NCBI GenBank assembly: GCA_017654855.1 | Contig: CM030337.1 | Span: 2,356,001 to 2,420,000, forward strand | Reading direction: 5' to 3' | Origin: Podospora anserina | Lineage: Eukaryota | DNA length: 64,000 nucleotides | Part shown: one piece after another, positions 1-64,000 of the stretch | Layout: every line of letters begins with the position of its first letter | Numbering within the stretch: position 1 is the first letter of the stretch | The notes under the pieces: model-generated | Database searches by the model: none | What the model was told of the DNA's origin: nothing | Seen by the model: only the letters and a program-made list of their open reading frames with translations | Made by a program: the position numbers and the translations under genes

Positions 1-1400
1 AGTTCAGCAGTTCTGCGTACATGAACATTCCGATGGACATTGCAATACTTAGAAGGCATGCTGTATACAATCTAGCTTCTGGGTTCCAGTCACTGCACAA
101 GCCAGAAGAATCTGGCCTTTTTATGAACTGACGGAGAAGACTGAACCTGGGTTGTTCAGTGACATATTTGCGGTAGAGTCGTTCTTGGAAAGGGTAACAA
201 AGATTTCCGAGACCCGCACCGACGACGGTTGCCAGCATTACAAGGCCAGCCTGTCGCGGTGTGAACGAATATGTCGTTTCAAATGTGAGAGGCACTGACA
301 CATAGAACCTATAATCCAGTCGTCAGCAGTGTCAGCCAGCTGCCTGGTATCATTATTGGCTTCTCACATGAAGAGCAGCGCCCAGCTGAAAGAGATCCAC
401 ATACTGAACCAGAATACGACTGGCTCAGTAAAGAGTAGATCTGTCAAGTCTCCGATTAGGTTCCAAGATACTATTCCGGACAGAGCCAACTTACAAAACG
501 GTCTGGTTAGACTGATTCGAATCATTTGCTTCAGGGTGGCACGCTCTTCTTCCTCTTTCACCTTCCAAGTGATGCGAGGTGTCGACAGCTTTTCATTGCA
601 CGGGGCCAAGTCAGCCGAATTGAGGATCTTTGCCCTTCTACTCAAGAGCAGTGGTCCGCGGCATTCCTGAAAGAAAAAGAAAATCAGGGCCATGAGAAGG
701 GCGTTGGCAATCAGCTGGTGCCAGTAGATCCAGCGCCAACCCAAGGGTTCAACTACGAAGTTTGACGCCAGCTGGCCTATTCCGCCTGAGAAGGATGCTG
801 TTGCGAACAACGACATTGGCATACCACGCTCGTGGGGCTGGTAAATGTCTGCGATAATGCCTCCAACCATGGTGCTGAATGTGCTGGCACCAACACCTTG
901 AAAGAACCTGGTAATCAGGAGTCCCGAAAGATTGTTAACAACAGGAATAAGCAGGGTACAAACTGACATCCGATCGACGTGCATTAGCGTCACAACTGTC
1001 ACTCGGGGGATGGGTCCGCTAGCTACCTACGGATGTAGAGTCCATATGTACTCAAGAAGACAGGTTTCCGGCCAACAAATTCGCTGAAAGGAGCCAGAAC
1101 CATTGGCGCTGCAGCAAAGGCTGTTTGAAACGTAGGCATGCCGACAAGGACTACAGTGCGAGATGACCCATATTCGGCGGCGATGGAGCTAACCCCAGAA
1201 ACGTATGCGGAGATGGAATATGCAGCCATGAATGTTGTGAGAATACTGAGGCCAGCTACAAAATGCTTTTCTTGGGCTGGCCATTTGGTGGGGTCTCTGA
1301 TTTTCTGAACGGCTTTCTCATGCTGATCTGAGAGAGGTGTGTCCCAAGTCAAGTACCTCAATGTGGTTTCCCGACTTGAGGTTTGGTTTGGCTGATACAT
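1..1400 (-). CDS. MFS multidrug (DHA1-type) transporter, multi-exon, 3' end runs off the window
   Basis: ATG at 1400. ORFs 1023-1586 and 364-1002 give DPTKWP, LAPFSEFVGRKPVFL, LITRFFQGVGAS..VGGIIADIY..ERG, LGWRWIYW and LFTEPVV, all typical DHA1 motifs. Introns lie between the ORF segments. Confidence 0.9.
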
Positions 1401-1910
1401 CTTATACTTTGGCGGGGTTGAACATGCTGCAGCAACACTGTTGGCTTGGAGTAGGGCAGGATGGATGCCACCTCTGCATTTTTGAGGTAGCGGGGCCTTG
1501 TTCTTCTTGCCTTTAATCTTTGCATTCCACACACATGAGACACAGGCATGCTGGCAAGGCTCTGGAGCACGTGCCACACCGGTCAAAGCAGTCGGAGGGC
1601 AACATCCCGCGATTGCTTATCTCGTGGTTGCACTGCAGTTGCACCGCTTCCAACTTGTGGCACCCAAACCATCGCTGGAAAGGCTTTCTTCATCGCGCAA
1701 AATGAAGAGTGTCTGTCCGATTGGAATTAACAGGCCAAGGTTGCCGAAATATAAGACCGCGGACCACTTCTCGATGACAGACTTAGGGTATGTAATCCAA
1801 ATGTTTCTCTTCTCCGGACAACCCCACCCCACGCGGGCTGTGACGAATCTCCAGACACGGAATAAGACGATCCCATTCCACCGATGAACCACTGTTACAG
1901 GCAGCTTCCC

Positions 1911-4643
1911 ATGCGTGATTTTTTGGGACCCAGCGATGCACCACAGATCCCCTTCGAGGATGACCCGTTCGCTTACCTCCCATTTGATGTTCAAGATGAA
2001 GGGGTAGCTTTCGATTTAAATCCTGCCTCTTACGAATATGATTTCCCCCCTATTCACGCCACAAGCGACGCCACGAATGTGCCAATTAGCGGATTGGCAT
2101 TTCCTATCAACATCGCTTCACCGCCCTCACCGCTTCCCGAACATCCGGTTCCGAACCAGGGCTTGGGAGACTCACTCCGTTCCCAGAACTTTCTAATACC
2201 TGCAGTAAATTATTCGGGTGCCGTCTCCAATCCATTTGCGATTTCCTTGGGCATGAATGACGCAAACACTTATATATCGGTTTCCGGACAGCGGCGTGAA
2301 TCCGAGCCACGGTATTTGGTCCCAAATGAGACTCATACCCAGGACAACTTCATCCCTTGTATGGGCCTCCAATTGGATATCCCAGGTAGTGGAACGGTCT
2401 TCCTTCCCGAAGAAGACCCCGATCGGTATGACCTCGAGGAAGTTTTCAGCATGTTCTACCAAGGGAACAGAAACCTTCAGAGAATGTCGCCGCAGCTCAT
2501 TGAAGCGACCCTGGGCATCCCACCAGACTCTAATGATTCCCAACACCTGATATGTTCCCAGGACAATGAGCGTCAGTCGGACCAGGACTCAGCCACTCTC
2601 GACGCCCTTTCCGCGCAGCCGCAGATACCATCAAGCCCTTCTACACTAGCACAGTCGCCAGATGCTTTATCGGAACCTGCTACAAGCCTCTCGGCACCTC
2701 AGAGAGACCGTGGCATCCCTTTCACTTCTAGACCCAGACTTCTGGTGGCTCCTCCGGGCTTCAGTCATTCGCATATCCTGGTCATTACCAGCAACCCTGA
2801 GTCATTGCCGGCATCGCTGTGGGATGGAGCGCGGCTTGCCGAAATGGAGAAGGACATAAGGTTGAAGGCCTTGGATATCGAATCCCAAATACCAAACAGT
2901 CAAGATAGCAGTTCACGCGATTTCAATCAGAAACGACAGCGAGTCGATAACCAACCCCAGTCCAATAGCACGCAAAAAGTCTCGAAAGCCAGCGGCGTAT
3001 CGACAATAAGCTCCTATCCTGCTCTGTTTCCATGTCCTGCTTCTGTTGCAACTTCAGATCCTCTCCCAAGTGCCATGCTTCACAGCCGTGTTCCTAAGCG
3101 CAAGGCGAATGCCGAACGACAAGCCACTAGTCAAGTCAAGAAGGAGAGCACTTGCTTACTATGCCGAGTAATGAGGGAAAAGGTCTGTACACATACCAAT
3201 ACAAACACTCCCGCCTCCATTTTTGCTCACACGTTTGCAGTGTAGCGATGGCACACCATGCCTACGATGCGTCAGAGTATTGCAGAATGAGAGATCCATA
3301 CTACGTGTGCCATGTCAGCCAGCAACACTAGACGATATTGAGCTTTATAGGCGGCGTGAGTATTTGTGCACCTACGCTCTTGATCGATCGCTAATCCTTT
3401 AGGCACTCAAATCGGTCTTTTCGTTTATTATTACGAGCAGAGCAGCGAATCGGATCTGCCACGGCGCAGCGCGAGTATCGTCGATACCAATCCACTGGAA
3501 TCACAATTAAGTCAAAACTGCCCACTGACGGTCGCTGATACGTTCGCGGTTCATGAGTTTGGTACGTTCCAGCGATTCGCCCCAAATCTTCTGAACGATG
3601 CCAATCGGGAAAGGGAACTCGCCACCCAACATGCACCAACTTCAGAGGACTTGAACAAGAGTGGTGTTCTCGCTCGATACTTGGAGTTGCACTTGGCATC
3701 CATCATCGAGACGCTGGGCACAAACAACAGCTTCATTGCTACTACTCTGAAGGTAGCTGAGAGGTATAGCAGGCCAACAGGGTCGAAGACACGTGTAAGC
3801 TATCCGCACCGAAGTATGTGCGGTTATGCAGAAGCTGACAGTAATTCCCCCTCTGTCCAAAGACAATGTTACGGCATGCTTTGTACATCTTTGCCGCAAG
3901 ATTCCTACGCCGGACCTACTGGGTACAGGTTGATACAGTGACTGAGAACTACAGAGTAGCATGGATGGACGCGCCGTGGCGAGCGTTGCCTGTTTCAACA
4001 CCAAGGTCACTTGCTGAAGCAGAGACTCTCAACAACATACTGAAGGATCACTTGCGCTTCCTGGAGAAGTCCGTCATCCACGCCTTCACCAAGAAGATTT
4101 ATGCTAGGAAAAAGGAGGACTGGTTTGAGATCTTTCTAGTGACCTTCATCTTCCAAGTCATCCTCAGCGAGAATCTCGAGATGAGCTTTTACAGTCATTT
4201 CCCAGGGCTCGTACGTATTCGACTTCTCGTTCAGCTTCTCTACTAACACCACATGAGGATGACAACCTGCTAACCCAGATTAGGAGAAGCCCATCGAGTG
4301 CCCCTGGTCAACGTTTGGAGGGCTTCGAAGCTATTCCTCCAAGAGAATTGCTTCTTACTTTTCCGCAATCAATGGTCGTGATCCATTCTTGAAGCCCGGT
4401 GCTAGAGCATGGGAAGGCTTCGGGGACACCGAGCGCACGTACTTGGATCAGTGCGGGATTCTGTTGAAAGGTGTGCTCCTTTACAATCTTAACCAGGACT
4501 GATCGGATTGCTTACACTGCCTCGCAGAGGGCTATACAAAACGGGATGATTTGGGATTCCGCAGGTCGGCTTCAATGGGAGATGCTGATTCTCCGGGGAG
4601 TTGGTGGAAATGGGCCGTGGAAACGATTCTTGGGAACGGCTAG
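1911..4643 (+). CDS. Zn(II)2Cys6-like transcription factor with an internal zinc cluster, multi-exon
   Basis: Splicing intron 3183-3240 yields CLLCRVMREK|CSDGTPCLRC-x14-C (C-x2-C-x6-C-x5-C-x2-C-x14-C). Long S/P/Q-rich N-terminus; further exons to TAG 4641-4643. The start could be 1884. Confidence 0.7.
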
Positions 4644-4873
4644 CATCTTCATGTGGTGTCTAGTTCTATTCATATACAACCTGTCAAACACTGGGACGAG
4701 CATGCAAAGTCTCTTATTCGCCGTTTGCTAGATGGGACAGGGATAGTGGAGAAGGTGACGTTTCACTTCTTTTTGGGATTGGCCGCCGACATTAACGAGA
4801 TTAACGACTATCGCAGCAACCTCATTGCTATGACTATTATGACTGAATGGCAACGCAGTAGGATGATCGTTTT

Positions 4874-5954
4874 TCATCCATAAAATATCATGGCCCGCGT
4901 CTCAATACTCTCTCTTGGTCGTGCAGCCCCATATCCTCGAAGGTTGGGTTGGATTGCGGCGTGTGGACAAACTGGCCGATATGATCAGTGGCCAATCGTT
5001 GGTTACTGAAACATCCATCCTTACTTACCTCTGGAGCTGGTATCATCCGAATCAAAGATCTTGAATAGCAGCAGCTCATTCTGCGACTGTTTGTCAAGAA
5101 AGTACCATTTATGGGCCGAGGATCGGTGGACTTGTAGCGTTTCCGCGACGTTGTTCGGAAATACCGTGTCGGAAGGTATTATATCTTCCTCGATGTCAAT
5201 GGTTCTGGCATCGCACAACCCCAACGGCCAGTCCTCGAGGTCAGAGAAGAACGGCCGCCATGAGCTTCGAGTTGGAGATAGGTCAGCACCACATGGATGG
5301 CATGATCATGAGTGAGGCACCTGACTTTATGATCTGCATCCTCCCAGAAAGCAATTGCTCGTCGAGGTTATGTTGCCGGACAATGTACACAGCTCTCTCG
5401 ATCGCGCTGGCTGGAGAGGAGTCTGCCCAGAGGATTAGCTCCACCTCTGGAGATCATCCAACTATCACTCACCAACATGGACACCACGGACAGGCTGCTC
5501 CAAGCTTGACTTCTCCCCGATGTTGCCCGGAAATTCGCGGTTCCTCTTCCGAGTCTTGGGTTGATCAGGATGTGCTGAACTGCTGACAGAAGACACTGCG
5601 TCCAACACGTACCTCTACATCAAAGACGACGACTTTCTTGGCCTCGAATCTTTCTGTCAGAAACGCTTCCATTTCCTGAATGTAGCGCTGCTCGATCTCG
5701 CTGCCGGACTTCACGCTCTCATAATTGAACTGGTCATCCAGGGTCTGTTCCGCCACCTCGAAGCCATTTTCGTCGAGGCTGAATGTTGCTACCTCGCTTC
5801 TAATGTTGGTGACGGTGATATCGGCTGGGATATGGACGTGATTAGTTGAGGAATTTCCTTGCAAAAACTCCGGTGGGAGGCAGCAGAAATACGGCTTTTC
5901 GTTTTTGTATGGTGGCTTGTCAAGGTAGACCACTGTTGCTATTGCTGTCTCCAT
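4874..5954 (-). CDS. AsaB/CmcJ-like hydroxylase/desaturase (often annotated methyltransferase-like), multi-exon
   Basis: Motifs YKNEKPY, FSLDENGF, WRPF..LEDWPLGLCDART, HKWYFLDKQ..ELLLFKIFDSD and, after the last intron, CPHAA...PRESIETRAMIFYG*. Confidence 0.8.
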
Positions 5955-6766
5955 GTTGTATATCAAAACATCAATCTCTAGAAGATTGTGTTGAGAATGA
6001 TGATAACCACCAACGCATCAACGATTCGACAAACGAAACAGCACAAAGACCCAACTACCAAGCAGAGCCGCATATTACCTAAAGCCTTCGGCAGCCCTCC
6101 GTGGAGAAAGCTATTGATGGCGTTCTCGTGGGGTAATCCCACACTTGTTCAATAACCGGGTGCCAAGCCGTCGTGGTTTCAACCGAGTGGTGTCAGGAAG
6201 ATACCCCATGCAACTCTTATTGGCTTCCAGGCAGGTTTCCCCCATGTAGGGAGTTTCTTGGCGTTGCTGCACCCTTCACCAATGCTGCAGGTATCCCTCG
6301 TTAAATATATCTGTTATAATCCTTGGGCCTACTGGTCTTTGACGCTAGACTGCAAGATTGTCGTCATCACCAACCATCAAGACAAGGCTCTGAAGACGGC
6401 AAATCATAGCACTGCCGGACACACCCTTCTAATGAAAAAATCGCTCACGAGACAGCATGGTGGTGCAGCCGGTGAGCAGTGTTGATCGGCGAGTTGTGTG
6501 AGGTCGCAGCCTGACATGTGTGGGTTCCCCGCTTTAGGGGTTCCAAACTACTGTCACTGGCGTGAAGGATTGCTCAAAGGGACGACATGTGAAGACCTTC
6601 TGCGGGCTTTGGAGGGTGTTGATCTGTAGATTTATAGACACCAGGTTGTGAGATTTAGTGCCCTCTTTTCTCCTCCTTCTGCTCGCATGAATCGATGCAT
6701 TAAACATCTCTATCGCCAAAGCCAGACTACAGCTTCTCAAATCCGTATACAAAGAGCCAATTCAAC

Positions 6767-7038
6767 ATGGGCTTCATCGCCACAGGTACTCTCCCATTGC
6801 CTCCTTGTCACTGCACCGCTGCTTCTCAACGCTAACACCAAGCCCTCGGTCACCAGAGGAACAGAAACAGCCATGGAAGAACTTTGCCCAGACCGGGGGA
6901 AGTAATGCCTCTTACGAGAAGCATCAGCTCTACCTCCAGACCTCCGGAGGCAGACCCTGGAATGAGTGGCTGAAGGAGTACAAGGGGATTGTCGCTGCTC
7001 CGAGGACTCCGGCACCGCCTCCTGTCTCCGATGACTAA
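6767..7038 (+). CDS. Small two-exon orphan protein (66 aa)
   Basis: CAACATGG start context; intron 6786-6856 (GTACTC...GCTAAC...CAG) joins MGFIAT to EEQKQPWKNF...PPPVSDD* in frame. Confidence 0.5.
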
Positions 7039-8195
7039 TCAACGATGAGTGAAAGGGGGTTAAGGGAAGAGCGGAGTATTGTGTTTTTGTGCACTTTGCA
7101 CTTTGCCAGTCTGCTATACAGCCTTCTGGCGTGATACTACGGTCAATTTAACAAGTCTTTCTATGCCATTCTCCGAGCGTGATATGAAAATGAAACAAAT
7201 TTGCCTTCAAAATATTGAACCTCTCTCGTCATGACAAAGAGTCCACTAGCGACCATCAGCAAAATGGCATCAAACCGGTGCCCGGTCCCGCCCTGCTCCG
7301 CATGTCGCCACTTCTCGGCCCCACATCCCCGGAGTTGTGGGTCACCAAACGACACCATTCCTCGGCCCCACATGCCTAGGCAGCCAAAAACCCGGCCGAA
7401 AAGCCGGCAGGCGAACAAAGCTCTCCCGGCCGCCACCTCTCCGCCGCCAACACAAATTACCTCCCTCTTCCACTCCACCAAAGAAAACAGGAATTGTCTC
7501 CCGACCTCATCCATTTGTTGTCACCTTTGCTTCGCCTGCACTTAGCTCCAGCATTTTTGCTTTTCCTGCCCCTTCATCTCGACAAGATATCACTTTTGCC
7601 TAACGGGTCGACTCTCCATGCTGACAAATGGTAACAGGCGGTGCTAGTTCAAGAAGGCAGCCCCTATGAACTTGTTCCCTCGTCGGGCAGAGGTTGAATT
7701 GGGCTGAGGTTGAAGCGTTCACAAAGCAGATGAGAGCCAGTGATGTCCTCACCACCAGCTGGTTCGCTTGAGCGATATGCCATTCTATAATTTGTGGTGG
7801 GTGTTTGGGGATGGTGTGATTATGATACGTTTGGCTTAAAACATGGACTTGTGGGCATGCAAGAGTTCTTCCTTGCCGACTCGTATGGGAGGGTTGGGAG
7901 TTCTTTCACAATTTTCCAGTCGAATGGGGGGGAACAAACAGGGTGGTGTTTAATGTAAAGGGCGGGGTGGTTTGGTGGGCTTGTCGGGTCGATTATGGGG
8001 TCTTGAAGGGGATATATCTGTCATGGTATCCTGCTTGGATGGCTTCCTTTGTTAGATAAGGTTGATGGCTTGGTGGTATAAGTTAATTCCACTGTCTGGC
8101 TTGCTAGCTCCGCATATGGTGACTCACTAACATGTTTCACTCTACATGACATACCGTGTCTCTTCTCCCTATCGCATAGAGCCTTAGCCCACATC

Positions 8196-8618
8196 CGGTG
8201 TCGTCGATGGGATGAGATGGTCTCATCTCATCTTATAACACGAGACCGTAGGAGGAGACAAATAAGCCAAAACGAACCCCCCGTCTCATCTTACGTCTCA
8301 TGGGACGAAGGTTATCTTTCTGAGGCTTTTTCAGAGGCTTTTTTGGCCACCAACAACATAATAATGTTTGGAATTTTCTTCATGGGAACGTTGTGTGGAT
8401 TCCCAGTAAGGTTGGTAGCTGGGTAAGGGTGAGGTCGGTGGCCTGGGTGAGGGTGAGGGTGAGGGTTGCGGCTCCGTGGCCAATAACGCTGCCGAGATCT
8501 TAGGCCGGAAGAGCCACTGGAGGTCTTATAAACCGGTAAGATGAGATAAATCGTAAGGGCAGTGGGATGAGCCGACACGAGGGCCATCTTATCTTATCTC
8601 ATCTCATTGGCCATCCTG
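8196..8618. mobile_element. Degenerate hAT-like MITE / deletion derivative
   Basis: Left end cggtgtcgtcgatgggatgagat versus reverse complement of right end caggatggccaatgagatgagat. Multiple TCTCATC subterminal repeats. Flanked by near-identical cccacatc (8188-8195) and cccgcatc (8620-8627). Confidence 0.5.
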
Positions 8619-9355
8619 CCCCGCATCCAACATCAAACCATTTAAACTCTGGCAGATATTGATGCGTGACTTGCAGGGATGTGTCGTGGATGATACTCGG
8701 GATGGGGTTTGTGCGGCAGGTTTGACTCCCCGTGTTATCTTTGGGAGGCTTGAGGGAGGAAACGTCAAACAAGTATTGTGATCATTCTCTTGGGGAAGCG
8801 CAGTAAGGTTTTGCGGCATAAGGAAAATTCATGGGCATTTTATTTCAGATGTAAGTCATATTACAACGAACGAGCTTTTGAAGGGGTGTGTGATGTCCAG
8901 CTGTTTAGAGGGGAAGCATAGGGTTGTGGTTAGGCTAATGCTTGTCCTGGAATTGAACCAGGGAAAAAGGCGTGACAAACATGATAACTGCCGTCAGGAC
9001 ACTCTCAAAGTTGCTATGACCGACGGTGGTCCCCGATGAAACGAAACTCCATAGAAAACGTCAACAGTTTTCAACGGCCCGATTGCGTGGCATCACATTG
9101 ACTTGGTCAGGTATTCAAATATGGGTAGAGTAGCGCCATGGAGACGACCACATCCAGTCTGAGAAAACCTTACGGCACAAGGGCAATAAATCATTTTTGT
9201 CCAGCCGTAAAACTTTCTCTCACGACATCTTAAATTCTCTTTTCCAGTCACCAACACGACCTGGTCAAATCCAAACCCATAATTCGACCCTTACATCCAT
9301 CCACAGGCATCCTCAGCCAAACCGACACCCCAAAGAACAAAACCTAGATCAATCA

Positions 9356-9714
9356 ATGGGTTCCGCCTCTGAAACCCTCCCAGTCGGCGAAAGAGTAGCT
9401 CTAAATAAGCTAGAGCGGATCGACAAGAAAATAGATGAGGCTCAAAGATCTCTCGACAGGAGCTTCTTTTTTCTGCAACTGTGTCTCAATGGACAAAATA
9501 CCGAGAATTGGGATCAAGAGGTGCGTACGCTCTTCTTTTACCTGCCCATCAACTGGATTTCCCTTCTTTAAAGGCTAATCTACTGCAGGGGCTGATCGTC
9601 CGGCATGCCTGGGCGAGCAGACGCATCTTGCAGCTCCGAGATGACCGTGAGAGGGCGGAGGGTGAATTGAGAGATGTTCGGAGAACGGCTGCTGAGGGGA
9701 ACGACAGGCAGTGA
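9356..9714 (+). CDS. Small two-exon coiled-coil orphan protein (96 aa)
   Basis: Intron 9521-9588 (GTGCGT...GCTAAT...CAG, phase 0) joins MGSASE...NWDQE to GLIVRH...GNDRQ*. Confidence 0.6.
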
Positions 9715-9937
9715 ATCGGATGTGGTTTTGGAGATGGTTTATTTGGGATGGAAGGTCTATGGTATCTTTTCTTGGGGGCAAGGGAACGAAAAATGAAGCG
9801 GGGCACATCTTCCAAAACTTCGGGCTTGCGATCTGCGATACCATTGTTTGGGAACGCGCAGGTATGCGCCACAAATGAAGCTGAGCCAATCAATATCGTT
9901 GGGGTCTTGAGATGATTTCAGTGAAGTTGCTGGATTA

Positions 9938-10328
9938 GGGCGCGATCTTTTGGCCTGCAAAATGGGCCTTCAGAACGCTTTTCTGAACTGACTTTCAGAG
10001 CCAGGCCATGGCCAGCTTGCCAGCAGTTGATCCACCTGTTCAGAAAGGCTATCTAGAAGCCGTAATCTTTTACGTAGTAGCTAGTGGTGGTGGCTGAAGT
10101 GTAAATAAGGCCCTGTAAGGCCCTACGTAGTAGGTGTGGTGGGTTTGATGGGCGCTGTGGGTGCGTTTAGAAAGCCTCGTCTGAATAGATTCACAGCGAA
10201 AATGGTCTGAATATATCTAGACTGAAAGTAAAATAGCTGCTGAATTATTTCAGGGAAAAAAGATTACATTTCTGAATAGTTCAGAATGAATAGATTCAGT
10301 AGGAATTTTGGGCCAAAAGATCGCGCCC
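9938..10328. mobile_element. PIF/Harbinger-type MITE (391 bp)
   Basis: Perfect 18-bp TIR gggcgcgatcttttggcc (9938-9955 / 10311-10328). TTA target duplication at 9935-9937 and 10329-10331. No coding capacity. Confidence 0.8.
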
Positions 10329-11823
10329 TTATATGTGGAATCATCTTTGTTACCATCCCCTTAATACATCCATCAAACAGACCATTATCACCTCAAGTCA
10401 GTCAAAGCTCCGAAAGAAATGCTCGAGACAGCAGCACCTTTTCAAATCATGTAGAATAAAGCCTGAAGAACGATCTAACGAACAGACAAGGTGTTGAAAA
10501 TATGGTTTGGGCGTGATGATCAAAGTTTATCGGAATAAAGGGATACGTCGTTCGGAAAACCTTATGGGCGCACATTTGAAGAGAATTTCTCGTACAAATA
10601 TTCCGCCCTTAGACGCAACATGTCGATCTTCTTTCTCACGGATGCATGACGTTAATCCACCCCTACCCGTTACCAAATCCGGCTTTCCTCAACCCATCCC
10701 CACCTTTCCCAAACGACACCCATATTTGGACAGCGATGCCATGGCCGAGCTCCAACTGGCATATCGCGCAACATTGGTTGTGTTTACACACTCGCAAATC
10801 TTGCATGGTTCTCTGAGTTTTTATTTTCTAGACTTGGATTTTGTGGACACAAAGCTTTACTTGACACACTCAGAAGTCAATATCACCAATGTCCACAGAA
10901 AGCAGACACATATCTCGCATTATCGTTGCTATCTTATTCACTTCTTCATCCAGCCAGCCTCATGCTGTGACATTTTATTTTCTTCTCAAATTTTTTACTG
11001 TGGCTATCGTGTAAGATATTCTTGTTTGAGTTTCTACACAGATTTACAAAGATTTTCCCCCCTTCTCCAGTCCCAGCTATCCGCAATTGGCATAGATTGC
11101 CACTCTCTAAATTTTGCTGAAGTCTGAGCTATAAACAAGAACTCCCAATTGACTTCAACTAGCCTTGATCTTGTCCTCAGCTTACTATCCCAAGATATTT
11201 CCTTTTCTCCCAACTCTCTTCACTTTCACGTCCCTAGCCTCAGTCTCAGCAAAGCTCCGTCGCCATGTCCTCAAATCTAAGAACCTCCCCACTGTCTTCC
11301 AGTAACAGAAGAAAGATGATATTGTCGGAATCCTCTGTTGTCTTTAAGGTAATAGTCATCAGGACGGCACCAAAACTGGCAGCTCTCCAGAGCTCTGGCA
11401 TCTTGGGAAAGGCCTGTAGCTGTCTGGACAAAGACAACCTCGCCGCGAGGATACAGAGATGACTACCACAGACCCTGGTCACAGTTTTATCTGCCTCGGT
11501 CTTTCTGTCTTTACTGATATCTGGAAGTCGGAGAGATAGACGCCGGGTGGTGAGCAGAAACCGAAAAGACTGCAGTGTAGAGTTGTAGGTCTCCACATCT
11601 CCACATAATGGCGTGGGAAGGTCGAAAATGTTCAGCACCAGCTCATCATATCATGACAGGACCATTCAACATCCATCTAATAATCGTGATTACGAGACGC
11701 ATACTTCCAGCAAGGTTTCTGCCAGAACGACAGGAAATCGACTGGGCATCATTGGAAAACCAAAACAATCAGCACTATGCTAGCAATACATGCCATGTGC
11801 TTTCAAAAAGACAAAAACTGTAT

Positions 11824-12930
11824 CTAATCAGAATTACCCGCAGATGGCACTCTTTGTTTGAGCGCAGCTAGCCTCTCCCGGGCCAGACGTTCCTCCTCAT
11901 ATCTCATCTCCTGCAACTTCCCAAGCATCTCGTCTTTCTATACGGCGTCAGCGATGTCCCAGGCTAGACCAGGTAGGTGCAGAAATAACATACAACTTTG
12001 ACGAGATTGGTGGGGTCATCCCCCGCATTCTGTGCCACTCCAATGAACATATGGCTTGTGATCCGGATCTGGAGTTCGAGACAGCGGAGTCGTTCGGTAA
12101 TATCGCGATGCAAATCCTCCGTCATTTTGGTGAGCTGGTTCGCGGTGAGATTAGCGTTGTGTGGCTGCAAGAACACTGAGTCAGTTTCTGGTTGTGGAAG
12201 TGGTATCAAGAGTACGGTGGGACGAATCAAAACGACCTAGCGTGAACATGAAGATAAAGGCAGACCCAAAAGGAACATCAACCTACAGAGGATTTGTGAT
12301 CATGAATACTGAGAGTTTGAACCCTGGCAGTTGTCTCAGCAACCCGGACATCAACAACCTGTCCTCCCGTCAGCGAAAGTGTACAAGACAACAAACTGGT
12401 AAGTCACATCGCAAATTGCCACCCATGCCCAGGCAGTGCTTGACGCTGACCCCGGCCGCTACGCCTTTCCAAGAACGCAAACAAACCCGAAACGACACCG
12501 GTTAAGCAACCCTCCCTGGAACTTTCAGAGAAGTTCGGGAGGAAAGGTCTACCCACTGATGTCGATCAGACATCACGCAAGCTAAGCCTGCTAGGGCCGG
12601 CGTGGACACCCCACTACCGTATGTGAGGTTAGGCCAGTTGAGTCACCTCGGAACTTTGTTGCTGAGGTTGGTCCCAGCAACCGCATTCAAGTCCTGCAAG
12701 CCCATGCCGGTATTGCGCTGAAAAAGCCACGCAAGGCGATGTGTCTTCGGCAACCGAGACGCTCAAACGAGACGCCATCGCAAAAGTGGCGGAGATCAAA
12801 GAGATGAGGAGAATGGAGAGATGATATTCCATATGAGGCTGGTTGGGCAAAGAACTGGGCAAGGGGCAAAGGGGATGCCGGGGGGAAGACTTACCACCTG
12901 GTCAGTGGTGCTGGGTTGGATCTCAGTCAT
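11824..12930 (-). CDS. Small coiled-coil protein A (96 aa, three exons, 760-nt first intron)
   Basis: Exons 12930-12895 (MTEIQPSTTDQV), 12134-11994 and 11937-11824. Intron 12894-12135 (GTAAGT...GCTAAT...CAG) and intron 11993-11938 (GTATGT...GCTGAC...TAG) are both phase 0 and give an open frame. Confidence 0.7.
12350..12896 (-). ncRNA. Candidate structured intronic RNA element, copy A
   Basis: Colinear homology to 53751-54279, hairpins with compensatory changes, and a long-range complement of the 5' splice site at 12397-12405. Confidence 0.6.
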
Positions 12931-13477
12931 TGCTGTTGACGGGAGGATGAAGTGATCGAAAAGATTGGCATGAAAATTTATAGAGATGGTGGGAATCTGG
13001 GATATGAAAGACCCAAGGTCGATTACTGGTGGACACCTGGGTTAAGAGTGAGAGGGAAGAATGGAAATGCAAAGGGATCGGTTTGGGGAGAAATTCGAAG
13101 AGGTGGCCTGAATATATATACCTGTGGGTTGTGTGTCTGTGCGCGCCTGCAAATCTCTCGGGGCAAGTAGCCATCACTGTTGGCTGGCTGTGATCCTTAT
13201 TCACTTGTGGGGGGGCCTGGGCAAGTGAATGTGTTGCAAGCTCAGAGAAACCTGGAGCAACAGTAGATGTGGGACCGAGTCATAGACATCTCAGTTTTCA
13301 GAGACCTCCGTCATATTCCATAGTTAAAAATGGGAAGGAAGGAGCAACGGACGGCCCCCACCTCACTGCAGCAACGGCATTTTTCTGATACTCACAGCAG
13401 CAAACCATTTGTTGTGATAAAGTTGGAACGACTCCCGTCCCAGTTTGCGACCTTTTCAAACAATACCGCCTGTCAAG

Positions 13478-13850
13478 ATGACCTCAAACCGCGGAAAAGC
13501 TGGTGCTGGAGAGAGAGGTGCCCTTTCAATAGCCGCCAGAACATTTCGGAAGCGCCGTGAAAAACGCGCTGCTGCTGCCGCCGTCGCCGCCGCCGCTGCT
13601 ACTACTTTCGACATTCACCCAGACTCCTGCCGATGCCGCTCCGACCCCCGCCCTCCAGAAAGCCCAAGAAAGTTCCGGGAAGAGATACACCAAGAGACAG
13701 CGTCAGGCCCGTGCGACCGAACGTCAGTTGAAGTACTTGGTGAAGAAAAACCGCGAGATGAAGGGCATGATCAAGAAGTTGGAGGCGAGGTTAGACAAGT
13801 TGGAAAAGGCGGCCACAATGCGCTTTGCGCGGTATGAGACGAACACTTAG
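13478..13850 (+). pseudogene. Frameshifted small basic/coiled-coil (bZIP-like) ORF
   Basis: MTSNRGKAG...RKRREKRAAAAA in one frame; TPADAAP...RQARATERQLKYLVKKNREMKGMIKKLEARLDKLEK in the next frame. The shift is near 13605 with no intron signal. Confidence 0.4.
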
Positions 13851-14286
13851 CAGACTAATACAGCCATTGGCTACATACTTGACTAGCAAGAAGAAGAGCA
13901 CCGAGGCAAATATAGGTCTGTGAGTCACTTTGCCCATGTTCCTTCGTTTTACGAACAGAGACCTAATGCATATGGCACAAATCACAGAAGGCGGGCAACT
14001 GGTTGAAATTCCAGACCAAAATCCCGTTGTGAGAAATAGATTGAAAACGATCTGGTGTTACTGAGGTGTAGGAAGGAAGAGGAAGGCATGGATGTTTATT
14101 TTGAACTTTTCGGTCCGATATCTTTGTAAAGTAGACATAGCTTCATCTGAAGTGTCTACAGCTTTTCAGATTTCAGTTTGACTACCCAGGTATCTACAAA
14201 GCCAAAACCCCCACCCAAGTACCGTCACTCAAGCGCCTACAAAATGATGGCCCTTATCCAAACTACCGGGCTTAAACCTAGCTTGC

Positions 14287-14338
14287 CGTCTCATCTCATT
14301 GGATCTGCCAAGACGATCTCATCTCATTGGCAATATTA
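14287..14338. repeat. Isolated hAT-like terminal fragment related to the 8618 end
   Basis: Two copies of tctcatctcattgg. Reverse complement begins taatattgccaatgagatgagat, a RIP-like version of CAGTGTTGCCAATGAGATGAGAT. Confidence 0.4.
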
Positions 14339-15249
14339 GCTACTATCAAGGCCGAGCCACACAGTCCGGACTGGGCACTCGTCCAATCCATGTACTTCAA
14401 GTAGGTATAATTGCCAAGGCCAAAGCTGTCGTTCTGACCGGCCCACGGGATGTGCCGACAACAAGAAATGATCTTGTTGTTGTAGAAAACTACATGGTAG
14501 ACAAACGGAACAAGAAGCGATAGGTCGAGGATAAAAGAAGAGTAGTGAAGCAAGAAAAACAGCGGCCTAACATCATCTAAGCAGTAGCCACACATTCCAA
14601 AAGCAGTGGCTAGATACGATTAAAACGGAGTTGCCATTGCCTCCAACACTGGGGCAATTCCTGCGTCTTGATATCGGATTGTACCAACACAACCATCATG
14701 GGTGCATACCGGGCTCAACGGCAGCTTGACAGCCCAAAGCTCTTCGTCCCCCGCGGCAACACTGCTTCAGACACAGCGCCATATACTGCGAACTGCACCT
14801 TGAAGAATGACCACTAGGCTTTCAAATACAGTCAAAAGGCCTTTAAAAATAATTAAAAGACCTTTAAAGATGTTTACAAGGCCTATTAATTTAGTCTCGA
14901 TGTATGGTTTACATCATCATATGGGCCAACCTACTTGTGTGTATCAACTATTTTTTGGTGAGGGTGCATGGTCACCAACACTCACCCCTGTCCGTCACCT
15001 ACGGGACCTCCATTCCTAACTAGCCTGGTTTTTCCAGATTCTGATTCCAAGATCGTTGTTTAAAGACTCTCGCCCGGCCCGGCCGTCTGAACGTCCTCCC
15101 CACGAACCGACGTCCCGCGCCTGATGATTTGCCCCACTTGATTGGGCAGTCTTGGCCCGGCAGAGTGAGTGTGAACGGTACAGTCAACTGGCATTTATCC
15201 AACTAGCACTGCAATGACTTTACAAACCAACGCATACCTTCATGGCTCC

Positions 15250-16968
15250 CTACTTCGGCTGACGGAACGGATGCGCCTCCGTATTAAAGACAAACTCATC
15301 AAGGCTGATGACGTCCGGAGGCGAAAACATCAAGTAAAAGTACTTGAGCGTCTCCGCCAAAAAAAAGCTCTCCATCGAGTCCAGCCTTCGTGTCTCGCCC
15401 TTCACAGTCACATCAGCAATAGCCGAGTACGCCAGCTTCGTCTCGGTGGACTTTATCACGCTCTCAAACATACGCCACGCCACCTCCCTCAGCTCCTCCT
15501 TGCCCGTCATGCGGTATAGCAAGAACACACTCTCGATGGCTTCCGGCCTCAGAATGTACCTCGGGTCGCGCGCGTTGGAGAAGCCCTTCTTCAAGCCCCG
15601 GGCACCCTCCTTCTCCCACTTCTCCTCGTCCCACACACACGGCTCCTTCACTGAGCCGCAGCGCACAAGGCCAAAGATCTCGGGCATCAAACCTGTCGGG
15701 AAAGCGTCGTACGCCCATCCACAACCACGCGCGATGCGCTCACCGATGTCGACGTGCTCTGGGAGGTTGAAGACCTTGCCCCCAAGCCCAAACATGCCAC
15801 CCACAAAACAGGACAAATGCTGGCTTTCGGGGACGTGATCAATCTTATCAGATCGCACAAACGCATCGCCCACAAAGAGGATATCGTGGGGATTGTCCTC
15901 GGCCGGTATCATGGGTCGGAAAACCAGGTGTTCCACCACAACCTCCATGGCGGCGCGGTGCATCTTTTCGTAGCGCGGTTCCTGGCCGCCAAGCAAAATG
16001 GCCATCTTGGGCAAGTACTCGTACAACGAGTCTGCAAGGGCGCCGAGCGTGAAGCCTGACTCGTGGTTTAGCGTCCCCTCGCGAAAGCTGATCAGCTTGG
16101 GCCACATGCCGGGCAGTTTGGACAAGGACTGGGTGCGCTCGAGGAGGTCGGTGACTCGGCTGACGGCATCGTAGAACTTGGGATCTCCGGTGAGCTGCGA
16201 CAGTCGCGTAAATTCGAGACTCAAGGAGGCCGGACAAGCAGAGGGATCGTTCGTTCCGGCAATTTGGGTGCCCCGCTTGGCGTCCTTGAAGTTGAGCCAG
16301 AAACCTGGCATACGGTTGGGTGTGTCAAAAGCCATGTAGAGCATGTTTCCCAGCTCTGTAGCCTTCTCCAAGAGGGCCCTTTCTCCGCTCAGGTCGTAGG
16401 CGCTGAGCAAGCCGCCGAGGTGTCGGATCGTGGTCTCGAACAGATTGGCGCTGGTGACGGTCGTGTCTGCCCAGTCCAGCTGGGCTGCTGCTGTTGCAGC
16501 GGACAGGAACTCATCGTGAAGGCCCATTATCCAGAGTGTATCCAGCGCGTCCACCAGTGTCGCAGCCCACCCGCCAAATGTCGTCTTGCCTTCTCCGCTA
16601 ACCGGCGCCAGTTCGTCACGAAGCCATGCGTGCTTCCTGTAGCTCTTCCAACTCTTCTCGAAGGCATTGCGCACTGCTTCCTGTCGCTTTACGGTCGTCG
16701 CATCGTGTGTATAATCGCGGAAATGGTGCTGGACAGGTGGGAACTGCTTCGGTGAGCTCGTTGGAAGAGAATGGATCAGCTTCGCAGGATATCGTTGGCG
16801 GACCGTGGTCCAGTCGAAGCTACTGGGTTTGAAGCGGATTTTGGCATCAGGCCTCGATGGCTGCGGTGGGGGGCGGATGGGGGAGTCAAATGGGCGGAAG
16901 AGGGCGACGACGAGGAGGAAGAAGACGACGGCGAAGAAGGTTCGCACGATGCGCCGGCCCTGGATCAT
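15250..16968 (-). CDS. Glycoside hydrolase family 47 alpha-1,2-mannosidase, type II membrane anchor, intronless
   Basis: N-terminal TM segment. Motifs YRKHAWLRDELAP, FGGWAATLVDALDTL, FETTIRHLGGLLSAY, GALADSLYEYLPK, YILRPEAIES, DSMESFFLAETLKYFYL and FNTEAHPF. Confidence 0.95.
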   Translation of the reverse strand: MIQGRRIVRTFFAVVFFLLVVALFRPFDSPIRPPPQPSRPDAKIRFKPSSFDWTTVRQRYPAKLIHSLPTSSPKQFPPVQHHFRDYTHDATTVKRQEAVRNAFEKSWKSYRKHAWLRDELAPVSGEGKTTFGGWAATLVDALDTLWIMGLHDEFLSAATAAAQLDWADTTVTSANLFETTIRHLGGLLSAYDLSGERALLEKATELGNMLYMAFDTPNRMPGFWLNFKDAKRGTQIAGTNDPSACPASLSLEFTRLSQLTGDPKFYDAVSRVTDLLERTQSLSKLPGMWPKLISFREGTLNHESGFTLGALADSLYEYLPKMAILLGGQEPRYEKMHRAAMEVVVEHLVFRPMIPAEDNPHDILFVGDAFVRSDKIDHVPESQHLSCFVGGMFGLGGKVFNLPEHVDIGERIARGCGWAYDAFPTGLMPEIFGLVRCGSVKEPCVWDEEKWEKEGARGLKKGFSNARDPRYILRPEAIESVFLLYRMTGKEELREVAWRMFESVIKSTETKLAYSAIADVTVKGETRRLDSMESFFLAETLKYFYLMFSPPDVISLDEFVFNTEAHPFRQPK

Positions 16969-17965
16969 TGTGTCGGGCGGTCCAGAGGTTTGTGGACGGG
17001 ATGGAATGGAAGTCAAGCCACAGTGCATAATTACCCCACGAAAGACGGGAGGTCAACTGTGGGTCCCCCCCAACTTCCCCAGCCGCCCAGCCACAGCAAC
17101 TGGCAGAGCTGACATGTGCCCGGAAGCTCGGAAGTACGGGGGATCTTCTGGGGATTGCGTCGGCGCTAAGGCGCATGAACCAGCCGACTCCGATCTCGGC
17201 ATCGAGGAGTGGACTCGGCCGTCGCTCTGCCGTGCGTCGGTGCAACGCATTGATAGGGAAGCCGGGTGGGCAGGTTGTGTCACTCATCCAACAGCTGCTG
17301 CTGAGAGCTTGACGGGGTAGCTCTGCCCGATGGATGTTTGGATTTACCATCTCTTTATCTCCCAGAGCCATTTCACCTGTGACTGTTGCAGCCCATGACC
17401 AGGAAGCGTTGTTAAAAAGCCGGCGAGCTGAACTTTGTGTGTATGTGATATCCCGCCTCTCTTCCACCCACGTTCTGGAGCCATTCGCTTTCGACGCGTT
17501 TGCTTTTGATACCGAATCACCAAGCCCCGACTGTGAAGGGGTTCGTTGTCTCTCTTCAATTTGATCACGTCTTTTTCTTCCTCCTCATTACTCATCTTCT
17601 CCCTCTTCCCTGCTCAACCGGACAAATAAATTCCACTCTGGATCCCGACAATTTTTTGGCACCTTTTTGGAAGCTTGGCAGACCCCGTCTCCGCAGCAAA
17701 AACCAGCATTATTTTTTTGTTTTCTTTCGCGGATAAAGGCGGGCTCTGTTTGTCACTCTCACAGCAGCCCCTCAGTCACTCTCTTCTTCGGTGTGTATGT
17801 GTTTCCAGACATCAATTGGCGTGCCACTCCTACAAGACCAGCTCACTCAAGTAGAATTGTGAGATGAAGGAGAGTGGAATAAACGGCGGCTTGGAAACTC
17901 TCAAACCGCCTCATCAGATTCTTGCAGTCGCAACTTCACCCCTCACCACCACAACCACCGCAATC

Positions 17966-18883
17966 ATGGACGCCAAAACTACCACCACCATCACCAGTGC
18001 CGTCCCCCCAAGCGAGCAGACCACAAAATGGAACACCAAAAACCTCCCCTTCCGCCTCGGCGCCGACCTCATCTCCGCCGCCTCAGCAGCCGTCCTCGTA
18101 GCACCCATCATCTCAGTCATTGACCGGTATTTCTCCCCCCTTTTTCCCCCCGTTATCTCACCCTCGAGATCACTAACATCCTCCAGATCAATAATGGAAA
18201 ACGCCTCAGGCCGCTCCCCCCTCCTAACCTCCCTCCGCACCTCCCTCACCACCTTCCTCACCTCCCCCAAAACAATGTTCCTCTCCAAACCCTTCGGCCT
18301 CATCTTCGCCCTCTACGGCGGCACCTACCTCACAGCCAACACCCTAGACACCTACCTCTCAACAACGCAATCCCTGCCCCCCACATACGTCTCCTCCGGC
18401 CCAGAAAAGTTCATCGCCTCCTCCACAGCAAACATAGGAATCTGCATCTACAAAGACCAAGTTTTTGTCCGCCTGTTTGGTCCCCCAGGCATCACCCGCC
18501 CTGTCACCCTCCCGTCGTACGCGCTGTTTGCGATGAGGGATTGCATGACGATTTTCGCGTCGTTTAATGTGCCGGGGCTGCTGGGGCCGAGGATACAGGA
18601 GAGGCTGAGCGAGGGGTGGAGGAGGTCGGGGCCGACGGGGGCGACGATGGCGCAGTTTGCCGCTCCGGCGGCGGTACAGGTTTTTAGCACGCCGGTGCAC
18701 CTTTGGGGGTTGGACATTTACAACAGGCCGGGGGTGGGGGTGGGGGAGAGGGTGAGGTTGGTGGTGAGGAATTGGGGGGTGAGCACGGCGGCGAGGGTGT
18801 GCAGGATCGTGCCGGCTTTTGGGGTGGGGGGGGTGGTGAATTTCAAGGTGAGGGGGGGGTTGATGGGGGGGTTGGGGGAGTGA
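17966..18883 (+). CDS. Conserved fungal membrane protein (mitochondrial-carrier/sideroflexin-like)
   Basis: ATG 17966, in-frame 60-nt intron 18127-18186. Motifs LVAPIISVIDRSIMENASG, YGGTYLTANT, FAMRDCMTIFASF, QVFSTPVHLWGLDIYNR and RIVPAFGVGGVVN. Confidence 0.75.
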   Translation: MDAKTTTTITSAVPPSEQTTKWNTKNLPFRLGADLISAASAAVLVAPIISVIDRYFSPLFPPVISPSRSLTSSRSIMENASGRSPLLTSLRTSLTTFLTSPKTMFLSKPFGLIFALYGGTYLTANTLDTYLSTTQSLPPTYVSSGPEKFIASSTANIGICIYKDQVFVRLFGPPGITRPVTLPSYALFAMRDCMTIFASFNVPGLLGPRIQERLSEGWRRSGPTGATMAQFAAPAAVQVFSTPVHLWGLDIYNRPGVGVGERVRLVVRNWGVSTAARVCRIVPAFGVGGVVNFKVRGGLMGGLGE

Positions 18884-21686
18884 AGAGGGTTCGGAAAGGT
18901 GTGGGCAGAGCCCGAGGTTGGGGCTCGAGGATTTGGCGTGTCGGGGAGAAAGAGAAGAAGAGGTGGCGGCGGTTGTTGTTGTTTTTGTCTCAAACTAATG
19001 TGGCATGATCATCTGGCGTTTGACAAAGTTTGGTTTTTTCTTTTCTTTTTTTTCTTTTTTACTTTGTAGAAAGGTTTGGGATATTTTTTCTTTTTCGGTA
19101 CAGGCATTTTTGGGGCGTTGATACCACACCGCGCGGGTTGGAAACAGTCAAGTTCCTGTTTCGAATGTCGATTTTGAGAATTGCCTTCTTCGTGAGTGGA
19201 CTAGCGCCGCACCGGGTTTGGCCTATGTACGGGGTGTACTACCCTGTGCTGGGGGTGTGTTAATTGTAGCGATGCTAGGCCCCATTCTGCCACCCAGGTT
19301 AGACTTGCCTAAAGTTAAAATTGGAATTACAATTCCTTAGTTGAATGATTTCGTGGCCCATAAGTATCACGCCTGAGTTATTTTTCCCGTTGTCTTACTT
19401 CTGTTGTAAGTGTGACAAGGGCTATAATATCAGGGCTTGGAACTCATGGTTCAATTCAGGCTAATAATCTTCAATGGCCTCGAAGTCTGTGATACTGAAA
19501 AGAAGAAGAAATACAGTCTTGGTGATCCTGAACGCGTATCTTATCCTCCCTCGCGTGGCCCGTGCCTTTGTTGGCCTCAGGCCTCCGCCAAGTCCTCCAA
19601 TATCCTACTGGGCCATTGAACTTCCTTTGATAACCGCCATGCCTCTGATTGTCTGCCTCACTTTGAACGAGAGGCTCACAACTTGCAGTTACCCCTCCTT
19701 GCGGTGGTATCGACGGTGTTGTTGGTTGTGGTTGCAGGTGGTTGGCTTTTGCCGTGTGACAGTAAGACGTAAGTTTTTGCATGTTTGATGTTAGCATCCC
19801 TAATGCAATTTTCTTGATTTCTTGAAAGCTGGAATAGCGAAAACACTCCCTGTATTATATTCTTAGCGTTAAGAACCCTCTAGATGCTGTAGAAAAAAAG
19901 GGGTTCCCTTGTTTACTACGGCAGTAAGGTGGATTGGCGCGCCTAACCCAGCATCAGGAGAGTCTTGCCTTAATGCCGAAGGGACAAGGACTGGTACGGC
20001 GGCGGTAAATTAGGCCTCAAGTAGCCAAGTTAATAAACCGTCTAGTTGAGAAAGGGGTGACCTAAAGAAAGAGAATGCCGAGCGACTGTGGTTGCCAGAC
20101 TTCCGAGCCCTGATGCCAGAGCTAAGAGTATGAACTTAAACACACATTCGATCCAGGGTCGCTCTACCTGCCTGGGAAGAATTTTCCCTTGGCTTTGTTA
20201 GGATGACCTGCCTACCAGGAGACTCCGCCCTTTCATGGGGGCGTTACAATTGGCATGGAGGTGACGAGGTTGCCGTGCTGACCACTTCTTGGAAGCCGCA
20301 GGATCTCGTAAAGAATCCAACCAATGTCGTCTCACAGATAGATAGGGAATACGATGGGTGTTGCAGCGCGAGCTTACACGCTACCTCCAGGGATAGATTC
20401 AGGAGTATTGACCTGGGACCGGAGACGTCCGAGTTAGTGTGACGGCGGCGGGAAAAGAGGCAACGGAGAGGGCAATAGCCGTCCAAATACGAGAGAGAGG
20501 CCTCGCGCTTTAGCAGTCCGCCCGCAGACATTAGGAGTAAGTTGAAGAGTGAACCGGGTGACGAGATAAGATAATAGCGCAAGCCAAACCTCGTCAAGGA
20601 ACGCAGCGCTATACTTCGTACAGGCAGTATCCTAGCAGTACTGCGACAGAGATGGGATTAGATCGTATGACTTCGATCCTGTTAGGCAGCATGGCCCCGT
20701 CAGGTGGGCGAGGCCACAAGGAAAGAGCAACCTCGAGGGATCACAAGGCAGATTTTATGCCATAGCTTTAGTAGATGCATGACGGAGAGGAGTAAGGAGG
20801 AGGCAAGAGCTACGAAGTGTTCCAAACTCCGCTAAACTCCGTATTCTCGGGACTAGACGGTGTCGAGGGCAAGAAAACGTGCGGAGCAGCCGATCCAACA
20901 GTCCTGGGAATGGTGAACCGCTATATGCATGTAGACAATAAGCTATGGCTGGACAGGCGATTGCCGCAGCCGTCTTCACCGGCTCCCAACCATGCGCCGG
21001 GCTGTCAACCGCCTGCCAATCTCAAAACCACCGATCAGCATGAAGCGGACTGGTAAAATGAAGTGAACTTTGAAGAAGTGGCGAATGCGGGCTCAGCCGC
21101 CTTGGAAGGACCTAACCAGAATGTCACCAACCCACCGTTGTTTTGGTTGATGTCAGATAGTATGTATTAATATATCGATATCACTTTCCTTGACCCTGAT
21201 GACAAGTTTCTGTTATTCCGGTTGATCTAGGGATGTATGGGCTCAAGCAAAGATATCAAGAGGACGTCTGTCACGTACGAGTTATGTTATGTTTTTGCTT
21301 CGGCGTATAACATTCTCCTTACTTTTGAATAATTCGACTCCGGAATAAAGCACGGAATGGTTTTCAGTATCGATCCACATTGTAGACATGTGTTGACTTA
21401 TAATGACCTACTTTATTTTTGCACCCCTTTTTCTTTACACCTGCCACCCCCCGACCCTCTTAGACTTGAACCCTCTTTTCCATATTCCTGCACCCCCTTC
21501 ATAGAACCCTGGGTCACCACCACAAAACGCGCAATCTTCAATACATCTTTTCCACCACTGCATAAGAAAGACCAATTTTTACAGCCAAATAAATACACTA
21601 TTAAGTCTACGTAAGTCAAGTGTTTATTCTGACCCTTGTATCATGTATAACCTTTCTTTGCAGTGCCCTCAAATTCCTACGCCTTT

Positions 21687-21873
21687 TGTTGGGCTGGTGA
21701 CCTAGGAAAGTCACTGGCTGCGAAAATGAGGCCAAAATTGGCCAGAAAAAAATAGTAAACAAATTGGTATTACAGTAGTTGGTTGTTGGTTAAAAAGTAA
21801 ACAGTAAGAAAATCCAGCCCCAAGAGCAAACCGGTGTGGGTCTGGGAAAACCTGGGCCCTTTGGTGCCCCACA
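21687..21873 (-). repeat. 3' LTR (187 bp)
   Basis: Direct repeat of 27430-27616 with three differences seen. Confidence 0.95.
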
Positions 21874-24800
21874 CCCCCCCACAGACAGCACACCGCCGTC
21901 CAAAATGAAGCCATCGCTAATATCCTCCGAAGCCCAATATACGCCCAGATTCTTCCACTTCCTTTGACTCCTTTGCCCAATACCCTAGTAGCCTTTTTCC
22001 CATACAAATATACGTTCTCCTACATATTTTAAACCGGAAAATCTTATATTCCTAACAGCTATATAAACTTTACGTGTTTCTCCCTTTATAGTATCTTTAT
22101 AAATCTATCCGCCGGTATTTCCAACCCAGAGATATGTTAAATACCAAATCTTCCTTCCTTTACTTATTTACTTACCTACTTATACCGTATATCGATATAC
22201 CGGGTCCTAGCGATATTCTGAGGGTTTAGAACTGTGATTTCGGCGTTCTTACTATCGGTATATAGTATATATGGCCTTAGCTGTAGTATACTATAGTCTT
22301 CTAATATCTTTAACACCTACTACAGTAAATACCCTATAAGCGTCAGGTTAATAAATTCTACCTCCGTCGTACTTAGGGCGATAAAGGTTTGCTTCTTACT
22401 CTTTTATAATACTGGCCCACTAGCTACGAAAACGACGTAGCCGCTAGTGGAATATCTCTAAAGTAAAATATTTATATATAAAGTATTTACGAATCCTATA
22501 AGTTTTATATCTTTTATCGAAAACTCGGAGCCTCCTAGTATAATATATAGTTTCCTAGTAGTAATTAAGTACCGGAAAAAGTATTTTATTAACTCTAAGT
22601 AACGTAGTAAGGGCCTAAAATTACCCCCGTAAAAGCGGTTAACGGTAAAAGTAATGTCGGGCCAAGTACCGGTAAATAACTAGTTTAACGTACCGGTTTT
22701 CCGAATATATTCCTTCACTTCTATAATTATTTTCTCCTATATAAAAGGAAGTTTTAGCTTAGCTAATTACGGTATAGTTACGCCGGTTATATTTTTATAG
22801 CCGAACTTTTCGAGTAAAGCGTTAATATAAGTTACTTAAGATAAGTAAATTTATTTCTTCCCGCAATTCTTTATAATATTAAAACCTAAAAACCTTTTCG
22901 GCTCGCTTAGTTTTTTAATACTATACTTACTCTTTAACCCGGTAGTAATATTTTTAATAATTTTTATTATAAGTATTAATATAAATAGATTATTTACGTA
23001 TAAAACTATTAAGGTACTTATCTTTTTATAACGGAATAAATAAAAGTTTAATAAAAGGGTATCGAAACTTAGTTTAATTATTATAAGTTTTATTATTTTA
23101 TATTAGTAAATAAGTAACTTCTTTAGGCCGTATAATACCCTTTTAAGCTAGTATATTTTATTTAATAATTTACTTAAGTTATTTAATAGTCGTACGTAGT
23201 ACTATACGATATTAAGGATTTTAATATTAAAAAATATTATTTTAAAGTCGTATTAAAAATATTTTTAATTATTTACGGTTATAATAGTTTAAAAGTATTT
23301 AATTATTACGCTATTTATAACGGTAGTATAAATATTCTATATAGCCTAAAAGTCTTTATTAAAAGTTATTATATATTACTTACTTTGCTTTAACTTTTAC
23401 TTTATTAATTTAAAGGTTTATTTTTTTATTATATATTTATTTATTCGGTAAAACGTTATAGCTTTTCGGCGTATTTATTAACTTATAAACGTTTTTTTTT
23501 AATAGGCCGGCGTTTTACTCCTTTATAGTAAATAATTAATATTTATAATAATTCTCGAATTTCTTTATTTACCGGTAATTTCTAAATATATAAAACTTAT
23601 TAATAATTTATAAAAGATAATCGATTTTAATTATAAATAAAGCGTAGGCTATTACTTTATATAATTATAAATTATTAAAATATATTATAAAAAAACTTTA
23701 ATAAAAGTATTTACTTTACTATAGTTTTTTATAAAAGTTTAATCCCTAATTTTTTATTATTACTCTATAAAACCGCTTTTAAACCGGCGAAAAAACTACC
23801 GCTTCCTTTATATAGCTTATATTAAATTCGAAATCGTCGTTAAAGTCTTTAACTAAGCTTTTTATATTTAAATTTAGTAACTTACTATTAATTTAATTAT
23901 TATTAAGCTCCCCTATAGCTTTACCTTCCTCCCCCCCTATTAACCTCGTAAGGGAAGTAAGCTTTTTTATAATAAAAAAGTTAATAGTATAAAGCGTTTA
24001 ATTATAATTTAGTAAAATAAATACCTCGGACCGTATATCCTTTATTTTTTCGGCGTTAAAAAAATCTTTTACGTTTAAAACTTTAAATAATAAAAATAAT
24101 ATTAATAATAATATAATTTTCGAAGTAAATAAAATAATTTATTTAAGGTCTTTAGCTTTCCCTATTTTAATTATTAAAGTACTTTACTATAAATCGGGCT
24201 TTAGTATAGTAATAAGTTTATTATCGAAAGTAACCTTCCTCCTTAAAAATATTATTTTATTAATAATAGTATTTTCTTTTTCGGCTATAATATTATTAGT
24301 AAAAACTATTTTATACTTAATATCTTTATATTTATCGTTATTAGGCTTATAAAAATCGTTTTTATTAAACTTTATAATATTAATTTTTATAATTTTATTA
24401 ATAATTAAGTTTTAAACTTAATATATTTTACTATATATATTTATATAATTAATAAACTTTTTTTTTTTTACCCTAATAATAAACTTATTTAAATTAACCC
24501 GGTAGGCCGGCTTAATATAGTAATACGCGTCGTAAAAGTATAAGCGTAAGTACCGAATATATAACTTCCGCTCGCCCTTAAATATATTAAGCTTTATAAT
24601 ATACTTTTCGTAAATATTAATATTTCTTTCGTTAACCCTCGAGGGTAATAAATTATTTACATAAACTATAAACTATATAATAAATAAAAATAATTTCTTT
24701 AATATTTTATAGATTAATATAATAGCCCTAATACGGTTAAGCGTAATCCTTACGGCCCTCTTTACCTTTTTATTTATTTACAGTAAGTAAGGTACGGTTT

Positions 24801-27429
24801 TAAAAATAGTAATACCTTCTTAGTCGGCCCAGGTAACTATACGGCTATCGTTAAAGGTTTTAAAGCCCTAAATAAATTCCGTACCGCTATTAAAGCCGAT
24901 AATACTAATTTTATACCCGGTTTAGTACGCGATTTTCGTCTCGAAATCCTTAACTTTATCGAATACTTACTTTTTCTTTATTATAAAGTTAATTTACTTA
25001 TAATTACTTTATATATTTATATATTAAATAAAATATTTATAATTTAAATATTTAAGGTTTTTATAAATAATAATATTAATATAAATAAAGTTAAATAGGT
25101 TATTAATTTACGAAAAGATTAATAAACTTAATTAATTTATTATTTTTATTATTATATAAAGCTCGTAAAAAAAGTTATTACCGATAAGCTTAATACCTAC
25201 CTATATATAAGTTTTATAAATATCGTTCTTATTAATATATATTAAGTAATAATATATTACCCGGTAATTAATAAATATTATTATAACTTTAATAAAAATT
25301 TTTATTAAAAATATTTTACTAAAATTAATATTAAGTATTATATTTATTTAATATATATTATTATTCCTAATTAATTTATATATTACTTATTTAATACCTT
25401 TAAGGATTAAATTATAACTTTTTTAGTCCTAAAAAATACTTTTATTAAGTAACTTATCCGCCGATATTAAATTAACGGGCGCTTATAAATAATATATCGC
25501 TTCCTTAAACTTTAAAGTAATAACCTAATTACTTAAAAAGGTAAATTATAACGCTACAGTACTCTAATAACTATATTTTATAATATTTCTTAACGACGAA
25601 AGGAACCTCTTTTCCTTCCCTTTAGGTAGTAAATAAAGTTTAATAAATTACTTTAATTTATTAAATATAAAATCTATATATCCGGAGTCGTAATATATAT
25701 AATTTTTAAATACTTTAACGGCTTATTAAATTTTAAAAATATTTATTAAGGAAAGTATTACTTTTAAGGGCCAAAACGAAAATCTAATTAATTATTATTA
25801 TAGTAAGTAAGGAATAATATATTAACGAAGTTATTAAATAGTATTAAAATATTATAAATAAATTAATCCTTCGAAAATCTAATATTAGTAATACTATTAG
25901 TATAGCCTTAAAAAATCTTTATTAATAAGCTAATACTTTACCGCTTTTCTTACCTATCCACTTATACCTTTTCCCTATACTCCTAATCTTTTAAAGCTTT
26001 ATTAAAATTATATTACTAATAGACTTTACTTTTCGGGTAATAACGATTATAATTTATATAATATTAATTATTTTTCTTTAAACTTTTAATATATTAATCG
26101 TATTTCTTTATTAAGATTAATAACATAATAAATAAAAGTATAATTACGGCTAGGGTTTTAATAATTTTAATAGTAATTTTAAAGTAAATTAATATAGTTT
26201 TTTTTATAACGGCTTTAACGTTATACTCCTAATAAAAAAGCGACTAGGTTATAGTACCGTCTTTTATTTTCCTTACTAACCGATCGTATAAATCGGGGTA
26301 CGTAGTTTTAATATTATTTAAGGTAATCCAAAAGTAAATTACGTAACCAATCTTAATTTCTATTATATTAAAACGATAGTGAAGGACCTTAAACTAATTA
26401 AAATAAATTTAAAATAAAGCGAAATTAATATACTTAAAAGTAAAATACTCCTTTAAAAATATATTAATAATATCGAAAGTACTATATTATAAGGCTTAAA
26501 TAACTTTTTAATATAAACTATAAATATTAATACTATCGGCCTTTTAACCTAAATTAAAAATTTATTATCGGATCTCGGGCTTTTTAACGGAAACTATTAT
26601 TAGATTTTAAATATTTAGATTATTAATACGCTATTGGTCGAAGGTAAGTATCTTTTTTTCCGTTAATAATTATATATTAACTTTAATATAGTCCTCTAAA
26701 CTATAATATATAAAGGATTAAGTTAATTAAAATTCTTAACCGGAAAAATCGGTTTTTAAGTTTAAAGCTAATAAAATTTAAAAGGTTCGTTACTTAACCG
26801 TAACGACGGTATTAATATTCCCTATAACTTTTATAAATTCTAAAAACTAAACTATAATAACGTTAATACTAATTATTTTAAAAGAAAAACTAATTAAAGA
26901 AAAGTCGTAAAAAAGATACTATAAAAAAAACGTTAAAAGAAAAATTTAAAGAAAGGCGTTACTTAACTTTATAACCGTTAATAGTAGGTTAAATTAATTT
27001 AAGTAAAGGGCGAGATACTTACTTTGCTATCGGTCTCCTAATAAGGCAGGATAGAGTTCTCGACTGCTACTGGAAAATAGTAACTTCTTAATTAAAAGGT
27101 TATAAAAATAATAGAATTAAAGAAACTTAATTAGGAAAAGGTTAGTACCGTAAACTATACTCTTATTAGTAAGGGGTGGTCGGTCGCTTTAACTCTTCGT
27201 TAAAATAAGGGTTAGGGTTAAAACCAGGCTTCCGTTGATTAGGAAGTTAGTTAACTCTCTTAACGCCTCTAAAATCGCCGTCGAAAGATTTAATTATATA
27301 ATATTAGCCTAACAAAGGTCGAAAAGTCGTAAGGTCCGGTGTGGTATTCGGCTTTGCGAGGTCGGGTTGTCGACGAGGGCGTCGACTTCGGTTTACTTAG
27401 TAATTTAAGCGTTAAAAAAGCTTATAACC

Positions 27430-27616
27430 TGTTAGGCTAGTGACCTAGGAAAGTCACTGGCTGCGAAAATGAGGCCAAAATTGGCTAGAAAAAAATAGTA
27501 AACAAATTGGTATTACAGTAGTTGGTTGTTGGTTAAAAAGTAAACAGTAAGAAAATCCAGCCCCAAGAGCAAACCGGTGTGGGTCTGGGAAAACCTGGGC
27601 CCTTTGGTGCCCCACA
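27430..27616 (-). repeat. 5' LTR (187 bp)
   Basis: Direct repeat of 21687-21873. Confidence 0.95.
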
Positions 27617-27717
27617 CCTTTTTTAGTATGTGTCAACAACAACGCTCTCACTCGTACAACAATTGTGGAAAACGCCGTTTCCGGAATCTTTAGATATTTG
27701 CGCGCAAGTCAAGTGGG

Positions 27718-29320
27718 TTAGTTGACTGCCTCAGTTACCTTCTTGGAAGGTCTAACCACACGCCCACGGCGAGTGACCCTCTGGGAGCTAGTCTCTGATG
27801 ACATCGTTGAAGCCATCGCCAAGACGGTATTAGGCTCCTGCCTTTCAGTTGTGGTGTTGACGGTGGGCGCAGCCTTCTTGGTACGCTTGGGTGTTGACTC
27901 TGAGGCGATCATGAGACCGGCCCTCTTTCTTGGAGGGACCCTCAGAGTGACTCTGGGCTCTTCAGTCTCAGGCTCCTCAAGACCATTTCCATCTTCCTTG
28001 CCACTATTCCCAACGGTCTCATTATCACGACCGGTCTAGACCGGAGGCAGAAAGCCAGTGTCAAGGAAGTAGAAGCCATCCTAAAGATCGCCATCGTCTT
28101 CAGATTCTGGTTCCATCTCCCACTGCGAGAGGCGGCGCCTGACCGAGGGAGGGAGACGGGGATTACTCCCTTTAACTGGACCTGGCTTCTTCTTCTTGGT
28201 GATCTTCCCAGTCACCTTCTTGCGGTTGACGGCTTCGGTGATCATTTTGTTTTGTGATCTTGGAGGTCCTGGCAATATTTTTCTTCTTTTTCTTAGTAGT
28301 GTCGAGATACCGTGGGGATGACAACTACTCCCGTGGGAAGTCCGAGCTTCTTGTTACTCGGCCGCCCCTTCAGCTTGGTAGTCATCTTGGGATTCTTGAT
28401 GCGCAGGTAAGGATCATCCTCTCCCTATAAAAACAGTATCAGAAAGATTCTCATTGAAGCAACTATCATCAAAAGACTTACCAAAGGCTGTTGAAGATCC
28501 CAGTGATGATGTATATCACTGAGACTGAGAGTCTCCTTCGAAATTCGATCGGCGATGACATGACGACAAGGAACGCCCAGCTGCAAGGATACCGTACAGT
28601 CTGCATTGCAATCCCCAAGTGGTCTCTTTGCAGGTCAGTTGTCTCTGGGGATATTACCCTGGTAGTGGCGATACTCATCCTGGATGAGGAGACGTCCCTT
28701 AAGCAATATATTCCTCGGCAGTTCACCAAGATACTCTTTTTCAAGAAATTCGTGGCGAACGCGAGTCTCATTGTTAGTTAACTTGCTGGTGAAGATGCTG
28801 AACTGCTCCTTCACCATTCTTTGATGGCGCGAATGAAGCTAGCGAGGTCGCCTCGACCGTTAATGAGGTGGCTTTTGATCGCGTGATTGGTTGATTCTGT
28901 TGTTGAAGTGACTCTTCCACCGAAGTTTCGATATCGCTTGGTGTAACAATGAGCCCACTGCTCGCGGAGGGGAATCCGCTGGTCCTGTATTTAGGGAAGG
29001 GTCCTCTGCTGGTCATGGAAATATTGAGACAGCTGTATCCAGGCCTTCCAAAACGCGCTCTGAGTCTGGGAGTAGAGGACCGACTTGAAGAAGACTATAA
29101 AGCTATGGGGATCCTTCTCGATAGTGACCGAGTGAGCATCTATATCAACATCTTCGCCACGGCGAAGGTTATCGAGGAATAACTTTTCCCGGGCAGTAAG
29201 ATTGGCAGCAGATTCCTAATCTGCATCAACATGTTGCTCTTCATCAGCCTCAACGGTGTTGGTGTTTCTTCTGGGCTTGGCATTGAAGAAGATATTCTTG
29301 ATGATGTGAAATATACAGAT
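27718..29320 (-). pseudogene. Mutator-like (MULE) transposase relic, 5'-truncated
   Basis: Hand translation gives CIFHIIKN (CxxH), WAHCYTKRYRNFGGRVTSTTESTNHAIKSHL (catalytic E region), SWIM-like CNADCTVSLQLGVPCRH, an intron at about 28426-28481, then DPYLRIKNPK..KGRP. Several in-frame stops. Confidence 0.85.
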
Positions 29321-29457
29321 CCCACCCATCACCCCCTCTGGTCCCTTTGACAATGGAGAGCCACCAACCTGCGGGCTTTTGAAGGAGCTTAGCACGGGCG
29401 CGCTGAGACCCCCTTCTCGAGGGCATGCACTTATTACTTGCTACACAATCACATATA

Positions 29458-31319
29458 ACGTACATTATCAGTGAGTCGTGCATATCAGTGGGTCGCGCAC
29501 TCCCTAGCGCGACGCGTCCTCATTGCACTTTGCATCGAATTTTTCTACAATCCAATATGCCTTCTATTTTAAAGGAAGCGAGGGTAATCTTAGCCCTCGA
29601 AGCTCTCTAAAAGGACGAAAAATTAAGCCTCAGAGCCGCAGCTATGCTTTATAATATACCACCATCAACCCTCCGCGACCGACGCGCTGGCCGGCCTGCA
29701 CGACGCGATACTACGCCCGGTACAAAGAAGCTCACTCAATCAGAAGAGGAGGCTATTATCCAATACATTATTGAGCTATATACGCGAGCTTTTCCACCCA
29801 GATTACGTGGTGTGGAAGATATGGCCAACCAACTGCTACGCGTACGCGATGCGCCCCCTATCGGCAAGCTCTAGGTATATCGATTTATTAAATGCTAGCT
29901 AGAGCTCTATACGCGTTTTATACGTAAATACGACTATTAGAGGGCCAAGTGCGAGGATCCAAAGGTTATTAGCGAGTGGTTCGCGCTTATACGGAACACT
30001 AAAGCTAAGTACGGTATTATAGATAACGATATTTATAACTTCGACGAGATTGGGTTTATAATAGGTATTATTTTCGCGGGTATAGTAATTACGACCTCGG
30101 ACGGCCTTAATAAAGCGAAACTAGTTTAGCCTAGTAACCGCGAATAGGTAATAATAATTTAAAAAGTTAATACCCTCGGTTAGGCTATCTTTCTTTTTAT
30201 TATTTTAGCCGCGTAATATTACTTTACTAATTAGTATACCGAGTATAATTTATTATCTACCTAGCGTATCGCAACTACCGATAATAACTAGACTATTAAT
30301 CCGGTAGGTTTAGATTGGATTAAGTACTTCGATTACTATACGGCGCCCCGGATAAAGGGCAAATACCGGTTATTAATCCTCGACGGTTATAAAAGTTATT
30401 ACTCGACCGAATTTAAGCGTTACTGTTAGTAAAATAATATTATTACGCTCTATATACCTCTATATTCTTTATACTACCTCTAACTACTCGATATCGGCTG
30501 CTTTGGGCCATTAAAGCAGGCGTACGGCCGCCAGATCGAGGACTTAATGCGTATATATATTAACTACGTAAGTAAGTTCGAGTTCCTCTGTGCCTTCCGC
30601 GAGGCTTTCTTCGCCTTTATAACGGAGAAGAATATATAGGGTAGCTTTGCGGGTACTGGCCTTATACTATACGATCTAGAGAGGGTACTTTCTAAGCTAG
30701 ATATAAAGCTTCGTACGCCAATACCCCCATCCTTAAGGCCGGGCACGGCACTCCCTTAGCTCTCCCAAACACCACACAACCCTCGAGAAGCTACCTCACA
30801 GTCAAAGCTTATTAAAACTCGGATATCAAACCACCAGGGTAGCTCTCCAACATCTATGTTGGCTACTGTGGATCGATTAGCTAAAGGTACGATGACTGTA
30901 ATGCACGAGGTGGCTCTTCTACGTATGGAGCTCTCGGCACTGCGAAAGGCCAATGAGGCACTTAGTAAGAGACGGAGAGCCAAAAAAACACGTGTGAGGC
31001 TTGGAGGGTCACTTGCCGTACAAGAGGCACAGGATCTACTGGATCAGAAGGCTGTGGGTGAGCAGGTAATCCAGGAAAATCGATAAAGTGGTGGTGGTAC
31101 AGGGGGGTCTCGTACGAAGACTCAGTGCTGTGGTATATGCGGCAAGCCTGGCCATAATGCACGCACTTGCCAGGAGGCTGCAGAATCATCTGATTCAGCT
31201 GTTTCTGATGTAATTGTAGTTAATTCCTAATGTTGGTGTGTTATAATCGAGGGTAATTGTAGTAGGGTGGTAGAGAGTGCGCGACCCACTGATATGCACG
31301 ACTCACTGATAATGTACGT
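29458..31319 (+). mobile_element. Fot1/pogo (Tc1-mariner) DNA transposon 1, RIP-mutated
   Basis: Perfect 45-bp TIRs (29458-29502 / 31275-31319) and TA on both sides; 1862 bp. Transposase relic from ATG 29557 with HTH (YNIPPSTLRDRRAG), YNFDE, LILDG and a C-terminal CGICGKPGHNARTC knuckle. Confidence 0.95.
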
Positions 31320-31332
31320 TACTAACCTTTTA

Positions 31333-33212
31333 ACGTACATTATAAGCGAGTGCACTATATAAGCGAGTGCATTACTTTTTAAGCGACGTACTATCCTTCC
31401 ACCCAACATCGACTTTTTCTACATAACCCAATATGCCTTCTACTTTAAAGGAAGCCAGGGTGATCTTAGCCCTCAAAGCTCTTGAAAAAGATAAAAATCT
31501 TAGCCTTCGAGCCGCAAGAAAGATCTATAACGTCCACTATACGACTCTCTTACAACGACGCGCTAGCCGGCCTACACGACGCGATATTACGCCCAAATCG
31601 AAGAAGCTTACTTAATCCGAAGAGGATACTATTGTTCAATACATTATTAAGCTATATACGCGAGCTTTTCCACTAAGATTACGTGGTGTGGAAGATATAG
31701 CTAACTAACTATTACGCGTATGCGACGCGCCCCCTATTAGTAAACTCTGGGTATATAACTTCGTTAAACGCTAGTTACAGCTCCGTACGCGTTTTACGCG
31801 TAAATACGATTATTAGAGGGCTAAGTGCGAGGATCTAAAGGTTATTACCGAGTAGTTTACGCTTATACGGAATATTAAAGCTAAGTATAGTATTATAAAT
31901 AATAATATTTATAACTTCGACGAAATTAGGTTTATAATAAATATTATTTTCGTAGGTATAGTAATTACGACTTTAAACGGCTTTAGTAAGGCAAAACTAG
32001 TTTAGTTTAATAACCGCGAATAGGTAATAGTAATCTAAGAAGTTAATACCCTCGGTTAAACTATCCCTCTTTTTATTATTTTAGCCGTATAGTATTACTT
32101 TACTAATTAATATACCGAATATAATTTACCGTTTACTTAATATATTATAATTATTAATAATAAATAAATTATTAATCCGGTAAACTTAAATTAAATTAAG
32201 TACTTCGATTATTATATAGCGTTCCGTATAAAAAGTAAATACCGGTTATTAATCCTCGATAGCTATAAAAGTTATTACTTAATCGAATTTAAACGCTATT
32301 ACTAATAAAATAATATTATTACGCTCTATATACTTCTATACTCCTCCTACCTCCTCCAGCTACTCGATATTAACTACTTTAAGCTGCTAAAATAGGCGTA
32401 CGGTCGCTAAATCGAAAACTTAATACATATATATATTAACTATATAAGTAAACTCGAATTCCTCTATACCTTCCGCGAAGCCTTCTTCGTCTCTATAATA
32501 GAGAAGAATATATAGGGTAGCTTTACGGGCGCTAGCCTTATACCGTACGATTTAGAGAGGGTGCTTTTTAAGCTGGATATAAAGCTTCGTACGCTAATAC
32601 CTCTAAACTTACGGCCTAGCACTATATAACCTTGGGTCTCCCAGACACTATATAACCCTCGAAAAGCCAATTCACAATCAACGCTTATTAAGACTCGCAT
32701 TACTAACCATTAAAATAGCTCCCCGATTTTAATACTGGCTATAGTAGACCAGCTTGCTAAAGGTACAACGGCTATAATGTACCAGGTGGCTCTCCTTCGT
32801 GCAGAGGTCTCTTCGCTCCGTAAGGCCAATGAGGCACTAAGTAAGCGCCGGAGAGCTAAAAAAACACGTGTAAGGCTTGGAGGGTCACTTACTATACAAG
32901 AGGCACAGGATCTATTGGATCAGAAGGCCGTGGATAAGGAGGGAGTGCAAGAAACGTAGCCGGATAGTAGTAATGCAGGGGAGGCTCGTACGAAGGTTCA
33001 GTGCTGTAGTGTGTGCGGCAAGCCTGGCCATAATGCGCGCACTTGCCAGGAAGCTGCAGATGCCTCAGATTCAGCTGTTTCTGATGTAATTATAGTTAAT
33101 TCCTTGTGTTGATGTGGTGTAATTGAGGATAGTATTCGTAGGGTGGTGGAAAGTGGTGCACTCGCTTATATGGTGCACTCGCTTATATGGTGCACTCGCT
33201 TATAATGTACGT
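31333..33212 (+). mobile_element. Fot1/pogo DNA transposon 2 (related subfamily), RIP-mutated
   Basis: TIRs start acgtacattataagcgagtgca, TA on both sides; 1880 bp. Transposase relic from ATG 31433, colinear with element 1. Confidence 0.95.
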
Positions 33213-33752
33213 TATACACAAAGAAATGTGTTAGAGCCGGGTATATATCGGATAGTCACAACCGAGAGGGATTATGTAAGCTGTTTAGTCAATCAAACAG
33301 ACTCCAGTCTGCATGCTATATGACTCCCTACTCTAATAATGCACCTGAATCTCCTCCTTATAGCACGGCTTGATTCCCTCAACATTACCTTTGCTATCCT
33401 CTGCCCGTTATCCCGGGCAGCCGACTATGTTATGCTCCGTGGGTAACTTATCCAGACACTTGAAGCAAACAGGGCGGCCTGCAAGCCCACAAAGCGCAGG
33501 TGTCCGGGCAGTCATTAAATGGAAGCAACCTAGTATTCATTCTGTCAGCGCATTGCACTATATGTACATGATCTACTGGCTTAAACACCCTCAACCTTCG
33601 TACCTCAGGATCTGCCTCTCGGTACTGTCGCTCCTGACAACAGTCTCGTAGCGGTTTGCACATCAGGAAGATCGATCACTTCCCCGAACGTCATAGCGTA
33701 TGGTGCAAGCCTTGAACGAGAATGCCTGTCCCTAGTCATCATCTTCCAAAAC

Positions 33753-34369
33753 CGTGACACAGCACGGATAGTACGAGCGGCGCGGGACGCTCTTAGCTAA
33801 TTGTTAAATTAGATATGAACTAACTAATTAGGAAGTAATTAGGGTAATCACGACATGATTACTATAATCATGGACGAGGCTAATTAAGGCGTAATCAGAG
33901 TAATTAAGGTATAATCACAATGATTATTAGCAAAGTCAATTAGGACGTGATTAGGGTGGCTGTACAGTACGTGGGACACGGGATGTGCCCAGCCAATCGC
34001 TAAAGGAACCAATAGGAAGTGGAGCGCCTGGGAGCGCCGGGAGCGTGGTGATCCAAGTGATCCTAAGGTGACGAGAGTGATACTCTTGGCACCGTGATCC
34101 ATGGTGATCCAACGCTGGAAGAAGTGATCCAGGATCACGCTTAGCATAGTGATCCAGGTCATCCACTGGTCTATATATATGGAGGAACTGGCTGGTGTAG
34201 ATAAACAGTTCCGCAGTATACAATATAAGTCACAACCGTTAGTATCTAGACTGTTAAAATTGAGACAAGCCATTTGTTGTATACTGCTTAGCTGTACCGA
34301 ACCAGGATTGTTTAGAAGTGCCTTTTAACCAGTATCCCTTTCAGAGGTTCTGGATAGGGGTTCGTCACA
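33753..34369 (+). mobile_element. Solo-LTR-like sequence
   Basis: Ends (c)gtgac...gtcaca; internal GTGATCC repeats; TATA box ctatatatat at about 34170; TA-enriched RIP-like first half. No matching TSD. Confidence 0.5.
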
Positions 34370-34626
34370 GCGAGGGAAGCTCGCCACTCCTAAATAATTC
34401 TTAAATAACAAGCTAAACCTATTAGGGAGCTGTGTCCGGTAACTCGCTTAAGATACTGCATTATAAGTGCCATTCTAGGTGCCATCACCACCTGGTCATC
34501 CTGTATCTTCCTGCCTATAGGTCCTATGCCATTTGTCTCGGCGCCATTGCCCCGCGGTCAATTATCTCGGGGTCGCTCCTGGCCTTGTGGTTCGCCGCGG
34601 TTGCGTGACCAACCGTGCTCACGTGC

Positions 34627-35055
34627 TTACAACGCTGACATGGCTTGGCAGGTTGTAACACACCTATGAAGAAGGGTCGAGTGTTCTCCTACCACTTGGC
34701 GAACCGTCTCCCTGTCCAAGGCCTCATATACCGAAGGCCAACCGGTACAGTTGTGGAACTGTGCATTGAAGTAAGCCCAGCATGCTGCTCTGGTGCGAAG
34801 GGTTTCCGAGTAAAGCGTTGTGGACGTGACAGTGAAAAGGCGCAGGGGAACGCCGTACATTTCCTGGGCGATGGCGATGAGTTTGCACGTGCACATCAGC
34901 CTGAGATCGATCGGCTTGTTGTTGGCTGTCCTCAGTTTGTTTGCCTCAAAGTCATAGATGTACTCATCGCCATCTTCGTGGCCGGCGCCGAGATACTCCT
35001 TGTAGATGTAATTGCGCAACTCGCCGGGTATTTGCAAGAGGTGTGACCGAACCAT
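34627..35055 (-). pseudogene. Truncated F-box-like hypothetical protein
   Basis: LLQIPGELRNYIY...YIYDFEANKLRTANNKPIDLRLMCTCKLIA. The ORF stops after 142 aa close to the LTR-like insertion. Confidence 0.55.
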
Positions 35056-36011
35056 GATGTGGACGTTGGACGAGAAACGCAGAGAGTATCGGGGCAGTGT
35101 AAAGGGACGATGATGACTAGACCGCTGATGTGGCCTGAGGTAATGTAGACTAGATAGGTAATCTGTCGTGGGGAAAAGAGAATTTGGTTTGGGAACAGAA
35201 AAAGAAGGCAGTGGTTTTTTTTGCACATGCCGTCCCGCTATGCCTTTCGTGACGGCGGTTGTGGCGCTTCACAGACTTCAGGCAAGCGTGACGGTGGCGC
35301 CTATTGATAACCCAGACGGGATCGGAGGGGGGAAGGGCACACAGAGCTCAGTTACTTACGAGTCTCGCAGTTTACGGGACGGTAACGAAGGTGTGGGCAA
35401 AGGTAGTGCTAGTGGTAATGATGTGTGAAATAAAAATAAATAAAAAAAGAAAACAAAAAAAGAAAAGACCGTGGCCCACTGCAAGATGACGAAGACGGGA
35501 GCAAGGCAGCAACGCGATGTCCACTCCCCACGCCGCTGTGAGCCGGTACCGTCCCCTTCACAGATGACTATGTCGCTAAACCTTAGTACACGTTTTCCAT
35601 CTCAACAACCCGGACACCTGGCCCTGGGTTTGCGTCAGATAGGTACTATACGAGCCCTGCCTGGGAAACAAGCTCAGTGACTCTACGATGACTCCTCCGG
35701 CGACAATTTTATCCATGCCTGAAACCACGAGCCGAGACTTTCGAGCAGGGAATGTGATTTGACAATAAATAGGTTCTTACCTGGCCAACCACTCAATATT
35801 CTCTGCTCTTCCGCATCCTCCTCTTCCTCGCTCATCCAACAACCCTGGCCTCGAGCGACTGAAGTCTGTTAGGGCTGGTTCAAATGCAAAACAAAAAGAA
35901 GTGTACATCCGTCAACAAGACAAGTAAGCTTGCCCTGCCGCTTATCATGACTGTGACTGACTTGATGATATTGCAGCGGAACGATCTGCCACAAGAATGA
36001 CCCAATGGTTG

Positions 36012-36190
36012 GCAACAAGACACCAGGAACTTCTGTCCAGATAAATCTCACCAATCATGCCGTGTCGGCGTCAAACGAACAATCGGCCTCCACCTTCGCC
36101 CACCGCCTCCCCCGTGAATTAGCAACAAGACACCGGAAACTTCTCTCCAGATGAACCTCACCCATCACACGGCGTCAAACGAATCGCCTC
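36012..36190. repeat. Imperfect tandem duplication, period about 110 bp
   Basis: gcaacaagacacc..aacttct.tccagat.aa.ctcacc.atca...cggcgtcaaacgaa at 36012-36078 and 36122-36183. Confidence 0.8.
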
Positions 36191-37480
36191 GGGGTCCCGG
36201 TCCTCCAGGGGGGGGGGGTCGGTGGCCGTCGAGGACTGAAGGTGGTTAGAACTTTGCAAGACCACTACAGGTAATCAACTTCGGTACCGCAACCTCCGTA
36301 CAACGAGAAAGGCCATCAGGAGAATAAAGTACCTGAATTTGACAATGAGCCAATATCCCACGTTCTGTCAGTGGGGTTGGGGTTTGTTCAAACAGTCTGT
36401 TGCAAAAAGACCATTGTTGAAAAAGCGAGTGGTTAGCCATCCGGTGTCGCTGATTAAGAGGGGGGAACCCAAAAGAAGAGCACAAGAGGGGTGACAGTAC
36501 CTAACTGGCGATCCTGGACCTGACTGACTGTCAACAAGACAAGCGTTGCCAGCCGCGCTCCGCGAAACCTCAAAACCTCTTGGATAAAAATATATGTTGC
36601 AAGCAACAACAAGCGGACGCGCTCAGCACTGCCTGCGCAGCTTCCGGAAGCGATGGGAAGACGCGCTGGGGGTCTCGAAGGTCTTGGGCGCTTGGAGTGA
36701 TGGATGTCATCGGAGGCGATGGACAGGATGGCAAACTGAGGGTCGGCTGACTCGAAGGTCCTGGGCTCAAGACAACAGGCTTGTTTATTTTCGCGCGAGA
36801 CAAAACAGCCTACCGAAAACTGGCGCTTCCGGGAGTGTGCCACAGCAAGGCTGCTGCGGGACTCTCTGGTTGGGTGCGCACGGTCATCTGCCCCCGCGAC
36901 TGCTTGGCCATCACGGCTCTCAACGATGACGAGCTGTTTCCACAGAGTTGGATTCGGTAGACTTGGTGGCGACGGACTGCTGGTACTTTCGGAAAAGCGT
37001 CGTTGTTCGACCGCGAGGTCGTCACGGTGGTGAGGATAAGTTGGGGAATATCGAAGGTTGAGGCGAGTTGATGGGTGGTCAAGAGCGAGCCACTGTCATG
37101 AGGTTGAGCATCCAGCCCCTGCCATGGGCGATGTTGTGGTGTTGTGGTTGTTTGTGTGTGTTCCCCCAGTTCACTACTCTGGGCGGGGGGGCTGGGATTT
37201 GATATGGCCCAAAGGTAGCCCACATCCTCCTGATGGTGTGTATCTTTCTTACATCAAGGCTCTTGTTGTTGTTTGGATAAATAGCTGGGTATATAAATAC
37301 AGTGATTTGTCTTGTTTTATCTGCGAACGAAAACCGAGATACCTATGATGCGGTTCTTATCCTTCCCACCCCAATCTTTGCATCCATGACCCCCTCACGA
37401 ACCTCATCTACTCGTTCTTCTGTCAATATAAAATCATATTGCGACACTGACATCGAAGCCATCTATGTTTTGATATTAAT

Positions 37481-39512
37481 TCAAATAAACCCACTCTCCC
37501 TCAACATCTTGAGCGTCAACTCCGCCTTCAGCGTCGCCTCGTCTTTATACCCCTTTCCTTCCCCCGTGTCAATAAAATTCTCCCAAAACTTCAACCCCTC
37601 TATCCCTTCTTCCCGACAAAGCACCCCCTTTTCCTCCGCCATCTCCAACTCTTCCTCGGCAACACCAATACTCCACCCAAACCTCTCCGCCACATCTCTC
37701 GCAGTAACCCCCCTCCCAAACTCATGCCAATCCCACGACACCTCCTTCTCAGGAGGAAACTCATGCAAATCCTTCATCCAAGCCAGTAACGCCTTGATCG
37801 TCGACTCGTCCGTCCTATCCTTGCTCTGTACAACCTTCACCCCTGATTTAAACACCCTCAGCCTAACCGGCAACTCCAATTTCTCCCATAGATTCGCTGC
37901 TTTCTCGAAGTCTGCGGGACTAACCAGTTCGACTCCGCCTCGGGCTCGGTTGAACATAGCCCATAGATCCACAAGTGAGATTACTCCCCCGGCCTTTCTC
38001 AAGACCCCCCTCCTGTCATCCGTCAAAAACTCGGCCAACGTCCTTGCCAACTCACTCAGATACAAAGAGTCGCCCCCATTACTCCCAACAATATCCTTCG
38101 TGGTGATCAACCCAAGCTGACTTGCCGACTCGGCCAACAGAGCATTCTCACTCGCGGACGAGCCCCCAGCGCCTCTGACTTGTTTCGCGAAACTTTCCGC
38201 CAAAGCTACAATCTCCTTCGCCGATGCCATGAGCGCTTCCAAGTCTTCAAAGGCGTTTCCAATGACGAGCTCGTTATTCTTGCGCATCGCCTGAGTTTGC
38301 CGCTCCAGGCCGGCAATACCACCAATCTTGGGCCGTTGTCTCTCCGGTTCTGATGACCCGGCAGTACCAGAACCACCCTTGGTGCCATCGGAGCGAGATG
38401 ACTTGGGGATGGGGGGCGCGTTCTGGAGAAGCCATTTCCGCTGCGTCATGCAGCCTTTGAGACGTTCATAGAATATCTTCTCACCACCATGGCGGAAAGA
38501 AAGCTTGACGTTCTCTGGGCTTTCCAGGCCAACTGGGGCGGGGGCGGTGGAGTTGAGGAAGGGGCCGGGAGATTCCGTGTTGGTTCGGGGGCTCTGAGTG
38601 AGACTGGCTGGGATGTCGTGGGAGATGAGTGAGGCGCCGCATATTTCGCAGGATAGGAGAGAGGGATGGTTGGCAAAGGTACATCGTGGGCAGTGGAAGG
38701 AGGCATCGGGATCTGAACTTCGGGGGGGTGCTGTGAGGCCTGGAGACTGTGGTGAGGTTAGGTCAGAGATTTGCTTCGGCCTCACGGGTAGCGGCGTTTG
38801 GAGAGCCGGACTCGATGGTCCACGGGTTGATGCATTGCTGATTGCGGCTTTCAGAACATGGGTTAGGGTTGGCTTAATGCCGCATGCCAAACACGGAGGC
38901 AGAGGTGTATGAGCGTTGGCGGCAGTAGGGTCAAAGTTGGACGGGACAGGGTTTGAGAAGCTGCAGATGGTGCAAACCCAGGTGGCTGCGCTCACGGGCG
39001 TAGGCTCAACTGGTGATACCCGGAGGACGCCATCTTGGCGATGGGCTGGCGAGGAATTGCCGCTCCGGGAAGGAATAGAGACATGAGCTGGAGAGCGCTG
39101 TTGAAGGGGCGCACGCTTTGTTGCTTTGGGTATCAAGGTGATCTTTGGAGAGGACTTGAAAAAGCCAGCCTGAAGATAGCGATTAGCAAAGAGCTTCAAG
39201 CCGCAAATCCAACACGGCACTCACATAGAACTCATAGCGCTCCACATCTTTCAGGTCCAGCGCAACCGAGTACTTTCTTGGCTCTGCCTTGTCGACGTAG
39301 CATATCCGATGCGATGTCAAGTAAACCTGGCCATTTTGCTGATTCGGGAGTTTGAACTTGCTAGCGAAGGTCAGTCAGTGGTGGTGATAAGGACGATCCC
39401 AAGCAACTCACCCCTCATACAACCCCACATTGTCTTGCACGAAAAGCAGGTCTTCATCGGGCAGGTACGAAGGCCGCAGTGCGGTTGTCAAGTCGATGTG
39501 CTTTAAGAACAT
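37481..39512 (-). CDS. VPS36: ESCRT-II subunit Vps36 (split GLUE domain, two NZF zinc fingers, winged helix)
   Basis: MFLKHIDLTTALRPS..QDNVGLYEG; introns 39411-39361 and 39224-39170. Motifs YLTSHRICY, WVCTICSFSN, CPRCTFANHPSLLSCEICG, AFEDLEALMASAKE and EEKGVLCREEGIEGLKFWEN. Confidence 0.95.
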
Positions 39513-40016
39513 TCGTCATAGTCATGGGAAGACGGCCCCGGTGCTTTGGGAACAGTTTCAGTGCGTGTGCCGTGGTTTTCCACCATGAGTTTGTTGATGA
39601 GAGACAGGATGTCTGTCGTTGTCGTTTGGTGGATCCCGACCATTGACGTAACTGGGAGACGGGTTAAGCACCTATCCCACCCGCCCCGATTGTTGCATGC
39701 TGACTCAGCGCCTCCCCAAAAGACTCGACAAAGACTCGTTAGAGCGCTCCAGCCACTCAACGCGACTCGCCGCCCACTTTTCCGCACATTGCAGCCCTCT
39801 CCTCTCCGCTCCGCTTCTCCCGAACTGCCCAATCCAACTCAACTCTCTTCGCACACTTCAGTTCGCACCATTCACCGCCATCATCAAGTTGCCATCACCG
39901 CTTCGCTGACCAGCACTCCGACCGTATTTCTGCGACCTACTTACCTCTCTGAACAGCTACCTTTGGTTTTTTTTCTCGTCTCCCACAAGAGGCAAAGCGA
40001 TCACAGCAGTGACAAC

Positions 40017-41715
40017 ATGATGCCGACGTGGCCAACCGCATCCCCGCCCCAGGGCGTTCCGCCCTCAACTGCCTACGCAGCAACCTATTCAGGTATGTGG
40101 CCGACACCTCTAGACCCTCTATCCTCAAGTGAATCTCTTGCTGACTTTTTCCCCTACAGCTCCTGCTTTCACCCCAGTCCAAGTCCGACAAACCTTCGGC
40201 CAGTCCTATTCCGCCCCACAAGCCTCCTATCCCACCACACATCCCTACGGCCCAGCCCAATCCCCTCCACCTGCCCCAGCTAATCACCAGTCGACCGCTG
40301 CTTCTCCTCCCACAGCTGATGAACAGCCCAGGAAGAAGGTTCAATGGCCTGATTCCGTCCGCTCCTACGTCCAGCGCTCTTTTTTCCCGGCCAACATGGA
40401 TCCTACCGTCTCGAAAGAAGAAATGGAGGGCAAGCTCAAGGAAACCATCATGCGCGCCAGCGAGGACAACCTTCTGTATTCCATCGTGTGGGAGACGATG
40501 CCGCTGCCCCAACAAATAATCAAGCAGGAGCGTGAACAACGTGCCAAGGCCATGGCCTATCCCGCTCAAGCACAAACGCCCTACTCCAACGCGCCAATGC
40601 CCATCTCCAAGAAGAGGAAGTCCGCCGACTTGGAAGATGTCGCCAATCTCAGTATCACCCCACCATGGAGGACAGGCCAAGGCGCCCGCCTCGAGGATCG
40701 CGTCACTTTTTCCAAGGATAAACGCCAAGCTACCGAGGAGAGCTCCGATAACACGAGTAAGTTGAACAAGTACGAGAAGCGCCAAAAGCGCTTCAACGGG
40801 GGCTACGTATCGACATATCGCTCCCCAAGCCCTCCCCCCGGCGATGGGCCCGTCGTGGGGACGTGCGAAAAGCTTGAGAAGAGCTATCTGCGCTTGACTG
40901 CTCCTCCCAAGCCTGAGAACGTGCGTCCGCCTCGGGTGTTGAAGAACACGCTGGAGCTGCTGAAGAAGAAGTGGAAGAAGGATTCGAACTACGCATACAT
41001 TTGTGATCAGTTCAAGTCCATGCGCCAGGATCTGACTGTGCAACGCGTGAGGGATGATTTTACTGTCGAGGTGTACGAAATACATGCTCGCATTGCTTTG
41101 GAAAAGGGGGATCTCGGTGAGTATAATCAGTGCCAGACTCAGCTCAAGGCACTGTACAAGTTGGGCCTCAAAGGCAAGGCCAACGAGTTCAAGGCCTATC
41201 GGATTCTTTACTTCATTCACACAGCCAACCGCACAGACTTGAATAGCGTTTTGGCAGATCTAACCCCAGCAGAAAAGAAAGACAAGGCGATCAAGCACGC
41301 CTTGGACGTGCGGTCCTCCCTGGCCCTGGGGAACTACCATCGGTTCTTCCAGTTGTACAACGAGACCCCAAACATGGGTGCATACCTCATGGATATGTTT
41401 GTCGGCCGGGAGCGTCTTGCTGCCCTGTGCAACATTTGCAAGGCGTAAGCTCATTCTCCTCCTGTCATGGTGAAGATCCAATGCTAACTTGATAACAGAT
41501 ACAAGCCTGACGTGCCATTGCGATTTGTTACCGAGGAACTCTATTTTGAGTCCGACATGGAAGCCGCCCAGTTCATCATTGACAACGGCGGCCAGGATTT
41601 GCTCCAAGAAAAGGAGGACGGCACCATTGTCTTCCTCACTGGCAAGGCTGGCCAGACATTCGAAAGCCACAAAGCGAAAGCCTTCGCCCGCGTCGACATC
41701 AAGGGCCAAATCTAG
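40017..41715 (+). CDS. THP3: SAC3/GANP-domain protein, THP3/LENG8-like
   Basis: Introns 40093-40159 and 41445-41498. Motifs VVGTCEKLEKSYLRLTAPPKPENVRP, YICDQFKSMRQDLTVQ, VYEIHARIALEKGDLGEYNQCQTQL and EFKAYRILY. Confidence 0.9.
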
Positions 41716-44700
41716 TCGCCCCTGGCTGTGCTTCTCTTTTCTATTTTGTTTTCCACATCCACAAGCGCCACCCCTCCCTTCGTTGGAGGCTACCTCCCAC
41801 GTCTTATCACGTCGTAATTATTCTTTCACCCTCACCCTCCTGAGGCTCGGGGGGTGCCTACCCATACGTCGCCTGTTCGCCGGCCGCCATGAATAGGCCG
41901 CTCATCCATCTTTTTTTCTGGAGTTTCCACGAGATCCTTGGAGAGCCTCACGACTCTGACACCATCGACTTTTGTTTTGTCGGCCACGAAAAGTAGTTTT
42001 TCTTTTCTTCCTGACTTTAATTCCCAGCTTTCGCCATCCTCTTCATCTTCTACGACTTTATGGCTTCACGAGGGATCTCGCTCACACTTCGAACCGGTCG
42101 TGCTCTGCTACTGGCCGTGCCGTGAACCAACTGCGATGATGACGATAGATGAGTGTCAACAAGGGTGGCTCTGCTTCACTGTTCGTGCTCAGTAGTTATC
42201 TTAAACATCGCTTGGGGTTTTGGGCTGTGCTTTGTCAGGGCTGGATCTGGTAGAGGAGTTAGCTAGCTTTGAATCAACGGCAGTGCTGTTGAGGAATTTT
42301 GGCACAGGGGGGTTTTTGGTTTCGTTATCGGGGGATTTCCGTCACAGTGATACCCATGGAAGAGGAGGAGGTTGGCCCGTTTTGATCTAGCAGTCATCTG
42401 GGGGATATTAAAGTTTGACTTGGGCAGGGGTCACCGACCCCATTTGGGCGAGGAGTTTGGAGCTGGAGTTGAATTTGTGTAACCATTCACAGCGAACTAG
42501 TCTTGGGGTCCTATCAAGGGATATATCGTTACAATCATGGTTTAATGAAGACGACATTTGTCACGTCTTGTTTTCTGAACTCTGGTGATTTCGGCTTTGC
42601 CCAGCTTTTGCCATTTGATGATGATCTTGAAGCTTGAACTGCCCCCTACGCAAGAATACATGAGTAAATTCTCATGAGATTCGCACCACGATGTCGTTCC
42701 CGTTAGAGAGGTATGCAGCTGTGACGTTACGGTATTTTGTGCTTGTTCTTTCTAGATAAGTTACGATGGTAAGGTTTAAGGTTGTGGGTTGGTGGAATAG
42801 TCCTGGATTTTGAACTGCTCAGCGAATCGGAGGTCATGGGAGAATTTGGGGATTGTTCCTTTTTGCCTGTTGGTGAACGAAGGGGTTTGTTGGCGGTGTG
42901 TCTCGCTTGGACGACGCCTGTCCCATGTGGCTGCTGGTAAGGTAGAGGTGATATACTCTAGTGTCCCCGGGCCGTCTTACAACCTTGGTGCGGTGGAGTT
43001 GTATTTGGCAAGAACTCCGAGGAAAGATAGGTGGTTTGGTTGTTTGTGATATTGGCATGAGCGTTGAGGGGATAGTTGTGGGGTTTACTACCTGATATGG
43101 TCTAGATAGGTATGCTGTCTGATATGGATTCGGGTTATGGAGTCTGAGTTTGGATAGATAATGGGCTGGTTGGTTGGATTTTGAGAGGGAGGGTTTGTTT
43201 GTTGGGATGATACTGGAGTTTAAATGGCGGAGTTGTGATGGTCTGAAGTGGATTGCTGTATGTTTCTTGATGGGAACCTTTTGTGGTGTACTTGGTTATA
43301 TCTACGGGAGACATCAAATCATATGGTGAAGGACAGGGTGGCTGAAGCGAGTAATTATTGAACTGGGGATAGATCTGTTCAGGGCTGGTTGCTATACCAG
43401 CTTGCCCTGGTTCTCTTCCTCTTCTTTCGTCAGTTACTGGACTGCGAGACCTGGATTTGGTTCTTTTCGTCGGTGTGGAAAAGGTCTATGGATCAGGGTA
43501 ATAGATCTGCAGCCTTGTGTCGTCCTTCCATGCCTGGTTGTTGAAGTTTTACGGTCAGCGAATCAAATCGGAGAGAAAAGCTGCACCTGCAATTCCGTGA
43601 GGAATGCCATGATATGTGGTTCTTTTCAAGCACAGAAAACCCAAATGGGCTCTTGGAATTATGGACCTAGTACCGTTTTACTCGTGAGAAGGGGGGGATT
43701 TGAATGTTGGTCAATTAAAGCAAAGCTAGGTAATTCAGGATTGCCATTAAAATGTCCACAAATCTTCTGTTCGTCTTCTCGTTTAACGCTTTTGTTTTGG
43801 GAAAAACTTGTAGTGCCAAAGAGAGAGAGGGAATGGTGTGTTACACTACTTGATGCGTGTTGAGCTCCGTCTTACAGAGATGCCGGGAGGAGACTTCTTT
43901 ATGGTTGGTATAAACTTTGAGCTTGTCATGGGAAAGCAATGAGGAAGATACCAGGTAGCTTGAATTGTGGATGTAAGTCTACAACATATCTCGTGACTTC
44001 CCTCCCCTCCCCCCCTGCTTCTACAACGCTTTTCTCTGGCTACAGCGAAGCCGTAGGTTTGATGGTTAAACCCCCTATTCCCATTTCAGGGGTAGTGTTC
44101 AGAAGGGTTAGGGTTGTGTCATCTTGGTTTCTCTGTGTATTCCTTTCTCAATCTGACACGGTTGCCTTTAATCGCCCCTAGGTAATATGGGCAGATCTTT
44201 GGCGTGACAGGAGGCTACAGTGGCCAGAAGGAGATAAGGTGTATGTAACTATAAACTGCCGGATCTCCAACAGGCTATAGAAGTGCCAGGCTGACTGAGA
44301 GGCCGCTGGATCCAAGACCGTTTCTACCCTCTTTGGGGTTCAGCTCTGCTATTTGATGATATGTCCTGATCTTGTTAGTACCACAAAAGACACATGTTAC
44401 CTAGGTCCTTTGTAAAGACACCGACGGGCCATGAAAAATATGGTTGTTATGACTCTCCGTGCACCTGTGACCATCTTGGCAGCCCTTCTCCTTCCTATCT
44501 GGTAATAAAACCTCAAGAAATCCCATTTTTGGTAAAAGGGAACGTCGTTTCAGACGTTTCAAGTTCCGTGTGTTCGGGAATCGGGAGGGACAGGATCCGA
44601 GGGCGTGTCAACCCAGGGTTGGATTGGGGGCTGGTAGATGGGTGGTGGTCAGCGAATAGAGGTCGAGAGAAGGAGGCTACATCGGTAGCTGTATTTGGCA

Positions 44701-47024
44701 TGTCGGTACTTGGTCTGCTTCATGCGTAGCAACGGCAGCAGCACCCCGCTTGGGGAACTTGGAGAGAGGAATAAGGTTGTTCGAGAATGTTCAGCGTTGG
44801 GTGAGGCTGCTCAGCCTCTGTACTTACTGTGGCAGAGAGGTTGGACGGCGGCGGTAGTGGAGGGTGGTTGCCGTCAATGGCTTGTGACAAGGAACCGTTG
44901 TGTTGGCGAGTCTGTGCCGCCAAACGTCACCGCGGGGTCATCACTTGATGTCAGAGATGCCCGCCTCTGTGCAAAACCCGCCGGTGGAGAGGAGAGTTGG
45001 GATGAGTGGATGGATGGCTCTGGCATCTGCGCCATCATGTCTCCATCTGATTTGAAGAGACGAACGTCCACATGGGCGTCTGAGCGAGCTCGGCCTTTGC
45101 ATGAACCGTCATCGATGGGAATGGTGACGCTGGAGTGGCTTTCTCAATCACCCCGCCCCATGAAGCGGATGCCCAGCCAGGGGTTCCCAAGGAACGGGAG
45201 CGGGGTAATGGCCCCTCCAGATTTCACATCCCGACCCCAACATAGCGAGGTCGGGATGGCAGGTGAAAGGTGGTTGTGGGTGAGCTGGGTAAGGTTTTGG
45301 CGATGGCATGAAGAACCATGGAACAGCTAGAGGGAGGGAGTCAGCAAATGGACAGCTAGAGCGATGCGCGCGCGTCGACAGTTGAGGAGCGAGCGCCACT
45401 GGTTCCAGACCGAGATAATTGGGGGACATTGCGCGATACAGCGATAGGTTGGACTTGGCGCATGAATTGTTCAAAGAGAAGAAGGGGCCTGCAAGAGCCA
45501 GGGGCAGGCGAGCTTCTCGAAGAGCGCATATGCAGCGCAACACGTTTACATGGCGGGATGCAGATGAGGATGAGATGACGTTGGGGGGAGGGAGTGTTGG
45601 ACGTCCGAAACCAGCCAGCCCAGCCCAGCCCAGTTTCATGCCGAGACTTTTCAGAAGACAATTTACACGGCATGGTGTTGGACGACCGGAGCGTGGACTT
45701 GGGCGGCGAGGCGGAGGGTGCCACCGTTTTCCATCGGGCTGGCCATCCGTCAAAGTCAATTGGCGCTAACATGACCGAGAAAGACAACGTTGAACGAAGG
45801 TCGAGGCGCTTCTACCGCACCAATGACCCTTTGGGGGAGGACTCTGGTGCGACCGACAATGGGCCATCCGAACAGAAACTATTGTTGCTGCGTGAATGCC
45901 ATGCGCGCAGGACTGCGTCACGACACCTGCCGCCAGAGTTTTCATCTTTCGGAGGAGGCACGTGAGGCAAGGGAGAGAGTACGTACGGATAACTGAGAGT
46001 GCTCATCATGGTCATGGTGATGATGGCCACAGGGATCCAAAAGTCTGGACAAGCAATTGCGCACTGTGGATCGGTCCATGGCGGGAACCTTTTGCGGTAG
46101 CACCTAGGGCACGGGCACGGGCACAGTAGCCTGTTGCCATCGCCGATTGTTTGCCATGATAATGTTTTTGTTAAAGAAATGAATCATGTATATACGGTGG
46201 CAGACTGTACTCGACTGTAAAAAAGATAGAGCACCTTATTAGTTGGATAATTACTTATCTCACTAGATATCTATTGCCAACCTTGAATGCCGGTATGATC
46301 CGGTGGAGATGCTGCTGAGGGAACGGGATTTAGGGACCCCTGCTGCCTTTTTATTTTGGCCCGCACGCAAGCCGACTGACCGCGCAATCCTGACCTCTGC
46401 CCTGCGAGCCCCTCCCTCCCCCCAGCCTAGCTTTCCAAGCCTTCCAACATTTTCCGTGCGCTCGTCCACAGCCAGCCCAGCCCGCCCGCACTCGTCTCTG
46501 CGCCTTGGCCCCTGGCTCACCCCCTCCCAATTTCCTGCCTTGTCCTTCTCTTAAGACCTTCTCGGTGCCCATCGCATCGCATCGCCGCTCTCCACCTCAC
46601 CTTCAACAGCACACCGGCGTCGACTGTGCGGCTGAACAAAGGGCAGAAACACCACAAGCACCAGTTTGGACCGAGTTCAGCACAAAGGCGGAGACCAACG
46701 TTCTCGGAGGAGTCAGCCACCGAACCCCCCGACCGACAGACAGACACGGGACAATCCATTCCATAATCCAACAATACCACGCGGTCGCCGCCAGTTGTTC
46801 CCAGTCTATCAAAGAGAAAAGAGGAGGCAATCAATCAACTCCGTTACACTGATCCAAGACCACCCGAACAACAGCATTGCGCTGGCGTAACGCAACAGCC
46901 CACGCCCACGCTCCCTATCGGCCGAATCGATTGTCCATTCCTCGCTTCTCGCCATCTATTTTTCTTCGTCGATACCAGCAGGCAGAGTCTAGTTTGAGAG
47001 AGGGGGCGCCTGACAGCACCAACC

Positions 47025-49335
47025 ATGAAGGTACGTCATTCCACTTGTCCTGTCCTGTCCTATCCCATCCTGTCCTGTCCGTCGCTTCCCAATGAGCGGG
47101 ATGCGGGCAACCACAAATCTGGCGTCAGCGCCAGCGCCAGTTGCCATCGCTGATAACCACTTGGTCTTGGCCGTTGGCATTTCATGGAACTTACCCATCA
47201 CTTGGCCCATCTGTCTTGGACACCTTTCGCATGCTCCTGCTCCTGCTCGTGCTTTTGCTCTTGCTCTTGCTACCCCTCTTCTTCTTGTCACTATCCGCAT
47301 TCTTAATTGCCCGCTAACCTACGATGCGCGTTTTGAAGGCTTTACGGAGGTCCATCAAGGGGGAGAAGGAGAACAAGCCACATATCAGCATTGCTCCAAA
47401 ATCAGCTGTCGCCATTCAGCCTCCCAAGAAGGTGCGTCTTCTGTCTGCCTGTTCTGCTCATTCTGCACACTGCTTGGCCAAGCTGCCTGGGGTCCCCTCG
47501 GTGGGCCCCGGTGTGCTCCCCATCCGAGTCACTTGGACAACCACTGACGTCGGCGGCCTCTTCAGGTGATCCGAGCACTCTACGATTATGAAGCCTCAAA
47601 TCCTCAAGAGTTGAGCTTTTCCCGCGGTGATTTCTTCCACGTTATCGGGCGCGAGAACGACCAAGATTGGTATGAGGCCTGCAACCCCGCTCTTCCGGAC
47701 GCCCGCGGCCTAGTGCCCGTTGCATTCTTCCAAGCTCTTGGACGCACCGAGCGTGATAGTGGCCAGTCCCAACCCGACACGGCCCGCTCAACAAACTCGA
47801 CAAAAGGCCCGGATAACGATTCCGGCTACGGAGATGCATCCACCGTCGGCACGGCGACACCCGCCGCCAGCCAGCGGAGCTCCAAAATCTCCGGAAAGTC
47901 TGGGGCTATGGTGTATGGTGTTGTCATGTACGACTTCCAGGCGGAACGCGGGGACGAGCTGGATGCCAAGGCGGGCGAAGCTATCATTGTGATTGCCCAG
48001 TCCAACCCGGAGTGGTTTGTCGCAAAGCCGATTGGGAGACTCGGTGGTCCCGGTCTGATTCCCGTCTCTTTTGTCGAGATCCGAGATATGGCGAGCAACA
48101 CACCCGTGGCAAACCCTCAAGAGTCTGTTCGCAGGGCGGGCATCCCCAAGGTGGAGGAGTGGAAGAAGATGGCAGCCGACTACAAAAACTCCAGCATCAC
48201 GCTTGGCAAGTTTGATGTTGGCGGCGCGCCAATTGAGCAAGGCATGGAGCGCATGAGTCTCCAGCAGCAACCGAATGGGCGAACGAGCCAAGTGCCGGCG
48301 GGTAACTATGTGAGTGACACTCGCGCCAACTATTGTTTTGATATCATCTGCTAACCGTCATGGTCGCAGCAGCAACCGCAGTCACCACCACAGCAACAGG
48401 CGCAAGTGCAATCCCAACAAGCATACAACGCGCAGCAACCAGTCCAGCAACCAGGCTACGGCGCCCGACAAAGCTCAGAAGTTGCCGCTCCGGTATCCGC
48501 TCAGATTCCCAGATACTGTTTCGCCGAGGAAAAGTACTGGTTTGTGATCGAGGCCGAGCTGGAGGATGGACGGACTTGGGAGCTTTCCCGATACTACGAA
48601 GATTTCTACGATTTTCAGATTGCGCTCTTGACCGAGTTCCCCGTAGAGGCTGGTACGACCGGAAAGAAGCAGCGCACGTTACCGTACATGCCCGGTCCCG
48701 TAAATTACGTCACCGACGCCATCACGGAAGGGAGACGCCACAACCTGGACGCCTACGTCAAGAGTTTGCTCGCACAGCCACCATACATTTCGAAATGCGA
48801 CCTGGTGAAGCAGTTCTTTGCGCCGCGGGAAGGAGACTATGAGATTGATCCCACAGCGCAAGGAGAGGAATACCGGTTGTCTGGCGGATCCCAGCCATCC
48901 TCGACAGACTCGCCAGCGGATGGAGCATCGCGGCAATCATCTCGCCAAAACCTCAACTCAAACGGTAATGGGTACGCTGGCCTTTCCGCGCCGGCACGAC
49001 AGATGGGAGGTGGTCAGCCAGCAGTAAGCAGACAAGTCTCCTCCCTGTCACAACCCTCACAATCATCCCTCTCACCAGGCATCCAGCAACCCGGAGCCCA
49101 AATGAAGGTCAAACTCAGCTACAACGGAGACATCATCGCCATCAAGGTGCCGCAAGATATCAACTTCCGCTCCTTGTACGACAGAATCACCGAAAGACTC
49201 AAGATCCCAGGAGGAGAGATGGTACAGCTGTCATACAAGGACGAGGCCACGGGTGACAAGCCACCGCTGATGAGCGACAATGATCTGGACATTGCTCTGA
49301 GTCGAAACGAGAAGCTGCTGCTCTATGTTGAATAG
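47025..49335 (+). CDS. BEM1: Polarity scaffold Bem1/Scd2 (SH3-SH3-PX-PB1)
   Basis: Exons 47025-47030, 47339-47431, 47566-48309 and 48370-49335. Motifs ALYDYEA..ELSF (SH3), YDFQAERGDEL..GGPGLIPVSF (SH3), LSRYYEDFYDFQIALL (PX) and KVKLSYNGDIIAI..LSYKDE (PB1). Confidence 0.97.
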
Positions 49336-50658
49336 GTGGTGTAGAGCGTTTGCACGCACGCGTTTTGTTCTCTGTTTCTCTCCTGGTTTACTGGGATTTT
49401 CTCACTTGCGTTTTTACGTTGCACCAAGTATACCCAACCTCTTTTTTGTTTTGTTTTGTTTTGATGCTATTCGGACCCCGCATTGCAACCGACGACGACG
49501 AATCTACAAGAACGCGTTTATGTTTTTTTGGCCACGGGAATGGAGGAGGTGGAGAAGGCAGGCCTATTTATACCCTCCAAGAAAGAGAGACAATACCTTG
49601 GCACGTTACCGCATCAGTGCTTGATATGTTATGCCTTTTCTTTGCTTGGATGTCGGTGGAGGGGGAGAGGGATGGGAGGAAGCTGGGGCTGGAACGTGGT
49701 CACGGAGGGATGTTGACTAGGTTTTTCTTTTCTTCCCCTGTTGAGTTGCTTCAGTTGTGATGGATGGAATGAAATGAAATGTACATGTGTTTATGGCAGG
49801 CGGGGATAACAAAAATGATGAATTGTGATTTTCCTTCTCTGGCTCTTTACGTTTTTGTGTCTCCGATGGGGAACAGTATGGTCTTGAGTGGTTGGAGAGA
49901 TCGGAAGGTGGTTGAGGGCAGGGGATGGTGGATGAATGCGGTGGGGCTTTGACACTTGTTTCTTGGTTGCGGAGTAGACAGATGGATTTGCTTCTTGTTG
50001 GGGGTAATTGAGAAGATGGTTTGTTTTTGATGACCGGGTTGTGTTCATTGATGCTCTTTTGTGGTATTGCGTAGAGGGAAGCTTCCTTTTGCTCCCTGTG
50101 CATCTATCCCTTTTCGCATGCACATATCCACATCCGATCAAGAAACCACAACGAAGGTGATAACCCCAGCCTTACTCCAAGAGATCCCACATCACAAAGG
50201 CCACAACCCAGAACCTCGGAGGGACGGACATATTGACCAAAAAGTTAATTTTCGAAAAAAAAGCACCGCCATATTCGTTCGCTCCTTTGCCCAGCAGATT
50301 CGTCCCAAGAAATACACACAAAAGGTTGGAAAAAAAAGACCCGCCCACAACCGAACCCAGTCCCGGCGAATTCCCCCCCCTTACCCAAACTCCGTCCAAG
50401 AATAGACACACGAGAAAAACAACACAACCTTGCCTTCCCCCAGAGAAAATGCACCTATAACACCCTCCTTGCCCTTAAGCCGTCATCTCCCGGCAGAGAA
50501 AAGCCAAAACTATAAACACAAGACATTAAAAATCAGTGGTATCAAACACCCCCTCCCTTGTCGCATCAGAAAAAAAGCACCCGCTTTTTATTTCCCGAAC
50601 CCTTTCTCATACAACATCAGACGTAATCATCGCCAAAGCAGCAGCCACAAAACACCCC

Positions 50659-52044
50659 TCAAACAACAACATGACTGCTCATATGCTCCACCGCCTCCTT
50701 GATCGTCCTCAGCATCCTCTTGTTCAGACAAAACGGACACCTGACCGGGTTCTCCACCACCGACACCGGCGCCCCGCTAGGGATCGGTGTGAGCGTCAGT
50801 TCTTCCCCTTGCTGTGCACCACCACCAGCGTTCCCACCGCCATTAGCAGTCTGAGGTTGTTGCGGTGTCTGCTGCTGCGGTTGGACTTGCTGCGGTTGGA
50901 CTTGCTGCGGTTGGACTTGCTGCGGTGTATTCGGCGCAAACTGCGGTTGCGCCGGAGGAGCCTGTTGCGGTTGTGCCCTCGGTCCGACGCTCGCGTTGCG
51001 AGTCCCCGGGTTGGGGGTCGTCAAGCCAGCTGCGTTCATGGCGTGCTGGGCGTAGGCTTGGTTGGCTATCGCGCCTAGGGCAGGTAAGCCGTTGTCAACG
51101 GTGCGATCGCCGCCGCTTTGGGGTTGTTGATGGTCAGGGGTGACTCCGGCGAGGTTGGCGGCGCCGCTGACGCTGTTCTCCTCCTGTTGCTGATAGACAC
51201 GGAGTGCATTCTGAAGCACGACTTCTGGGTCTTCTTCTGAGTGGAAAATTCCCGTATTTTCTGCATTGCCACCCATGGGATTGTTGTTTGGTGTTCCCGG
51301 CCCGCCGTCGGGGGAAGGGTTGTGTTGACGGCGGAGGACCTCCTCTTTGACGCGCTCGCATACTTCCAGAGTGGTCATTACGCCGAGGAAACGTTGGAGG
51401 TATTCCATAACCGTTACTGGGGGAAGGTCGGCGTTCACGTTGAGGTAACGAGGAAGGTTCTCGGCGAGGTAGGGGATGTCGTCGCCGAGGTTTTGGAGGG
51501 TTGTGGTCCCGGGGGCTGGATTGCCGCCTTCGCTGCTAGTTGGGCGACGCTGGCGTCTAACTAGGAGGCCGTAACGTTTCTTGAAGCGGTGGATCCATCC
51601 GGGGGAGAACTCGGGCGCGGGTTCGTCCTTGTATCGGGGGAGCTGATGGTAGATTGTCTTGGCTTTGTCGGCGAGCTCTTCGTTGGAGGGCTGGCGGCCA
51701 TTGGCGAGCATTTGCTGGTGCCAGAGGAGAACAAGTTTCTCGACGTCGGGCCAGTTGCCAAAGCGCAGACGGGAACCCGAGAGCTGGGGGTCGCCGTCGA
51801 GACGGGCATACTTGGGGGAGAGGGAGTGTGAGACGGTAGACTGAGAGATGGTTTGCTGGTACTGGCTGGCAAACCAGTCAATGCAGGCCTTATGGCTGGG
51901 GCGGACAGGCTGCGAGTTGGCCCATCGGCGGAGGGCGCGTCGCTGGTCGAGGGTGAGGGAGTGGCGCTCTCGCGTGGCCGAGCCGGGAGTTGACCCGATC
52001 TGGTCCATGGACTCGAGGGGCACGTCAGGCTTCATGGCCGACAT
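50659..52044 (-). CDS. CENP-B-type HTH DNA-binding protein with Q-rich region and C-terminal C2H2-like finger
   Basis: RHSLTLDQRRALR..ISQSTVSHSL, R.GNWPDVEKLVLLW, FSPGWIHRFKKRYGL; PQQVQ repeats; CPFC-x14-HMSSH. No DDE domain. Confidence 0.85.
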   Translation of the reverse strand: MSAMKPDVPLESMDQIGSTPGSATRERHSLTLDQRRALRRWANSQPVRPSHKACIDWFASQYQQTISQSTVSHSLSPKYARLDGDPQLSGSRLRFGNWPDVEKLVLLWHQQMLANGRQPSNEELADKAKTIYHQLPRYKDEPAPEFSPGWIHRFKKRYGLLVRRQRRPTSSEGGNPAPGTTTLQNLGDDIPYLAENLPRYLNVNADLPPVTVMEYLQRFLGVMTTLEVCERVKEEVLRRQHNPSPDGGPGTPNNNPMGGNAENTGIFHSEEDPEVVLQNALRVYQQQEENSVSGAANLAGVTPDHQQPQSGGDRTVDNGLPALGAIANQAYAQHAMNAAGLTTPNPGTRNASVGPRAQPQQAPPAQPQFAPNTPQQVQPQQVQPQQVQPQQQTPQQPQTANGGGNAGGGAQQGEELTLTPIPSGAPVSVVENPVRCPFCLNKRMLRTIKEAVEHMSSHVVV

Positions 52045-53068
52045 GGTGCTCGCTCCTCTGAATGGGAGCTGGTAAAAAGGCGATAAACGCCCTTTTGTCG
52101 GCGCAATGGAGCGCGGGGGGTTATATATGCAATGGCGGGCGAGACGAAGCTCTCGAATGCTTGGCTAGCCCCGATGCGAAATCGCTATCTGTGTGTATGG
52201 CGATTCGAGACAATTGAATATGCGGCGATGGCTGGTCTGGTGATCGTTGTAATGAGGTGTTGTGGAGGGCAAAAAAGTCGGCAAAGCGGGGAGCTACACG
52301 TGCACCACAACAATTGAGTTCGGTTAGTCAGCTGCCAGTGTGACTGACAGTTGTGGCACAACATCTGATTGGATGGCGCAGAAGGACGCATCGCCAACTT
52401 GCATGAGGCCACCACTTGCATCCACGACATTGCAAGCAATGAAGTTCTCATCATTACGCACGAAGCAGAATTCATCATGTTGGCTTCTAAGGTCTGTCCT
52501 CATGTAAATAGCAAGGCGGCCGAGTATCTATCGTCATTGCTTTCAAGAATGTAGTCATATGGCCCCTTTGAATCCTCTCATTCCCACCTCGTTTTCGTGA
52601 TTGCATAAGCCACCAGGTAGGTAGACACCCCGTCTTTCCGGTAACCAGAACCACTGTCTGCGCAAGAGCTTCAATATGTGCATTGCTAGACTAACACTCT
52701 TCCATACTGGTGTCCATCGCGATTCTGCAAGGGGATAAGAACCTGTTCGGCATCACTCCACGTTTCTGTTGTGATTGCACCAACTAGCCGACAGTTGTTT
52801 GTTTTGAAGTTTGTAGTGCAGCACGTCGATCTTCGACCCTAGCCAAGTCCGTGCCTCCTCCGCATATCTCCACTTTGCCCAACGACATCCGTACTCTAAT
52901 GATCGCCGGTCCCGGTCCCGGTCCCATAGCGGGACTCCCGTCTCACAGATCAAACACAAGCAATCGCTTCGGGCCAAAGCTACAATACAACCATTTGTCA
53001 TCGACTTCTCAACGCCATGCTATCGACTAAGGTATCGTCGCATCCCTGTTACTAACTAAAAAAGTCCC

Positions 53069-54304
53069 TCAAGAAGTCTTCTTCTCTGGCGTAGGACTCC
53101 TGCCCCGAGCCTCATAGTGTTCCATCTTCACTGCCTGCTCATCTTCAAACTCACGCTCCTGTGCCTCCTTCATCTCTCTCGATCTGGTGGAGATCGTTTG
53201 CATCTGCATCGATGTTAGCTTGCTGTCCAAACTTCACACGATGCACAAATAGAAATGTCACCGAACTTACCCCTTGGCGGATGCGCATGTCAGCAGACAC
53301 GTCTATCAACAGCTCTCTCATTGCTTTGTTCTCAAACTCGAGAACCTTCAATCTATTCTCAAGAAACTGGAACTGTGTCTTTACATGTCCCCAAATATTA
53401 TCAGAATCCTCGGTGGTCGACTGCTCCAACATTTGCAAGCCTTGATCAACCAAGATGACACCAGCATTGGCAACCAGTGAACCCATGCGAGGATCTTTCT
53501 GACATGTGCCAGAGTCACGACACAACTCAGTCGCAGTCATGCCCTCCTTGTTGACGGTCCACAGGATATCGCGCACCAGCTCCTCAGGCTCGGTCTTCAA
53601 AACAGTGTCCAACTCCTCGATCTGATCGATGAACTTAGCACATGGGAAAACGGGCAAGGTCAAGGAAAAATGAAGGCAAAGACTTGCAGAGGTGTGCCCG
53701 GTGAGGCTGAGACCGCTCACCAAGGCAGCGGCAGAGTCGGCGACATCTTAATCAACAGCCTAAAGCCCGCCAGTAAAGTGCACAAAGACAAAAGCTGGTA
53801 AGTCCCATCACAGATTGCCACCCTCGCCCAATCAGTGCTTCACTCTGGACACCTGAATCCTGCCCCGTCCAAGAGCACAGACCCTGAACGTTCTGGTTAG
53901 TCACTCCCCCACATGCTTCAAGAAGCTCGGGGGATAAGGAGACCATTGATGGTATCAGCATCGGCGAATAGCCGGGCCAGCGTACACACCCCACTACCGT
54001 ATGCCGGGGTTGAGCCAGAGTCACCTCGGAACTTGTTGATGAGGTTGGCCCCAACAACACCATTCAAGAACTGCAAGCCACGCCAATTGCGGGAGAGTGA
54101 AACCACCAAGGCGAAAAGTCCCTGGCAGTTCGGTAGACCCTCAAAGAGATGATGCCCCTCGCAAAATAGCTGAGATCGAAGGCTTGAGGAGAATGTGAAG
54201 AAGTGATGTTCCACAAGAGGCTGGTTGGGCAAAGGACTGGGAAGGATGGCAAAGAAGATGTCGGGCGAAGAACTTACCATTTGGTCTTGGTCGAATGAGG
54301 CCAT
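53069..54304 (-). CDS. Small coiled-coil protein B (170 aa, three exons, 656-nt first intron)
   Basis: Exons 54304-54278 (MASFDQDQM), 53621-53271 and 53203-53069. Intron 54277-53622 (GTAAGT...GCTAAG...CAG) and intron 53270-53204 (GTAAGT...GCTAAC...CAG) are both phase 0 and give an open frame. Confidence 0.75.
53751..54279 (-). ncRNA. Candidate structured intronic RNA element, copy B
   Basis: Colinear homology to 12350-12896; complement of the 5' splice site at 53796-53804; conserved hairpins. Confidence 0.6.
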
Positions 54305-54462
54305 CGTCAGAGTCGCTCAAAGGGCGAAAGTGCTTGGGACGAGAGGAAGGCGAAGGTGATGATGATGGTGAAATGGTGGTGACTGAGAAGGATGGCGACG
54401 GGAGGCAGTGGTGGCAGGTCGTGGCCAACAGGGCGAGCAATTGTAAAATTTATTGGAAGTGG

Positions 54463-54510
54463 AAAGAATTGAAAGGGAAAAGAATTGAAAGGGAAAAGAA
54501 TTGAAAGAGG
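54463..54510. repeat. 16-bp tandem repeat x3 in the putative 5' UTR of gene B
   Basis: aaagaattgaaaggga twice, plus one imperfect copy. Confidence 0.85.
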
Positions 54511-54558
54511 AAATTTTTGCAAGAGAGAATTGAGGGGGAGATTGTGGGAGGGAGGAGT

Positions 54559-54568
54559 TGAATATATA
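54559..54568 (-). promoter_or_regulatory. Putative TATA box of gene B (TATATATTCA)
   Basis: The same tgaatatata string (plus strand) lies upstream of gene A at about 13109-13118. Both are followed on the coding strand by pyrimidine-rich leaders. Confidence 0.45.
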
Positions 54569-56349
54569 GCCGGTGGTCATGGGTCTTTGCGTGCCTGCAA
54601 ATTCCGGGAGCAGTTGTAAATAGTCTGTGCGTGGCCTATAGAATCTCAAGGACAATACCGTCGTCATCTTTGATGCCTTATTGCTCTTTCTGTTGTGGTC
54701 TTCTTTCAGTGCCTGCCGGTGTGGGAGCAACCTTGATGGCTGAGGATCAGACGACAATGGGATAAGTGGGCCCAACAGACGGCGTGGAATCTCCTGGATG
54801 CTGCTGCCATCAGCTCTGGGGCTAGATAGATATCCATGTTAAGTGGCAGTTTTGTATATCACTCAAGATCCAACAAGGCCAGTGCGATGTTCTAGTTCCA
54901 AGATTCTGGTCTAAGGGGGCTTTAACTCTGCTCTACTATCTCCTTCTAAACATCTCATCCTCCAGCTCATATTTAAAGTACCGTAGATGCTTAAAGAAAG
55001 TCTATATCTATTTCCCTACGATATCGGAGTGGAAAGATTATCCGAAGGCTTGCAACCCAGTGAGCTGAGACAAGTTGTGATGACTTCAAGACAAGTCAAA
55101 GCACTGGGTTGTCTATTCTCTCCTCAAATTTCAACCAACGTCCCCAGAAGCTCCATCTCAACATACATCCCCCTAAGTAGCAATCAAGATTGAAAGCGAA
55201 ATCACAGTTTTCCCATCTTGGAACCTATCTAAATCTTACCCCAGAACTTTACAAAAACTTCTCCCAGATTCATCCCAGAGTTCGCCCCCCAGCAATATTA
55301 GCAGCATGCACAAAGAAAACCAAACCTATTCCATCATTAAACAAAACCACCAAAAGAACGCCACCCCCCCCCCAACCCAGTCCAGGTTTCCATCCTGATT
55401 ACTACTACTATGAGAGTAAACCACCATTTAACACCACCTCCACAATTTGGGCATCCTCACCCCCTCAAGTCCACAATCCCAGCCTTGTTCCCCTTCGGGC
55501 GCCAGCGAGCCTCCCCATCACAGAAGTCAGAAGCTGAGCAGCCGGTCACGGCTAACGAAGAGCATACCGTCTGGTACCACTCGATCCCTGCATCTCTGTC
55601 CTCCACATCACTTTTCAACCAAGCAATGGCAGACTTGTTTTGAGCAGACTTGCTCCGAACAGTCTTGGGCTGAACAGTTTTGGCCTGCCGAGATGGGCAG
55701 AGTATCACCTGTTCGCGCTGCTGGATGTTGGGGGTTGGAATGCTGAGAAGGAGATGCCCGTCTGCGCCGGACAGTTACGGAGGGGCTGCTTAGAAAGGCA
55801 GCGACAGAATGCGTCCAAACCCACGACCAACAGCAGCGTGAGCAGTTGCCGATACTGTCATCCAAGCATATGGGAAATGAAAACAGCGGATTGAGACTTC
55901 GTTTCCAAGACAAGAAAGAGGAAAAGAAGTGCCAGCAACAATAGATCGACACAAAAGAGATAAGTGCGAGAACATCACAACCTGGAACAAATGGTCAAAG
56001 TACAATTGTGTTCAGGATGGATGGTAGGCTAGAAATATATAAAGTCAGGAGACAATCGATTTGATATAAACACCGTTCGCAGTGAAGATGCAAGAGTGGC
56101 AAAGATAAACACAGCACTGGGAAGACATCCGGAGAAATAGTAATGGCCTTTAGACACAACAAATAGGCCTCCGCAGATAGGCAATGCCCCTTGAGAGATA
56201 ACCTCTCGGCCTTTCCAGGTCGTCCAAGGGGTTCCGAAAAAGTATTTGCGGCCTCTGAAAATGTTGAAAAGGCCTTGTAATATAGTTCAAAGCCCCAAAA
56301 TGATTACCAAAGACGTCTTGCGAGATAGCCTTGAGGCATAATTATATTT

Positions 56350-56989
56350 TTCAAAGCCCTTCAACCTTATGCCAGTCTTTATTCTCCCACCTCGGCAACC
56401 TCCTCTCCAACCCCCCAACCAACACCACAACCACAATCCAGACTAACCTCTTCACCACCCGGTCCAACTCCCGCACATTCTCCAGCTCTATATCAGCTAC
56501 CTTGCTCGCGCTGGCGGGAGTGAAAAATCTCAGAGGAGGTAGGCTGGTCGGGAACAAAGACGTACTTTGCCTCCCGTGTGACCACTACGCAGGTGATCAA
56601 CATTGATGGGTATTATGAGCAGGTGAGGGAGTTGATCATTCGGTGTCCCAGGGCAAAGATGGTTTTATTGAGGTGGGGGGGCGGAGACGCAGTGTGCTGA
56701 GGGGGAGGGGTATGAGATTGAGGGGAGGTAGTGATTGCTTATCGGGTTGTGGTTGTCAAGAAGGTGGGATGGGTGGGGAGGGAGAAGAGGGTTGAGTTGG
56801 GGGGAGTATAGAGGGGAGGTAGGGAGATGGATGTTGGGTGATGATGAGGAGGTGGACAGGGAGGAGGGGATTGAAGTGGGGCATATGGACTTTGAACAGG
56901 AGGAAGAGGAGGAGGAGATGGGTATCAGGAGGGTTGTAGTTGAGAGTGAGGGGGGGGTGGTTTTGAGTATGGACGATGAGGTGGACTGA
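56350..56989 (+). pseudogene. Frameshifted hypothetical gene remnant with acidic C-terminus
   Basis: C-rich to G-rich skew like neighbouring genes. Coding-like segments lie in different frames with internal stops. Confidence 0.35.
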
Positions 56990-57158
56990 AATAAGGACGT
57001 GAGTTTCCATCATGGGTGTCTTTGATATCACACAAGAAACCAATCAACGCCACAAGAGTTATTACACACAGACATCCGCACGATTCGCGGCTCAACGGCT
57101 CAACATTCACCCATCTTAACAACGAGGTATCCTCCCACCCCTCCCATCGCTCCGCCCC

Positions 57159-57570
57159 CTACTCCATCCCCTTCCACTTCTTCCACTGGCCCTCCAACGG
57201 CTGATACCAACGCCTATCCCCCTTAAGTTCCTCACTCTTCACCCCCAAAACGTAACTCATCGCCCCATTCAACTCCTTCACCTGACTCTCCAAACTCTCG
57301 ATCCTAACCTTCAAGCCCTCGCCCTCAACCCTCAACTTCTCGCCCTCCCTCTTCAAAGCCGCATTCTCCTTTTGCATGTCCATGATGGCGGCGCGGTTCT
57401 GGATGTTGATGGTGCTGGTGTCGCTGTCGACCTGACGTTTGGCCTTGCGGAAGCGCTTGTACATGTGATGCATGCTTTTATAGGTAGACATGGCCCTGCG
57501 GGAGTTCTCCCGATCCACGTCGCGGGGACCGGGGGTTGGTGGCGGTGGGAGCGGCAGCGGTGACTTCCGG
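57159..57570 (-). CDS. Coiled-coil (bZIP-like) hypothetical protein, last exon; 5' exon uncertain (ATG candidate about 57793)
   Basis: Basic region HMYKRFRKAKRQ followed by a heptad run MQKENAALKREGEKLRVEGEGLKVRIESLESQVKEL. GCTGAC...TAG acceptor upstream. Confidence 0.55.
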
Positions 57571-58562
57571 CTAATATTGACAAGGTATGGTCAGCATAGA
57601 TCTTTGACGGTACATAATGCTCATGTTGAGTGACTGATTCCATGTCAGACAAGCCTTTCAAGTGAGGACCAGACATCCGGATAGGTGTATGACCAGTGCC
57701 TCAGTTTGTGTTCGTCCAACTCTTGTTTGAATTCAAGTGTGGCTGACGAGCGCGCTTCTTCGCCCGCCAGGTCGCATTCTTCGCGCGGACCATTTTTGAT
57801 TTGATCGACTGTAAACGCTCAGATCAGTAAATATCCCGATCAAAGTATCCAAAAAATTCAAAGCTTACTTGTTTGTGATCAAAAAAAATAAAAAGAAAAT
57901 AAAAAAACGTCGCGGGCTCTTTTGCTGTTGCTTTTCCTCGAGGTATCCCTCGTGCTCTCTTTCCTATCTAATCCGGAGCTATCCTTTCAACCAGATAGCT
58001 GGTCGGACTGGCTCGCTGAGACAAAAGCTGGGATGAGAGGGAAAAGGGGTTGAATGATTTCTTCTTTGCACCTGTTTGTATTTGAAATGCCTATTGAGCG
58101 ATCTGAAGAACCAGACAAAGACTGTTGATGGGAGCTTTTGAGGCGAGAGCCATATTGCAGGTGTAACTGAAATCGAAATCTCGGCTTGGATCGAAGCTTT
58201 CGTCGGGGTAGTTCATCGAGTCCAGCATCACCCAAAAGTCTAGACCTTTTCCTTTTCCCACCCGACGTGTGCAATTCAAAGCGATGTATATTGGAATACT
58301 CCCTGTCGACTCTTTCGCTTTGGCAGGGTGAAAGCTGAAGTCACGGATGTATTGCTTCTCACTGGCGTATAAAGAAATAAGAAAGTCAGAAGTATTATTG
58401 TTACTGATGCCTGTGATGCAGTGCGGGAAACACGGCCAATCAGGCATGACTGAACCGCTAAAGTACTCAGACAAGCCAAAGCCCTATGACAGAAAAAGAA
58501 ACCACCGCCCCCGTCCTTACCATCCAACACTGCCTCTCTCTGGTCAAAGGCCCCTGTCCTGA

Positions 58563-60779
58563 TCATTCAAACTCGATCCATTGTGTCTCCTCCATAAACC
58601 TCTGCACTTGCAGATCCCCTTGCAAAGCTCTCTCCAACACCTCCTTAACTGACTCCTTGTCACCCTCGATCTTGAGTCCGTCAAGAGTCTTGGCCCGAGA
58701 GAGGGCCACATACACCTGCTTGTCCTCAAAAACGTTCTCGAGATTGATAACAACACGCTCAAGTGTCATGCCCTGCGCCTTGTGAATGGTAAGGGCATAC
58801 CCAGCCATGAGCGGGATCTGTGCCCTCCAAACAGAAGAGTACGGGGCAGGATCCCCCACCTCGTTGACCAGGCATTCCGGAAGAATGGTGCGCTCAATCC
58901 CGTTCTGGAAGCGAACCACGGGCAACGCGATCATGCGGGGCTCCTCGGAGTTCAGGTTACGGCTTGCAAAAGTGCCGATTGCTTCTTTCTGAGTGTAGGT
59001 GAGTCCCGGTCTGCCTTCGAGCGTTCTCATCAAGGACCCAACACTGTGAGATTCGAAGTCGACAATGATGCCCTGGCTACCGTTGCAAAGACCCTCGCGC
59101 AGATTCAGATTGACGAGCAACAGAACTGACATGTCTTTCTTGAGCTTGAGAACCTTTTCAAACCGGTGATTGTCGTCTCCAAAGTTGATTACTCTGTGGT
59201 TCCTGTCATCCCCATTTTGTTCGAGTGCGTATTTATACTCCAGGTATCGATGGTTTTCTTGTATGTGGCGACCATCAGAACATTTGTACGAGAACTCCGG
59301 GCCTGGAAGCTTCTTAAAGGCCCTCTCATTTGTCTCGTAAACCTCTTCTCTTGTCGGCATCAAACGGACGGCGTCTTCAGTGCTGGACTCATGGTTCATT
59401 AGAATCTCAATGTCGGCTTGGCTGAAGGCAATGCCGGTTCGGCACTTTTCCAGCAAAGCTCTGAATTCTTCGTCTCGTTGGCGGTGTATCGTCTTGAGGT
59501 GAACATAGTTGAAGTTACACTTCTGCCATGCTGCGCTGGAGAATGCGAACTGGTCCTCAATTCTGAACTGGCTCTGGCGGCAGGCTCGATTGGCGCAAGT
59601 CTTGGTCGTGCTGAGCTCAAAGCCACACATAACACAGTGTTTGAACGGCTTTATCGGTGGAAGCTGGCAAAAGTCCCCCGTCACGATAAGTTGAATGCCC
59701 CCAAATGGTAACGATGCAGGGTCTGGCCCCGTGTGCCGGTCTTCTTCGGGGTCCCTTTTCCTAACGAATCTCAGCGCGCTATCCATTCTCTCAAAGAAGT
59801 TGCTCTCCACCATGCTGATCTCGTCGATAATGAGAGTGTGGACCCGACGGAGAGCTTTTCGAACTCTTTCATTGGCCTTTGTTACCCCGCATAGCTTGTC
59901 CAATGGCATCTTGTTAAAGTCCGGAGCCCAGCCCATGAAGGTCCAGGTGGTTGAGCCATTGATGGCCAAGGCGACAAGGCCAGTTGGGGCAATGACTTTG
60001 ACCACTTTGCCTTGTGCCTTTAGTCGCCGCTTAATCTCGTGCAGAACAGTTGATTTGCCACATCCAGCAGATCCGGTGTAGAAGATGTTTCTGCCTTGCT
60101 CCGCCAGTTTCACAACTGCTTCTTGTTCCGGGCACAGGGGAGGTCTTTCCTCCAGCACTGGCTCTGGTCCTGGGGTTGGCTCTTGCGGCTCTTGAGAATT
60201 GCTTGAAAGCTGCTGGGGGGAGACTTCATCGGGCACTTGATGCGGCGGAACAGAAACATGAGAACCCACCACACTGTTGTACTCTCGTCTCCGGCGCTCC
60301 GCCTCGACCAACTCGTAAATGGGCCACTGTGCCCCGGACCTGGGGTCGAAGCCATCAAGGCTTTGTTTTAATTGTTGATATTTGCTGACACAGTCTTTGA
60401 TGGCCTGGTTCCGACTTGGGTCGACAAAATGATCTAGGTAAGGGTCGGGTTCCGGGAGAAAATCGTGTTGAACCAGCGGAAGAGGCTCATATGTCCGTGA
60501 CTTTGGTTGCAGGACATGATCGAGCATTTTCCAGCCAGCTGCCAAGCGGGTGTACTCTCTCCTGTGCTCAGCTGCAAGAGTCAGAAGACGAATGACATGC
60601 TGAGAATCCAGATCGGCATCCTCAATATTGTCGATCTGCCTGCGGATCCTCCGCCATTCCTCTGCCGCATTCGAAGCTTGTGGGGTAAGGGGACGATTCC
60701 ATGGGTCAAACTCAACGGGTGTCGGTCGACCAATGCGTCCATGACTTGCATCGGGGCTGGCCCTTCTCTTCCTGCTCAT
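58563..60779 (-). CDS. PIF1-family (SF1B) DNA helicase, intronless
   Basis: FYTGSAGCGKS, APTGLVA, IIDEISM, FGGIQLIVTGDFCQLPP, IHRQRD, LCNGSQG, QIPL..GYALTIHKAQGMTL and YVALSRA. Start at 60779 or 60896. Confidence 0.95.
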   Translation of the reverse strand: MSRKRRASPDASHGRIGRPTPVEFDPWNRPLTPQASNAAEEWRRIRRQIDNIEDADLDSQHVIRLLTLAAEHRREYTRLAAGWKMLDHVLQPKSRTYEPLPLVQHDFLPEPDPYLDHFVDPSRNQAIKDCVSKYQQLKQSLDGFDPRSGAQWPIYELVEAERRRREYNSVVGSHVSVPPHQVPDEVSPQQLSSNSQEPQEPTPGPEPVLEERPPLCPEQEAVVKLAEQGRNIFYTGSAGCGKSTVLHEIKRRLKAQGKVVKVIAPTGLVALAINGSTTWTFMGWAPDFNKMPLDKLCGVTKANERVRKALRRVHTLIIDEISMVESNFFERMDSALRFVRKRDPEEDRHTGPDPASLPFGGIQLIVTGDFCQLPPIKPFKHCVMCGFELSTTKTCANRACRQSQFRIEDQFAFSSAAWQKCNFNYVHLKTIHRQRDEEFRALLEKCRTGIAFSQADIEILMNHESSTEDAVRLMPTREEVYETNERAFKKLPGPEFSYKCSDGRHIQENHRYLEYKYALEQNGDDRNHRVINFGDDNHRFEKVLKLKKDMSVLLLVNLNLREGLCNGSQGIIVDFESHSVGSLMRTLEGRPGLTYTQKEAIGTFASRNLNSEEPRMIALPVVRFQNGIERTILPECLVNEVGDPAPYSSVWRAQIPLMAGYALTIHKAQGMTLERVVINLENVFEDKQVYVALSRAKTLDGLKIEGDKESVKEVLERALQGDLQVQRFMEETQWIEFE

Positions 60780-62336
60780 TGTGATGCTTTGATGAATCTC
60801 GCGTGTCGCTTGGGCGTGTTTTGCTGTCGTTTGGATAGCGACCGTGGTCTGGCTGGAAAAAGAAAGTGTGCGGTTGGACAAGGGGAGAAATGACATTGTG
60901 GACTACTGCCAAATCGTATATGGGGTGCAAAAAGGTGTCAATTCTGTTGTTTTTACGAGGGTGTGTTGCCCGGTTGGCTGGAAAAGGCCGAACCCAGCGG
61001 CTCAGGTCCTACTGCCAAGATATTAATTCCTTAACAGTGGGCCTCATTGACTATTCTGACAAACTCCCAGTGAATTTCTTGTGGGGCATTGCACGTGAAT
61101 GCTACCACGATCAGCGACTTGGCATAACTTTATTTCAACGTCTCTCCAACATACATACAAGTACATATCGGACAACTCTCTGATCCATTACCGGCACCAT
61201 TTCGACCTCTTTGGACACACCATCAGGAAACATGATGGTTAACGGGGGCCATTGGTGAACCACAGCGGAAACCTATCAACATTATATTTATCCATGATCC
61301 TTGGAGTCGACGAAATCTTTGGACCCCAATGGGTATGTTAAAGGCATGTGTTCAATGTGATTTCTGATTTGCAGCCGGTGCTAGTTGGGATGGAGGCTTT
61401 CTTTTCAATTGCCCTCATTCTTTTTTCACTTTCTTTTGAGTTCGGATGGGTTGATTTGCAATGACATGTTTTACCTGGTAATGGGATACCTTATCTTGGA
61501 GAAACACCACGAATTGCATCAGTTTCTACAAGAGATTTACTGTAGAGTTTGCTTCTTTGGTAGATATTCTCTTTAGGCAACGGCATTCCTGTGATCCGGT
61601 CACACCGCCCATAAGGTGCTCGACTTTGCCTTTTCCTACATTGGGTATGAGAGGATTATCCTTCTTTGGTGACCAAAGAAGGATGTCTGAAGCTGAAAAG
61701 GCTTAGCCAATCTCAACGAGTAGCACCAGAGGTATGTCCCGTTAGCTGGAGCTCAGAAGCATCAAACGACACTCAGACAAGAGATTGTGGGGTCTGGTTT
61801 CTTGGGTGAGGTCTTCATATCAAAAGAACAACCCCGAAGTCGTTCTGGCTGGCAGACACAGAGACTTCGAACAGCCGTCAGGCTGAAGGTTCCATCATTG
61901 GAAGGTTCAAATTGGTAGTCATCTTTCCCCCCTACACTACCAATATCATCACTCATTGCTCTATCCAGGGCTTCCGTCATGACGCTTCTCGGAGCTGCTC
62001 TTTGAAAGGTGGGTCCGTGTGACTCTCAGCAGTCCAGCTGAAGGAGTAACATGACCATCCTCACCGCCCCAACCACACCAAGAGCAACCTGGGATAGCAA
62101 CATGTCCAATGACCTGAAGGTGGTCAATTCGAGCAAATGTGAAGTTGCAAGCGCGCACAGACCATCTACGTGGGGGGATATATACTCGACTTTCTGCCCA
62201 CCAAATTCCCAACTCTTCCCTCTTCTCTTTTTTCAGCTCTCGTCACAATACCTATTTTCTCGTTTTGCCGCCCTTTTTTCTGTTCCATTTTTTCTTCTTT
62301 TTCAGAAAAGAATCCCGCGCCGCCTGCTCGCCCGCA

Positions 62337-62960
62337 ATGGCCCAGCCCAACTGGCACAAGCGTTCTTCCGAACGCCCAGACTTGGTAAGTCGCTTCCGCA
62401 TCCTTTCCCCTCTGTCATGCGAGCCATTCCTCCTGCAAGAACCTCTCGGTTCCGGGGAAGTTTTCCGTTGCCTATCACACCTGATAAGCTGCTTTGTCTC
62501 ACTGGGATCACATTGTTGAACTGTTGGCTTCGTCCGACCAGAACGATGCTGATCTCGTTCAAAGTTGGAAGGTGATGGCCACCCAGGAGCCGCACTTGTG
62601 TTGGATTCGGGTGTCTGGTTCCAAGAGACCTCAGTCGCCTCACACAACGCCCCTGATGATAGGGCAGTGGTTCCACGGTCTCGCCGCCTAGATATCCTAG
62701 TTGCCCGTGTCCGGAAGGCCAAGAAGAGATTCAGATTTGGAGGGTGCGCTGTCAGGTGCAGAGTAATGATAATGGACTCAGTTGCATGGCAGCTTGGAAA
62801 CCGACTTACTCATCCTTTATGCCGATTCGTGATTGATGACTGGGTGAGCAGAACCTCTTCGAGCATTTCCAATTTCGCCCGCCGACGTCCGCGTACAAAT
62901 GTCATCAGCACGTAGGTTTGTCTCCAATGTATCCTCCATCTAATAGACACCAAAGCTCCA
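62337..62960 (+). other. Third short-exon / long structured intron locus (C); downstream coding part appears degenerate
   Basis: TATA-like atatatactc at about 62179; ATG exon 62337-62384; GTAAGT at 62385; complementary cgacttact at 62802-62810; CTAAT branch at about 62940. Confidence 0.5.
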
Positions 62961-63591
62961 GAACCGAGTACAGGATACGAAGAAGTAGCTGCGCCGGATA
63001 TATCAGCACTCATCTTGAATCTGTTTTTGTGTCTTTCGGCTACTTCATCAAATCTCAAACCTCACAGTTACCACTTGCTGGACATATGCTGGGATAAATA
63101 TCTATACGTCTGCAGGCGTTTCTTGAGTATTGGCTCCATCGTTTATACATGCCACACCATAAAGCTGGGATGCTGTACACGCGCCACGCTAAAACGGCCA
63201 AGATTAACATTGATGCTTCTGCAAAACGTTGATACAAATTAGTGAGCTTCAGTTCATCTTGATCAGAGTGTCAAGAGTGTCACCTGATAGCTTTTCATTG
63301 CGTAGCAATGTCTCAGCTGAAAACACTTAGTTTCTGTTCAAACAAAGGGTTACATCCAACGCAGACTTCCCATCAATGCGTTCAAGCTGGGATCTACCTC
63401 CTATATCTTAAAATCTCCTTCACCAGTCCACCTCACCTGCCAATACTTTTTCAATTCCCCACGCAAAATCGACCACGCAAAAATAACTATTCAATTGACT
63501 CCCTAAATATCATACATCTACCACCAAACCCACAACAACAAATCCCACATCAATCTCCTATCTTCCCTCCCCCCGACCCACAACAACCAAT

Positions 63592-64000
63592 CTAATTCGA
63601 CCTCTTCTTCGTCCCCCCAAGAACATCCTGCACGGTACCCCCAATAGCCCCCTTATCAGTAAACTGCTTCCCAATCATCCCCTCGCTATGCAGCGGTCCA
63701 CCAATGTTTTGACCAATGCTCCCGATAACGCCGTCCTCTGCTCAATTCATCACCAGTCAGTTCTCCCCTTTCTATCTATCTTGCAGTGAAGCACTGACCG
63801 GTAAACTGCTTCCCAATTGCGCCCTCGGAATCAAAAACCTTGGGCTTGTCCTCACCCAACCCTGCTGTTGCGCCTGTGGTGACGGAGCCGACCTTTCCGC
63901 CGGTGGCTTTGGCGCCTGTGTGGGAGTTTTGGGGGACTTTGCCTGAGGAGCCGAGACCGGAGGGGTTCATTTTTGGTGGTGGTTTGATTGCGGGGTTCAA
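63592..64000 (-). CDS. Conserved small fungal protein with repeated G(A/M)IGKQFT motifs, 5' end outside the window
   Basis: FDSEGAIGKQFT, then an intron, then DGVIGSIGQNIGGPLHSEGMIGKQFTDKGAIGGTVQDVLGG..*. Confidence 0.7.

Follow-up and report, generated by a model that had tools for sequence, protein, structure and literature searches.

Why should the first intron of two small genes be better conserved than the exons that it separates? This question is raised by two minus-strand genes, here called A and B, in a 64,000-nt stretch of the Podospora anserina genome (contig CM030337.1, positions 2,356,001 to 2,420,000; hereafter, the window, in whose coordinates all positions are given). The introns of filamentous ascomycetes are very short, and few of them are known to have a function beyond thiamine riboswitches and hosted snoRNAs.

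Splicing of Gene A

The splice joints of gene A were read from contigs of sequencing runs presumed to be RNA. The runs come from a single study and their contigs carry neither strand nor abundance; four runs presumed to be RNA contained 0.05–0.13 of the words. Stretches that these runs leave uncovered, among them the intergenic bins and most of the interior of the gene A intron, were given no evidential weight. The following features were assigned to gene A:

12895..12930, minus strand: ATG exon of 12 codons (MTEIQPSTTDQV), from its translation and its downstream joining in RNA-like contigs
12359..12894, minus strand: conserved intron of 536 nt, GTAAGT...CAG, from a joint in run X18, the gene model P0006, and the alignment to gene B 53760-54277
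12287..12358, minus strand: in-frame exon of 72 nt (24 codons), from contigs of runs X18 and X17, P0006, and homology to gene B 53688-53759
12165..12286, minus strand: short intron of 122 nt, 3' of the 72-nt exon, from the X18 contig joint 12164->12287
11994..12164, minus strand: exon of 57 codons, from X17 and X18 contigs
11824..11993, minus strand: intron of 56 nt (11938-11993), then the last coding exon with the stop codon (11824-11937), from an X18 joint and the translation

The long intron of gene A is removed from RNA, and two isoforms exist. In isoform 1, only 536 nt are excised and the 24-codon exon stays, as in the X18 contig. In isoform 2, found in the X17 contig, this exon is skipped and 730 nt are excised, which is the sum of the 536-nt intron, the 72-nt exon, and the 122-nt intron. 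The initial annotation had placed a single intron of 762 nt at 12135-12896; that it is spliced was borne out, but its bounds had to be moved to 12165-12894.

The exon-skipping joint 12164->12895 has a shorter side of 101 letters. The 536-nt joint 12356->12893 (cut +2) was seen in one X18 contig with a shorter side of 33 letters. The 56-nt joint 11937->11994, whose shorter side has 99 letters, likewise comes from an X18 contig, while the 122-nt joint 12164->12287 has a shorter side of only 30 letters against a threshold of 31. All joints seen in the RNA-like contigs were GT..AG on the minus strand. The model P0006 of Podospora bellae-mahoneyi connects the same exons across the 536-nt intron and contains the 24-residue exon, with 21 of the 23 aligned residues matching. 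The 57-codon exon is 96% identical to P0006 and 91% identical to another Podospora model, P0007.

Gene B and the Relationship of the Two Genes

The structure of gene B was derived by homology and from sequence signals:

54278..54304, minus strand: predicted ATG exon of 9 codons (MASFDQDQM), from sequence and translation
53760..54277, minus strand: conserved intron of 518 nt, GTAAGT...TTTAG, predicted by homology from the alignment to gene A and the Cercophora samala model P0004
53688..53759, minus strand: counterpart of the 72-nt exon, from the alignment to gene A 12287-12358 and P0004
53622..53687, minus strand: predicted intron of 66 nt with a GCAAGT donor, from a gap in the mapping of P0004 and from sequence
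53069..53621, minus strand: exon of 117 codons (53271-53621), intron of 67 nt (53204-53270), and last exon (53069-53203)

The 656-nt intron predicted earlier for gene B (53622-54277) thus consists of the 518-nt intron, the 72-nt exon, and the 66-nt intron. The C. samala model has the same acceptor as that predicted for the 518-nt intron. It is identical to the 72-nt exon in 22 of 24 residues, matches the two following exons in 91 of 115 and 30 of 43 residues, and is without the 67-nt intron. The 72-nt exon of gene B has TAA in frame at codon 4 in this genome, where C. samala has CAA (Gln). Two RNA-like contigs, 584 and 652 nt long, contain the interior of the gene B intron. They are unspliced, how far they reach being estimated from their lengths; DNA carry-over may be their source.

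Genes A and B are laid out alike: an exon of 9–12 codons, the long intron, the 72-nt exon, a short intron, an exon, an intron of 56–67 nt, and the last exon. The global DNA alignment of the two 72-nt exons scored +1 against a null of -19.8 +/- 4.6, a value reached in none of 2000 shuffles, and both indels in it are 3 nt long. In addition, a short block upstream of the ATG is shared by the genes and was found by both local alignment and blastn:

13109..13154, minus strand: upstream conserved block of gene A, 46 nt (ATTTGCAGGC...TATATATTCA)
54559..54602, minus strand: upstream conserved block of gene B

The local alignment of these blocks scored 20.5, a value that 0 of 300 shuffles attained (null 10.8 +/- 1.2), and blastn gave 79% of 58 with an E value of 2.5e-4. 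Over the gene A block, P0006 places an exon at 13174-13121. The block can be read in two ways: as a TATA-box promoter core or, following the P. bellae-mahoneyi model, as the end of an upstream exon followed by a GTATAT donor.

From the shared layout, the aligned 72-nt exons, and the aligned upstream blocks, we conclude that A and B are old paralogues of a small, fast-evolving, lineage-restricted gene. The initial annotation mentioned a faint protein similarity; the direct comparison gave 17% identity over 69 residues (shuffle p = 0.07), which is too weak to argue alone in either direction. The Pfam search with the two main exons gave no match above the cut-off, Syntaxin having reached E 0.044 and 14 bits against a cut-off of 26.7. 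The ESM Atlas gave ankyrin-like look-alikes (0.93), which had only 139 features in common; we treat these as a lead only, to which Pfam added no confirmation.

Conservation of the Intron

Three exact blocks had been noticed between the two introns. They were confirmed at 12606-12623/53986-54003, 12640-12656/54018-54034, and 12835-12852/54217-54234, and each occurs at only those two sites in the window. For the central region, where a hand count had given about 91 matches in 110 columns, the recount gave 91 in 111. The blastn search aligned A 12594-12903 with B 53974-54286 (76.6% over 325 columns, E 7e-40) and A 12366-12448 with B 53766-53847 (81% over 84 columns). In a segmentwise alignment with 100 shuffles, the first intron had 468 of 623 columns identical (z = 92), while exon 1, exon 2, intron 2, exon 3, and the 600 + 600 nt upstream each gave z < 1, and the 400 nt downstream gave z = 2.8. 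Hence the intron is indeed far more conserved than the exons and the remaining non-coding sequence of both genes (z = 92 vs < 3).

Conservation is confined to part of the long intron. It begins about 8 nt upstream of the donor and ends about 9 nt beyond the internal acceptor (A 12350-12903, B 53748-54286); in gene A this span is the complete 536-nt intron of the isoform that keeps the 24-codon exon, bounded by donor and acceptor. The 3' remainder of the long intron, 194 nt in A and 138 nt in B, comprises the 72-nt exon and the short intron.

Identity within the intron is patchy, with three blocks of 75–85% and spacers of 25–60%. When the alignment was divided into 17 windows of 30 columns, each held between 10 and 28 matches (chi-square 49.9, p = 2e-5). 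The C. samala model over the gene B intron keeps 31 of 35 codons in the central block and 4 of 9 in the adjoining spacer (Fisher 0.010); the blocks together keep 50 of 57 and exons 2 and 3 keep 121 of 158, which is not a significant difference (two-sided p = 0.086). The patchy identity and the same block/spacer pattern in C. samala fit purifying selection. Drawn from two paralogues and the translated gene model of one relative, the case for constraint suggests that purifying selection maintains the primary sequence of the blocks and of the 46-nt upstream block, and that these act in cis on the host genes.

We also considered a functionless ectopic gene conversion, by which about 0.55 kb would have been copied between the paralogues long after the duplication and would then have drifted to about 75% identity. 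Such an event would agree with the length of the tract, which is typical of conversion, with the like orientation of the two genes at a distance of 41 kb, and with the single colinear stretch of similarity. Drift, however, should leave uniform identity along the tract and not the heterogeneity described above, and C. samala shows the same contrast of blocks and spacers. Since the tract edges also coincide with splice sites and a distinct block further upstream is retained across a 5' region that cannot be aligned, conversion is very unlikely. The preferred explanation is that A and B have retained an ancestral, unusually long spliceosomal intron, which is probably constrained, non-mobile, and non-coding.

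The non-coding nature of the intron, proposed at the outset, was supported by mismatches spread evenly over the three phases, by 17 ungapped blocks with 41 gap columns, and by indels that break the frame. The tblastx comparison of the A and B introns favoured no frame, and the intron ORFs differ between the copies. The absence of a RIP-like signature likewise held, with 85 transitions and 71 transversions spread across all classes. The same results bear on a possible plus-strand gene or transcript, so far unannotated, of which the conserved sequence would be a part. A consensus donor, CTG/GTAAGT, can be read on that strand at 12396-12404 and 53796-53804, and short ATG ORFs (MKIK..., MKAK...) end at this donor-like motif in both copies. 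This motif is the complement of an ACTTACC element, considered below, and needs no separate explanation; neither strand has a preferred frame or codon periodicity, and every joint seen is GT..AG on the minus strand. A plus-strand gene is therefore highly improbable.

Copy Number of the Intron

The main alternative in the initial annotation was an introner-like mobile intron, a reading that covers MITE-like elements with GGTAAGT and ACTTACC ends and that would require independent insertion into two genes. Several properties of the A/B intron resemble such elements: the similarity matches a complete intron, the exons are unalignable at first sight, and a 9-nt perfect inverted repeat involves the donor. 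The length also falls within the introner-like range, which lies above that of regular introns (PMC3609843, PMC4457414).

The copy number does not agree with this. A third copy was found neither in the self-comparison of the window nor in an nhmmer profile search of it; one weak plus-strand match of the profile, at 10917-11100 (E 0.004, with a high bias of 17), was judged compositional. At a likeness of at least 80%, only the A contig and the B contig of the DNA run X1 were aligned. A 128-aa ORF through the gene B intron, used as a copy probe, matched only itself (1 hit among 19 candidates), the exact look-up of five ATG ORFs found four absent and one a singleton, and two pattern scans of metagenome contigs for intron copies gave 0 and 0. 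With only two copies found in the window and in run X1, an introner is unlikely. Furthermore, the 72-nt exon and the upstream block are homologous and the whole exon–intron layout is common to both genes, there is no visible target-site duplication, the stability of the predicted fold is unremarkable, and the left arm of the inverted repeat lies 38 nt inside the conserved region instead of at its end. Taken together, these observations make a mobile intron extremely unlikely, and retention from the common ancestor of the two paralogues remains the preferred reading.

Splice Signals and RNA Structure

The donors read CAGGTG/GTAAGT in A and CAAATG/GTAAGT in B, with no split donor. The consensus of the U2-type branch site is CTRAY, and it lies shortly before the acceptor. 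In gene A, the motif GCTGAC is found 11 nt before the CAG acceptor; gene B has ACTGGC in the same position, the branch A being replaced. GACTTAC stands about 38 nt upstream in both. With its GT..AG ends and its removal from RNA, the gene A intron is U2-type spliceosomal, and the gene B intron is predicted from its sequence signals to be of the same type. The CTGGC at the branch position and the TAA in the 72-nt exon suggest that gene B may be changing or decaying. The splice-signal-like motifs within the conserved blocks are the donor, GG/GTYTGT, GACTTACCAG, and the acceptor with the branch site.

One further element was listed:

12397..12405, minus strand: ACTTACCA element, a 9-nt inverted repeat with 100% complementarity to the donor region 12888-12896

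This element lies about 38 nt before the internal acceptor and is conserved in B. It pairs with the donor in both minimum-free-energy folds and in the consensus fold, which is not significant by itself. It is either a branch-site-like CTTAC or a donor-masking sequence. As ACTTAC is one base off the branch-site consensus, the inverted repeat may be a side effect of the splice signals.

The initial annotation had favoured a structured RNA, such as a riboswitch or a hosted non-coding RNA. According to this explanation, the conserved feature would be a fold, whether that of a riboswitch-like switch, of a small RNA hosted by the intron, or of the intron RNA itself as a stable product. In one variant, a long-range stem pairs the donor (UGGUAAGU) with ACUUACCA, which resembles the 5' end of U1. 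The consensus fold contains a terminal stem of about 34 pairs (columns 4-58 with 475-530), which is present in both single folds and in which two of the three conserved blocks partner each other. On the gene strand, the alignment fold was below the column shuffles (z -2.45, 1 of 100), a marginal result, and less so on the opposite strand (z -1.34, 11 of 100). The terminal duplex, about 55 nt of imperfect pairing, was equalled by only 2 of 200 shuffles in B, but by 25 of 200 in A.

The other tests did not support a conserved fold. At the gathering score, Rfam gave 0 matches in the 64-kb window; at E <= 10, copy A had a single match and copy B had three, with 12–23 bits against cut-offs of 45–90 and none common to both. 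The fold energies were ordinary, with z = -1.75 for A and z = -0.77 for B (8 and 21 of 100 shuffles, respectively, folded at least as well). When each copy was examined for the pairs predicted in the other, changed pairs were retained at the level of chance (32 of 70 with 30 expected, and 31 of 80 with 31 expected). The pair counts based on the RNAalifold structure were discarded as circular, because that structure was chosen on the same two sequences. The structural distance from donor to branch site was 18 and 17, against medians of 16 and 14 for shuffled interiors; it was as short in 60 and 67 of 100 shuffles and has no discriminating power. A C/D-box-like UGAUGU...CUGA of copy A was rejected, as by eye it is not conserved in B. 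The fold as the conserved feature is thus quite unlikely.

A related reading is that the intron RNA itself is the conserved product, a self-contained module that predates the A/B duplication and is kept across Podospora and Cercophora. Here, ACUUACC, which resembles the 5' end of U1, would mask the intron's own donor, and the intron would either switch splicing or persist as a stable RNA. If this were true, the host ORFs would be almost free to drift or to be replaced. We regard this reading as unlikely.

Possible Function of the Intron

Assuming a retained ancestral intron under constraint, we tentatively propose RNA-level control of splice-site choice on the pre-mRNA as its function, although the odds are somewhat short of even. 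The consensus donor GTAAGT would compete with the conserved internal donor GTYTGT, and the conserved acceptor with a downstream acceptor. A C/U-rich block after the donor and the ACTTACC element before the acceptor are both located within conserved blocks. The outcomes would be a long form of the protein, a short form, or an unproductive RNA that retains the intron.

A DNA-level element fits the same data equally well and is nearly as likely, which still leaves it a possible but rather unlikely explanation. In that case the intron would hold an intronic enhancer or an alternative internal promoter which, together with the upstream block, gives both paralogues the same expression programme, and splicing would be incidental. 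The blocks form short conserved islands among indel-rich spacers, as is usual for cis-regulatory DNA; another such island precedes the ATG, and no structural signal is strand-specific. C/T-rich tracts lie near start sites in the promoters of filamentous fungi, and block 1, which is C/T-rich, resembles them. The annotated C. samala coding sequence begins inside the central block, but this start is an annotation only and not a mapped transcript end. The conserved region begins and ends at splice sites, which counts against a DNA element. As estimated from their lengths, the contigs with the gene B intron could extend into the upstream region and need not start inside the intron, which counts against an internal promoter. 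Finally, there is little documentation of intronic enhancers in fungi with introns this short, the mean being 79 nt in P. anserina (PMC2441463).

Comparison with Known Introns

The conserved introns of A and B, at 518–536 nt, are far above this P. anserina mean. The introner-like elements of Dothideomycete fungi (PMC3609843, PMC4457414) number in the hundreds, reside in unrelated genes, and are predicted to fold stably. The A/B intron is similar to them in being a spliceosomal intron several-fold longer than regular ones that recurs at a second locus, with the similarity bounded by splice sites. It differs in having two copies, in paralogous genes with homologous flanks, at about 75% identity and with ordinary fold energies.

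The sister (stw)introns of Hypoxylaceae (PMC8469720) are 93–207 nt long, present in tens of copies at new positions, equipped with inverted repeats of 45–55 nt, and often nested with a disrupted donor. Like the A/B intron, they belong to a Sordariomycete, are similar between loci, show some end-to-end complementarity, and have neither an Rfam family nor flanking duplications. Unlike them, the A/B intron measures 518–536 nt, has two copies at the same position in paralogues, and carries a perfect repeat of only 9 nt and no split donor.

The zipper-stem introns of S. cerevisiae, such as that of RPS17B (PMC2536676; bioRxiv 10.1101/2022.07.22.501175), are likewise long introns in a short-intron organism, and a region just after the donor is predicted to pair with one just before the branch site (PMC2536676). 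The A/B stem, however, includes the donor itself, brings the branch site no closer than shuffled sequences do, and is without compensatory support.

Yeast RPL22A/B (PMC5755908, PMC4838235) offer a paralogue pair whose introns are likewise the proposed site of splicing control. In yeast ribosomal-protein paralogues, the proteins are highly conserved and the introns divergent (PMC5755908), whereas in A and B the introns are conserved and the proteins, which have no known or predicted RNA-binding activity, are divergent.

Intronic elements that regulate poison or cassette exons (PMC11162794) are also comparable, since a conserved intron adjoins an alternatively included short exon; the in-frame stop of the gene B 72-nt exon in this genome adds to the likeness with poison exons. 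The structures described there conceal branch sites, while no such structure is supported in A and B, and the gene A exon is coding.

Taken as a whole, the sequence comparison suggests that a half-kilobase intron has outlasted its exons in two paralogues. This speaks for a regulatory role, and the intron appears to be kept in another genus, Cercophora. For surveys of intron gain, the locus is a caution: an intron at two loci with unalignable exons mimics an introner, and here old paralogy together with constraint explains it better. Lying beside an alternatively used 72-nt exon, the A/B intron offers a compact and genetically tractable case for the function of intronic sequence in these fungi.

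Similarity of the Long Introns of Genes A and B

The blastn comparison of the loci of the two small genes, A and B, returned same-strand, colinear matches, as the initial annotation had described, and one further match upstream of the genes that it had missed.

blastn matches between the loci of genes A and B
12594-12903 / 53974-54286, same strand, 76.6% of 325 columns, E 7e-40
12366-12448 / 53766-53847, same strand, 81% of 84 columns
13109-13165 / 54559-54612, same strand, 79% of 58 columns, E 2.5e-4, the match missed before

The three exact blocks annotated in both copies were found in place and are absent from the rest of the window, and the hand count of about 91 central matches came to 91 of 111 columns. 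For the comparison of gene parts, the introns, exons, and flanks of A and B were aligned separately with 100 shuffles per segment. Intron 1 outscored the exons, as had been claimed (468 of 623 columns identical, z = 92), and no other segment stood out: z was below 1 for exon 1, exon 2, intron 2, exon 3, and both 600-nt upstream segments, and 2.8 for the 400 nt downstream. The similarity begins ~8 nt 5' of the donor (GACCAnnTG/GTAAGT) and ends ~9 nt past an internal acceptor (AG/GYTGTTGAT).

Splicing of the Long Intron and the 72-nt Exon

Layout of genes A and B
12930-12895, minus, gene A ATG exon, 12 codons (translation)
12164-11994, minus, gene A main exon after the long intron (gene model)
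between 11994 and 11937, minus, gene A intron 2, 56 nt (joint in an X18 contig)
11937-11824, minus, gene A last exon (gene model)
54304-54278, minus, gene B ATG exon, 9 codons (predicted gene model)
53621-53271, minus, gene B main exon after the long intron (predicted gene model)
between 53271 and 53203, minus, gene B intron 2, 67 nt (predicted gene model)
53203-53069, minus, gene B last exon (predicted gene model)

Three of four sequencing runs guessed to be RNA (X17, X18, and X19 being those used) and one DNA run (X1) were aligned on the gene A locus (11300-14000) at 80% likeness. The RNA-guessed runs cover small shares of the window, X17 and X18 come from one study, and the RNA nature of these two is a guess, the spliced joints themselves aside. 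In one X17 contig, 12164 is joined to 12895 with sides of 101 and 108 letters, skipping 730 nt with GT..AG ends on the minus strand. The annotated intron of gene A is thus real and spliced, its boundaries being 12165-12894 and not 12135-12896. One X18 contig joins 11937 to 11994, removing the 56-nt intron, and another, of 133 nt, joins the segments 12925-12893, 12356-12287, and 12164-12135 in series. The latter removes 536 nt (12359-12894, after a +2 shift) and 122 nt (12165-12286) and retains a 72-nt exon (12287-12358); its shorter joint sides are 33 and 30 letters, 30 being barely under the 31-letter rule. It is the 536-nt intron of this exon-including isoform that matches the conserved sequence. 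Gene A has at least two in-frame protein forms, of 106 and 130 residues.

The 72-nt exon of gene A is in frame, free of stops, and encodes 24 residues. In the annotated Podospora bellae-mahoneyi orthologue (P0006), this very exon is present, with the same exons on either side. In gene B, the homologous acceptor at 53760 is followed by a 72-nt stretch (53759-53688) and a GCAAGT donor. The global alignment of the two exons scored +1 against -19.8 +/- 4.6 for shuffled sequences (0 of 2000 as good), with ~59% identity and two indels of 3 nt each. A TAA stands at codon 4 of the gene B exon in the window genome; at that codon the Cercophora samala gene model P0004 encodes Gln, and 22 of the 24 residues are retained in it. 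The branch-site position of gene B reads CTGGC in the window genome. Gene B may be decaying, or it may use the acceptor further downstream.

A conserved internal donor, GG/GTYTGT, lies ~120-135 nt 5' of the conserved acceptor and is the donor used in P0004. Two RNA-like contigs, 584 and 652 nt long, align to gene A over 61-63 nt only, and their loose ends read as gene B sequence. Judging from their lengths, they would, if colinear with the genome, span ~54483-54511 to ~53859-53899 and cross the exon-1 donor of gene B unspliced; they may reflect DNA carry-over.

Paralogy and Divergence of the Coding Exons

The common exon–intron layout, the homologous 72-nt exon, the homologous upstream block, and weak similarity where the following exon begins, seen in the full alignment, indicate that A and B are paralogues. 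The TATA-like 46-nt upstream block (A 13154-13109, B 54602-54559) reached a local score of 20.5 against 10.8 +/- 1.2, equalled by 0 of 300 shuffles. An RNA-like X19 contig (12971-13137) covers the TATA-like block of gene A (13109-13122), and the P. bellae-mahoneyi model has a coding exon at 13174-13121 with a GTATAT donor; transcription may therefore include the 'TATA box' that A and B share, and an intron may precede the long one, making it the second of the gene rather than the first.

The protein similarity of A and B is indeed as faint as initially noted (17% over 69 residues, shuffle p = 0.07), and neither protein matched a Pfam family. In the protein database, gene A is related to two Podospora models (96% and 91% over the 57-residue exon), and gene B to itself, an ORF call (P0002/P0005, 88%), and the C. 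samala model (79%), so relatives are few. Going by the named NCBI proteins among them, the window would belong to the Podospora anserina species complex or lie very close to it. The coding exons evolve fast even among close relatives: exon by exon, A shares 10/11, 21/23, 55/56, and 33/37 residues with P. bellae-mahoneyi, and P0002 has many differences from B in exon 2, yet where it is read across intron 2 into the beginning of exon 3, 1 of 40 codons differs.

Probable Constraint within the Intron

The intron is non-coding, as had been proposed: its mismatches have no three-base periodicity, the alignment consists of 17 ungapped blocks with 41 gap columns, tblastx revealed no favoured frame on either strand, and the intron ORFs of the two copies are not alike. 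The ATG exon of gene B is open through the unspliced intron for 128 codons (53918-54304, minus), with an identical record on 13 contigs of a protein collection; the corresponding frame of gene A is closed, so this ORF probably arose by chance. The absence of RIP also held up (85 transitions and 71 transversions, across all substitution classes).

Three blocks of the intron are 75-85% identical (alignment columns 1-100, 201-300, and 461-530), with spacers at 25-60%; over 17 windows of 30 aligned columns, matches ranged from 10 to 28 (chi-square 49.9, 16 df, p = 2e-5). The other non-coding parts of A and B (the 5' region between upstream block and donor, intron 2, the flanks, and the short intron after the 72-nt exon) could not be aligned. 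Together with the ~59% identity of that exon, this places the background of the pair near saturation, and the blocks exceed it.

The first coding exon of P0004, a predicted model and no proof of splicing, reads through part of the B-type intron. It keeps 31 of 35 codons in the central block and 4 of 9 in the adjoining spacer (Fisher 0.010), as well as 19 of 22 codons 5' of the internal GTCTGT donor. The pooled blocks keep 50 of 57 codons versus 121 of 158 in exons 2 and 3 (two-sided p = 0.086), a trend only, by which the intron blocks would be at least as well kept across genera as the coding exons.

We conclude that the introns probably descend from one long intron of an ancestral gene that was duplicated, evolves fast, and is restricted to its lineage, with the three blocks and the upstream block under purifying selection and the exons diverged beyond DNA alignment. 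Gene conversion between the copies without any function is, beside these block and codon differences, quite improbable.

The self-comparison of the window revealed no intron copies other than A and B, and a profile search of the window with both copies gave no convincing third. In the DNA run, only two contigs were found at >=80% likeness, one from the A locus and the other from B (best 63 nt), in a search whose filter may hide records. A mobile introner, the alternative named initially, resembles this intron only in length and in similarity bounded by splice sites; the copy number, unrelated flanks, and stable fold of introner-like elements are lacking here, and this origin is very unlikely.

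Predicted RNA Structure

In both single folds and in the consensus fold, the donor region pairs with the ACUUACCA element ~38 nt 5' of the internal acceptor, and in these predictions the pairing extends to a ~34-pair stem linking the first and third conserved blocks. ACTTAC is one base off the fungal branch-site consensus, so the inverted repeat with the donor may be a by-product of two splice signals. The fold energies are ordinary (z -1.75 and -0.77 for the two copies against shuffles), and 25 of 200 shuffled A sequences and 2 of 200 shuffled B sequences did as well as the terminal duplex. The structural distance from donor to branch site was 18 and 17, with shuffled interiors as short in 60 of 100 and 67 of 100 cases. 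When the structure was taken from one copy and the substitutions of the other were scored on it, 32 of 70 and 31 of 80 changed pairs were still paired, versus 30.0 and 31.0 expected (P 0.34 and 0.55). Pair counts on the consensus structure are circular and were given no weight. Rfam, suggested as a check, gave 0 matches at gathering scores, and none of the weaker matches below the cut-off was common to both copies. The structured RNA proposed initially is thus unsupported rather than refuted, the controls being mostly negative and of low power with two sequences only, and we regard it as unlikely. Only the shuffling of the alignment columns, on which the alignment was refolded, gave a marginal value, z -2.45 (1 of 100) for the gene strand versus -1.34 for the other. 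A transcript of the plus strand as the conserved entity is highly improbable.

Surroundings of the Two Genes

About 400 nt 3' of the gene A stop, a frame at 11261-11416 (minus) resembles the middle of the gene B main exon (37% of 62 residues shared, TTEDSDNI among them without a mismatch; tblastn E 0.004 when 3.2 kb were searched) and may be what is left of a third, B-like copy. A 501-aa open frame (50659-52164, minus) with CENP-B/ABP1 N-terminal (E 3e-24) and Tc5-transposase DNA-binding (E 1e-18) domains lies ~0.9 kb 3' of gene B. It represents either the remnant of a pogo/Tc5-type transposase or a CENP-B-like gene that has been domesticated.

Direct repeats of 189 bp (21687-21875 / 27430-27618; 98.4% identical, 5.7 kb apart) flank the strongly AT-rich stretch 22000-28000 (GC 0.20-0.32 versus 0.48 in the window; no ORF >=180 aa), and together these look like a RIP-degraded LTR-type element. 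A tandem duplication of ~1.75 kb (29533-31279 / 31407-33155; 80.6% identity, GC ~0.41, without long ORFs) has short, nearly perfect inverted repeats at its unit borders (41-51 nt, 97-98%; 29456-29506 / 31271-31321 and 31331-31371 / 33174-33214). The neighbours of A and B (15250-17052, 37481-39220, 40114-41448, 48355-49335, and 58563-60902) are housekeeping genes for a GH47 mannosidase, Vps36, SAC3/GANP, a PX-PB1 protein, and a PIF1-like helicase, which places both paralogues in a normal gene-rich chromosome arm and not in a repeat island.

Discussion

The intron of A and B is probably a conserved intronic cis-regulatory sequence beside an alternative exon. The interpretation of the initial annotation is partly supported, for a functional, conserved intron and not for a structured RNA. 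The conserved blocks would act at the RNA level on splice-site choice and intron retention. We favour this role tentatively because splice sites delimit the conserved region, which includes an additional donor, an element that is either branch-like or complementary to the donor, and a block rich in pyrimidines. The region also borders on an exon in alternative use and is unspliced in RNA-like contigs. An enhancer or internal promoter acting at the DNA level fits nearly equally and is possible, if somewhat doubtful.

The sister (stw)introns of Hypoxylaceae occur in the same host class and have a similar weak terminal symmetry, but differ in size, copy number, and donor structure. The predicted geometry is like that of yeast zipper-stem introns, without their likeness reaching statistical support here. 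A keyword search of open-access main text found no published description of the element or of genes A and B. In yeast ribosomal-protein paralogues, the proteins are conserved and the introns divergent (PMC5755908), a pattern reversed in A and B.

The finding is of moderate interest. To our knowledge, conserved intronic cis-regulatory elements are hardly documented in filamentous fungi with short introns, and this one is testable in a model species.

Follow-up and report, generated by a model that had tools for sequence, protein, structure and literature searches.

In filamentous fungi most introns are short and change rapidly. One of more than 500 nt that has outlasted its own coding exons, both between old paralogues and across genera, points to a non-coding role not yet recognised, and the question raised by the present locus is whether that role lies in the folding of the intron RNA, in the opposite strand, or in neither. 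The locus belongs to a 64-kb stretch of Podospora anserina DNA (hereafter the window), with about 50% G+C in genes and a G+C of 0.20–0.32 in a block at 22–28 kb, and involves two paralogous genes, copies A and B (Table 1). A first-pass annotation had described in their conserved intron three hairpins with compensatory substitutions, set in a multi-branched domain closed by a 'splice-site helix', and had concluded that selection acts on RNA secondary structure.

Table 1. Features of copies A and B and their positions in the window.
Feature	Copy	Positions	Strand	Remarks
Exon 1	A	ATG at 12929	-	derived gene structure
Intron 1	A	12359..12894	-	536 nt, GTAAGT, CTGAC branch site, ACAG
Exon 2	A	12287..12358	-	24 codons, open; short intron 2 follows
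Exon 1	B	54278-54304	-	derived gene structure
Intron 1 (predicted)	B	53760..54277	-	518 nt, GTAAGT to TTTAG; CTGGC at branch-site position
Exon 2	B	53688..53759	-	24 codons; in-frame TAA at 53748-53750
Intron 2	B	53622-53687	-	GC-AG
Sense 5' splice site	A	12889-12894	-	GTAAGT, sequence
Sense 5' splice site	B	54272..54277	-	GTAAGT, sequence
Invariant 18-mer CTTTGCCCAACCAGCCTC	B	54217..54234	-	identical in A and B
Invariant 16-mer AAGTTCCGAGGTGACT	B	54019..54034	-	identical in A and B
Invariant 18-mer CATACGGTAGTGGGGTGT	B	53986..54003	-	identical in A and B
Hairpin 1	A	12511..12542	-	-14.9 kcal/mol; best 34-nt hairpin of the A intron
Hairpin 1	B	53905..53934	-	-14.5 kcal/mol
Hairpin 2	A	12658..12681	-	-12.5 kcal/mol
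Hairpin 2	B	54034..54059	-	-10.5 kcal/mol minus strand, -6.2 plus strand; within near-invariant core
Hairpin 3	A	12557..12575	-	7-bp stem, 5-nt loop; in the minimum-energy fold of the A interval
Hairpin 3	B	53948..53962	-	4-bp stem, 7-nt loop
Antisense intron	B	53798..53900	+	103 nt, GT..AG; joint 53796 to 53900, shifted one base
Antisense 5' splice site CTGGTAAGTCC	B	53795..53805	+	donor of the joint; complement of the 'ACUUACC' arm
Antisense donor motif CTGGTAAGTC	A	12396..12405	+	sequence

A conserved non-coding element in the first intron

The product of both genes is a small coiled-coil protein, which searches returned from Podospora and Cercophora only, and identity between the proteins of the two copies is 37% over 62 aa. 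Downstream, the copy B gene has a reading frame that shows 96% identity to "PODANS_6_558, partial" of Podospora anserina and a 75% match to a Cercophora samala protein. The GTAAGT donors of the two sense introns fit the fungal consensus for a U2-type spliceosomal intron. In the case of copy A, CTGAC (branch consensus CTRAC) lies 11 nt ahead of the ACAG acceptor, and the predicted borders of intron 1 are exactly those of two models of the A orthologue in sibling Podospora species (P0007 and P0008), in which exon 1, ending ..CAGGTG, is joined to an exon 2 that begins GTTGTTGATG..; exon 2 of copy A matches the P0007 residues VVDVRVAE(R/T)TARVQTLSIHDH(Q/K)SS. In the case of copy B, CTGGC precedes TTTAG, the branch A of the CTRAC consensus being absent there, and exon 2 reads AVD*DV against AVDQDV in the C. 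samala model P0004 (tblastn).

At the DNA level (blastn), the two copies align with 71% identity over 555 columns (A 12903-12366, B 54286-53766), a similarity that begins about 10 nt before the GTAAGT donor and fades near the acceptor, whereas the exons gave no blastn alignment. With 71% DNA identity in the intron against 37% identity between the proteins, the intron is far better conserved than the coding sequence, and intron 1 is the best-conserved part of both loci. No third copy was found in the window; a candidate at 10917-11100 on the plus strand (nhmmer E 0.004, 9.8 bits, compositional bias 17.1) was rejected. Conservation within the intron is uneven: identical runs of at least 16 nt number three (18, 18 and 16 nt), where 0.158 would be expected (p 0.0004), and identity per 30-column window has a variance of 21.2, where a binomial would give 6.9. 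The mismatches are spread over the codon phases as 44, 53 and 54, indel lengths are for the most part not divisible by 3, and stop codons occur in all six frames of both intron copies. Substitutions comprise 83 transitions and 68 transversions, a proportion that is not RIP-like, and RIP was rejected as the cause of the divergence. The segment shared by A and B is a real conserved non-coding element, under patchy constraint at the level of the nucleotide and not of the codon.

Among 4227 Rfam models, the TPP model included, none matched the window at its gathering score, and the best match in B 53500-54400 with E up to 10 was SNORD23, whose 17.3 bits fall short of its gathering score of 64. The intron showed no recognisable ligand-binding motif. 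A gapped 27-base pattern of the element had no match in metagenomes, and two metagenome loci (L001 and L002) found with an 18-mer query were set aside as chance, the match spanning only 18–20 nt. SnoRNA boxes, a U2-like GUAGUG and heat-shock-like TTCnnGAA motifs were considered by eye only and dropped as over-reading.

Two automated gene models, P0003 (NCBI) and P0004 (C. samala, MGLQFLN...), translate part of the intron. The latter follows the core of copy B with 79.5% identity over 44 aa, so that the core is conserved between genera. These models raise the alternative that part of the intron is a current or recent coding first exon of the C. samala type, used alternatively and decayed here. 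In this regard, P0004 is stop-free through the core and the hairpin 1 region, where, past one frame shift, it still follows B at 19 of 22 residues (counted on the printed alignment). Besides this frame shift, B differs from P0004 in lacking the ATG and in carrying a TGA in the hairpin 1 region and a TAA in exon 2; copy A retains ATGGGCTTGCAG, and P0003 also translates the core. The substitutions between A and B, however, argue against a coding past: they lack codon periodicity, both copies bear stops in every frame, and a test for a protein-coding exon returned neither a shared open frame nor codon-periodic substitutions. Over the 16 in-frame codons GLQFLNGVVGANLINK, the 8 base differences between A and B fall as 2, 4 and 2 on positions 1, 2 and 3, mostly on the first two, and the codons TAC GGT AGT GGG GTG are identical at every base despite the low protein identity of the exons. 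Moreover, the N-terminus of P0004 found only itself among 5.8 billion clusters, and the 132-aa intron ORF, compared with 1.84 billion representatives, found its own ORF, P0004 and one spurious match. A present or decayed coding exon is in our view improbable.

Folding energies and the internal hairpins

The structural comparison is one of two sequences, A and B, and on it the case for selection on RNA folding is modest. Folded as single sequences, the whole introns are close to their shuffles (z -0.97, with 20 of 100 shuffles as good, and z -0.79, with 15 of 100), and the best 34-nt hairpin is matched or beaten by 31 of 100 dinucleotide shuffles in A and by 38 of 100 in B. For the interval that runs from hairpin 2 to hairpin 1, the minus strand of copy B has z -0.86, a level that 43 of 200 shuffles equal or better, and its plus strand z -0.73, whereas the corresponding values for copy A are z -3.65 and z -2.91, with none of 200 shuffles as good and with a minimum-energy fold that makes up 19% of the ensemble. 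When both copies are folded together (RNAalifold), the minus-strand consensus reaches -103.6 against -84.7 +/- 6.8 for column-shuffled alignments (z -2.78, 0 of 150), and the plus-strand consensus z -1.24, with 13 of 150 shuffles as low. The expectation that the intron would fold better than shuffled sequence thus holds for the A interval and the minus-strand consensus, and fails for the whole introns and the B interval.

Pairs in which both partners have changed number 16 in the minus-strand consensus. Predicting the fold anew for each shuffled alignment gives 10.4 +/- 3.1 such pairs, and as many as 16 in 6 of 150 cases; on the plus strand there are 11 against 8.8, a number reached by 35 of 150. 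Compensatory pairs in the consensus are, then, marginally above a fair null. Among 16 windows of 120 columns per strand, four on the minus strand, within B 54185-53924, give z -2.35 to -3.12, and one of the minus-strand windows there gives z +0.16; as aligned by MAFFT, the domain has a structure conservation index of 0.54. Selection on the RNA structure of the intron is only partly supported: the consensus energy and the retention of hairpin 1 speak for it, and the whole-intron energies and the marginal covariation do not.

Hairpin 1 is the one of the three proposed hairpins that carries paired changes, and we regard these as suggestive. It lies in both copies where the first-pass annotation had placed it. 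When the 2-nt gap is assumed to fall in the loop, an assumption on which all the pair counts depend, A and B differ at 12 of 30 positions, and of the 12 pairs seven are unchanged, three have changed on both sides and still pair (C-G to U-A, U-A to C-G and A-U to G-C, one of these named earlier), one has gone from G-C to G-U, and one is broken (A-U to A.A). Guided by sequence alone, MAFFT places the gap at the end of the hairpin and displaces the 3' arm by 2 columns, so that the label 'compensatory' depends on a structure-guided alignment. In a neutral simulation of 12 substitutions over 30 positions, a uniform model kept an equally stable hairpin in 0.21% of its 20000 trials, and models with transition bias did so in 0.86% and 0.68%, percentages that are nominal, as this hairpin was chosen after some six candidates had been viewed. 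After allowing for these, its retention is suggestive, not decisive. The hairpin sits in the most divergent stretch of the intron alignment and is nevertheless kept. It folds equally well on the plus strand (-16.0 and -13.5 kcal/mol), and its window gives z -3.35 there against -1.77 on the minus strand, the only plus-strand window that low.

Hairpins 2 and 3 are likewise present in both copies at the proposed positions, and it is their compensatory changes that were not borne out. In hairpin 2 the shared pairs are all invariant and the sole double change replaces C-G by a U.U mismatch, copy B having one extra G-C pair beside the loop; in hairpin 3 the four shared pairs (GAUG/CAUC) are identical in the two copies and are all that they have in common, within an ambiguous local alignment.

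These results bear on the alternative that the element has no function, that gene conversion between A and B or a locally slow mutation rate preserved the similarity, and that the hairpins are shared by chance. Single-sequence hairpins that are unexceptional, covariation that is marginal and the want of compensation in hairpins 2 and 3 are what it would lead one to expect. The variance of identity, however, is far above that of a uniform process, the core is conserved in another genus, which conversion between paralogues cannot explain, and hairpin 1 has been retained within the most divergent stretch. Absence of function therefore seems unlikely to us.

The closing helix and a probable antisense splice site

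In the minimum-energy fold of the A interval, hairpin 2 is followed by a closing helix (GAGGU.ACUCA/UGGGU..ACCUU) around three hairpins, and then by hairpin 1. The B interval also contains hairpins 2 and 1 and a closing helix much like that of A, with an interior that forms one long irregular hairpin; imposing on B the three-hairpin fold of A costs 11 kcal/mol (-46.1 against its own minimum of -57.0 kcal/mol), and such a fold was rejected for this copy. The multi-branched domain is accordingly seen in A only, and the common fold that had been proposed is not supported.

The proposed splice-site helix corresponds at the DNA level to TGGTAAGT(C) against its complement, 8–9 nt long, a terminal repeat whose score is reached by 14 of 500 shuffles in A and 60 of 500 in B. 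A repeat search reported none between the intron ends, and the 8–9 nt are short of the 45–55 nt of known symmetrical introns. The rest of the closing pairing involves G.U pairs and bulges between a pyrimidine-rich 5' arm and a purine-rich 3' arm; compared with shuffled arms, the terminal arms give z -1.17 in A (43 of 300) and z -2.83 in B (0 of 300), and their pairing owes much to base composition. Among the 30 consensus pairs of the closing helices, 26 are invariant, four have changed on one side and none on both. Controls on these pair counts (0 of 500 shuffles; 0–2 double changes in slid versions) are left out of the case for structure, since it was these two sequences that had supplied the structure in the first place. 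Further inside, consensus helices 4-5 (A2 columns 37-60 with 477-500) comprise 17 pairs, none of them broken, with linkers of about 25 nt and about 46 nt in copy A; these inner, zipper-like arms lack support from covariation.

The outer 8–9 bp of the helix are best explained as two opposed splice donors, that is, as two 5' splice sites lying on opposite strands, rather than as a structural closure of the intron. In one RNA-like run the second of these sites appears in use. The only joint at copy B comes from a single contig of run X15 (depth 7.7, shorter side 29 letters), which joins the plus strand across an intron with the consensus donor CTG/GTAAGT (cut after CTG) and the acceptor TTAG, and the donor motif is conserved in copy A. 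Runs X15, X17, X19 and X20 are only guessed to be RNA and consist of unstranded short contigs; the joint was not seen in the last three. Contigs cover copy B from about 52662 to 54709, leaving 52600-52661 and the region above 54709 uncovered, and the cover of X20 is confined to 53914-54081 and 54243-54410. In all four RNA-like runs, contigs continue unbroken across the sense donor at 54277 and none shows a joint for the excision of sense intron 1 of copy B, although contigs can miss minor forms. Those of X15, X17 and X19 are colinear with the genome through the short downstream minus-strand introns of B. Runs X17 and X19 also show a dip in depth at 53593-53915.

It is possible that the conserved blocks serve an antisense (plus-strand) non-coding transcript, or are DNA-level sites regulating that transcript or the sense gene; ACTTACC would then be the antisense donor, the TAACC box its acceptor, and the hairpins incidental. 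Besides the GT..AG joint and the conservation of its donor motif in A, the colinearity of the X15, X17 and X19 contigs through the minus-strand introns is in keeping with a plus-strand RNA that dominates at B, copy B has a broken sense reading frame, the perfect blocks of 16–18 nt resemble protein-binding sites, the hairpin 1 window folds better on the plus strand, and PMC9801653 reports 1472 antisense transcripts from P. anserina. We nonetheless give this possibility less weight than a role of the sense RNA. The joint is a single contig with a short flank, from one of four unstranded runs whose RNA nature is guessed; overall, the consensus fold is better on the minus strand; hairpin 2 of B loses stability on the plus strand; and the plus strand lacks a convincing open reading frame.

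A putative regulatory intron RNA and its relation to known systems

With a probability of roughly 0.4, we favour the reading that the interval is a cis-acting regulatory intron RNA, carried within a first intron of unusual length in two paralogues that diverged long ago. The near-invariant core bearing hairpin 2 would form one part of this RNA, and the variable flank, with hairpin 1 maintained by paired changes, another. Such pairing might shorten the effective distance between the splice sites or set the fraction of transcripts in which the intron is retained, and, given the opposed donors, the element may also couple sense and antisense transcription. We infer that the folds form in the cell and affect splicing. 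A more elaborate version strikes us as doubtful: that of an undescribed, Sordariales-specific class of structured regulatory introns. In these, a zipper, together with an internal sequence (ACUUACC) resembling the 5' end of U1, would lock the sense 5' splice site into a helix and set retention; on the opposite strand the same letters would provide the donor of a spliced antisense RNA, and the conserved palindromic pair of splice sites would tie the splicing of the sense RNA to antisense transcription in both paralogues.

Should the fold, or the pair of facing splice sites, turn out to have a function, Podospora, a genetic model, would offer a tractable example of splicing that is controlled by structure or coupled to antisense transcription. 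Otherwise the locus still counsels caution, since two automated gene models translate the intron and opposed splice donors can be mistaken for an RNA helix. Fungal TPP-riboswitch introns hide their 5' splice site by pairing, and the present element is like them in being a conserved intronic block whose pairing with the donor could set splicing; it differs in that the TPP model finds no match here.

Natural antisense transcripts of P. anserina (PMC9801653) would be comparable, in that the spliced transcript suggested at copy B lies opposite an annotated gene; the available part of that report does not describe conservation of an antisense donor between paralogues, and the gene name, under three spellings, has no match in its supplement.

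Yet another origin to consider is a relic of a proliferating intron, either introner-like or of the symmetrical (stw)intron type of the Hypoxylaceae with terminal inverted repeats, which both paralogues would have inherited or received by insertion. The similarity between A and B is indeed bounded, from about 10 nt before the donor to near the acceptor, flanked by exons that do not align, and the intron is long, with ends that are complementary in the RNA fold. In the Hypoxylaceae, as given in the accessible sections of PMC8469720, (stw)introns of 93–207 nt have inverted repeats of 45–55 nt and about 73% DNA identity, and their copies, which sit at new positions, run into the tens. The Podospora intron shares with them its occurrence in a Sordariomycete, complementary ends, the lack of an Rfam family and splice-like signals on both strands, but it exceeds 500 nt, has a repeat of only 8–9 nt with a score that shuffles can reach, and is known in two copies, in paralogues. 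Furthermore, the genuine intron of Hypoxylon is on the coding strand only (PMC8469720, same sections), whereas at copy B an antisense intron was seen, in one contig. Introner-like elements of the Dothideomycetes resemble it in being longer than ordinary introns, in their predicted stable structure and in their similarity across genes with unalignable exons; these, however, number hundreds of copies in unrelated genes in the portion of PMC3609843 available, against two in the 64 kb studied here, which occupy homologous positions in paralogues. In translated searches the element was confined to Podospora and Cercophora, and neither the 83:68 ratio of transitions to transversions nor the patchy conservation suggests a uniform decay. 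Such an origin is very improbable.

A regulatory intron RNA has a counterpart in geometry in the zipper stems of long Saccharomyces cerevisiae introns, such as those of RPS17B and RPL7B (PMC12350175 and PMC12311795, in the parts available). There, as here, the intron is long for its genome, and a stretch downstream of the 5' splice site would, by pairing with one upstream of the branch site, draw these sites closer; helices 4-5, by virtue of their 17 pairs and their two linkers, fall in silico within the positional definition given in PMC12350175. The differences are twofold. [quoted passage not shown]

Reading frame of copy B

Compared with the Cercophora samala gene model P0004, which follows copy B, one of the two divergent paralogous genes, through the core of its conserved first intron, copy B carries an in-frame TAA in exon 2, at 53748-53750 (-). 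Over 53760-54100 (-), the same comparison places in copy B a TGA and one frame shift, as well as the absence of an ATG at the start of the model. The NCBI P. anserina model of this copy is itself labelled 'partial'. Copy B may be a pseudogene in the present genome, or its start may be located further downstream.

RNA-like contigs around copy B

Four sequencing runs, guessed to be RNA (X15, X17, X19 and X20), gave unstranded contigs in this region. In two of them, contig depth over 53593-53915 falls to about half that of both flanks (3.57 vs 7.74 and 9.84 in X17; 4.4 vs 7.8 and 8.4 in X19), and contig ends recur close to 53605-53620 and 53900-53916. Partial splicing, be it on the plus or the minus strand, may account for this dip. 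The single variant found across the four runs, 53850 C>T, is carried by one X15 contig, with a depth of 2.4 of 4.9, and falls within the putative antisense intron (53798-53900 (+), GT..AG) given by an X15 contig joint. Further along, one X17 contig joins 52583-52612 straight to 52702, skipping about 89 nt; the ends of this joint, as reported, are not GT..AG on either strand, and the skipped segment contains a good plus-strand donor, CAG|GTAGGT (52617), together with a CTAAC box (52691-52695).

Neighbouring sequences and a probable third gene copy

Features of the window outside the two gene copies
Feature	Position	Strand	Location or size
Third, partial gene copy (probable)	11249-11650	-	downstream of gene A stop
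AT-rich block	22000-28000
Open frame	50659-52164	-	501 aa; adjoins copy B
CAC/CAT-rich stretch	54335-54371		37 nt; upstream of copy B ATG

The open frame encodes an HTH_ABP1_N domain (E 2.9e-24) as well as an HTH_Tnp_Tc5 domain (E 1.2e-18), which marks its predicted product as a DNA-binding protein resembling CENP-B or a Tc5 transposase. In X15, X17 and X19, contigs that run on into unrelated sequence also match the CAC/CAT-rich stretch (7 differences), which is a short dispersed or low-complexity repeat.

Beside gene A, the segment similar to copy B exon 3 (37% over 62 aa, TTEDSDNI included), next to which no copy of the intron was found, is probably a remnant of a partial third gene-family copy. 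The AT-rich block, with a G+C of 0.20-0.32 vs ~0.50 in its flanks, looks like a RIP-degraded repeat region.

Follow-up and report, generated by a model that had tools for sequence, protein, structure and literature searches.

Near the end of a 64,000-nucleotide stretch of Podospora anserina DNA (contig CM030337.1; hereafter the window), a short ATG exon runs into a 5' splice site that is complementary to a segment several hundred nucleotides downstream. The original prediction set this locus, termed C, beside two others in the window, A and B, and asked whether the arrangement is a family trait or a convergent mechanism, and whether C is a decaying or mainly non-coding copy. The reading preferred here, at a probability of about 0.45, is that C belongs to a small Sordariales orphan-gene family with one 5' cassette and a self-gating first intron. 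As read from the sequence, the cassette would comprise an snRNA-type promoter, a short phase-0 ATG exon, a first intron closed by a helix, and a U1-like anti-donor just upstream of the branch point. The feature is real, larger than first described, and apparently undescribed; the original prediction included neither the snRNA promoter nor a fourth copy, D.

A Pif1 helicase gene and a small gene flank C, with no annotated gene entered between them in the published transcript table (PMC9801653 Table S1). The predicted TATA-like box, pyrimidine leader and 16-codon ATG exon are all present on the forward strand, which carries every C feature given below. The snRNA-type upstream promoter element (62144 to 62163, one mismatch to a 20-nt pattern) is followed by TATATA (62179 to 62184), about 34 nt from the element start as in snRNA genes, and by a pyrimidine-rich leader aligned by eye (62200 to 62336), with transcription possibly starting near 62235 by analogy with U2 and U1 starts. 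The coding part of exon 1 (62337 to 62384) comprises 16 codons in phase 0 and begins with the sole ATG from the TATA box to the donor. The 5' splice site, GGTAAGTCG (62384 to 62392), is also the 5' arm of the closing helix; as originally proposed, it is complementary to the anti-donor CGACTTACT (62802 to 62810), which resembles the U1 5' end, through eight Watson-Crick pairs and one G-U. Beyond an unpaired bulge 3' of the donor helix (62393 to 62403), near-identical in a metagenome homolog (L067/L069), an extended helix joins 62404 to 62428 with 62771 to 62798, and both pairings noted earlier hold within it: 62412 to 62422 with 62782 to 62792, and CCATT at 62424 with AATGG at 62771. A putative branch region, with a non-canonical TTGAT or ATGAC, and the acceptor AG (62850 to 62851) are placed by position within 62833 to 62851. 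The peptide LQNRVQDTKK, formerly taken for exon 2, more likely belongs to exon 3: analogy with A, B, D and E points to a putative 60-nt exon 2 in phase 0 at both ends (62852 to 62911), a short putative second intron of 44 nt (62912 to 62955; GTAGGT, CTAAT at 62940, AAAG) and a putative exon 3 of ten codons plus TAG (62956 to 62988), giving a reading frame of 46 codons. Exact look-up of nine open frames around C found one of them, a leader read-through without a named member.

The local hairpin at 62541 to 62560 is present as claimed; its motif GAUGCUGAU, said to be common to A and B, is at chance level, and the hairpin is not a family motif. GATGCTGAT was rejected as a common motif, a 9-mer common to C and another such intron arising in 43-58% of shuffles; it lies at position 162 of 430 in C and at 317 of 485 in B, there outside any hairpin loop. 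Upstream of the Pif1 gene, window positions 60985 to 61061 form part of a short dispersed repeat with 21 genome matches, also found in other transcripts and perhaps a solo LTR or MITE.

The promoter places C in unexpected company. The element was first seen by aligning A, B and C, as a common stretch about 33 nt upstream of the TATA box. Scanned as a 20-nt pattern with up to two mismatches over the whole 36 Mb genome, it gives 18 matches, against none for the reversed pattern used as control, and 16 of these correspond to 12 snRNA or U3 genes and to A-D. By Rfam, the 12 genes are U1 (two), U2 (three), U4 (two), U6 (four) and U3 (one), the two U1 assignments lying below the gathering score at an E value of about 1e-10. 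A looser pattern with an obligatory TATA box yields nine distinct loci, namely five snRNA genes and A-D (control, 0). The snRNA genes and the cassette have the same upstream element, spacing, TATA box and pyrimidine tract; 'PSE-like' is the label given to the element in this analysis. Two element-like matches (L045 at C4:942442, and L048) have neither a TATA box nor an Rfam match. Two U5 genes were also found (L095 and L096), with the element absent within 150 nt upstream; they have TTATAAGCCC in common about 30 nt upstream. A conserved 3' hairpin (TTCATTG ... GAGGAAGA), which resembles an RNase III-type 3'-end signal, follows the element by 190-420 nt at 11 of the 12 U1/U2/U4/U6/U3 genes, U6 included (L031-L047). 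This snRNA-type hairpin is absent in B, C and D, and A has one loose match at +1106. An exon-by-exon search of the genome with PF12251, run without a eukaryotic positive control, gave no candidate for SNAPC3. Searches of open-access text, among it that of PMC9801653, PMC8216456, PMC3592445, PMC3597705, 10.1101/404004 and 10.1101/2020.12.30.424869, turned up no account of either the element or the introns.

Four copies are known in this genome, clustered, and this count is a lower bound. Copy A lies on the reverse strand at 12359 to 13153 (element 13134 to 13153, ATG 12930, donor 12894, anti-donor 12405 to 12399, acceptor near 12359), as does copy B at 53760 to 54601 (element 54582 to 54601, ATG 54304, donor 54277, anti-donor 53804 to 53798). 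The promoter scan located the element of D at C7:2432707-2432726, 12.7 kb beyond the window; the gene itself (L003:4754-5590, reverse strand) is Pa_6_515 (PODANS_6_515, chromosome 6). No further copies were found by DNA search, protein search, 3'-end pattern or a RIP-aware promoter scan of the region examined. The statement that C is not alignable to A or B stands for the intron interior, an nhmmer profile of A and B having no match in C or D; it fails for the promoter, which is common to all copies. In D, two in-frame TAG codons lie two codons apart and the frame apparently shifts after exon 2; the stops could reflect decay by C-to-T change or could be edited in the sexual stage.

The cassette also occurs in a second fungus. 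A metagenome scan with the element returned 28 loci: 15 are snRNA or U3 genes by Rfam, one is a cut-off U2 start recognised by eye, six AT-rich loci were set aside as chance, two end 130-155 nt after the element, two are copies of one RNA-like locus (L052 and L075), and two (L067 and L069) carry the cassette. The last two, near-identical and together termed E, have the ATG exon, donor, anti-donor 484 nt on, branch point and acceptor. E matches the C donor region at 27 of 31 nt and the A anti-donor region at 18 of 19 nt. In a further genome, the first 21 residues of a protein are identical (21/21) to an off-frame read of the anti-donor/branch/acceptor stretch of E, and the downstream protein is 71% identical to that of E. 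The excess of the off-frame identity over the coding identity speaks indirectly for conservation of this stretch at the nucleotide level.

What the copies have in common is a layout. The phase-0 ATG exon is found in all five, with the first ATG in phase 0 in four; TG precedes GTAAGT in every copy; and the first intron measures 470-705 nt, with 419-659 nt from donor to anti-donor. From anti-donor to putative acceptor the distance is 47 nt in A, 45 in B, 49 in C, 47 in D and 36 in E, and the putative exon 2 measures 72, 39, 60, 132 and 48 nt, respectively, a multiple of three in all five; the acceptors and second donors were chosen by position and consensus. The downstream proteins do not follow suit: four pairwise comparisons among those of B, D and E gave no significant similarity, so it is the cassette, not the protein, that defines the family. 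The C peptides have no significant match to D-family proteins (exon 1, 900-1263 of 2000 shuffles; in-frame exon 2, 68-175 of 2000), and one shifted frame of C exon 2, in a set of about 50 tests, gave 8 of 2000 with D exon 2. Pfam and ESM Atlas searches returned coiled-coil noise only, and a comparison of upstream partner genes gave a single weak match, between E and F (E value 0.005).

The common snRNA-type promoter, the fixed anti-donor to acceptor distance and the 27/31 match of E together argue for a family trait through common descent. Of the two alternatives in the original prediction, the first is therefore retained and convergence is not needed.

The donor complementarity is above chance in each copy. 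The helix is 8-9 bp long in all five and is equalled in 3-23 of 2000 shuffles of each, C reaching 23 of 2000 when its intron interior is shuffled; a comparable partner exists at only two of 51 other GTAAGT sites in 149,562 bases searched. At +8, the pair is C-G in B, G-C in C and A-T in D, three different Watson-Crick pairs, and it is unpaired in A and E. A second helix is matched in 25, 27, 38, 76 and 500 per 1000 shuffles in the five copies (combined p 0.002, or 0.009 without B). For C, the duplex between the first and last 60 nt has a z-score of -3.7 (1/1000 shuffles), and of -2.1 (27/1000) once the donor helix is removed. The chance-frequency comparison set by the original prediction thus comes out in favour of the donor helix of C, not of its whole-domain fold, which is at chance level (z -0.56, 10/40 shuffles); the corresponding z-scores are -2.3 in A, -2.4 in B and -4.2 in E. 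RNAalifold on A and B finds two-sided change at 14 of 126 pairs, outside the donor helix in every case; with two sequences only, this cannot demonstrate covariation. The bulge after the donor was also tested for pairing with the branch/acceptor region; this reached 1/1000 in B and 33/1000 in A, but 425, 284 and 125 per 1000 in C, D and E, and is unsupported.

Predicted folding of the donor helix depends on the segment considered. Its probability in C is about 1 within 62375 to 62820 and 0.97 from the probable transcription start to exon 2. Over 62330 to 62960 (z +0.54) the minimum-energy fold lacks it, the anti-donor pairing with the branch region instead; this alternative local pairing with the branch/acceptor region is worth -11.8 kcal/mol. 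When the leader is folded along with the rest, A, C and E are predicted to form the helix (0.97-0.99), and its probability is 0.0 for B and D. In predicted energy, the anti-donor on the donor reaches -12.2 to -14.9 kcal/mol, against -9.1 kcal/mol for the U1 5' end on the same donor. Before the anti-donor exists, the donor is computed to be only partly open (mean unpaired 0.21-0.59).

RNA data were examined as assembled contigs from four of 24 listed runs, over the stretch with B and C (A and D lie outside it); the RNA nature of these runs is a guess, none being on record as RNA. The predicted splice joint at 62385 did not appear in any of the four, nor did a joint at the B donor, and neither the putative exon 2 nor the second intron of C is seen in RNA. 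C is covered by one 151-nt contig inside the intron (depth 3.1, one of the four runs), a sparse cover that is no evidence of silence. A spliced forward-strand contig at 61874 to 62155, with an intron at about 61914 to 61968, ends in the C promoter element (one run of four, depth 2.5). B is covered at low depth over 52950 to 54709, its contigs traversing the promoter to 54709, with no sense-strand joints. There, a 103-nt forward-strand intron at 53798 to 53900 belongs to an antisense transcript and uses the B anti-donor as its donor (joint 53796-53900, GT..AG, two of four runs); no antisense joint was found at C in the four runs. This antisense use is the strongest result against pure masking, though in B the branch A is replaced by G and exon 2 contains a TAA.

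For splicing, D can be read through its orthologs in four other species (Apiosordaria backusii, Cercophora samala, Triangularia setosa and T. verruculosa), whose gene models are annotations. Against two annotated orthologs, the D exon 1 peptide scores 2 and 50 per 2000 shuffles with their N-termini, and the D exon 2 peptide in the predicted frame 0/2000 with both (other frames, 287-1147). Annotated orthologs thus join exon-1-like and exon-2-like peptides, and the long intron is probably real; judged from these sequences, it is probably removed at an acceptor 3' of the anti-donor. In P. anserina, the published D transcript has a 1087-nt leader in one library of the sexual-development set (PMC9801653 Table S1). 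By arithmetic on that table, its start falls 48 nt after the element start and 10 nt past the TATA box, the offset of 33,211 being given alike by the D ATG and the Pif1 ATG. The same source flags Pa_6_515 for intron retention by a method that scored annotated introns (PMC9801653), and the public D model places both TAG codons inside the flagged intron; the retained intron is probably the short one covering them.

Taken as a self-gating intron, the cassette would be transcribed together with the snRNA genes. U1 would have access to the donor only until transcription reaches the anti-donor, some 420-660 nt further on; with no U1 bound in time, the anti-donor would close on the donor, the intron would be retained, and mRNA output would be low or conditional. 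The extended helix might also bring donor and branch point side by side. That the masking regulates splicing is our interpretation, and the function of the feature is unproven. C itself is the weakest-supported copy and probably a weak or decaying one with promoter and helix intact, given its non-canonical branch point, 46-codon frame, lack of a significant D-family match and little RNA; the suspicion that it is decaying or mainly non-coding is accordingly plausible. A bolder form of the self-gating reading, which we regard as rather improbable, makes the cassette a gauge of spliceosome supply, one factor driving both snRNA genes and cassette and a U1 mimic racing U1, so that mRNA forms only while U1 is in ample supply. 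The small coiled-coil products, or else the retained RNA, would then act back on the output of snRNAs or control a function of the sexual stage, and the element would be the first snRNA promoter of PSE-like type in filamentous ascomycetes, one read in the absence of a recognisable SNAPC3.

Other readings have to be weighed against self-gating. The functional product could be RNA, either the structured intron itself, retained or excised, or a short capped RNA of exon 1 from the first splicing step, with the reading frames as passengers. The snRNA promoter, the common cassette ahead of unrelated proteins, the persistence of the helix in B and D despite their stops, the 71% identity of the A and B introns over 555 nt and the whole-domain folds of A, B and E all favour it; yet the preserved phase of the ATG exon and of exon 2 (splice sites chosen by hand), the D protein orthologs in four other species, the lack in B, C and D of the hairpin found at 11/12 snRNA/U3 genes, and the lack of an Rfam match make it unlikely. 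A shade less likely is that the helix promotes splicing, bringing the donor of an unusually long intron to its branch point and opening when the spliceosome engages. The fixed 36-49 nt between anti-donor and acceptor in five of five copies and the annotated splicing of D orthologs would fit, but such a role does not need the donor to be covered, whereas here all six donor bases are paired in a helix that outcompetes U1 in energy; in yeast examples the pairing lies beside the donor. Support for it also comes from the Neurospora NCU01977 riboswitch, in which long-range pairing near the donor raises donor use (PMC3597705).

The antisense joint at B raises another explanation, that the anti-donor is conserved for its role as donor in antisense splicing, the sense complementarity arising because both are GTAAGT. 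The joint itself, used in two of four runs, and the contigs that pass the B promoter speak for it. The pairing nevertheless exceeds the consensus, in the second helix (p 0.002-0.009) and in the covarying +8 position of B, C and D; a sense branch point and acceptor lie at a fixed distance; the sense strand folds better than the antisense in 5/5 copies (partly compositional); and C has no antisense joint, all of which leaves this explanation improbable. Finally, inverted 8-9 nt ends around 420-660 nt, in a region with AT-rich repeat relics, would suit an ancient non-autonomous transposon or introner, with donor and anti-donor as its terminal inverted repeats. Yet the four copies fall in 64 kb with none elsewhere by promoter or 3'-end pattern, none of seven other 3'-end pattern matches has an upstream GTAAGT, no target-site duplication is seen by eye, and promoter and putative acceptor lie outside the repeat, the latter by 36-49 nt; an origin of this kind is very improbable. 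In A, B and E a CAG directly follows the anti-donor, with a closed frame in A.

The promoter sharing, the geometry, the above-chance complementarity and the presence in a second fungus are what the analysis establishes. Judged by the searches of open-access literature, two things are apparently new: a conserved upstream element common to the U1, U2, U4, U6 and U3 genes of these fungi, and the use of that element by orphan genes that look protein-coding and have a U1 mimic in the first intron. The element offers a direct way to search for unknown Sordariales ncRNA genes and to identify the factor driving snRNA genes; the intron, in a fungus easily handled in the laboratory, offers a compact test of how U1 competes kinetically with an intramolecular helix. 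One candidate ncRNA gene is L052:1501-3036 with L075, which has an snRNA-type promoter, no Rfam match, no donor in 600 nt and no telomere template in 1.5 kb; L052 has no match in the P. anserina genome searched. Separately, a non-snRNA locus ended by the contig end (L051:1-135 and L073:1496-1655) has a promoter 40/44 nt identical to that of A and is possibly another family member. Elsewhere in the window, at 26641 to 27023, a GTAAGT has a 10-bp complement 373 nt downstream in AT-rich sequence (20-32% GC); a promoter element was not detected there, and the pairing is probably a chance match or the relic of a repeat.

Among known systems, the snRNA genes of this genome resemble the cassette in having the upstream element and TATA box at fixed spacing. 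Unlike them, it has no Rfam match and no 3' hairpin in B, C and D, and it has an ATG exon with introns; no spliceosomal or U3 model matches A-D, and a Sm site (A-T(4-6)-purine) is absent in A and C, with unaligned ones in B, D and E. A box C/D snoRNA host was rejected, A-D having no RTGATGA and no Rfam snoRNA near the gathering score, and an introner or MITE was rejected on copy number, four clustered copies (a lower bound) instead of a dispersed high copy. Splicing of the yeast RPL30 and RPS17B introns is governed by intramolecular pairing at the donor or close to it, which shortens the donor-to-branch distance; these are single housekeeping genes with ordinary promoters, whose pairing stays local in RPL30 and leaves the donor free in RPS17B. 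The present introns share intramolecular pairing at the donor and differ in the snRNA promoter and in pairing over the donor at long range. Pezizomycotina telomerase RNA, whose 3' end is made by the spliceosome, is likewise a long structured Pol II RNA with splice signals; unlike it, the cassette is multi-copy with a donor near its 5' end, and a telomerase RNA was rejected since A-E have no TTAGGG template (template from PMC3592445). The Neurospora genes rfk-1 and ncu07086 are also small orphan genes in which the first intron is unusual and a UAG comes early, but the rfk-1 intron is a 46-48 nt tandem repeat and that of ncu07086 measures 141 nt, the available descriptions mention no self-complementary donor, and kinship was rejected on the differing architecture. 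Those examined among the 17 fungal structures of PMC8216456 measure 57-343 nt, and none is tied to such a locus in its available text.

A close parallel is offered by the TPP riboswitch introns of Neurospora NMT1 and NCU01977, in which pairing over about 500 nt near the 5' splice site sets site use (PMC3597705). Like them, the cassette introns are long, with long-range pairing at the donor region, here by prediction and statistics. A riboswitch was rejected for want of an Rfam match: a TPP aptamer has none at the gathering score in the window, nor at E values up to 0.5-10 in A, B, C and D. Unlike the riboswitch introns, the partner here is a U1-like copy of the donor complement just before the branch point, in orphan genes under an snRNA promoter. 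The mode would be structure-controlled splicing as in these systems, and self-masking by such a mimic may be an undescribed way of gating it.
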